32,000 nt of DNA, from assembly GCA_001552015.1 (NCBI GenBank), contig CP010514.1, positions 270,001 through 302,000 of the forward strand. The letters run 5' to 3'. The number at the start of each line of letters is the position of its first letter. The stretch's first letter is position 1. Of this stretch, positions 1 to 32,000 are shown piece by piece. The notes beneath the pieces were generated by a model. That model was not told the DNA's origin, searched no databases, and was given only the letters and a program-made list of their open reading frames with translations. The stretch comes from Candidatus Nanopusillus acidilobi (GTDB lineage: Archaea; Nanobdellota; Nanobdellia; Nanobdellales; Nanobdellaceae). Both the position numbers and the translations under genes were made by a program.

Positions 1-8
1 TATCTTTT

Positions 9-56
9 ATGATGAGAATCTAAAATCTGAAAAATGATGAGTTGTCGGTCTACTGA
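9..56 (+). ncRNA. C/D box sRNA (2'-O-methylation guide)
   Basis: Read directly: C box ATGATGA at 9-15, an 11-nt spacer, D' box CTGA at 27-30, a 3-nt linker, C' box ATGATGA at 34-40, a 12-nt spacer GTTGTCGGTCTA, and D box CTGA at 53-56. This is the canonical archaeal C-D'-C'-D layout with about 12-nt guides. It lies in an intergenic position. Confidence 0.8.
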
Positions 57-64
57 TTTATAAA
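57..64 (+). promoter_or_regulatory. TATA box (TTTATAAA) for the archease gene
   Basis: TTTATAAA ends 23 nt before the ATG at 87. The same box and spacing recur at five other genes in this window, consistent with leaderless transcripts. Confidence 0.5.
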
Positions 65-86
65 ATTATTTAAAAATATTTTTAAT

Positions 87-545
87 ATGACTGTTTTGAG
101 AGAATATGAATATGAAGATCATACTGCAGATATAAAGATTGTTGGTTACGGGAATACACCAAAGAGAGCAATTGAGGCATTAATATTGGGAATGTTTAAT
201 ATTATATATGATAATGAGAAAGTTGAGAAAAAAGAATCGAAACAATTTATAATTGAAGGAAAAAATATATTAGAAATTATATATAATGTTGCTAAAATAT
301 GTTTAGAGGATGTTTTTTATAAAGATAAGTTTGCTGTAAGAGATATAAGAGTAAAAAATTTAAAGAAAGTTAGAGTTGAAAGCAAGAAATATAAATGGGT
401 ATGTAGATTTGAAGTTTATGGAGAGAAATATGATAAAGAAAAGCATGGATTTAAAAAAGAAGTTAAAGCAGTCACTTTACATGATATAAATATTACAAAA
501 ATAATGAAAACCTATTGGAGTACAGAAATTGTTGTTGATGTCTAG
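87..545 (+). CDS. Archease
   Basis: 152 aa. The N-terminal YEYEDHTADIKIVGYGNT matches the archease signature (hTADi.i.a.G), and the size is typical for the family. Confidence 0.8.
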   Translation: MTVLREYEYEDHTADIKIVGYGNTPKRAIEALILGMFNIIYDNEKVEKKESKQFIIEGKNILEIIYNVAKICLEDVFYKDKFAVRDIRVKNLKKVRVESKKYKWVCRFEVYGEKYDKEKHGFKKEVKAVTLHDINITKIMKTYWSTEIVVDV

Positions 546-1420
546 CTTTCTTGTTCTTTTTTAGCTTCAAAATATTTATACAATGGTATGTTTCCAATTA
601 AATAATATAATAGATCTAATATTATTGCAATAGATAATACAAATGCAAATTCATCAACAGATGGTTCTGGTACTATAAAATATAATAAAAGTAATGTGTA
701 TAATGCGATAATCTCCATTAGCATTCCAACTCTAAATGACATTCTTACTCTTTCAATAAATGGTTTATCTTTTTCCTTTACTATATTTGTTGATAATACT
801 ACATTATTATCAATTGCAAATCCTAGAATCATTAACATTCCAATAAATCCATTTGCTCCTATAGGATATTTTGTTATAGATAATATTGCTAACAATCCAA
901 TAATATCAAATAATATTGTAGATATTATATTTAGGGTAATCCTAGAAGCTCTAAATGCTATAAATATTACAAATGCTGTAAGTACTATTGCTAAAAATAC
1001 GAAAAATAAAAATTGATTAAATATAAGATTACCTACTAAAGAACTATAATGTTGTATTGATATATCTGTAGGTAGCAAACTAATATTATAATCTTGATTT
1101 AATAAATTAATTAATAATGTTTCATTTATTTGATTTCCAGATTCAATATAAATAATATTTGGTGTATTATATAATACATAATCTGTTATATTCATTTGAT
1201 TCAATGCATTTTGTATTTCTGAATTTGTTATATGATAATTATTATTTATTAATGTTACATAACCTCCAGAAATTGTAATAGATTTATTAATTATATATCC
1301 ATATTTAAAATAATTGAATAATATTATTCCAGCAAATATTACAAATATTACTATGGAAATTAATAGAAACTTCTTATAATTATTTTCTATAAATGATAAG
1401 ATCTTCATTAATAGGCTCAT
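542..1420 (-). CDS. secF: Protein-export membrane protein SecF (SecD/SecF family)
   Basis: 292 aa with an N-terminal TM segment, an extracytoplasmic domain of about 100 aa, and a C-terminal TM bundle. The motif LMILGFAIDNNVVLSTNIVKEK resembles the SecD/F motif (GysiddnIV..dri.e). The size fits archaeal SecF. No secD is adjacent. Confidence 0.65.
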   Translation of the reverse strand: MSLLMKILSFIENNYKKFLLISIVIFVIFAGIILFNYFKYGYIINKSITISGGYVTLINNNYHITNSEIQNALNQMNITDYVLYNTPNIIYIESGNQINETLLINLLNQDYNISLLPTDISIQHYSSLVGNLIFNQFLFFVFLAIVLTAFVIFIAFRASRITLNIISTILFDIIGLLAILSITKYPIGANGFIGMLMILGFAIDNNVVLSTNIVKEKDKPFIERVRMSFRVGMLMEIIALYTLLLLYFIVPEPSVDEFAFVLSIAIILDLLYYLIGNIPLYKYFEAKKEQES

Positions 1421-1435
1421 TTTTTACATATTCTT

Positions 1436-1451
1436 AAAAAAATATATAAAC
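1436..1451 (+). promoter_or_regulatory. BRE/TATA-like element (AAAAAATATATAAAC)
   Basis: An A-run followed by ATATATAAA ends 24 nt before the ATG at 1474, in the 53-nt divergent spacer between secF and the surface-protein operon. Confidence 0.45.
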
Positions 1452-1473
1452 TTATATTTTTCATAATAGGTAT

Positions 1474-3291
1474 ATGAGATCATTTAACTATTTAGTAGAA
1501 ATAATATTGACCGTATCTTTAATATTGGTATTCTTAACAAACTTACAATTTCCTCAAAGTCCTTCATATTATATAAATTCATTTAATAAAAAATATACAT
1601 TATATACAGCTTTAGCAAATACTTATAATAATAAATTTCTTAGTTTTTTAGAAACAAATCAATTCGATGTATTGGCTTCAATATATAATAGTATGCTATC
1701 AAATTATTTCAATAGTTATGATTTAAAACAAACGATAGATTATAGTTTAAATTTTTATAATACTTATAATTCAACATGTTATGAATTCTTATTTCCATTT
1801 CCATATCTTGGAAACAATTTATTATATTCATTAAATATAAGTGAGCAGGTTAATAACTTTTTCTTAATATATAATTCTCAAGGAAAAATATGTGGAAATA
1901 TTGCATCAAGTGATGATTGGTATGGAGTAATAATATCTAGTTATTCTAGTAATAATTTATCTATATATTTAAATTTAACAAATGTAACAAGTTTTGTTAA
2001 TTATACTATTGATCCATATTCATTTTATGCATATAATAATGATTTATATCCAATACAAATTCAATATTTAAATGTATCATATGTTAATACATCTAATGGA
2101 TATATTCCTTTAATAAATATATCATTAAATTTGCCAAATGGATATAGTCAACCAATAATAATATTATTTAGGGCTGAAAATAATAATTTTAATTATTTAA
2201 ATTTAACAAACAATTATCAATTGGTAAATAATTTACCTGCTCAATTAGTACAATATGCTGTATTTCCATTTAGTTGGGAAACATTATATATTTCTCCTCA
2301 ATGTTTAGATCAATCTAATGTTATATCATTTACAAATAATAATCAATATTTTAATTTAACAAATTCATCATATTATCCTCCTGTACTATCTGGAAATACT
2401 TCAATAACAGTTGTTGCCTGGATTTATATAAATAGTTATTATTCTTCTTCTTGTGCTGATGGAGAAAATTATATAAGTGCAATAGTTCATTTACCTGGAT
2501 TAAATGATTATGCTGGCTCTACATTTAGACAGATTATAATACCAAATAATGGCCAATATTATTTGGGAATAGACGAAAGTTATGATGTTGGATATTTACC
2601 AAATTATCTCTTACCAATGGATCAATGGGTATTTGTTTTTTGGGAATATAATAATAGTAATGGACAATTTTATGGAGGATTTATAAATCAAAGTGGAATA
2701 TACTATGGTCAATTGGTACCTTATCCTGGTTATTCATCTTTACAACCTTTAAATTTATATTATCCACCAAATGAAACATTATATTTAGGAACCCCTACAA
2801 CAATGTATTCTCCTCAATGTACATTTTTAGGAAATATATATGTAATTGCATTTTACAATCAACCATTAACAATAAATCAGTTAGAAAATATATATTATTC
2901 AGAAGATTTTAATTATTATAATCCAGTATTAATTTATTATAGCAAAAATTATAACCCAAGTACGGGAATATTATATGGAAATGGGCCAAATTATAATATG
3001 CAAGCATATAATAATCCTCAATCTATAAATTTTGTAAAACCATATTCTCAATTAATAATAGATTATTCAATCCCTCCAAACTATCAGAATAATATATTAT
3101 CTTCAAATATAAATATTAGCCAATGTTATCCTGTAAATGTTTATTATTCAAATCAATTAATACCAATAATATTGTATAATTATTGGAATTATTTTAATGT
3201 AAATCCAGTACCAAGTGGATATAAATATAGTAGCAGTATAGTTTATCCATATGGCTTAGGATATTCTAAATTCTCTGTATATGGCTCGTAG
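1474..3291 (+). CDS. Membrane-anchored Asn/Tyr/Ser-rich surface protein with a LamG (concanavalin-A-like) domain
   Basis: 605 aa with an N-terminal anchor MRSFNYLVEIILTVSLILVFL. I counted about 17 N-x-S/T sequons by eye, and there are almost no charged residues. ITVVAWIYINS...WVFVFWEY...LYLGT...TFLGNIYVIAFYNQPLTINQLENIY matches the LamG/Laminin_G_3 pattern (f.G.id.vriYn.aLs..ei). Confidence 0.6.
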   Translation: MRSFNYLVEIILTVSLILVFLTNLQFPQSPSYYINSFNKKYTLYTALANTYNNKFLSFLETNQFDVLASIYNSMLSNYFNSYDLKQTIDYSLNFYNTYNSTCYEFLFPFPYLGNNLLYSLNISEQVNNFFLIYNSQGKICGNIASSDDWYGVIISSYSSNNLSIYLNLTNVTSFVNYTIDPYSFYAYNNDLYPIQIQYLNVSYVNTSNGYIPLINISLNLPNGYSQPIIILFRAENNNFNYLNLTNNYQLVNNLPAQLVQYAVFPFSWETLYISPQCLDQSNVISFTNNNQYFNLTNSSYYPPVLSGNTSITVVAWIYINSYYSSSCADGENYISAIVHLPGLNDYAGSTFRQIIIPNNGQYYLGIDESYDVGYLPNYLLPMDQWVFVFWEYNNSNGQFYGGFINQSGIYYGQLVPYPGYSSLQPLNLYYPPNETLYLGTPTTMYSPQCTFLGNIYVIAFYNQPLTINQLENIYYSEDFNYYNPVLIYYSKNYNPSTGILYGNGPNYNMQAYNNPQSINFVKPYSQLIIDYSIPPNYQNNILSSNINISQCYPVNVYYSNQLIPIILYNYWNYFNVNPVPSGYKYSSSIVYPYGLGYSKFSVYGS

Positions 3292-4729
3292 TCAATTATA
3301 TTTATATACAATTGTTGTATTATTATTAATTTTATTTTATTTTGTTTCTAATTTAGATTTATTAGATAAAGAATTTCAGTTTTATTCAGATACTTATCCT
3401 CAATATGGAGAAATATATAAATTATTATATGGAAATGATATATTTGAAAATATATTAAATTTGTATGGATCTACATTAATTCCATTTACTGTTTATTATA
3501 ATTGTTCATATAATATTATACAAGTTCCAAATTATTTTAATTCAACACATGTAATTGTAGTAGATAATGTTTATAATGTATTACCTTCATATGCATCAAA
3601 TAATTTTGTAGTATTTAAAATAATAGATAATTATTCTATAAGTTCTTCTAGTACTGGATATTGTATATTTAATGGATATGAAGTATATAATCCATATTTT
3701 AATAATCAATTTGAAGGAACTGGTAATTTGCCATATTATGTTGTATTTTATCCACAAAGTATATTTACTATAAATGATAATTATTTAAATAATTTATATA
3801 ATTTGGAAGAAAATGTGATTTTTCAATATTTGAATAATTATAAATGTATTGCTGGAGAAATAAAGTCTTTAAGTGTTCAGAAAATATTAAATGGAATTTC
3901 TGTGAACTTTTTAAATATATCAAACGCTCAATTGAATAATAATATAATATCAGTAAATATTACTAATAATGATATATGTCCAATTGATTTAAATAAGATA
4001 TATTATGATAATTATAATATACCATCATTTGGAAATAATTTTAATACATCTTCTAATAGTTATTTAATTTATCCAGGTCAGCAAATTGTTGGATATTATC
4101 AATATAATAATGATGATTTATATTTTTGTTTAGAATCTTTAGGTAATGAGATATGTACACCAATTAATAATTTATCAATACAATATTATGTTCCAATAAC
4201 ATTATATAATTCTCAACCCATTCCAACTCCCGAACCTTTCCAACAAGATATAGCAATATGTAATGGAACAATTAATATTGGTAATAATTTTGCATATGTA
4301 AATAATATAATATTATTTAATCAAATTAATTCAAATGGACAAAATGTAATGTTCTTTAATCCAAATAACGGACAATTATTTTATTCATGGTATGAAGGTC
4401 AATTAGTTAATGGAAATACATATTGTGATGTATGGTGGGTAAATATTCCAAATGGAATACCTGCTAATGGTAATTTTGTAATTTATATGGCGATTGGAAG
4501 TTATAATACAAACTATTATTCTCAATATTATACATATGTTGGTGCACCTATACAAGTTTTAGGTACTTCTCAATATGATAATGGTAATTATGTATTTAAT
4601 TATTATCAAAACTTTGGAAATTTAAGTTCATTACCTCCAAATTGGGCATATGTGTGTGGTAATCAGTATAGTGTTTCTTTTTCTACAAATTATACAATTA
4701 TTCCGCCTACTACTTCAATGGGTTTATAA
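3281..4729 (+). CDS. Membrane-anchored surface protein, DUF2341-like domain plus the start of a ConA/LamG-like domain (N-terminal part of a frame-broken gene)
   Basis: 482 aa with anchor MARSQLYLYTIVVLLLILFYFV. Its start overlaps the upstream stop (ATGGCTCGTAG). YYVPITLYN...NVMFFNPNNGQLFYSWYEG...DVWWVNIPNGIPANGNFVIYMAIG fits the DUF2341 pattern, and YDNGNYVFNYYQNFG begins a ConA-like domain. The ORF ends in tandem stops TAA TGA in mid-domain. Confidence 0.6.
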   Translation: MARSQLYLYTIVVLLLILFYFVSNLDLLDKEFQFYSDTYPQYGEIYKLLYGNDIFENILNLYGSTLIPFTVYYNCSYNIIQVPNYFNSTHVIVVDNVYNVLPSYASNNFVVFKIIDNYSISSSSTGYCIFNGYEVYNPYFNNQFEGTGNLPYYVVFYPQSIFTINDNYLNNLYNLEENVIFQYLNNYKCIAGEIKSLSVQKILNGISVNFLNISNAQLNNNIISVNITNNDICPIDLNKIYYDNYNIPSFGNNFNTSSNSYLIYPGQQIVGYYQYNNDDLYFCLESLGNEICTPINNLSIQYYVPITLYNSQPIPTPEPFQQDIAICNGTINIGNNFAYVNNIILFNQINSNGQNVMFFNPNNGQLFYSWYEGQLVNGNTYCDVWWVNIPNGIPANGNFVIYMAIGSYNTNYYSQYYTYVGAPIQVLGTSQYDNGNYVFNYYQNFGNLSSLPPNWAYVCGNQYSVSFSTNYTIIPPTTSMGL

Positions 4730-5243
4730 TGATGGTATTACTACTATAGTAAACTTTACTATGCAAAATAATATATTACAAATCTATGTTTCTATTCCAA
4801 CTACTAGTGGTACAATGTGGGACATTATAGATTTAGGAGTAGGTGGAACAAATCCACCAACTGGAAATACGTATTTCGGCAGTGGTGGAGGGATTGTTTC
4901 TGGTGGTAATAGTTATGGTGCCGCATTTTCATATAATAATATAGGAACCGCTGGTGAGTTTAAATTATTTGTAGGAACTTCTAATGTAGGAAGTACACCA
5001 TATAGTTATGTTCCAACAATATATGAAATTGGATTTTCTAGTAGTTATACTTATTTCTTAGTAAATTATACTCAAATATTAAGTACTACAACAATACCTG
5101 GTTCATTTAGTTTACCAATAACAGTAGCGCAACAGCAATCAGGTAATAATATATACTTATATTGGGTTTTATTAAGATCATTGCCACCAAATGATGTAAT
5201 GCCTTCAATTTCTATAGGATCTGAAAGTTCCTGGCCGCCTTAA
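4650..5243 (+). CDS. C-terminal continuation of the 3281..4729 surface protein (rest of the ConA/LamG-like domain), in the +1 frame
   Basis: The first ~25 codons of the tracked ORF are hydrophobic junk overlapping the upstream ORF. From YNDGITTIVNF onward the composition matches the upstream protein. It ends NNIYLYWVLLRSLPPNDVMPSISIGSE, which resembles the usual C-terminal strand of ConA-like domains (..DWVrvRky...P.vs.G.e). The real coding part probably starts near 4725-4731. Confidence 0.5.
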   Translation: MCVVISIVFLFLQIIQLFRLLLQWVYNDGITTIVNFTMQNNILQIYVSIPTTSGTMWDIIDLGVGGTNPPTGNTYFGSGGGIVSGGNSYGAAFSYNNIGTAGEFKLFVGTSNVGSTPYSYVPTIYEIGFSSSYTYFLVNYTQILSTTTIPGSFSLPITVAQQQSGNNIYLYWVLLRSLPPNDVMPSISIGSESSWPP

Positions 5244-5962
5244 TATTCTCTACAATCCTGGTATGGATAAGATATTATATAAAATCCTTTTGTAAAATAA
5301 TCCTTTCTTTTTGCTAATCTTATCCTAATTATTTGTTCCCTAAATATTTTATTTAAGTAATTTAAACTATAATAAATTCCTAGAACTTTATAAAAAGAAT
5401 ATATATGATATCTATTTGGAACTTCATTTTTATCTTCTGCAAAAGATCCAATAAGAATATTTAAATATTTCTTCTGTGCAAATTCTAAAAATTTTTTAGT
5501 TGTATAAAATTTTTCTATATCATTAATTAAATTCTTTATTGAAAAAAGTATAGATAAATTATTTTCTCTTATTTTTTTAATATCTACATAATTTAATCCT
5601 CCAAAAAGGAATTTTTTATCATATTTAATAGGATCAAATAATCCATTTAAAAAATATTTACTTGAAATCTTATCGTTATAATTTAAATCTCTTCCAATAA
5701 CAAATACTAAATCATTATAATATTTATCAGAATAGAATAATTCATTTGCAATTTCTAAAGCTTTTTTAGGATCTTCATTATTTATTAATGCGCAATAAAA
5801 TAAATTTAATTTTTTATAATATAAAATATTATTTAATTTAAAATATTTTAGATCATTTTTATCAAAAACTTCATAGCAAAAAACAATATTTTTTATCTTA
5901 TTTTTATAATATTCACTTGCTAGCTCTTCTTCATTATCATTTGGTAAACAGAAATCATACAT
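5240..5962 (-). CDS. Putative RNase P protein component 3 (Rpp30-like, PHP/TIM-barrel family)
   Basis: 240 aa. The N-terminus MYDFCLPNDNEEELASEY resembles the Rpp30 start (yDl.v...). LNILIGSFAEDKNEVPNRYHIYSFYKVLGI resembles the Rpp30 C-terminal S.A....v......G motif. The assignment comes from remembered family patterns only. Confidence 0.4.
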   Translation of the reverse strand: MYDFCLPNDNEEELASEYYKNKIKNIVFCYEVFDKNDLKYFKLNNILYYKKLNLFYCALINNEDPKKALEIANELFYSDKYYNDLVFVIGRDLNYNDKISSKYFLNGLFDPIKYDKKFLFGGLNYVDIKKIRENNLSILFSIKNLINDIEKFYTTKKFLEFAQKKYLNILIGSFAEDKNEVPNRYHIYSFYKVLGIYYSLNYLNKIFREQIIRIRLAKRKDYFTKGFYIISYPYQDCREY

Positions 5963-5971
5963 AAAAAATAT

Positions 5972-6154
5972 TTATTCTTCAACCTTATTTACGTTTTCAA
6001 GTTTCTCATATTCTTTCCAAAAATATTCTAGATCTTTACTTATCAATTGTGCAGGGCCCTGGTATCCGCAATCTAAGCATACCCAACTATTATCTTTTGC
6101 GAATAATGGTAGTATATTTGTTGAATGACATCTTGGGCATATGTATGTTGCCAT
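5972..6154 (-). CDS. Small zinc-ribbon protein (CxxC...CxxC), function unknown
   Basis: 60 aa, with CPRC at residues 6-9 and CLDC at residues 26-29. A TATA-like TTTAAATA lies about 20 nt upstream of the ATG on the minus strand. Confidence 0.6.
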   Translation of the reverse strand: MATYICPRCHSTNILPLFAKDNSWVCLDCGYQGPAQLISKDLEYFWKEYEKLENVNKVEE

Positions 6155-6215
6155 ATTGTATTATGAAATTTTGGTATATTTAAACTATTTTTAAATAATG
6201 TTGGTAATCAATGAT

Positions 6216-6932
6216 CTAAAATAATATTGATTTATATCTACCTCTAGATTCTACAACTTTTAATCTATGAAAAATTTCATCATATTTTTCACTAAAGGAT
6301 TCTTTATATCCTTCTAATATTAAAGAAAATTTATCATAAATTCTCCAATGATTAGATTCAAATAATTCTTTAAATAAATGTAAATCTACAGCATAATCTT
6401 CTATTCTATTAGAAAAGAAACTTAATCCAAAATCAATAAAATATATTTTTCCATTATTATATATCATATTTCCAGTAGTTAAATCTCCATGTACAATTTT
6501 ATTTTTATGAATTAATCCAATATATTTTCCAATATTATATAATATTTCTTCATAATTCAATTTTTCCAAATATTTTGCTAAATTATATCCTTCAATATAT
6601 TCCATTACAATAATTCCATCTTCTTCATTTTTATATAATAATCTTGGTACATTAATATAATTATATAATTTTTCTAATATTCTTGCCTCAATTCTAGTCC
6701 TATATTTTCTAAATTCTCTGTCAATTAATTCATTTCTATATTTTTTCTTATATCTATACTTTAATACTATTTTATTTTTATCATTTTCAATTTTAAATTC
6801 TTCAGAATCAATTTCTAATTTATTTAAAAAATTTTTATCGAATTCAAATATATATTTATCATTCTCTCTTTTATTACTTTCAATTAAATATATTTTTGCT
6901 TCTGCTCCATGTCCAATTAATTTATATTCCAT
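6216..6932 (-). CDS. bud32: Bud32/PRPK atypical kinase (KEOPS subunit)
   Basis: 238 aa. It has GAEAKIY (P-loop-like), TRIEARILEKL, HGDLTTGNMI (catalytic loop), IDFGLS, and VDLHLF...SRGRY typical of archaeal Bud32. An insertion of about 40 aa follows the first strand. Confidence 0.85.
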   Translation of the reverse strand: MEYKLIGHGAEAKIYLIESNKRENDKYIFEFDKNFLNKLEIDSEEFKIENDKNKIVLKYRYKKKYRNELIDREFRKYRTRIEARILEKLYNYINVPRLLYKNEEDGIIVMEYIEGYNLAKYLEKLNYEEILYNIGKYIGLIHKNKIVHGDLTTGNMIYNNGKIYFIDFGLSFFSNRIEDYAVDLHLFKELFESNHWRIYDKFSLILEGYKESFSEKYDEIFHRLKVVESRGRYKSILF

Positions 6933-6933
6933 T

Positions 6934-7374
6934 TTAAATATTTAATTTCTCTTTATATTTTTCAAATTCTTCTAAAAGTTCTTTTAATAAATCTAAATCA
7001 ATATTTTTAACTTCTTTATGTTCTATTTTTTTCATATATTCATAAACTTCTTTATAATAATTATAAACTTCTGAAGAAATTTTTCTTTTTCTCTTTAATT
7101 CCTCAAATTTATTTAATATATCTTCTGGACTATATACATTTATATTATTTTTAATTAAATAATATTGAGAAATTGTAATAACTGAATTATATAAACTTTC
7201 AAATGCTTTTATTAACATTAGATTGACATAATTTATTCCTTCTTCAGCTCTTTTTTTCATTATTTCTAAATATTCAGGTGATGTTTTTATTAATCCATTT
7301 TCTAACATTTTTTTGAGAGAACCAAAGATTCCTGCAGGATCTATTATTGGCTCGCCTTTTCTTAATATATCCAA
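6934..7374 (-). CDS. Helical C-terminal domain of a nucleotidyltransferase (second half of a frame-broken gene; tracked start is TTG)
   Basis: 146 aa, all-helical and K/E-rich. It overlaps the upstream NTase ORF by 101 nt in another frame. The junction GDPLVF|DILRKGEPIIDPAGIF reads through if one base of the A5/T5 run at 7373-7377 is ignored. Confidence 0.5.
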   Translation of the reverse strand: MDILRKGEPIIDPAGIFGSLKKMLENGLIKTSPEYLEIMKKRAEEGINYVNLMLIKAFESLYNSVITISQYYLIKNNINVYSPEDILNKFEELKRKRKISSEVYNYYKEVYEYMKKIEHKEVKNIDLDLLKELLEEFEKYKEKLNI

Positions 7375-7681
7375 AAACTAATGGATCCCCATTTAGTATC
7401 ATTTCCCAGAATTTTGATAATGTTAGTGTTGTTACATGAATTTTTTTATATTTTTCATCTGCCAATAATTTGTTTAAATTATCAAAATAAAAAGGAACTG
7501 TTATATTTAGGTCTTGTGCATATATATCATCTACTATTATTAATAAATCAATATCTGATTTTTCATTTTCTTTATTTTCTGCATATGATCCAAATAAGAC
7601 AATCGATTTTACTAATCCATCAACTTTTTCAATTAAATCTTTTGAAAAATTCAATATTATATCATTAGAATTATTATCCAT
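7274..7681 (-). CDS. Minimal nucleotidyltransferase (Pol-beta superfamily / MNT-like) domain protein, first half of a frame-broken gene
   Basis: 135 aa. LFGSYAENKENEKSDIDLLIIVDD is the G-S-x(9-12)-D-x-D NTase motif. The last ~30 residues (GYIKKRRANNRSCRNLWFSQKNVRKW) look like out-of-frame read-through. Confidence 0.7.
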   Translation of the reverse strand: MDNNSNDIILNFSKDLIEKVDGLVKSIVLFGSYAENKENEKSDIDLLIIVDDIYAQDLNITVPFYFDNLNKLLADEKYKKIHVTTLTLSKFWEMILNGDPLVFGYIKKRRANNRSCRNLWFSQKNVRKWINKNIT

Positions 7682-7690
7682 AAAGAATAT

Positions 7691-9091
7691 TTATTCTTGT
7701 AATTTTTTAATATTTCTAGTATGTAATTCTCTTATATCATTAATATTTAGATATATTGTTGCAAGTCTATCAACACCAAGACCCCATGCCAATACTGGAT
7801 AATTTATATTAAATTGTTTTAGTAATTCTTCCCTAAATACACCTGCACCTCCAACTTCAATCCATCCTAATTTTGGATGCTCAGCATATACTTCAACAGA
7901 AGGTTCTGTAAATGGAAAATATGCTGGATAGAATTTTATATTTTTTGCTTTTACAACATTTACTACTAATTCTTTTAATATTCCTAATAAATCTAAAAAT
8001 GTTAAATTATCATCTAAAACAATTCCTTCAAGTTGATTGAATTCAATAAAATGCTTTGCATCAATTGTATCATATCTAAATACTTTTTCTATTAAAAAAT
8101 ATTTACCAGGTTTTTCTGCATTTAATAATGTTCTTGCAGATATAGCAGTATCATGTGATATTAACATAGCTCTTTTTGAAATATTTTCATCAAATGTTTT
8201 AAAATATTTTAATTGTGTCTTTTTAACATTTTCAAATAAATCTTTTGGAAAATCTTCTATATATTGTATATTTTTAATATAAAATGCATCCATTATTGAA
8301 ATATCTCCTGCAGGATGATCCTGTGGTATAAATAAACAATCTAAATCCCAGAAATGTGATATTATCATATTATATTTATCCATTTCTTTAAATCCCATTG
8401 ATATTAATTCTTCTCTTATTTTATCTAAAAATTCTAAATATGGATTATATCTTCCAATATTTTCTTCTTCAATATTAATTCTTATATCATATGGCCTAAA
8501 TTTTTTATTTTTATATATTTTTTTATCAATAACTTCCTTTGTATATTTTTCAATATATTCTTCAGGTTTATAATTTTTCAAAATTTCTTTTCCTTTTTCA
8601 TTTATTTTTGCATAATAAATTGTTTCTTCCTTTTCTTCAATAATTCCTTTTCTTCCTTTAAATAATTTTATTGTATTTTCATTAATATTTTCTAAATATT
8701 TTTCATATGTTTCTATTTCTTTAATATATATTACTTTTCCATTTTCGATCTTTATTGCACCATTTTTTCTTAAGAATCCTAAAGAAAAGGCTAATTCATC
8801 TTTATTAAAATATTTATTCAATTCTTCTAGATTTATTTCTTTCCTTTCCTTTAATAAATTTAATAATCTTCTTTCAGGTAATCCTTCTTTTAAATATTTT
8901 TTTCCAAGTTCAGTTAATTCATATTTTTTTATTTTTTCTTCTCTTAATTCTATTAATCCTTTTTCTTTTAAAAATCCCAAAGTTCTTAATACTTTATATT
9001 TTTCAATATTTAATTCATTTGAAATTTCATCTAAATTTTTCCAATTATCATTTAATATAGATAATACTTTATATTCAATTTCAGATATCAT
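7691..9091 (-). CDS. pheS: Phenylalanyl-tRNA synthetase alpha subunit (archaeal type)
   Basis: 466 aa with N-terminal winged-helix repeats. The class II core has FRYDTIDAKHFIEFNQLEG (motif 2) and GAGVF...AWGLGVDRLA (motif 3). Confidence 0.9.
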   Translation of the reverse strand: MISEIEYKVLSILNDNWKNLDEISNELNIEKYKVLRTLGFLKEKGLIELREEKIKKYELTELGKKYLKEGLPERRLLNLLKERKEINLEELNKYFNKDELAFSLGFLRKNGAIKIENGKVIYIKEIETYEKYLENINENTIKLFKGRKGIIEEKEETIYYAKINEKGKEILKNYKPEEYIEKYTKEVIDKKIYKNKKFRPYDIRINIEEENIGRYNPYLEFLDKIREELISMGFKEMDKYNMIISHFWDLDCLFIPQDHPAGDISIMDAFYIKNIQYIEDFPKDLFENVKKTQLKYFKTFDENISKRAMLISHDTAISARTLLNAEKPGKYFLIEKVFRYDTIDAKHFIEFNQLEGIVLDDNLTFLDLLGILKELVVNVVKAKNIKFYPAYFPFTEPSVEVYAEHPKLGWIEVGGAGVFREELLKQFNINYPVLAWGLGVDRLATIYLNINDIRELHTRNIKKLQE

Positions 9092-10739
9092 ATTTAATAT
9101 ATTTCATTAATTCCTTTATGCTTATTTCAAAACCAGTTAATGGATACTTTATATCTAATTTTTCTAATATATTTGGATCAATTTCTCCAATCCATCCAAT
9201 ATTTTCATTATTTACAAATATATCTCCTTGTCTTCCATCTATTAAAAATTTATGATTTGAATTTCTTATATCAAAATCAATTTCTAATTCTTTAAATAAT
9301 CTCTTTAATACCTTTAATGAATCATTTACAGAAACCTCATAATTAGAATAAATATATAATAAATCTAAATCTTCAATTATTTTATTATTTTTAATATATG
9401 AAACCCTATTTAATTCAAATATTTTTGCAGGGAATTTTAATTCATTATTTTCAGATAATAATTGTAAGAAAGAAGATAATAAATATACTCTAATTGAATT
9501 ATAAGATGATGATGCAGGATTTATTAATTCAATAATCTCTCTATCTTCATTTAATAAGCTATTTATATCCTTATTAGATAATATTGGAGTATATATTTCT
9601 ATGCATCCCATATTAACCATTATTTTTCTTATATTATTTATTATCTTTCTTTCTTTACTTAATTCTCCCTTTGTATATATTTTAATTTCTCTTGGTTTTA
9701 AATTATTATATCCATAAGAAATCAATATTTCTTCAATTATATCATATTCAGATAATATATCATCCCTATAATTTAGATATTCAATAATTAATTTATTATT
9801 TTCAATTTTTGCATTCATTCTTTTTCTATTTAAATATTCAACAATTTTTTTATCATCTAATTCTATTCCTAAATATTTTTTAATTTTATTTAAATCCATT
9901 TCTTTTTTAATAATTTTTAATTCTGGTGTTTTAATTTTTTTATCAGGATATATTACATTAATTGAATATATTTCTCCTCCAAAATCTTTTAATGCCAATA
10001 CAATTACATTTAATGCCAATAATATTTTTTCTAAATCTGTTCCGGAAACATCTATGAAAATATTTTTTGTATTAATATCTAGCTTTCCAATTTTATTTGA
10101 ATTTATTATTGGAGGAAATGAAATAATATTATTATTTGAATCAATTAATATTGGATATTTATTATATTTATTTAAAATATTTGCATATTTTTTACCAGGT
10201 TCTGTATTTTCCAATATTTCTCTTAATGATAATTCTTTATCAAATCCTAAAGGAATAAATTTTGTTTCTGGATCTGCTAATTTATAATAAACAGGAAATT
10301 CAATTAAATCAAAATTATGTGTCCCAATTGCAACTTTTTGTCTATTTCTTCCAAAAGATTGTGATATTTTTTCTTGTAATTGTATTAAATCTTTTAATCT
10401 GTCTTCATTTAATTTTACATTTTTAACAATTGCACCAACAATATATGGTCTTACATTTGATATTTCTTTATCAACAATTAAACTATAGGGAGAATCTTTT
10501 ATTTCAAATTTTGGAATTCCATTTTCAATATTTAATATTCCTTTTAATTCTCTTGCAATTCCAGTTAAACTATATAAATCAATTCTATTAAAATCTTTTA
10601 CTTCAATTTTTGCATTATTTCCATTAATTTCATCTAATTCACATTTTATATTTAATAAATATTCACTTAATTCTTCTTCAGATAATTTTTTATTTAATAG
10701 TTTATATAATTCATTTAAAGATACATCTAAAACAACCAT
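9081..10739 (-). CDS. pheT: Phenylalanyl-tRNA synthetase beta subunit (archaeal type)
   Basis: 552 aa with B3/4 and B5 domain-like regions. It lies directly upstream of pheS, overlaps it by 11 nt, and has the size and architecture of archaeal PheT. Confidence 0.85.
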   Translation of the reverse strand: MVVLDVSLNELYKLLNKKLSEEELSEYLLNIKCELDEINGNNAKIEVKDFNRIDLYSLTGIARELKGILNIENGIPKFEIKDSPYSLIVDKEISNVRPYIVGAIVKNVKLNEDRLKDLIQLQEKISQSFGRNRQKVAIGTHNFDLIEFPVYYKLADPETKFIPLGFDKELSLREILENTEPGKKYANILNKYNKYPILIDSNNNIISFPPIINSNKIGKLDINTKNIFIDVSGTDLEKILLALNVIVLALKDFGGEIYSINVIYPDKKIKTPELKIIKKEMDLNKIKKYLGIELDDKKIVEYLNRKRMNAKIENNKLIIEYLNYRDDILSEYDIIEEILISYGYNNLKPREIKIYTKGELSKERKIINNIRKIMVNMGCIEIYTPILSNKDINSLLNEDREIIELINPASSSYNSIRVYLLSSFLQLLSENNELKFPAKIFELNRVSYIKNNKIIEDLDLLYIYSNYEVSVNDSLKVLKRLFKELEIDFDIRNSNHKFLIDGRQGDIFVNNENIGWIGEIDPNILEKLDIKYPLTGFEISIKELMKYIKYDI

Positions 10740-10999
10740 TAAACCTCAATTCCTAATTTCTTTAAAATTTCTTGTTCTTTATTTTTATTCTTTATATCTT
10801 TTTTAGAAATTCCCCTATATCTTGCACATGCAGGACAAATATATATTTTTATAGGACTGGATAAAATTAGCATGGGACTTTGTTCTGCAGAAACATCTGG
10901 TTTAAGTTTTGGTGATATTGTTAGTTTAATTGCCTTATCCAATCTCACCATTCTTCCACAATAATAACAAGGTACATATTCATACTTCTTATTCTTCAT
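10739..10999 (-). CDS. rps26e: Ribosomal protein eS26
   Basis: 86 aa. YVPCYYCGRMVRLDKAIK...KIYICPACARYRGI matches the eS26 pattern (v.C..CGr.vpkDKAi...YC..CA...gi). Its stop overlaps the pheT start (TAATG). Confidence 0.6.
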   Translation of the reverse strand: MKNKKYEYVPCYYCGRMVRLDKAIKLTISPKLKPDVSAEQSPMLILSSPIKIYICPACARYRGISKKDIKNKNKEQEILKKLGIEV

Positions 11000-11119
11000 T
11001 GTTTTATATTATTTGATATTATCATATTTGCCATAAACGTATATTATTAGGATAAAATTTTTAATCTTAAATATTTAAAAGGGTAAAACTTTATTAATTT
11101 ATAATGGTATATCGGTCAG

Positions 11120-12706
11120 ATGGGGTTTCCAGTTGATATAGATTTTTTAAGGAATAATATAGAATTATATAAAGAAACATTTAGAAAAAGGGGTTTAGAT
11201 GAAAATATTGTAGATAAAGTAATTGAGTTAGATAATAAGAGAAGGGAGTTACAAAGGGAGTTAGATAAATTAAGATATAAGAAAAATTTATTATCAAAAT
11301 TTTATGGATCAGTTATTCAATATTTAAATGGAAAAATAGATAGAAATACATTAATTAAAGCTGCAATAGATATTGGATATGATATACATGAAGGAAATAT
11401 TTCAGAAGAATTATTAAATAAATTAAAGGAAGATATAAAAGATTTAGATGAAGAAATAAAGAAAGAAGAAGAAGAATTTAATAATGTTGAGAATAATTTA
11501 ATAGACCTATTATGGAATTTTCCAAATCTATTATCAAATGAAGTTCCTGTTGGAGATGAAAGTAAAAATACACCAGTAAAATTCTGGGGAATTCCTAGAG
11601 TATATGATATAAATTTATTTAAAGAACAGACTGAAAGATTTGGATGGAGGATTGTTGAATTAAATGAAATATTAAATAATAAGGAATATGAAAAATATAT
11701 AAAAAATAGAGAATTACTTGAAGAATTAAATAAAATATTAAATGATGAAGAAGATTTTAAAGAAATAAACTTTAATGATGTATTAGATTTTGATAAATTA
11801 AATAATGACAAAATAGTAGTATATAAAAAGGTAAATCATGAATTAAAGCATCAATATGATATATTAAAAGAATTTAATTTAGCAGATACAGATATTGCTG
11901 GAGAAGTTTCTGGTTCAAGATTTTACTTTGAATTTAATATATTATCTTTGTTAGATTTATCATTGAGTATGGAAGGTGTAAAATATATGATAAATAAAGG
12001 TTATACATTTACAATACCTCCTTATATGCTAAAAAAAGATATATTGGATGGAATAATAACATTGGATGATTTTGCAGATATGATGTATAAAATTGATGGA
12101 GAAGATCTATATTTAATAGGGACTGCTGAGCATCCAATAACTGCATTATATTATAATAGAATTATTGAAGAAGATCAATTACCAATTAAGATTGTTGGAT
12201 GGAGTCCATGCTTTAGAAAGGAAGCTGGTGCACATGGTAAAGATACAAAGGGATTATTTAGATTGCATCAATTCCATAAAATTGAACAATATATATTTTG
12301 TAAACCAGAAGATTCTGAAAAATATCATAAAGAATTAATAAGAAATGCAGAAGAATTTTTAGAGAAATTGAATATACCATATAGGACAGTTATAATTGCA
12401 TCAATGGATATGGGAAAGAGAAATTATAAACAATATGATATTGAAGGATGGTTCCCAGGACAAAATAAATATAGGGAATTAGTATCTGGATCGAATGTAA
12501 CAGATTGGCAGGCAAGGAGATCAAATATTAGATATAGAAAAAAGGATAATAGTTTAGATTACGTACATACATTAAATTGTACATTATCTGCAATACAAAG
12601 AACATTAACATGTATAATAGAAAATAACTATGATTATAAAAATAATAGAATATTAATACCCGGAATATTAAGGCAATATATTGGAAAAGATTTTATAACA
12701 AAATAG
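11120..12706 (+). CDS. serS: Seryl-tRNA synthetase (bacterial-type class II, with expansions)
   Basis: 528 aa. It has an N-terminal coiled-coil arm, SGSRFYF, FRKEAGAHGKDTKGLFRLHQFHKIEQ (motif 2), GSNVTDWQARR, and HTLNCTLSAIQRTL (motif 3). Confidence 0.9.
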   Translation: MGFPVDIDFLRNNIELYKETFRKRGLDENIVDKVIELDNKRRELQRELDKLRYKKNLLSKFYGSVIQYLNGKIDRNTLIKAAIDIGYDIHEGNISEELLNKLKEDIKDLDEEIKKEEEEFNNVENNLIDLLWNFPNLLSNEVPVGDESKNTPVKFWGIPRVYDINLFKEQTERFGWRIVELNEILNNKEYEKYIKNRELLEELNKILNDEEDFKEINFNDVLDFDKLNNDKIVVYKKVNHELKHQYDILKEFNLADTDIAGEVSGSRFYFEFNILSLLDLSLSMEGVKYMINKGYTFTIPPYMLKKDILDGIITLDDFADMMYKIDGEDLYLIGTAEHPITALYYNRIIEEDQLPIKIVGWSPCFRKEAGAHGKDTKGLFRLHQFHKIEQYIFCKPEDSEKYHKELIRNAEEFLEKLNIPYRTVIIASMDMGKRNYKQYDIEGWFPGQNKYRELVSGSNVTDWQARRSNIRYRKKDNSLDYVHTLNCTLSAIQRTLTCIIENNYDYKNNRILIPGILRQYIGKDFITK

Positions 12707-12778
12707 CCGCGGAGGGGATTCGAACCCCTGATAAGAGGGTCTGCAGCCCTCCCCCTTAGGCCCCTCGGGCACCGCGGC
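12705..12778 (-). tRNA. tRNA-Cys (anticodon GCA)
   Basis: The reverse complement folds as a cloverleaf. The acceptor stem GCCGCGG/CCGCGGC has 7 perfect bp. The D arm is CCCG...AGGG. The anticodon stem GAGGG/CCCUC carries loop CUGCAGA. The variable loop is 5 nt, and the T arm is AGGGG-UUCGAAU-CCCCU. The discriminator is U, the known Cys identity element. CCA is not encoded. This is the only GC-rich island in the window. Confidence 0.9.
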
Positions 12779-12781
12779 ATA

Positions 12782-13399
12782 TTAAATTTTTAATATTCTC
12801 TTATTATAAAACTTCTTACTATTTATATCATAATCATATAAAATAGGTACTGCAGGTTCAATTTCTAAATTTAATATTTGTTCTTCATTTAAATTTTCAA
12901 TATATGAAACAATTGACCTTAAACTATTTCCATGTGCAACAACTAAAACATTTTTATTTAATTCTAAGTCTCCCTTTATTGCTCTTTCAAAAAATGGTAT
13001 AGTTCTTTTTTGTGTATCTTCTAAACTTTCCCCATTTGGAGGTCTTACTTTTAAACTTCTTCTCCATAATCTTACTTGTTCTTTTCCATATATTTCTGCA
13101 ACTTTATCCTTATTTAATCCTTGTAAATCTCCATAATGTCTTTCATTTAAACTAATATCTTTTATTACTGGAATATTATATCCTAATATTTTTATAATAA
13201 TTTCTAATGTTTCAATTGCTCTTGATAATAAACTTGTATATGCAATATCAAATTTTATATTTAAACTTTTTAATATTTCTCCAGCTCTTTTTGCCTGTTC
13301 TCTTCCTTCATCTGTTAATGGTACATCTACCCATCCAGTAAATCTATTTTCTTTATTCCATAATGATTCGCCATGCCTTATTAAGCATAGTATGGGCAT
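12782..13399 (-). CDS. gpmA: 2,3-bisphosphoglycerate-dependent phosphoglycerate mutase (histidine phosphatase family, short form)
   Basis: 205 aa. LIRHGESLWNKENRFTGWVDVPLTDEGREQA is the classical dPGM signature, and the second catalytic His lies in VVAHGNSLR. Confidence 0.8.
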   Translation of the reverse strand: MPILCLIRHGESLWNKENRFTGWVDVPLTDEGREQAKRAGEILKSLNIKFDIAYTSLLSRAIETLEIIIKILGYNIPVIKDISLNERHYGDLQGLNKDKVAEIYGKEQVRLWRRSLKVRPPNGESLEDTQKRTIPFFERAIKGDLELNKNVLVVAHGNSLRSIVSYIENLNEEQILNLEIEPAVPILYDYDINSKKFYNKRILKI

Positions 13400-13400
13400 A

Positions 13401-13718
13401 TTAGTTATTATCCCTTAAATACTTATATACCTGTTTTCCCAATAATGTTAATTTATAATATGTATGATGCATTCTAACCTGAAATTGTTTCTTTAATCTT
13501 GCTTTTGTTCTCTTAACAGTTTTACTATGTACTTCTTCAATCAATCCAATCTCTTTTAATTCTTCTAATATCTTATTTACTTTATTAATATCAATTTTTG
13601 TATATTTTGATATGTTTTTTGCATAATCCAAATTCGCAATCTTTAAGTGATTTAGAACTTTAAAATAATCGGGATCATCTTTTAGCATTTTTGCTAATAA
13701 TCTTATTTCTTCTGACAT
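13401..13718 (-). CDS. Winged-helix DNA-binding protein (putative transcription regulator)
   Basis: I place the start at the internal ATG, giving MSEEIRLLAKML and 105 aa. The tracked 22-aa extension is hydrophobic and would run into the divergent gene. NISKYTKIDINKVNKILEELKEIGLIE...HHTYYKLTLLGKQ has the wHTH plus wing pattern. Confidence 0.55.
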   Translation of the reverse strand: MSEEIRLLAKMLKDDPDYFKVLNHLKIANLDYAKNISKYTKIDINKVNKILEELKEIGLIEEVHSKTVKRTKARLKKQFQVRMHHTYYKLTLLGKQVYKYLRDNN

Positions 13719-13751
13719 ATGTTTAATAATTCTGAAAAATGTATATGTTTT

Positions 13752-14366
13752 ATGAATCCAAAAGATGATCTTGAAAAGAAGCATTTTTATACATATTGTA
13801 TAAGTGAGAAGGATTATATAAAAAAAGGAGAAAGAGTGGGATTGTTTATATTTTATGAATATATAGAGAAGACATTAAATGAATTTCCAAAAATAAATGA
13901 TGATGTTCTTGAAATAATTAGACTATTTTTAAATAATATATATTTATTGATATCCAAACCAGAAGAAAATGAAAAATATTTAAAATATGCAGTATATATT
14001 GAAGAAAAGGCAGAAGAATTGGAAAAAATTGGTAAAGAAAAAATAAAGAATTTTATAGATTTTTCAGATATAGATGATGAAGAAATAAAGAAATTAAATA
14101 ATTTAAGAATAAATATAAGGATATTGGAAGATTTATTTTGGTTAATAGTTAAGAATAAAGAAATACCAAATAATGGTTTATATTTAGTTATACCGCATTT
14201 CCTAAATGTATCATCAAAATATGTATTTTATTATATAGCAATTAAATATTATGATAAATTAAAACCAATTAAAAGATTGGATAATATAGAGGTAAAATAT
14301 AATGAAGAAAAATATAAAGAATATTTAAATAAATATAAAAACAAAAGGCTTGATGAATATATATAA
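13752..14366 (+). CDS. Hypothetical K/E-rich protein
   Basis: An open frame with coding-like composition and no family recognised. The start is either ATG 13752 or ATG 13719. The ATG at 13719 abuts the divergent start codon directly (CATATG). Confidence 0.45.
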   Translation: MNPKDDLEKKHFYTYCISEKDYIKKGERVGLFIFYEYIEKTLNEFPKINDDVLEIIRLFLNNIYLLISKPEENEKYLKYAVYIEEKAEELEKIGKEKIKNFIDFSDIDDEEIKKLNNLRINIRILEDLFWLIVKNKEIPNNGLYLVIPHFLNVSSKYVFYYIAIKYYDKLKPIKRLDNIEVKYNEEKYKEYLNKYKNKRLDEYI

Positions 14367-14388
14367 AAATTTTTTGAAAAATTGAATT

Positions 14389-15684
14389 ATGAAATTTAGT
14401 ATAATTACTTTGGGATGTACATTAAATAAAGCTGAAGGAGAAATAATGAAAGATATACTAATTAAAAAAGGATATAAATATACAGAAAATCCTGATGAAA
14501 GTGAAATATTAATAATAAATACATGTACTGTTAAAGGACCAACAGAATCAAAAGCAATAAAATTGGTAAATAAATATAAGGATAAAAAATTAATCTTGGC
14601 AGGTTGTTTAGTACAACATCAACCAGAATTATTTAATGGTTATCCATTAATTGGTTTAGATCATATAGATGAAGTAGATAAAGTTTTGGAAGATTATTTA
14701 AATGGAAAAATAGATGTATTAATTGATAGAAAAAATACAAAAAAATTATTGCCTTCTGTGGATCAATATCCAATAAAGATAATAATATTGCAAGAAGGAT
14801 GTTTATGGAATTGTTTATATTGTGCTACAAAATTGGCAAGGGGTAATGCAAAATCATATCCTCCAGAATATATTTATAAAGAATTAAGGGATGCAAAATT
14901 AAATGGATTAAAGATTATATATTTTACAGGAACAGATTTAGCAACATATGGATATGATTTAAATATTGATTTAGCAGATTTATTATTTGGATTAAAAGAT
15001 ATTAAGGGAGAATATTATATAAGGGTTGGAATGGCAAATCCTGGAATTTTAAATAAATTTATTGATAAATTATTAGATTCTTATGATAATGAAAATATAT
15101 TCAAGTTCTTTCATATACCAGTTCAATCAGGATCAAATAATGTATTAAAAACAATGGGTAGGGGATATAGTATTGAAGACTTCTATGAATTAATTGAAAA
15201 AATAAGGAAAAGATATTATGAAGGAACAATTGCAACAGATATAATTGTTGGATATCCTACAGAAACTGAAGAAGATTTTAGAAAAACATTGGAATTAGTT
15301 GAAAATGTAAAATTTGATATAATAAATATATCAAAATATTGGCCAAGACCAAAAACATTATCATATAAATTATATAAACAACTACCTGGTCATATTGTAA
15401 AGGAAAGATCTAGAAAACTAAAAATTATATTTAATAAATATTCATATGAAAGAAATAAACAATGGTTAAATTGGGAAGGATATGCAATTGTAGAATCAAA
15501 AGGAAAATATGAAAATACATGGATTGCTAGAAATTATGCATATAAACAAATTATAGTAAAATCTGATAAAAATATTTTGGGAAAAACAATAAAAGTAAAA
15601 ATTAATAATATCACACCAATCGATTTAAGAGGTGAATTATTAGAAATAAAGGAAGAAAATTTATTGGAAAAAACATTATATTGA
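14389..15684 (+). CDS. Radical-SAM methylthiotransferase, archaeal MtaB/CDKAL1-like (MiaB family)
   Basis: 431 aa. The N-terminal UPF0004 domain has cysteines in GC, NTCTV and AGCL contexts. The radical-SAM motif is CLWNCLYC (CxxxCxxC). The C-terminus is TRAM-like. Confidence 0.85.
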   Translation: MKFSIITLGCTLNKAEGEIMKDILIKKGYKYTENPDESEILIINTCTVKGPTESKAIKLVNKYKDKKLILAGCLVQHQPELFNGYPLIGLDHIDEVDKVLEDYLNGKIDVLIDRKNTKKLLPSVDQYPIKIIILQEGCLWNCLYCATKLARGNAKSYPPEYIYKELRDAKLNGLKIIYFTGTDLATYGYDLNIDLADLLFGLKDIKGEYYIRVGMANPGILNKFIDKLLDSYDNENIFKFFHIPVQSGSNNVLKTMGRGYSIEDFYELIEKIRKRYYEGTIATDIIVGYPTETEEDFRKTLELVENVKFDIINISKYWPRPKTLSYKLYKQLPGHIVKERSRKLKIIFNKYSYERNKQWLNWEGYAIVESKGKYENTWIARNYAYKQIIVKSDKNILGKTIKVKINNITPIDLRGELLEIKEENLLEKTLY

Positions 15685-15686
15685 AA

Positions 15687-15706
15687 TTTACCACCGATTT
15701 GGTAAA
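15687..15706 (+). terminator. Hairpin just after the methylthiotransferase stop codon
   Basis: TTTACCA (15687-15693) pairs with TGGTAAA (15700-15706) around the 6-nt loop CCGATT, starting 3 nt after the TGA. Its role in termination is unproven. Confidence 0.25.
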
Positions 15707-15743
15707 ATATTATTTTAAATATGCTATAGTTTATTAAAAAATA

Positions 15744-17387
15744 ATGGTAGACCTAAATATTTTAATAGGTGGTCAGGCTGGTCAAGGAATAGATTTTGCT
15801 GCAGATATAATATCAAGAGTATTCATTAAATTGGGATATAATGTATTTAATTATAGATGGTATATGAGTTTAATTAGAGGGGGACATAATTATAATATTG
15901 TTAGTATATCTAGAGAAAAAATATATGCACCATATTTTGAAGATTTTGATTATATAATTGCATTTGATCAAAATACGGTAAATTTACATAGTAAAAAATT
16001 AAAGGAAAATGGATTAATAATTGGACCAAAAAATGTTGTATATAATAAAAAAGTTGATATAGATTTAGATTATTATTATAAAAAATATAATGTTAATAAA
16101 AAATATGAAAATACAATTGTTCTATTAGCGTTTTTTAAATATTTAAATATTGATAAAGAAATAGTTAAAGATGTATTTGAAAAAAGAATAGGCGATCCTG
16201 AAGAATTAAAATTAATTGACATTATTTATAATGATTTAAATATTAGTAGTAAAGAAAGTATAGAAAAGGGAGTTTATAAGAAACAATTTTATTTATCTGG
16301 TTCTGAAGGAATTGCATTAGGAGCAATTGCTGCAGGTTTGGATATATATATTGCATATCCAATGACTCCTGCGTCTCCCGTTTTGCATATTTTAGCATCT
16401 CTAAGGGATAAATATAATATTGTAACATATCAACCTGATAATGAAATTGGTGTAATTAATATTGCTTTAGGTGCATCTTATGCAGGTGCAAAGGTAATGA
16501 TTGGATCTTCTGGAGGTGGTATAGATTTAATGGCAGAGGCAATTAGTTTAGCAGGTATGGCAGAAATTCCTTTAGTAATTTATTGGGCTCAAAGATATGG
16601 ACCTTCAACAGGTATGGCAACACATACAGATCAATCAGATCTATTAGAAGCATTAAATATTGGTCATGGAGAATTTCCTAGAGTCGTTATTGCACCTGGA
16701 GATCCTGCAGAAGCTTTTGAAAGAACAATTGAAGCATTTCATATTGCATATAAATTTAATAATCCTGTAATATTATTATCAGATCTATTTTTAGGTGAAT
16801 CTAAGATGAATTTCGATTATATATATGTACCAAATATAGAAATATCGAGATATATAGATTTGGAACCTCCAAAGAATTATCAAAATTATAAAATAAATGA
16901 TCAAGGATATCAATTAAGGGCAATACCTGGTTTTGATGCAATTGTAAAAGCTTCATCTTATGAGCATGATGAATCAGGTATAGAAACAGAAAATCATGAA
17001 ATGGGACAAAAAATGAGTGAAAAAAGGATGAGGAAATTAGAATCTATTGAAAAGGAATTAAAAGAATTTGAACCATATCAAATATATGGAGAAGGAAACA
17101 AGTTAATTGTTTCTTGGGGTTCTAATAAGATGCCAATATTAGAAGCATTAAAATATTTAAAAGGTTGGAAATATTTGCATATATCTTATTTATCTCCATT
17201 TCCAAAAGAAATTAAATATTTACTAGAAGAATCTAAAGAAATAGTATCAATTGAACATAATTTAACTGGACAATTATCAAAATTAATAAAACAAGAATTA
17301 GGAATTGAAATTGAAAATAAATTATTAAAGCATTCTGGAGAACCATTTTCTGTTAAGGAAATATTAGATTATATAAAAAATCTATAA
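15744..17387 (+). CDS. 2-oxoacid:ferredoxin oxidoreductase, fused gamma-alpha subunit
   Basis: 547 aa. The N-terminal IGGQAGQGIDFAADIISRV is the gamma domain, and SGSEGIALGAIAAGLDIYIAYPMTPASP is the alpha (POR_N) domain. The architecture resembles the large subunit of two-subunit OFORs. Confidence 0.8.
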   Translation: MVDLNILIGGQAGQGIDFAADIISRVFIKLGYNVFNYRWYMSLIRGGHNYNIVSISREKIYAPYFEDFDYIIAFDQNTVNLHSKKLKENGLIIGPKNVVYNKKVDIDLDYYYKKYNVNKKYENTIVLLAFFKYLNIDKEIVKDVFEKRIGDPEELKLIDIIYNDLNISSKESIEKGVYKKQFYLSGSEGIALGAIAAGLDIYIAYPMTPASPVLHILASLRDKYNIVTYQPDNEIGVINIALGASYAGAKVMIGSSGGGIDLMAEAISLAGMAEIPLVIYWAQRYGPSTGMATHTDQSDLLEALNIGHGEFPRVVIAPGDPAEAFERTIEAFHIAYKFNNPVILLSDLFLGESKMNFDYIYVPNIEISRYIDLEPPKNYQNYKINDQGYQLRAIPGFDAIVKASSYEHDESGIETENHEMGQKMSEKRMRKLESIEKELKEFEPYQIYGEGNKLIVSWGSNKMPILEALKYLKGWKYLHISYLSPFPKEIKYLLEESKEIVSIEHNLTGQLSKLIKQELGIEIENKLLKHSGEPFSVKEILDYIKNL

Positions 17388-17837
17388 TTACTTTTTATTT
17401 AAAGCTTTTTTATCTTTTTCCCATTCTTCAATATCTCCATCAATAATATAAAAAATTGGATTTGGTTCTATTATTTTTTCATCTTTTATTTCTTCATATT
17501 TTTCTTTATCTCTTATTTTAAGTTTTTCAAGTAAATGTTGAAATTCAAAATTTATTTGACCAATTGTTACTGGCATTTTTAATTTTAAATCATACTTTAT
17601 TATTTTATCTTTATTAAAATTGTATCCTCTTCTTTTTCCTTCTAAATAAACATAATATAAATATGTTCCTATATATAATATTGGATCATTTGTTTTCTTG
17701 AATCTTATTAATTGAGGATGATTTTTATATCCTTTTGTTTTTCCTAATAATACTTTTTGGGCTAATAAGCCTTCTCTCCATAAACCTAAAAGACCAAGTT
17801 TATCTAAATATTTTGGATGTAATGACCAAAGTCTCAT
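17388..17837 (-). CDS. Pyrimidine-dimer DNA glycosylase (DenV / T4 endonuclease V-like family)
   Basis: 149 aa. MRLWSLHPKYLDKLGLLGLWREGLLAQKVLLGKTKGYKNHPQLIRF matches the conserved N-terminus of the Pyr_excise family. A TATA-like TATATAAAAAA lies about 25 nt upstream on the minus strand. Confidence 0.75.
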   Translation of the reverse strand: MRLWSLHPKYLDKLGLLGLWREGLLAQKVLLGKTKGYKNHPQLIRFKKTNDPILYIGTYLYYVYLEGKRRGYNFNKDKIIKYDLKLKMPVTIGQINFEFQHLLEKLKIRDKEKYEEIKDEKIIEPNPIFYIIDGDIEEWEKDKKALNKK

Positions 17838-17922
17838 TAAATTATAATTAGGCAGTGAGCTTTTTTATATAGAAATTAGGCTTCATTGATAGTTATTATA
17901 TTCTCTTAGGGGATTAGGAATA

Positions 17923-17930
17923 TTTATAAA
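17923..17930 (+). promoter_or_regulatory. Orphan consensus TATA box (TTTATAAAACTT) with no start codon at the usual spacing
   Basis: It has the same TTTATAAA(A)CTT sequence as the boxes at 21577, 23802 and 25586, but no ATG lies 22-24 nt downstream. The nearest ATGs are at 17937, which is too close, and at 18009. Confidence 0.35.
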
Positions 17931-18090
17931 ACTTATATGAAGAAGTCTATTTATTTAATAATTATAAAAATAATTACCTTTTTTAAAGCTTTACTAAAAA
18001 TATATTATATGAAAAAGCCTATGACTTTAGAAGATATTATTTTTTAGTAGATTAGAAAATATAAAAAGTATTAGAAAAATTAAAGATAAA

Positions 18091-18981
18091 TTGAAAGAAT
18101 CTAAAGAATATCTAGATGATAAATTGAAAGAATATGGGCCAGTAATAGCAGGTTATGCATTATCATTATCTCCTTATACAAGAGCTTCACTTTCAGTAGG
18201 ATCATATTTAGAAGGAAGACTTGGTGGTCGTAGAGGTATAGCTGCAAAATATGCATCAATAGCAATTGGTGTTGCTGTTACTGCTGCTGCTATAGGTGCA
18301 TTATTTGGAATACATGCATTACCTTCACATAATGAACATATACAATATTTAGGATCTCAAAATGGTTATGAAGCATTTGTACCAAACGGTCAAACAGTAA
18401 ATTATAATGGACAGACAGATCCTACAGGTAATTTAATATTAAACAATGGAACTACAGTACATGACGTAATATGGAATGGCCAGTATGCAAGTACAATAAT
18501 TAATAATCATAATCAAATAGTTCAATTGAATAGTCAATTTGTTGGGCAGACTGATCCAATAAATCATCAACCATATGACCCCTTAAAGGATTTATATGTA
18601 ATTAAGGGCCAGGTGCCAGTTGAGCAGGCGACAATAAATGGACAGACATATTATGTAATAGAGGCAAATAAAATAAATCCAGCAGACATTGCAGGATTCT
18701 ATACATATGATAAATGGGTATCCAACTTCGTAGCAGCAATGAATACACCAGGAACATACGCAGCAGTAATACCAGGAAATTCTCCTGTATTCCAATGGAC
18801 AAACACAACAGGAACAGTAGCATACCAAACAATGCTATATGGACACTATGGACAATTTGCCGGAGGAGTTGTATTAATCTTACCAAATAAAACCATAATT
18901 CCATACGGTACCCCTGCTAGTCCTGCTGGTTCAGCTATTTCTTTTGATTCCCCATCTCAGGTATATTCTTCTTCTAGCTAA
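18091..18981 (+). CDS. Membrane-anchored Gly/Ala/Thr/Gln/Pro-rich protein of unknown function (tracked start TTG; true start uncertain)
   Basis: 296 aa. There is one clear TM segment (IAIGVAVTAAAIGALFGI) after a charged N-terminus, then a domain of about 220 aa with repeated GQTDP / NGQT motifs and a Ser-rich tail. No in-frame ATG occurs before residue ~217. Composition and codon usage differ from neighbouring genes. Confidence 0.6.
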   Translation: MKESKEYLDDKLKEYGPVIAGYALSLSPYTRASLSVGSYLEGRLGGRRGIAAKYASIAIGVAVTAAAIGALFGIHALPSHNEHIQYLGSQNGYEAFVPNGQTVNYNGQTDPTGNLILNNGTTVHDVIWNGQYASTIINNHNQIVQLNSQFVGQTDPINHQPYDPLKDLYVIKGQVPVEQATINGQTYYVIEANKINPADIAGFYTYDKWVSNFVAAMNTPGTYAAVIPGNSPVFQWTNTTGTVAYQTMLYGHYGQFAGGVVLILPNKTIIPYGTPASPAGSAISFDSPSQVYSSSS

Positions 18982-18995
18982 TTTTTTAGCAATTT

Positions 18996-21536
18996 TTAAG
19001 ATACGCTTATTATATAAGGTACTCCATAGGTTGCTATTATCCAATTTAGATACATAAATCCCGATCCCCCTCCAGAACCTGTTGAAATAAATAAATAAGG
19101 TATCCCAACATAATTGTTAAGGTTATCTACCAAATGTCTTACTCTAAATCTCTCTCCATTATTATATTCTTCAAAGGATCCAAATGTTCCAGGTACGAAG
19201 TTTCCATTTGTATCGTTAGGAGTAAAATAATAATAATTAATCAAAGTCCTTTGATAATTTACAGGTTGATTAAACGCCGTATTATATGCATTTATGTATG
19301 ATTGTACAAATATTGGTTCTCCCGTTATTGTACTTATATTTCCAGGAGGTGCTGGTGGTATTGCAAGTGCCTTATGACTACAACCCCATCCACAACTCCA
19401 ACTATATGGTTCTGAAGCAAGAGAATAATTGAAAATGTTTCCATTCATTAAGAAAAATATATTCATATTACTATTTTCATTATTATTTTCTGGCTGGAAC
19501 CAATTATACATCCAAAACACTCCATATTGAGAATAATGATTATTATTTTGCTGATCTGGAGGTATAAAGGCAAAATAATTTGATCCTCCATTTTGTCCGT
19601 ATATCTTTCCATTATTATCTTCTAAGAAATAATAATTGAGATTCCAACCAAAAGAAGAAGGATTCCAACTAAAATACCATCCAGATCCTGAATAATAATA
19701 ATCATAATATCCACTTGGATTTAGATTATTTGTATATTGAGTAGTTAAGAAATATCCTAATCCTAATGTATCACTATATTGCAATATTCCAACATAATAT
19801 CCTGAAGAATAGCCTGGACCTGGACCACCAAATGCCCATGCATATTCATACATAAATATTGGGAAATTAAGTGGTAAATATGTATCACCTCCAACATTTA
19901 TTCCTATATTTTGATTTCCTACAGGAGCACATCCTCTAAGACCATGTATACAGTTCGTTGTTGAATCTTTATAATTATAATCATTTACTGTATCAGCTTG
20001 GAATTGATTATTATAACTAACATATGATAATACTACAGCAGCTGAAACATATGGAGTTGTAACAGTACCCGGAGTATCTTCCCATGGTATTCCAGAAAAA
20101 TATGCAAATGTTTGTAATCCCAATCCATTTTGTGATTGAGATAATTGATTAAAAGTCTTTTGTAAAACATTTGATGTAATTAATGCATAAGATCCCTGAT
20201 TTGTCCCATTATCCATCATTAGTCCTTCGAAATATTCATTTGATATAATTTGTGGAATAATATTTGTTCCATTTACATAAATACTTATATTATTATACGT
20301 AGGTAATACATCACTAGATTGATTATTGATAAAACATGCTGTGTATCCATTATTACAGGATATTTCTTTTTCTTCTATATTTCCATTATATGGATAAAAG
20401 TTAACATATATTGGAAATACATTCAATCCATTATCATAAATAGTTGCATTAGAAGCATTATTTGGATCTAATGCATAAGGATCACCACCAATTGTTCCAT
20501 TTAAATATGATAATAGACTTTCATTACTAAATCCAACAAATATTGATATAATATTACAACCAAAATTACTATTATATAATGAAGGAATATTTAATAGATT
20601 AATAAAGAAATAATAATTTCCCTCACTATCTTGACCAGCATACCATGAAGGTAATGCATAATATTTACCATCATAATTAACTAAAAATACAACATTACTC
20701 CCAAAATATGGATATGCTTGAATATAATCACTTAAAGGAGGACCAATTGTAACTAATATATTTTGGAAATCTTCCATAGAATATCCTCCATTATTTGATA
20801 AAGGTATAGCTAAATATGTTCCATTAACTATTTCTATATTATTTACTGTATAATCATAATATTGAGTATTTGGATAAGAATTTCCTAATAAAGATATTGC
20901 TGGAGTTATATTTATATATTCAGGTTCACTTAAATAGTAATATTGTATACTTTGACTATTTCCTGACACTGGTTCACATAATATACAAAAATATGCAAAA
21001 CTACCTGCCTGATATTCTAAAACATTATTTCCAACAATTTTACATTCATATGTATTTTCATTATATGTATATATAACATCATTTCCTTCAAAAGTATTAT
21101 TTGATAGATTAATTATAGATTCTAATTCAACATCCAATGAATTTATATCAAATGATGTTGAATTAGTATTTGTTATATTTGGAGGATTTATTTGTAATAA
21201 ACTACCACTACTACTACTAGTATAAGTATTTGTAATATTATAAAATATACTCCAATTACTTAGATTTTCAATAAATGATGGAACATAATATATATCAAAT
21301 CCATTCTGATAATATATATTTACCATAATTGTTGAATTTATTGTATTCTGATTACTGTTTTGATTATTTTGATTGTTTTGATTCAGTATTGAAATATAAT
21401 ATTGTGATGGATTATTAATATGGTAGAATTTAAATATTGAAGTTAAAACAAATATAACTCCTGCAAGAACTATAATAAATATTGGAAGATAATATCCTAT
21501 AAACATCATAAGATCATCAAAAATTTTTCCCCTCAT
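18996..21536 (-). CDS. Very large membrane-anchored Asn/Tyr/Ser/Gly-rich surface protein with DUF2341-like and ConA-like signatures
   Basis: 846 aa with an N-terminal anchor (FIGYYLPIFIIVLAGVIFVLTSIF) followed by an (NQN)n linker and many N-x-S/T sequons. NVVFLVNYDGKYYALPSWYAGQDSEGNYYFFINLLNIP...ISIFVGFSN...YDNGLNVFPIYVNFYP parallels the DUF2341-plus-ConA pattern of the 3281-5243 gene. The C-terminal FMYLNWIIATYGVPYIISVS resembles the ConA-like terminal strand. Confidence 0.6.
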   Translation of the reverse strand: MRGKIFDDLMMFIGYYLPIFIIVLAGVIFVLTSIFKFYHINNPSQYYISILNQNNQNNQNSNQNTINSTIMVNIYYQNGFDIYYVPSFIENLSNWSIFYNITNTYTSSSSGSLLQINPPNITNTNSTSFDINSLDVELESIINLSNNTFEGNDVIYTYNENTYECKIVGNNVLEYQAGSFAYFCILCEPVSGNSQSIQYYYLSEPEYINITPAISLLGNSYPNTQYYDYTVNNIEIVNGTYLAIPLSNNGGYSMEDFQNILVTIGPPLSDYIQAYPYFGSNVVFLVNYDGKYYALPSWYAGQDSEGNYYFFINLLNIPSLYNSNFGCNIISIFVGFSNESLLSYLNGTIGGDPYALDPNNASNATIYDNGLNVFPIYVNFYPYNGNIEEKEISCNNGYTACFINNQSSDVLPTYNNISIYVNGTNIIPQIISNEYFEGLMMDNGTNQGSYALITSNVLQKTFNQLSQSQNGLGLQTFAYFSGIPWEDTPGTVTTPYVSAAVVLSYVSYNNQFQADTVNDYNYKDSTTNCIHGLRGCAPVGNQNIGINVGGDTYLPLNFPIFMYEYAWAFGGPGPGYSSGYYVGILQYSDTLGLGYFLTTQYTNNLNPSGYYDYYYSGSGWYFSWNPSSFGWNLNYYFLEDNNGKIYGQNGGSNYFAFIPPDQQNNNHYSQYGVFWMYNWFQPENNNENSNMNIFFLMNGNIFNYSLASEPYSWSCGWGCSHKALAIPPAPPGNISTITGEPIFVQSYINAYNTAFNQPVNYQRTLINYYYFTPNDTNGNFVPGTFGSFEEYNNGERFRVRHLVDNLNNYVGIPYLFISTGSGGGSGFMYLNWIIATYGVPYIISVS
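21357..21383 (-). repeat. 3 x 9-bp in-frame tandem repeat encoding (NQN)3
   Basis: The plus strand reads GTTTTGATT ATTTTGATT GTTTTGATT. It lies inside the 846-aa gene and encodes the NQNNQNNQN linker after the membrane anchor. Confidence 0.7.
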
Positions 21537-21576
21537 TTTTATTTATAATACCTATTTAAATATAAATTTTATAGAT

Positions 21577-21584
21577 TTTATAAA
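21577..21584 (+). promoter_or_regulatory. TATA box (TTTATAAAACTT) for the 21606 gene
   Basis: The box ends 22 nt before the ATG at 21606. Confidence 0.5.
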
Positions 21585-21605
21585 ACTTTATAACAAAGTT
21601 ATAAG

Positions 21606-21974
21606 ATGGAATTAAAAGAAATAATTGGTTGGATTGGAATGTTATTAGCAACTTTTTGGGCTGGAGTACATATGTTAGTAGCAGGAGCAGTAGCAGTAAA
21701 TGTATCTTTAATATTTGGAGCATTTGTAGGAATGTTTGTAGCATTATCTATAATATCTGGATTAGTATTCTTATTAAATTGGAAGAAATATTATTTGCCA
21801 AACATTATATTTTGGTTAATAATGCTATTAGCACTGTTTGTAGGATATGTTCAATATATTAGAGGAGGTAACATAAATGCTTTATTTACAAATGTATTGG
21901 CTGAGATAGCGTTGATAATAGATATAGTAGAAATATTATTGGCACTTACTATCTGGAAAATTGATAAGGAATGA
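21606..21974 (+). CDS. Small integral membrane protein (about 4 TM), unknown function
   Basis: 122 aa with four hydrophobic stretches and consensus TATA spacing upstream. Confidence 0.55.
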   Translation: MELKEIIGWIGMLLATFWAGVHMLVAGAVAVNVSLIFGAFVGMFVALSIISGLVFLLNWKKYYLPNIIFWLIMLLALFVGYVQYIRGGNINALFTNVLAEIALIIDIVEILLALTIWKIDKE

Positions 21975-22032
21975 TTTTTTAATACCTTTTATTCCGGAGT
22001 TTATATTTATTTTTCATATTCCTTTTATTTGA

Positions 22033-22040
22033 TTTATAAA
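22033..22040 (+). promoter_or_regulatory. TATA box (TTTATAAA) for the 22064 gene
   Basis: The box ends 24 nt before the ATG at 22064. Confidence 0.5.
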
Positions 22041-22063
22041 AGTTAATTTACAACTATATTGTT

Positions 22064-22705
22064 ATGGTAGATAATGTTTCTACACAACAGGATGAAAAAA
22101 TAGATATAGACTTTAAAAGTATACCATTAAATCCATTAGGAAAGAATGATATAAAAAAATTAGAAACATTTCTAATTATAGGTACTCTATATAGACCAGA
22201 AATATTAGAATTAATAAAAGATCCTAATGAAAGATCTACATGGATTGATAGTTTGGCAATTGCAGCAGCAGCTTATGCAAGATATAAAGCAGGAATGCCA
22301 ATAAGTTTAATTGCAGATGAATTGGGTAGATCTGAAGAAACTATAAGAAATCATATTAGTGGAAAAACAAAGGCAGGTTCTCTTGTAATAGAAACATATG
22401 AAAAAATAAAATCTGGTCAATTAAATTTAATTCTATCATTTGGAGGTTCTAATAAAGAATTGGATGATCTAAAAAATCAGGTAAAAAATCTTAAGGAAGA
22501 AATAGAAAAATTAAAAGCTGAAAGAGATGAATTAAAAAATATTATAAATAATAAAGATGAAACAATTAAAAATTTACAAATAGAAATTGGTAAAATAAAA
22601 TCTGACTTAGATAAAATTAATAAAGAAAAAGAAGAAATAATTAATAAATATAAATCATTGCAAAATAAATTATTGGAAATTAAAAAAATATTAGAAAATA
22701 TATAA
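22064..22705 (+). CDS. Putative HTH protein with a long C-terminal coiled coil
   Basis: 213 aa. MPISLIADELGRSEETIRNHISGKT looks like a helix-turn-helix. The last ~85 residues (LDDLKNQVKNLKEEIEKLKAERDELKN...) are a heptad-rich coiled coil. Confidence 0.5.
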   Translation: MVDNVSTQQDEKIDIDFKSIPLNPLGKNDIKKLETFLIIGTLYRPEILELIKDPNERSTWIDSLAIAAAAYARYKAGMPISLIADELGRSEETIRNHISGKTKAGSLVIETYEKIKSGQLNLILSFGGSNKELDDLKNQVKNLKEEIEKLKAERDELKNIINNKDETIKNLQIEIGKIKSDLDKINKEKEEIINKYKSLQNKLLEIKKILENI

Positions 22706-22722
22706 TAAGTTCTTTTTAAAAA

Positions 22723-23154
22723 TTATACAACTAATAATATTAAAGCAATAAACATTAATATACTGGCAATAGCTTTTTGAATTGTTAAATCTTCATTTAA
22801 TATTATAATACTTAATAAAACAACAAATAAAAAGCTAGATCTATCTATTATACTAACATTACTAGCTTCTCCAATTTTTAATGCATAAAAGAAGGCTATC
22901 CAAGAAAGAGCACCAAATATAGCACTCAATATTACAAATATATAATCTTTGTTAGATAAATTAAATAAATTGTTTATATTTCCAATTTCTAAAATAAATA
23001 TAATAAATATAATAATTGCCATAATAATTGATCTTAAGGTTGTTACTGTAATAGAATTTATTTCTTGTAATCCAATTTTAGCAAATATAGTAGAAAAAGC
23101 TGCAAATATTGCTCCTAATAATGCATATATAAACCAGGTTGGTATTGAAACCAT
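22723..23154 (-). CDS. Half-size EamA/DMT-superfamily membrane transporter
   Basis: 143 aa with 4-5 TM segments. The N-terminus WFIYALLGAIFAAFSTIFAKIGL and the overall pattern resemble a single EamA domain. Confidence 0.55.
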   Translation of the reverse strand: MVSIPTWFIYALLGAIFAAFSTIFAKIGLQEINSITVTTLRSIIMAIIIFIIFILEIGNINNLFNLSNKDYIFVILSAIFGALSWIAFFYALKIGEASNVSIIDRSSFLFVVLLSIIILNEDLTIQKAIASILMFIALILLVV

Positions 23155-23330
23155 ATTCTATTTAAATCTTTAGAAATTTAAAAATAAGTTCTAATTAAAA
23201 ATAGTTAATAAATGCTGAATGTACGCTTCTAATAATTTTATTAATAATAATTTTGCATTGTAGTTTTGTTATCTTATTGATAAAAATTAAGTAGTAAAGG
23301 TCAGATAAAACTTTTATATAGGGTCCTAGT

Positions 23331-23351
23331 ATTAGAAGTATAACTTCTAAT
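23331..23351. promoter_or_regulatory. Perfect 21-bp palindrome ATTAGAAGT-ATA-ACTTCTAAT (putative operator), copy 1
   Basis: Read directly: two 9-bp arms are exact reverse complements around a 3-bp centre. Confidence 0.5.
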
Positions 23352-23364
23352 GATTTATAAATAT

Positions 23365-23385
23365 ATTAGAAGTATCAATTCTAAT
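23365..23385. promoter_or_regulatory. Second copy of the 21-bp element (ATTAGAAGTATCAATTCTAAT, 19/21 identical to copy 1)
   Basis: It starts 34 bp after copy 1 and keeps the outer ATTAGAA/TTCTAAT arms. A further half-site CTTCTAAT lies at 23226-23233. Confidence 0.45.
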
Positions 23386-23440
23386 ATCAATGATGGATTA
23401 CTATACTAGATTACACATTATTTAAAGAAAAACAAATAAA

Positions 23441-23680
23441 TTGAAGAAAAGAAAGAAATTTTTTATATTAGATCCATATTTGGCAAAATCTTTAAGTTTA
23501 TGGACTAATACAGAATATTTAAAAAGTGCATTGTATGAATGGATTGTGCAATCGCATTTAAAAAGGAGATTTGGAGAAGTATATTATTATAGAAATAGTT
23601 ATGAGATAGATGTTATTTCGGGTAATTTAAAAATAGAAATTAAATCTAAAAGAGCTCTAAAAATTATCCGAGAGATATAA
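23441..23680 (+). pseudogene. C-terminal remnant of a DUF4143-type AAA+ ATPase (PD-(D/E)xK-like tail)
   Basis: 79 aa starting at TTG. KFFILDPYLAKSL, then EWIVQSHLKRR, then YYYRNSYEIDVIS...KIEIK matches the C-terminal ~80 residues of the ~400-aa archaeal ATPase family (k.YF.D.gl...fEn.v...l......yYr....EvDfv....iEvK). There is no room upstream for the ATPase domain. Confidence 0.5.
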
Positions 23681-23796
23681 TAATTTTAGATGAAAGTAAT
23701 TTACCGATATTTTTAGCTATTATATATTCATTATTAATATGATTAATTATGAACATATATTAAATTTGTTGGACGATTTTTAAATTTTGAAATAAT

Positions 23797-23810
23797 AAAA
23801 ATTTATAAAC
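23797..23810 (+). promoter_or_regulatory. BRE/TATA (AAAAATTTATAAAC) for the 23832 gene
   Basis: The TTTATAAA core ends 23 nt before the ATG at 23832. The sequence is nearly identical to the element at 25581-25595. Confidence 0.5.
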
Positions 23811-23831
23811 TTTTGCTACTATCATATAGTA

Positions 23832-24557
23832 ATGTCAGAAGACGGATATAATTTAGACAACATTATAAAAAGTAGTTTTGAGGAAGCTATAGAATATTTC
23901 AATAAGAATGGTATAAAAATTGAAGGATTAAGATTAAGAATAGTAAAATCACTATGGTCATTTTATGATATATTCATATTATTGTTTGTATATCAAGGAA
24001 ATCTAGGGATTTATTTTCCCAGTAAAAAAATTTTTATTATAAAAAAACAATTAGAAAAAACAGCAAATAAAATATTAGATGAGCTAAGTAATAATAATAT
24101 AAAAGATTCTTCTATTATTAGTATAAAATTATCGAAAAATAGTATAATATCATATCCATTTTATTTAGATATGAAAAATATAAAAAATAACATAATGAAG
24201 ACTGTTACAGATATTATAATAGATCATGAAATTGGACATGCCGTAATTCGTTCAATAGGTAGTAAGGGTGAATGGAAAGCTTCAGCATTTGAGTATCTAG
24301 TATATTTTTATAAAAATGAATTCTACAATTATTCCGAAGTATATAAAATTATAGAAGAAAATATAAAAGTATGTAAAACATACATAGAAGAAAACAAGAG
24401 ATTAAATATATATGAACTTGGAAGATGCTATGGAAATATTATTATACATAAAAACAAACAATTAACAAATATAAATATAAAGGATATAATAGAAGAAATT
24501 AAAAATTTGTCTGAAAAAGATATCATAAATACAATAAAAAATTATATAATAAAGTAA
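23832..24557 (+). CDS. Hypothetical protein with an HExxH motif (putative zinc metallopeptidase)
   Basis: 241 aa. IIDHEIGHAVIRS contains HEIGH. There is no signal peptide and no other recognisable domain. Confidence 0.45.
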   Translation: MSEDGYNLDNIIKSSFEEAIEYFNKNGIKIEGLRLRIVKSLWSFYDIFILLFVYQGNLGIYFPSKKIFIIKKQLEKTANKILDELSNNNIKDSSIISIKLSKNSIISYPFYLDMKNIKNNIMKTVTDIIIDHEIGHAVIRSIGSKGEWKASAFEYLVYFYKNEFYNYSEVYKIIEENIKVCKTYIEENKRLNIYELGRCYGNIIIHKNKQLTNINIKDIIEEIKNLSEKDIINTIKNYIIK

Positions 24558-24615
24558 AATGTTTTATTGAAAATTTAACGATCTATAATATATATATTAT
24601 TTAGGTTATCTACTC

Positions 24616-24649
24616 AAATGTCGGATAACTAACGTTATACGACATTTTT
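24616..24649 (+). terminator. Extended hairpin followed by a T5 run in a convergent intergenic spacer
   Basis: AAATGTCG (24616-24623) pairs with CGACATTT (24640-24647). An inner stem ATAAC/GTTAT closes the loop TAAC. The run TTTTT spans 24645-24649. The hairpin lies between the ends of the 23832 (+) and 25396 (-) genes. Confidence 0.35.
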
Positions 24650-24700
24650 GCATATTTATTTTGAAATTAATAAAAAATTATATAGATTAACCTAGCTAAT

Positions 24701-25396
24701 TTATGATAAAGAATATATTTGATCAATTACTTTGCTAACTTCTTCAAGATCTTTTATACTATCTATTGATTTCCAATAAATATCTTTATAAATAACACCC
24801 TTTATTTTTCTTTCTTTAGCGAGTTCTGGAAAAGTATGTACTTCAATATCACCTTTATCTGGTAAATAATTATATATTTCTTTATTAAAAACATAAATTC
24901 CCGCATTAATTAAATAATCTAATAATGGCTTTTCTTTAAATTCTGTTATATAATTTTCTTTATCAATTTGAATTATTCCATATGGACTTCTCATTTGTAC
25001 TAAAGCAATTGATGCAATAACATCTTTATTTATATTTTCTATTAAAGGTTTTAGTGAAAGATTTGTAATTATATCTCCATTTAATACAATAAATATATCT
25101 TCATCAATATATCTCATTGCTTTTTTAATAGCTCCTCCAGTTCCCAAAGGTTCTTCTTCAACACTATAATATATTTTTACTCCAAATTTAGAACCATCAC
25201 CTATAGTTTCAAATATCTTAGATTTTAAATATCCTACAGCTAAAACAATTTCTTTTATATTTTGTTTAATTAACCATTCTATTTGCCATTGTAAAATTGG
25301 TTTATCTTTTATTTCTATCAATGGTTTTGGTTTTTCTAAAGTTAATGGAATTAATCTTTTACCATATCCACCTGCAAGTATTATTGCTTTTACCAT
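24701..25396 (-). CDS. Sugar-1-phosphate nucleotidylyltransferase (NDP-sugar pyrophosphorylase, short form)
   Basis: 231 aa. KAIILAGGYGKRLIPLTLEKPKPLIEI is the G-x-G-x-R-L nucleotidyltransferase signature. Sugar specificity cannot be determined from the sequence. Confidence 0.8.
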   Translation of the reverse strand: MVKAIILAGGYGKRLIPLTLEKPKPLIEIKDKPILQWQIEWLIKQNIKEIVLAVGYLKSKIFETIGDGSKFGVKIYYSVEEEPLGTGGAIKKAMRYIDEDIFIVLNGDIITNLSLKPLIENINKDVIASIALVQMRSPYGIIQIDKENYITEFKEKPLLDYLINAGIYVFNKEIYNYLPDKGDIEVHTFPELAKERKIKGVIYKDIYWKSIDSIKDLEEVSKVIDQIYSLS

Positions 25397-25580
25397 AAAT
25401 AAGTAATAGTTTATAATAACTTAAGTGTTTATCAGAGCTTTTGCATATAGTGACAACTTATTTAATAAAATGTTATATTTGTTAAGAGATTATTAAAAAT
25501 AATTTTTACATAAATTATTTAGAAAATTATTCAAAAATTATTTTAGAAATATATACATAGATTTAAATATCAAAATGTCT

Positions 25581-25595
25581 AAAAATTTATAAAAC
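25581..25595 (+). promoter_or_regulatory. BRE/TATA (AAAAATTTATAAAAC) for the glycosyltransferase operon
   Basis: The TTTATAAA core (25586-25593) ends 23 nt before the ATG at 25616. Confidence 0.5.
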
Positions 25596-25615
25596 TTTTT
25601 TATCTTCAATAGTTA

Positions 25616-26665
25616 ATGAAAATTGCTTTATATGGTATATCACATTTATCTGATAATAGAGGCTATGAAAAATGGATAATAAAAGTTGCATCTTATTTAT
25701 CTAAAAAGTATGATGTTAGAGTTATAACTACTAATGCTAATAAAAAATATGATTTAAATAATTTAAATTTTGAATATATAGTAATTGAGCATAAGAAAAG
25801 ATTTGGTTTATTGCATGATATAAGTGAAATAAAAAATTATCTAAAAGATACGGATATAACATATGCATTTTATGTTTGGTTTGGAACGCAAATTGATATA
25901 TTAAAATATTCAAAAAAAGTTATTTTCGGACATCATTCTCCTTTGGATAAACCTATTCAAAGAATTTATTATTCTTTATTAGAAAATATAATTGCCAGAA
26001 AAATAAAATATTCCTATCATCATTTTTTAACCGAATATAGAGCAAATATATATAGAAAAAGGGGTTTTAAGAAAATATTTATAATTCCGAATTTTGTTGA
26101 ATTAGATAAATATAAACCAAAGGAAAAAAGCTATGATAAATTTAAGATAATTTGTCCAGGTGTTATTAATATACTAAAAGGAATAGATATTTTAATAAAG
26201 GTTGCTGAAACTTTAAAGAAATATAATGATATAGAATTCTATATCGCCGGTAATAAGCCAATATATAATAATTTACCATCTAATGTTAAATATTTAGGAA
26301 TGTTAAATGAAGATGAATATGCTAATTTTATAGGTATAGCTAATTTAATGTTTTTACCTACAAGGATTGAAACATTTTCATTTTCTGTATTAGAAAATTT
26401 AGCAGTAGGAAATCCTGTAGTTGTATCAAATTTACCAGATGTAATTAGTGCATTTGGAGAATCTGAATCAATTTATTATGCAAAACTTAATAATGTAAAA
26501 AATTATATTAATGGAATATTAAAATATTATCAAATATGGAAAAATAATAAGGATAAATATGAAGAATTATCTAAAAAAGCCAGAGAAATTGCAAGTAAAT
26601 TTGATTCGAATATAATATTGCCAAAAATAGAAGAGATGTTTAAGAAAGTTTATGAATCTTCATAA
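25616..26665 (+). CDS. Glycosyltransferase, GT4 (group 1) family
   Basis: 349 aa with a GT-B layout. The E-x7-E motif is ETFSFSVLENLAVGNPVV. Confidence 0.75.
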   Translation: MKIALYGISHLSDNRGYEKWIIKVASYLSKKYDVRVITTNANKKYDLNNLNFEYIVIEHKKRFGLLHDISEIKNYLKDTDITYAFYVWFGTQIDILKYSKKVIFGHHSPLDKPIQRIYYSLLENIIARKIKYSYHHFLTEYRANIYRKRGFKKIFIIPNFVELDKYKPKEKSYDKFKIICPGVINILKGIDILIKVAETLKKYNDIEFYIAGNKPIYNNLPSNVKYLGMLNEDEYANFIGIANLMFLPTRIETFSFSVLENLAVGNPVVVSNLPDVISAFGESESIYYAKLNNVKNYINGILKYYQIWKNNKDKYEELSKKAREIASKFDSNIILPKIEEMFKKVYESS

Positions 26666-26677
26666 TTATTTTTTATT

Positions 26678-27865
26678 ATGAAAATTTTATTATTTCATCC
26701 ATGGTTAAAATCAAAAGGTGGTGCAGAAAGAGTTGTTTATGAATACTATAAAAGATCTAAACATAAAATAAAGATATTAACTTGGAATTATATTAAAGAA
26801 AAAACTTATGATTTTAAAGAAGAAGATATAATTAGTTTATATGATAAAAAATATGAAAGAATATTTAGAGGATATTTAATTAGAGGTGGATTTTCATTAT
26901 TAAATTTATTAATAAAATATGAAATTGATAATTTTGATTTGTTATTAATATCTACAGGTGGTATTGCAGAATTAATATTAACAAATCAAAATTTTAATAT
27001 ATCAAAAGTTACATATAATCATACAATTTTGAGGGCTGCATATAAATATGATATCTATTGGAACATTAAATATAGATTTAGAAAATATTATTATTTACCT
27101 TATAAAGTAGCTCTGAATGTTTATAATTATTTAGAAAGAAAAGCTTGGAAGAAAATAGATTTTGCAATATTTAATTCAGAACTATCTAAAAAGAGAGCAT
27201 TAGATAAAAATTTAATAGATAAAGAAAAAACAGATGTTATATATCCTGGTGCAGATTTGTCAAATTTTTATAATGATAATCCGGAAGATTATTTCTTATA
27301 TGTAGCAAGAATTGGGTTATCAAAAAGACAAGATATATTAATTAAAGCATTTGCAAAGTTTATTAAAAAATATTCAGAATATAAATTATATTTAGTTGGA
27401 AATGTTGAAAATAAAAAATATTACTTAAAAATATTGAAACTAATTAAGCATTATAATTTACAAAATAATATAAAATTATATTCAAATTTATCCGATGAAA
27501 AATTAAGAGAATTATATGCAAAATCTTTGGCATGTATCTATATACCATATATGGAAGATTTTGGAATAGTTCCTTTAGAATCATTAGCTGCTGGAAAGTA
27601 TTTAATTAATGTTTATCCTTCTGGAAGTTATGAATTATTAAAGAATGCACACGGAATTTATTGGATAAAAGAAAGATTTTATGAAGAACCTATGATTAAT
27701 GAAATATATAACTCATTAGAATATTTTGTTAAAAATAAAGATGAATTAATAGAAAAAGGAAAAGAAAATATAGAATTTGTTAAAAAATATGATTTATCAT
27801 GGGAAAGATTTACAAAAGAATTGGATAATAAACTTAAAGATATTTTAGAAAATATAAATAATTGA
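26678..27865 (+). CDS. Glycosyltransferase, GT4 (group 1) family
   Basis: 395 aa. It has MKILLFHPWLKSKGGAERV and the E-x7-E motif EDFGIVPLESLAAGK. Confidence 0.75.
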   Translation: MKILLFHPWLKSKGGAERVVYEYYKRSKHKIKILTWNYIKEKTYDFKEEDIISLYDKKYERIFRGYLIRGGFSLLNLLIKYEIDNFDLLLISTGGIAELILTNQNFNISKVTYNHTILRAAYKYDIYWNIKYRFRKYYYLPYKVALNVYNYLERKAWKKIDFAIFNSELSKKRALDKNLIDKEKTDVIYPGADLSNFYNDNPEDYFLYVARIGLSKRQDILIKAFAKFIKKYSEYKLYLVGNVENKKYYLKILKLIKHYNLQNNIKLYSNLSDEKLRELYAKSLACIYIPYMEDFGIVPLESLAAGKYLINVYPSGSYELLKNAHGIYWIKERFYEEPMINEIYNSLEYFVKNKDELIEKGKENIEFVKKYDLSWERFTKELDNKLKDILENINN

Positions 27866-27935
27866 TAATTGATTTCTATTAGTATAATGATACCTTTATA
27901 TATTTAAAAAATTTTTTTCAAAAAATTTTACAATA

Positions 27936-28895
27936 ATGAATGAAATAAGAAAGATATTAATTGCACCTAAAGTGATATATAATTCAAGGAAAATAATTAA
28001 AAATATATATTCAAGTTTATATCAATATTTAATTTTAAAAAAGCAAAATATTAAATTAAAATTAAGAAACGGAGAAACCATAATAGTACCTAGATCTTTT
28101 TATCCTAAAATAATATATTATTATTACTTGGGATATATTGCTGATATTAGCAAAGATGGAATATATTTTAAAGTAAATAATAAAACTTTTCAAGTACCTT
28201 TTAAAGAAATCGAACTTATGAGATTTTGGCGTATAATTAAATTAGGGTGGTTCTATAATAATAATTACTGGGAGAAAAATAACATAAAATTTAAGCATGC
28301 ATATAGTTCAATATATGATGTTTTTGAAAGCGAAGATTATAAATTTCTTAATGTTCAAAATAAATCGATATTAGATATAGGAGCCTTTGTAGGAGATTCA
28401 TCAATATATTTTATTCTAAAAGGTGCTAAAAAAGTATATGCAATTGAACCACATCCAGATGCCTATAAAGAAATGATAGAAAATATAAAATTAAATAATA
28501 TGGAAAATAAAATTATTCCAATAAATGTAGGAATAAGTTATGAAAAAGATTATATATTTATTCCTGTAACAACAGTAAGTACGCAAGATACATTATTAAA
28601 ATCAGAAGGTAATGGTATTAAAGTACCCGCAGGTAAATTAAGAGATATTATTGATAAATATAATATAGATGCACAAATATTAAAAATGGATTGTGAAGGA
28701 TGCGAATATAATATAATTTTGAAAGATTATGATACTATAAAAGAATTTGATGAAATTGGATTTGAATATCATGCTTATAATACTAAAATACCTGTTAGTA
28801 AATTAATAGAAAAATTAAATAAAGATTTTGAATGTAAGATTATAAAAGAGAAATCGAAAGATATAGGGTTAGTATATTGTATAAGAAAAAAATAA
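27936..28895 (+). CDS. FkbM-family SAM-dependent methyltransferase with an N-terminal extension
   Basis: 319 aa. DIGAFVGDSSIYFILKGAKKVYAIEPHPDAYKEMIENIKLNN and KMDCEGCEYNI match the FkbM family pattern. The first ~140 aa are unassigned. Confidence 0.7.
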   Translation: MNEIRKILIAPKVIYNSRKIIKNIYSSLYQYLILKKQNIKLKLRNGETIIVPRSFYPKIIYYYYLGYIADISKDGIYFKVNNKTFQVPFKEIELMRFWRIIKLGWFYNNNYWEKNNIKFKHAYSSIYDVFESEDYKFLNVQNKSILDIGAFVGDSSIYFILKGAKKVYAIEPHPDAYKEMIENIKLNNMENKIIPINVGISYEKDYIFIPVTTVSTQDTLLKSEGNGIKVPAGKLRDIIDKYNIDAQILKMDCEGCEYNIILKDYDTIKEFDEIGFEYHAYNTKIPVSKLIEKLNKDFECKIIKEKSKDIGLVYCIRKK

Positions 28896-28925
28896 ATTTA
28901 AATCTTTATTTTATATTTCTTTTTT

Positions 28926-29822
28926 ATGAAAGCTTCAGTAATAGTAATGGATTATTTAAGAAAAAAATATATTCTAGATGCATTAAAAAGTATTAAAAAT
29001 CAGAAAGAAATTGATTTAAATGATATTGAAATAATTGTTGTAAAATATTATCAAGATGAAAAAATAGATAATTATATTAAAGAAAATTTTCCTAATTATA
29101 AGATAATAAATTTAGATCCAAATGGTCCAGATCGTTATATTGGTAGTGAACTTGCTATAGGAATAAAAGAGGCTTCTAGTAATTTAATATTCTTATTAGA
29201 TGATGACGATATGTTTACCGAAAATAAAATTAGTAGAATATTTGAGGTTGTAAAAAATATTAAGTATGATGAATATGTAATTTGGAATAAGGCTATAATA
29301 ACTCAAGATTTAAAAAGTAGGCCATTAAAAAAGTCAGAGCACAAACATATATATAACAGCAGTAGCATAGTTCTAAATATTAAAGATAAAGATAAATTAA
29401 TAGATTATATAAGAAAAATATATTATGCTGTAGATCGAGCTCTTTTATGCTATTTTAAAGAAAAAATTATAAAATTGAATGATTCATTAACTTACTATAG
29501 AAGATTCGGAGAAAACACAAGTATTAGATTTAGTAGACAGATGTTGGAAATGAATTTACAAGATTTTCAATATATTTATGAAAAAACAAAATGTAAAAAT
29601 ATAATAGATAGGATAGTAAATTTTAAAATTAAATTAAATACTATGTATAACGCTAATTATAAAATATCATTAAAAGAATATATAGGAGGTTTATTACTAT
29701 TTGATGAAGATTATATTAAGAGATTATCAGTGATTATTTTATATAAATTATTTAGAAATTATCTAAAAAAATATTATTTGAAAACATATACTTTTACAGA
29801 TCTAAATGTACAAAATGAATAG
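28926..29822 (+). CDS. Glycosyltransferase, GT2 family
   Basis: 298 aa. ASVIVMDYLRKKYILDALKSIKNQ and the LLDDDD (DxD) motif are typical of the GT-A fold. Confidence 0.7.
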   Translation: MKASVIVMDYLRKKYILDALKSIKNQKEIDLNDIEIIVVKYYQDEKIDNYIKENFPNYKIINLDPNGPDRYIGSELAIGIKEASSNLIFLLDDDDMFTENKISRIFEVVKNIKYDEYVIWNKAIITQDLKSRPLKKSEHKHIYNSSSIVLNIKDKDKLIDYIRKIYYAVDRALLCYFKEKIIKLNDSLTYYRRFGENTSIRFSRQMLEMNLQDFQYIYEKTKCKNIIDRIVNFKIKLNTMYNANYKISLKEYIGGLLLFDEDYIKRLSVIILYKLFRNYLKKYYLKTYTFTDLNVQNE

Positions 29823-30048
29823 AAATTATAAATTTTTATTATTATATTTTAATTTAATATAATTAAGAAAAAAGAGATAAAGGATAATCATTTATAATAT
29901 TAAAGTACTTATAGTAAATTATTTAGATAAATTAAGCAAAGTTTATATATAAAATTATTGAAGGGTGTTAAATAAGAATTGATAATAATATATTGTATAA
30001 TAAAAAATAATGTTATTAATATAAAAATTTCTCTTAAATAAAAAACAA

Positions 30049-31353
30049 TTATGTATTTAATTTTACTATTTCCTCAAATATTTTATTAACATCTATACTT
30101 TTGTCATAAGAATCTATCACAACTCTATATAATGGTTCTGTTTCTGAATATCTTACCAATATTCTTAAGTTATCCTTTAATAATTCTATACCATCTAAAT
30201 CTCCATTTAAATCATTTAATATAAATCCATTATTCTTTCCATATTCTTTTACTTTATCAATTAAATTTGGATTATTTCTTGGTATATCTTTCTCTAACCA
30301 TGTAAATTCTGGAATATTTAAATTATTTATATCTATACCCTTTTTCATATATTTTAATAACATCAATGCGCCGAATAATGCATCATCAATATAATCATTT
30401 TCAGCAAAATAAATATGACCAGTATATTCAATACATAAATATGCTCTATTTTGTTGACCTGCAAATTTAATAAATGTATGGCCAGGTCTTTTTATAATTA
30501 CTTTTCCTCCTTTTTCTTCAACCAATTTTCTTAAATAAATTGGTAATGAAATTTCTAATACATATGTTCTGTCTTTTTTAATAAAAGGTATTAAATATTT
30601 ATCCATTCTAATTCTATTTCCATATTTATCTACTACACCCAATCTATCCCCATCGCCATCAAACATAAATCCAATATCTAAATCCTTTCTATTTCTCATT
30701 AATTCTTGTAAAGATTTAATATTTTCATCTTTTGAAGGGTCGGGATTATGCCCTGGAAAAGTTCCATCCATATTATCATTAATTGCTATAACTTCATTTC
30801 CTAAATCTGTTAATACATCTTTCATTAAAGTCAATACAGAATTTGAAGGATCATAACCAACTTTAAATCCACTCACTCCCTTAAATTTCTCTTTTAGATG
30901 TTTTTTATAAATATCTCTTGCTTCTTCAATAACTTCTAGCATTCCTTCTTTTTGTGTTGGCCTTATATCTTCATATGTTAATTTTTCAATTTTATCGATT
31001 TCTTCTTTTGGTAGATCATTTCCATTACTATTAATTGGTTTTATCCCGTTATATTGCAAAGAATTATGAGATGCAGTTATCATTAATACTGGAATATTAT
31101 ACACTTTTGCCAAATAATGTGCTTCTGGTGTAGATCCAATTCCAAAATCTAATACATCATGTGTATAAACTAATGTTTCTACTAAAATATCTCTTATTCT
31201 TGGAGAAGATAATCTTATATCTCTTACAATTCCTATTGATTCATAGTTATTAAAATATCTTCCCAATGCATATCCAATTTTGTATAATAGTTCATCTGTT
31301 AGTTCTTGTCCATAAACGCCTCTGATATCATATAATTTAAATACTCCACTCAT
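30049..31353 (-). CDS. Phosphomannomutase/phosphoglucomutase
   Basis: It has the active-site loop TASHNSLQYNG and the metal site FDGDGDR. The N-terminus is FKLYDIRGV. I place the start at the first ATG (31353, MSGVFKLYDIRG), because the tracked 13-codon extension begins with TTG. Confidence 0.85.
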   Translation of the reverse strand: MSGVFKLYDIRGVYGQELTDELLYKIGYALGRYFNNYESIGIVRDIRLSSPRIRDILVETLVYTHDVLDFGIGSTPEAHYLAKVYNIPVLMITASHNSLQYNGIKPINSNGNDLPKEEIDKIEKLTYEDIRPTQKEGMLEVIEEARDIYKKHLKEKFKGVSGFKVGYDPSNSVLTLMKDVLTDLGNEVIAINDNMDGTFPGHNPDPSKDENIKSLQELMRNRKDLDIGFMFDGDGDRLGVVDKYGNRIRMDKYLIPFIKKDRTYVLEISLPIYLRKLVEEKGGKVIIKRPGHTFIKFAGQQNRAYLCIEYTGHIYFAENDYIDDALFGALMLLKYMKKGIDINNLNIPEFTWLEKDIPRNNPNLIDKVKEYGKNNGFILNDLNGDLDGIELLKDNLRILVRYSETEPLYRVVIDSYDKSIDVNKIFEEIVKLNT

Positions 31354-31487
31354 GATTAACTTTAAATCTTTGATATTTAAATATCTTATCAAACATATGA
31401 ATTTATGATAATATATTAAAGGTTAAATAAATATTTTTCATTTTTTGTAATTAAAGGTTTCAAAATCTTAATTTTTATATATCTTTT

Positions 31488-32000
31488 ATGAAGAAAACAA
31501 AAATTGTTGCTACAATAGGTCCAAGTAGTATAGATAAGATAAAAGAATTAGATAAATATGTAGATGTATATAGGATAAATTTTTCACATGGAGATAAGAA
31601 GAGTCATGAAGAATATTTTAAAATAATTAGAGAAAATAGCGAAAAGCCCATATTAGTAGATTTACCAGGACCAAAGCTAAGGATAGGAAATCTAAAAGAA
31701 AAAATATTATTAAAACCAAGAGATAAAATAATATTTTCTCAAGATGATGGTATTCCAGTAGAGGATCCATTATTTTATAAGGTAGTTAAAGAAAATACTG
31801 ACATATATTTAGATGATGGAAATATAAAAGTTCATATAGATAAAGTAAATAATAATAAGGTAGAAGGAACTGTTCTAACTGGAGGAATATTAACATCTAG
31901 AAAAGGAATAAATATTCCAGATCTAAATTTAGATACTGGAGTAACCCAAAGAGATTTAGAACTATTAAAAGAAGCTTTAGATTTGGGTGCAGATTTTATA
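31488..32000 (+). CDS. pyk: Pyruvate kinase (5' partial, continues beyond the window)
   Basis: From the ATG at 31488 the translation reads MKKTKIVATIGPSS...RINFSHG...LVDLPGPKLRIG...SRKGINIP. This is the conserved pyruvate kinase N-terminus. The frame stays open in phase to position 32000. Confidence 0.85.
   Translation, partial: MKKTKIVATIGPSSIDKIKELDKYVDVYRINFSHGDKKSHEEYFKIIRENSEKPILVDLPGPKLRIGNLKEKILLKPRDKIIFSQDDGIPVEDPLFYKVVKENTDIYLDDGNIKVHIDKVNNNKVEGTVLTGGILTSRKGINIPDLNLDTGVTQRDLELLKEALDLGADFI

What the first reader, a model, noticed from the sequence alone, without database searches (positions are those of the whole stretch)
1474..5243. Operon of giant Asn/Tyr/Ser-rich, sequon-dense, membrane-anchored beta-sandwich proteins: candidate uncharacterised surface or host-contact module
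- Two translationally coupled genes (start and stop share ATGGCTCGTAG), the second broken into two ORFs, encode proteins of 605 and about 650 aa.
- Each begins with a 2-4 residue n-region and a hydrophobic anchor (MRS-FNYLVEIILTVSLILVFL; MARS-QLYLYTIVVLLLILFYFV).
- Their composition is almost free of K/E/D/R, in sharp contrast to the K/E-rich cytoplasmic proteins around them.
- I counted about 17 N-x-S/T sequons by eye in the first protein alone.
- The first protein matches the LamG pattern (TFLGNIYVIAFYNQPLTINQLENIY). The second matches a DUF2341-like module (NVMFFNPNNGQLFYSWYEG...DVWWVNIPNGIPANGNFVIYMAIG) followed by a ConA-like domain (YDNGNYVFNYYQNF ... IYLYWVLLRSLPPNDVMPSISIG).
- A third protein with the same module order lies at 18996-21536, and a glycan-synthesis island lies in the same window.
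- Inference: in a reduced, probably ectosymbiotic archaeon, heavily N-glycosylated lectin-fold proteins tethered to the membrane are plausible adhesins or S-layer-associated host-contact proteins. No function is established for this combination.
Basis: partly seen in the sequence, partly recalled or inferred. Interest (0 to 1): 0.7.

Follow-up and report, generated by a model that had tools for sequence, protein, structure and literature searches.

The report
Nanoarchaeal surface lectins sharing viral heads
Two co-expressed, membrane-anchored lectin-fold surface proteins of the hot-spring ectosymbiont Nanopusillus acidilobi; the second one's swappable outer half-domain is also found in a structural protein of rod-shaped viruses that infect related host archaea, which makes it a strong candidate host-recognition device.

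Summary
The window comes from Candidatus Nanopusillus acidilobi. Gene A (1474-3291, Nps_01540) and gene B (3281-5243, Nps_01545 plus Nps_01550) overlap by 11 nt. Each has a single N-terminal hydrophobic anchor and very few charged residues.

B is split by one extra base at 4720-4725. Orthologues are intact (653 aa). A second homopolymer insertion at about 7377 suggests an assembly error.

Structure prediction supports a LamG fold in A. It supports a DUF2341 plus concanavalin-A-like jelly roll in B.

New findings:
- A and B are older nanoarchaeal core proteins (343 and 288 aa in Nanoclepta, same secF synteny). They gained lectin domains by insertion (A) and C-terminal fusion (B).
- B's module of about 340 aa recurs in a multicopy family with pilin, Sec or other N-termini. 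It also occurs in other acidophilic DPANN archaea.
- Its distal half of about 190 aa is replaced as a discrete 600-bp cassette between near-identical strains.
- The module is homologous to the C-terminal half of the conserved rudivirus structural protein. Distal-half types are shared between virus and nanoarchaeon at 46-69% identity, against 30-40% for the conserved half.

Best reading: these are host-surface adhesins with exchangeable receptor-binding heads. The function is inferred, not shown.

The parts
1440..1449 (+). A/T-rich TATA-like box (aaatatataa), 25-34 nt upstream of the ATG of gene A, in the 53-bp divergent intergenic region shared with secF
   Evidence: Read directly from the sequence. 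Promoter function is inferred and was not tested.
542..1420 (-). secF, the divergent neighbour. Its position next to the A-B pair is conserved across Nanopusillaceae and in Nanoclepta.
   Evidence: Pfam SecD_SecF_C, E 1.3e-15. The synteny appears in L001, L003, L004 and L086.
1474..3291 (+). Gene A (Nps_01540), 605 aa. It has an N-terminal anchor and the A-core, with a LamG domain inserted.
   Evidence: 100% identical to P0001. Only 24 relatives were found among 1.84 billion representative proteins.
1474..1551 (+). N-terminal anchor of A, MRS-FNYLVEIILTVSLILVFLTNL. A basic residue and then a small residue precede the helix, and a conserved Glu lies inside it.
   Evidence: It is the only hydrophobic segment in A. 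The motif M[KR][SGAT]-[FLI]xYx[VI]E[IL]IL is kept in distant relatives.
2335..3051 (+). LamG-type beta-sandwich (aa 288-526) inserted into the A-core. It is the most divergent part of A between strains.
   Evidence: Fold: AlphaFold and Foldseek. Insertion: relatives of 334-365 aa match A 1-287 and the C-terminal tail but lack this part. Divergence: dS is 0.11-0.18 here against 0.02-0.03 in the core, with dN/dS 0.22-0.24.
3281..3291 (+). 11-nt overlap ATGGCTCGTAG between the start of B and the stop of A
   Evidence: Sequence. The same 11-nt overlap occurs in Nanobdella (L001) and Nanoclepta (L086).
3281..5243 (+). Gene B (annotated as Nps_01545 plus Nps_01550). It encodes 653 aa once one base is removed.
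   Evidence: Intact orthologues: P0022 at 653 aa and 93% identity, L003 at 666 aa, L001 at 648 aa.
3281..4168 (+). B-core (aa 1-296): the anchor MARS-QLYLYTIVVLLLILFYFV, a region the model could not predict, and a small beta domain (aa 205-300)
   Evidence: Homologous to the whole 288-aa Nanoclepta protein, which also starts MARSQ (31% identity, E 2e-27). The model has pLDDT 80-89 over aa 205-300.
4169..4588 (+). Conserved (DUF2341) half of the module. Motifs: ITLYNSQ..PTPEPFQQDIAICNG, CDVWWVNIP, YxYVG, QYDNG.
   Evidence: Pfam DUF2341 scores above its cut-off in orthologues and paralogues. Invariant columns are listed. The same motifs occur in SIRV8 ORF44.
4589..5162 (+). Variable distal half of the module (about 190 aa), here 'type 1'. 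It is replaced as a cassette between strains.
   Evidence: Window against L003: 96-100% nt identity over 6 kb, except about 4560-5160 at 42-45%. The types cluster independently of the N-terminal architecture. A viral counterpart, L090, is 41-46% identical.
4720..4725 (+). Site of the one-base insertion (GGGTTT) that splits B in this assembly
   Evidence: Alignment to L004. Removing one T restores the ORF. A similar homopolymer insertion at about 7377 breaks another gene.
5163..5243 (+). Conserved C-terminal strand and tail YLYWVLLRSLPPNDVMPSISIGSESSWPP
   Evidence: R632, P635, P636, N637, M640 and P641 are invariant in 88 family members. Rudivirus proteins carry the same PPNGVMPS motif.
18996..21536 (-). 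Gene C, 846 aa: a distant relative with an N-terminal anchor, a DUF2341-like stretch and a similar C-terminal strand. It is not the same architecture as A or B.
   Evidence: 31% identity to B over 127 aa, E 2e-5. No similarity to A. It has 45 homologues, the best at 79% identity.
24701..31392 (.). Glycan-synthesis gene cluster: a possible sugar supply for surface glycosylation
   Evidence: Pfam NTP_transferase, Glycos_transf_1 (two genes), FkbM methyltransferase, Glycos_transf_2 and PGM_PMM.

Best explanation
A and B are a co-expressed pair of extracellular proteins of the nanoarchaeal cell envelope. Each is held in the membrane by an N-terminal helix, with the N-terminus inside and the rest outside.

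Both derive from an older nanoarchaeal two-gene unit beside secF. In the Nanopusillus/Nanobdella clade each gained a lectin-type head. A took a LamG domain as an insertion. B took a DUF2341 plus jelly-roll module of about 340 aa at its C-terminus.

The heads most likely bind a structure on the host cell surface, such as an S-layer glycan or a pilus. This would mediate or tune attachment.

The module has a conserved proximal half and a distal half of about 190 aa that comes in discrete types. These types are moved by recombination between the B locus, a multicopy family of paralogues (pilin-fused, Sec-secreted and others), and the structural protein of rudiviruses that infect Sulfolobales. The distal half is therefore the probable specificity determinant.

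Shown: the gene structure, the folds (predicted), the domain history, the mosaicism, the viral homology and purifying selection.
Inferred: the topology, glycosylation, ligand binding and a role in host recognition.
For: Identity and synteny:
-.

Surface location (inferred):
- One N-terminal hydrophobic segment, a basic N-terminus, and a composition unlike the cytoplasmic neighbours.
- The published annotation gives 1 TM for each protein.
- N. acidilobi has an AglB-like gene, and wheat germ agglutinin labels its surface.

Folds:
-.

Domain accretion:
- Nanoclepta has A-core (343 aa) and B-core (288 aa) in the same secF context with the same 11-nt overlap and no lectin domains.

Module family:
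- 296 protein hits. There are four N-terminal architectures, including UpsA-like pilin domains (E 3e-18).
- 260 loci in species genomes. Copies are multiple in Nanobdella and YN1, and relatives at about 30% identity occur in Micrarchaeota and Parvarchaeota.

Cassette:
- A 600-bp segment is unalignable inside 6 kb of 96-100% identity.
- B orthologues carry at least 5 types, each also found behind other N-termini.

Viral link:
- All 12 hits among 50,697 virus records are Sulfolobales viruses.
- The rudiviral gene is the conserved 'structural protein' and follows a 1058-aa gene that I take to be the tail-fibre (ORF1070-type) gene from its size and position. I did not test that identification.
- B against SIRV8 ORF44: 30% identity, E 3e-17, with shared motifs.
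- Conserved half: 72-90% identity virus to virus, 66-76% nanoarchaeon to nanoarchaeon, 30-40% across the two.
- Distal half: 63% (SIRV8 to P0122), 69% (L092 to P0129) and 46% (L090 to P0067) across the two, but only 25-34% between types within either lineage.
- At nucleotide level, 66-75% for the distal half against 59% for the conserved half.
- P0122 lies next to a tRNA synthetase gene on a cellular contig.

Selection:
- dN/dS is 0.14-0.48 throughout.
- dS is raised 2- to 6-fold in A's LamG domain and in the conserved half of B's module, which points to imported alleles.

Literature:
- Rudivirus termini mediate host recognition (PMC7911016; bioRxiv 10.1101/2020.01.16.907410).
- External proteins of Yellowstone Nanoarchaeota carry excess non-synonymous SNPs (PMC6142677).
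- Lectin-like proteins have been proposed as host-recognition factors in Nanobdella (bioRxiv 10.1101/2023.10.27.564410).
Against: - There is no direct evidence of expression, localisation, glycosylation or binding.
- Neither protein was detected in the published proteome. That is expected given 2 and 4 usable tryptic peptides.
- The window's own B scores nothing in Pfam, and A's LamG hit is below the cut-off.
- Model confidence is moderate (mean pLDDT 61-65), and B residues 27-205 are unpredicted.
- The role of the rudiviral DUF2341 structural protein in host binding has not been established. The literature read here proposes ORF1070 as the fibre protein that binds host pili (PMC7911016).
- N. 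acidilobi's own host is Acidilobus, not a Sulfolobales species.
- A-core and B-core exist without lectin heads in Nanoclepta, so the primary function of the pair may be something other than adhesion.
- B is frameshifted in this assembly.
Confidence: 0.55

Rival explanations
1. Pilus-type display. [quoted passage not shown] A prepilin peptidase would cut them after the [KR]-[S/G/A/T] pair. The nanoarchaeal TadC/ATPase pair would then assemble them into a short fibre or pilus tip that carries the lectin heads. This resembles the DUF2341 proteins of the Methanococcus Epd pilus locus.
For: - Paralogues carry the same module behind genuine archaeal pilin N-termini (MKS-ISPIIATIL...). These match TIGR02537 at 29 bits against a cut-off of 20, match UpsA at E 3e-18, and match Pilin_N in 15 of 88 members.
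- A and B have the same [KR]S junction directly before the helix. In distant A relatives the residue before the helix is always small (S, G, A or T), and a Glu is conserved inside the helix.
- DUF2341 proteins lie in Methanococcus type IV pilus loci. There they are predicted to be tip adhesins, and one is needed for transformation (PMC4858521, PMC10133366).
- Nanoarchaea have pilus ATPases for which no cognate pilins were found (PMC4858521).
- N. acidilobi has Nps_02245 and Nps_02250, and the ATPase is detected in the proteome.
Against: - No pilin or class III model matches A or B.
- The A model shows several short helices after the anchor, not a long pilin helix packed on a sheet.
- The profile comparison of B-core with the pilin domain gives only E 0.03 over 27 columns.
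- No pilus genes lie next to the A-B pair, and the one paralogue locus I inspected (P0119) had none either.
- The Glu sits at +6, not +5, if cleavage follows the small residue.
Confidence: 0.2
2. Envelope housekeeping. The A-B pair would be a structural component of the nanoarchaeal envelope, for example an S-layer anchor or spacer, or a Sec-associated factor. Its lectin heads would bind the cell's own surface glycans rather than the host.
For: - A-core and B-core are conserved beside secF from Nanopusillus to Nanoclepta, with the same overlap and without lectin domains.
- Purifying selection acts throughout.
- The cell surface carries GlcNAc-containing glycans.
Against: - Self-binding does not explain why the distal half is swapped between near-identical strains.
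- It also does not explain why the same types circulate in viruses of the host lineage.
- The predicted S-layer protein of N. acidilobi is a different gene, Nps760.
Confidence: 0.15
3. Enzyme. The jelly-roll module would be a GH16-like glycoside hydrolase that cuts host S-layer glycans at the contact site.
For: Foldseek hits to GH16 beta-glucanases and laminarinases are as strong as the hits to lectins (E 4e-6 to 1e-4).
Against: - The GH16 catalytic motif E-x-D-x-(x)-E is absent. Only 2 of 88 members match it, and in a non-conserved place.
- The only conserved acidic columns (D323, E372, D383, D433) lie in the DUF2341 half.
- The half that would carry an active site is the one that is freely replaced.
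Confidence: 0.04
4. Decay. B would be a pseudogene in this strain, and the locus a remnant without a present function.
For: B is split by a frameshift in the reference genome and is annotated as two genes.
Against: - More than 30 orthologues are intact.
- dN/dS is 0.19-0.45.
- A second one-base homopolymer insertion in the same window breaks a conserved nucleotidyltransferase gene. The assembly is a MiSeq plus PacBio RS II hybrid. An assembly error is therefore the simpler reading.
Confidence: 0.05

Closest known systems
Conserved rudivirus structural protein. It is annotated 'DUF2341 domain-containing protein' in the SIRV1, SIRV2 and SIRV3 RefSeq records and 'structural protein' in the SIRV3 GenBank record, ARV3, SSRV1, MRV1 and SMRV1. 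It is ORF44 in SIRV8.
   Same: - The C-terminal 310-340 aa form the same module as in B, with the same start motif (ITxxNSQ..PTPxPFQQ), internal motifs (YPYxG, QYDNG) and end motif (YWxxxRxxPPNGVMPS).
- The same two-part behaviour is seen: a conserved proximal half and a distal half that is replaced between close relatives. SIRV8 against L092 gives 90% and 31% identity for the two halves.
- Individual distal types are shared with nanoarchaeal proteins at 46-69% identity.
   Different: - The N-terminal 250 aa of the viral protein are unrelated to B-core.
- The viral protein has no membrane anchor and is a virion component.
- Its role in adsorption is not established.
- A has no viral relative.
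DUF2341 proteins of archaeal type IV pilus loci (arCOG03508; the M. maripaludis epd-locus protein MMJJ_08210). They are predicted pilus-tip adhesins by analogy with PilY1.
   Same: - They contain a DUF2341 domain and are large proteins with an N-terminal hydrophobic segment.
- They occur as a pair of large genes.
- They have a predicted adhesin role (PMC4858521, PMC10133366).
   Different: - The A-B pair is not in a pilus locus.
- A has no DUF2341.
- No direct sequence comparison with the Methanococcus proteins could be made here.
Lectin-like N-terminal-anchor proteins proposed as host-recognition factors in cultivated DPANN archaea (Nanobdella aerobiophila MJ1_0179; Nanohalobium constans LC1Nh_0399-0401 and 0423)
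   Same: - Same idea and same general build: an N-terminal helix, a concanavalin-A-like sandwich and many sequons, in an ectosymbiont (bioRxiv 10.1101/2023.10.27.564410).
   Different: - That paper does not name the Nanobdella orthologues of A and B in its text (I searched the main text only, not its tables).
- Neither the cassette exchange, the core-plus-head history nor the viral homology appears in the papers I read. Two full-text searches that paired rudiviruses with Nanopusillus or Nanoarchaeota returned no papers.
L-type lectin domains (Emp47p, ERGIC-53, VIP36) and LamG/LNS domains (neurexin, agrin, PAPP-A, pentraxins)
   Same: Predicted fold. The TM-score normalised to the target is 0.55-0.70 for B and 0.5-0.6 for A.
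   Different: Sequence identity is 9-15%. Sugar- or calcium-binding residues were not examined. These are eukaryotic proteins with unrelated biology.
Receptor-binding-domain swapping in phage tail fibres
   Same: A conserved attachment part with an exchangeable distal part, and mosaicism between close relatives.
   Different: Here the exchange pool spans viruses and a cellular ectosymbiont. No diversity-generating retroelement or invertible cassette was seen.

Membership tests
Laminin_G_3 / concanavalin-A-like superfamily (protein A) | Match to the Pfam model above its gathering score | tested here: not met
   PF13385 scores 17.4 bits against a cut-off of 27.6, E 0.005, over residues 290-400.
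Laminin_G_3 / concanavalin-A-like superfamily (protein A) | Two-sheet jelly-roll beta-sandwich superposable on LamG/LNS domains | tested here: met
   The AlphaFold model has pLDDT 80-94 over residues 260-530. Foldseek hits neurexin, agrin, pentraxin, PAPP-A and legume lectins with probability 1.0 and E 3e-7 to 1e-3. This is a predicted structure, not a solved one.
DUF2341 (PF10102) (protein B) | Match to the Pfam model above its gathering score of 23.4 bits | tested here: inconclusive
   The window's B and P0022 give no hit. Orthologues P0035 (27.9 bits) and P0040 (26.4 bits) and paralogue P0094 (51.5 bits) pass. In all, 26 of 88 aligned family members hit the model. Membership therefore holds by homology, not by the window sequence's own score.
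Concanavalin-A-like jelly roll (module of B) | Fold similarity to L-type lectins or GH16 enzymes | tested here: met
   Foldseek hits Emp47p, ERGIC-53, VIP36 and GH16 at E 2e-6 to 2e-4. The TM-score normalised to the target is up to 0.70.
GH16 glycoside hydrolases | Catalytic motif E-x-D-x-(x)-E on the concave sheet | tested here: not met
   The motif is absent from B. It appears in only 2 of 88 family members, at a non-conserved site.
Archaeal type IV pilins / class III signal peptide proteins | N-terminus recognised by the pilin or archaellin N-terminal models (TIGR02537, Pilin_N) | tested here: not met
   A and B give no hit. Paralogues such as P0119 do hit (TIGR02537 at 29 bits against a cut-off of 20; UpsA at E 3e-18).
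Archaeal type IV pilins / class III signal peptide proteins | A basic residue and then a small residue immediately before the hydrophobic helix | tested here: inconclusive
   A orthologues read M[RK][SAT]-F and B orthologues read M[AV]RS-Q. Distant A relatives read KS-F, RS-L, RRS-I and RG-L. This fits the pattern, but it also fits a plain signal anchor.
Archaeal type IV pilins / class III signal peptide proteins | Cleavage by a prepilin peptidase and assembly by a TadC/ATPase machine | not testable with these tools
   The published gene table lists a TadC-like gene and an ATPase (Nps_02245, Nps_02250). It names no prepilin peptidase.
DUF2341 adhesins encoded in archaeal type IV pilus loci | The gene lies inside a pilus gene cluster | tested here: not met
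   The neighbours are archease, secF, an RNase P subunit, a kinase and tRNA synthetases. The one paralogue locus I inspected (P0119) stands alone among housekeeping genes.
Rudivirus DUF2341 structural protein | Full-length homology to the viral protein | tested here: not met
   Only B residues 306-642 align with viral residues 252-566. B-core has no viral match.
Rudivirus DUF2341 structural protein | Shared C-terminal module with its hallmark motifs | tested here: met
   30% identity, E 3e-17, with the same start, internal and end motifs. Foldseek against predicted viral structures gives E 1e-23 to 1e-17.
Archaeal S-layer protein | Identity with the predicted S-layer gene of the organism | tested here: not met
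   The published candidate is Nps760. Candidates in relatives are MJ1_0160 and YN1_5000. None of these lies at this locus.

The most novel reading that the evidence does not exclude
The distal half of about 190 aa of the DUF2341/jelly-roll module is a horizontally exchanged receptor-binding cassette. It is shared by rudiviruses and by ectosymbiotic nanoarchaea that attach to the same thermoacidophilic crenarchaeal hosts. Viruses and cellular ectoparasites would then draw on one pool of host-recognition heads. The cassette type carried at the B locus and its paralogues would help set the nanoarchaeon's host range, and perhaps its competition with viruses for receptors.
Probability: 0.35. Interest if true: 0.85.

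Novelty: new variant of a known kind. Interest (0 to 1): 0.68.

Why it matters
How nanoarchaea and other DPANN ectosymbionts recognise their specific hosts is an open question. No adhesin has been identified experimentally. This locus and its paralogue family offer concrete, testable candidates:
- a defined head domain of about 340 aa;
- a distal half of about 190 aa that comes in discrete types;
- natural swaps between otherwise near-identical strains.

The same head types occur in a conserved virion protein of rudiviruses, so two separate problems become linked. One is what the rudiviral DUF2341 structural protein does. The other is what nanoarchaeal surface lectins bind. A single binding experiment with matched virus and nanoarchaeal heads could inform both.

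If the exchange is real, it would also be an unusual case of gene flow between viruses and a cellular symbiont that share a host. It concerns exactly the part of the protein expected to touch that host.

Tried and rejected
- Pfam and NCBIfam scans of A, B, C and the neighbouring protein D gave almost nothing for the window sequences themselves.
- The profile of the B family matched no solved structure by sequence.
- A, B and C are not all one family. A shows no similarity to B or C.
- The profile comparison of B-core with the pilin globular domain was not significant (E 0.03). I therefore did not claim that B-core is pilin-like.
- The GH16 enzyme idea was rejected on the missing catalytic motif.
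- Positive selection was rejected as the cause of variability. dN/dS is below 0.5 everywhere, and raised dS points to recombination.
- Sequon enrichment beyond composition was rejected for B and is weak for A and C.
- Proteome absence was examined and judged uninformative.
- A search for pilus genes next to the A-B pair and next to the one paralogue locus inspected (P0119) found none.
- P0056 and P0168 could not be located on contigs.
- A and C have no relatives in the virus collection.
- Two full-text literature searches that paired rudiviruses with Nanopusillus or Nanoarchaeota found nothing.

Full report
**Origin and observation**

- The window is part of the Candidatus Nanopusillus acidilobi genome. 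Gene A (1474-3291) is 100% identical to Nps_01540.
- G+C is about 21-24%.
- A's stop and B's start overlap in ATGGCTCGTAG.
- A, B and C (18996-21536) each have a single hydrophobic segment at the N-terminus and none elsewhere.
- Charged residues make up 6-8% of these proteins, against 30-34% in the tRNA synthetases nearby.
- A has 17 sequons, exactly as counted. Shuffles of the same composition give 12.3 +/- 2.8. B is at expectation (12 against 13.1). The density therefore follows from the Asn/Ser/Thr-rich composition.
- Such a composition, low in charge and rich in polar residues, is what I would expect from general knowledge for extracellular proteins at pH about 3.6 and 82 C. The published paper makes the related point that the predicted S-layer protein lacks tryptic sites.

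**The frameshift**

- Against an intact 653-aa orthologue from an N. acidilobi metagenome-assembled genome (P0022, 93% identity), the window has one extra base. It reads CAATGGGTTTATAATG against CAATAGG-TTATAATG.
- Removing one T restores a 653-aa ORF.
- The published annotation lists the pieces as Nps_01545 and Nps_01550.
- I found a second one-base insertion, in a T-run at about 7377. It splits a 248-aa nucleotidyltransferase gene that is intact in four related genomes.
- The genome is a MiSeq plus PacBio RS II hybrid assembly.
- Two homopolymer insertions in 32 kb point to assembly error rather than biology, but only the reads can settle this.
- Population data say the gene is functional. 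More than 30 orthologues are intact, and dN/dS is 0.19-0.45.

**Folds**

Protein A:
- Pfam gives A only a sub-threshold Laminin_G_3 match.
- An AlphaFold model built on 21 orthologues is confident (pLDDT 80-94) over residues 260-530.
- That region matches neurexin LNS, agrin, pentraxin, PAPP-A LamG and legume lectin structures.

Protein B:
- I modelled the intact orthologue P0022 with 88 family members.
- Residues 27-205 are unpredicted. Residues 205-300 form a small, confident beta domain.
- Residues 300-650 give a jelly roll. It matches the lectin domains of Emp47p, ERGIC-53 and VIP36, and GH16 enzymes.
- DUF2341 scores above the Pfam cut-off in B orthologues P0035 and P0040. It is found in 26 of 88 family members.
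- The GH16 catalytic motif is absent.

**History of the two genes**

- A is rare. A profile search of 1.84 billion representative proteins found 24 hits.
- Besides orthologues in Nanopusillaceae, there are proteins of 334-365 aa that match A 1-287 and A's C-terminal tail (ending ...YGS) but lack the middle. These come from Nanoclepta minutus, NZ13-N and other nanoarchaeal genomes.
- In Nanoclepta the 343-aa protein sits in the same place, after archease and divergent from secF.
- It is followed, with the same 11-nt overlap, by a 288-aa protein that starts MARSQ. That protein aligns with B 1-292 (31% identity, E 2e-27) and ends exactly where B's module begins.
- So A is an old core with a LamG domain inserted (aa 288-526). 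B is an old core with a lectin module fused to its end.
- What the cores do is unknown. They match no Pfam or NCBIfam family.

**The module family**

- B's C-terminal 340 aa run from ITxYNxQ..PTPxPFQQ to RxxPPNGVMPS. They form a unit that occurs once or twice per protein in a large family of 296 hits.
- The unit follows at least four kinds of N-terminus:
  - B-core;
  - a genuine archaeal pilin N-terminus with an UpsA-like domain (E 3e-18; TIGR02537 above its cut-off);
  - an MRLQSE-type anchor;
  - a Sec signal peptide.
- A scan of one genome per species found 260 relatives. Copies are multiple in Nanobdella aerobiophila and strain YN1.
- Full-module relatives at about 28-32% identity occur in Micrarchaeota, Parvarchaeota (including ARMAN-5) and a few other archaeal bins.
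- The one paralogue locus I inspected (P0119) stands alone among housekeeping genes.
- This expansion stands out in a lineage noted for very low paralogue density (PMC3655853).

**The cassette**

- The window and a metagenome contig (L003) are 96-100% identical over 6 kb. The exception is about 4560-5160, where identity falls to 42-45%, meaning the sequences are unalignable.
- This is a discrete replacement of the distal half of the module, not gradual divergence.
- Clustering the distal halves gives a few types. Each type occurs behind several N-terminal architectures, and B orthologues carry at least five types.
- The window's type (type 1) is rare at the B locus but common in paralogues.
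- A's LamG domain also shows a local excess of synonymous divergence: dS is 0.11-0.18 against 0.02-0.03 in the core, with dN/dS 0.22-0.24.
- The conserved half of B's module shows the same: dS is 0.18-0.24 against 0.07-0.09 in the core, with dN/dS 0.20-0.29.
- I read both as imported alleles under purifying selection.

**The viral link**

This was unexpected.
- A Foldseek search of predicted viral structures gave hits far stronger than any to solved structures. These were an unnamed 1311-aa protein (37% identity over 372 columns, E 1e-23), a Sulfolobus ellipsoid virus 1 protein (E 5e-19) and a DUF2341 protein of Sulfolobales Beppu rod-shaped virus 1 (E 1e-17).
- By tblastn, all 12 matches among 50,697 virus records are viruses of Sulfolobales: rudiviruses SIRV4, SIRV8, SIRV11, SBRV1 and ARV2, and the bicaudavirus SMV2.
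- In rudiviruses the gene is the conserved protein annotated 'structural protein' or 'DUF2341 domain-containing protein'.
- In SIRV8 and in contig L090 it lies two genes after a 1058-aa gene. From its size and position I take that gene to be the tail-fibre (ORF1070-type) gene, but I did not test this.
- B and SIRV8 ORF44 align over the whole module (30% identity, E 3e-17) with the same hallmark motifs.
- The viral proteins show the same two-part behaviour. SIRV5, SIRV6 and SIRV7 match SIRV8 at 79% over residues 1-369 and not at all beyond.

Identity by segment:

| Comparison | Conserved half | Distal half |
|---|---|---|
| Virus to virus | 72-90% | 25-31% between types |
| Nanoarchaeon to nanoarchaeon | 66-76% | 26-34% between types |
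| Virus to nanoarchaeon, not type-matched (SIRV8 to P0022) | 32% | 28% |
| SIRV8 to P0122 (same type) | 38% | 63% over 193 aa |
| Viral contig L092 to P0129 (same type) | 40% | 69% over 180 aa |
| Viral contig L090 to P0067 (window's type) | 32% | 46% |
| Viral contig L090 to P0022 (window's type) | 30% | 41% |

- The conserved half therefore tracks lineage, while the distal half tracks type.
- At nucleotide level the distal halves are 66-75% identical, against 59% for the conserved halves.
- P0122 is cellular. It lies beside a class II tRNA synthetase gene on a contig from the same metagenome as L003.
- P0129's pilin domain is 80% identical to that of a protein from a Nanopusillus genome bin.
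- The simplest account is horizontal exchange of distal halves between rudiviruses and nanoarchaea. Whole modules might instead have moved repeatedly, with later homogenisation of the conserved half. Either account needs recombination across the boundary between virus and cell.

**Mechanism**

- Shown: the gene pair, the overlap, the anchors, the predicted folds, the accretion history, the mosaic structure, the viral homology and purifying selection.
- Inferred:
  - Both proteins are exported by the Sec system and stay anchored with the N-terminus inside.
  - They are N-glycosylated. An AglB-like gene and a glycan-synthesis island exist, and lectin staining shows surface GlcNAc.
  - Their heads bind a host surface structure, and the distal half sets specificity.
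- The inference rests on four things: the fold class, the recurrence of the module on pilins, its use by viruses that must bind related hosts, and the pattern of discrete replacement typical of receptor-binding parts.
- It agrees with published population data showing excess non-synonymous variation in external proteins of Yellowstone Nanoarchaeota (PMC6142677). It also agrees with the proposal that lectin-like proteins mediate host recognition in Nanobdella.
- Caveats:
  - The role of the rudiviral protein in adsorption is not established, and the literature proposes ORF1070 as the pilus-binding fibre (PMC7911016).
  - N. acidilobi's host is Acidilobus, whereas the matching viruses were isolated on Sulfolobus.
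  - The cores exist without heads in Nanoclepta.

**Rivals**

- Pilus-type display is attractive. The supporting points are the pilin-fused paralogues, a [KR]-small junction before the helix, a conserved Glu in A's anchor, DUF2341 proteins in Methanococcus pilus loci (PMC4858521, PMC10133366), and nanoarchaeal pilus ATPases without known pilins.
- Against it, no pilin model sees A or B, the locus has no pilus genes, and the profile comparison was not significant.
- An envelope-structural role for the cores is plausible, but it does not explain the swaps or the viral sharing.
- An enzymatic role is unlikely. Decay is unlikely.

**Comparison with what is known, and novelty**

- Lectin-like surface proteins have been proposed as DPANN adhesins. 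DUF2341 proteins have been predicted to be archaeal pilus adhesins.
- Four things did not turn up in the literature I searched and read (the library is incomplete):
  - the core-plus-head history of this conserved operon;
  - the family-wide modular architecture;
  - the discrete cassette replacement;
  - the sharing of head types with rudivirus structural proteins.
- I rate it a new variant of a known kind. Its interest comes mainly from the link between virus and symbiont and from the experiments it makes possible.

Noticed in passing
window 6934-7681 (minus strand), insertion at about 7377: A conserved 248-aa nucleotidyltransferase gene (NTP_transf_2/Polbeta) is split into two overlapping ORFs by one extra T in a T-run. 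It is intact in L001, L003, L004 and L086. This is a second homopolymer insertion in the same window and suggests indel errors in the reference assembly.
   Followed up: yes
window 18996-21536 (gene C); L085 6001-7494: C's C-terminal 520 aa are 39% identical (E 9e-75) to a protein in the chromosome of Sulfurisphaera ohwakuensis YN1HA, the host of nanoarchaeon YN1. The host copy lacks the N-terminal third and lies near IS605 and resolvase genes. Further homologues at 60-66% identity sit in Stygiolobus assemblies, where they may be co-assembled nanoarchaeal contigs. This may be gene transfer between host and symbiont.
   Followed up: partly
window 18001-20000: G+C rises to 0.31-0.335 here, against about 0.21 elsewhere. 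The rise covers gene D (18091-18981) and the 3' half of gene C, the part that is homologous to the host protein. It could reflect foreign origin or the Gly/Pro/Ala-rich composition.
   Followed up: partly
window 18091-18981: Gene D encodes 296 aa with one internal hydrophobic helix and is convergent with C. It gives only a weak, sub-threshold GH11 jelly-roll match (E 0.058). Its function is unknown, and no homologue search was run for it.
   Followed up: no
window 2335-3051 (LamG part of gene A): Between near-identical strains this part has 4- to 6-fold higher synonymous divergence than the rest of A, and it differs by a 6-aa length change (599 against 605 aa). It looks like allele import by recombination, in parallel with B's module.
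   Followed up: partly
BFVD entry A0A5P9U552; also E3T5D0 of Cafeteria roenbergensis virus: An unnamed 1311-aa viral protein matches the whole B module at 37% identity (E 1e-23), closer than any rudivirus protein. Its virus could not be identified with the tools at hand. A giant-virus DUF2341 protein also matches (E 7e-12).
   Followed up: no
L088 3107-7798 (Sulfolobus monocaudavirus SMV2 gp11): The module also lies inside a 1563-aa protein. That protein is encoded between a 'virion structural protein' gene and, one short ORF further on, the 'major head protein' gene of a tailed spindle virus. The module is therefore not restricted to rudiviruses.
   Followed up: partly
window 24701-31392: A glycan-synthesis cluster is confirmed: a sugar nucleotidyltransferase, two GT1, an FkbM-type methyltransferase, a GT2 and a phosphomannomutase/phosphoglucomutase. 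An EamA transporter lies at 22723-23154.
   Followed up: yes
window 1440-1449: A TATA-like box lies 25-34 nt upstream of A's ATG in a 53-bp divergent intergenic region. This would be compatible with a leaderless or short-leader transcript.
   Followed up: no
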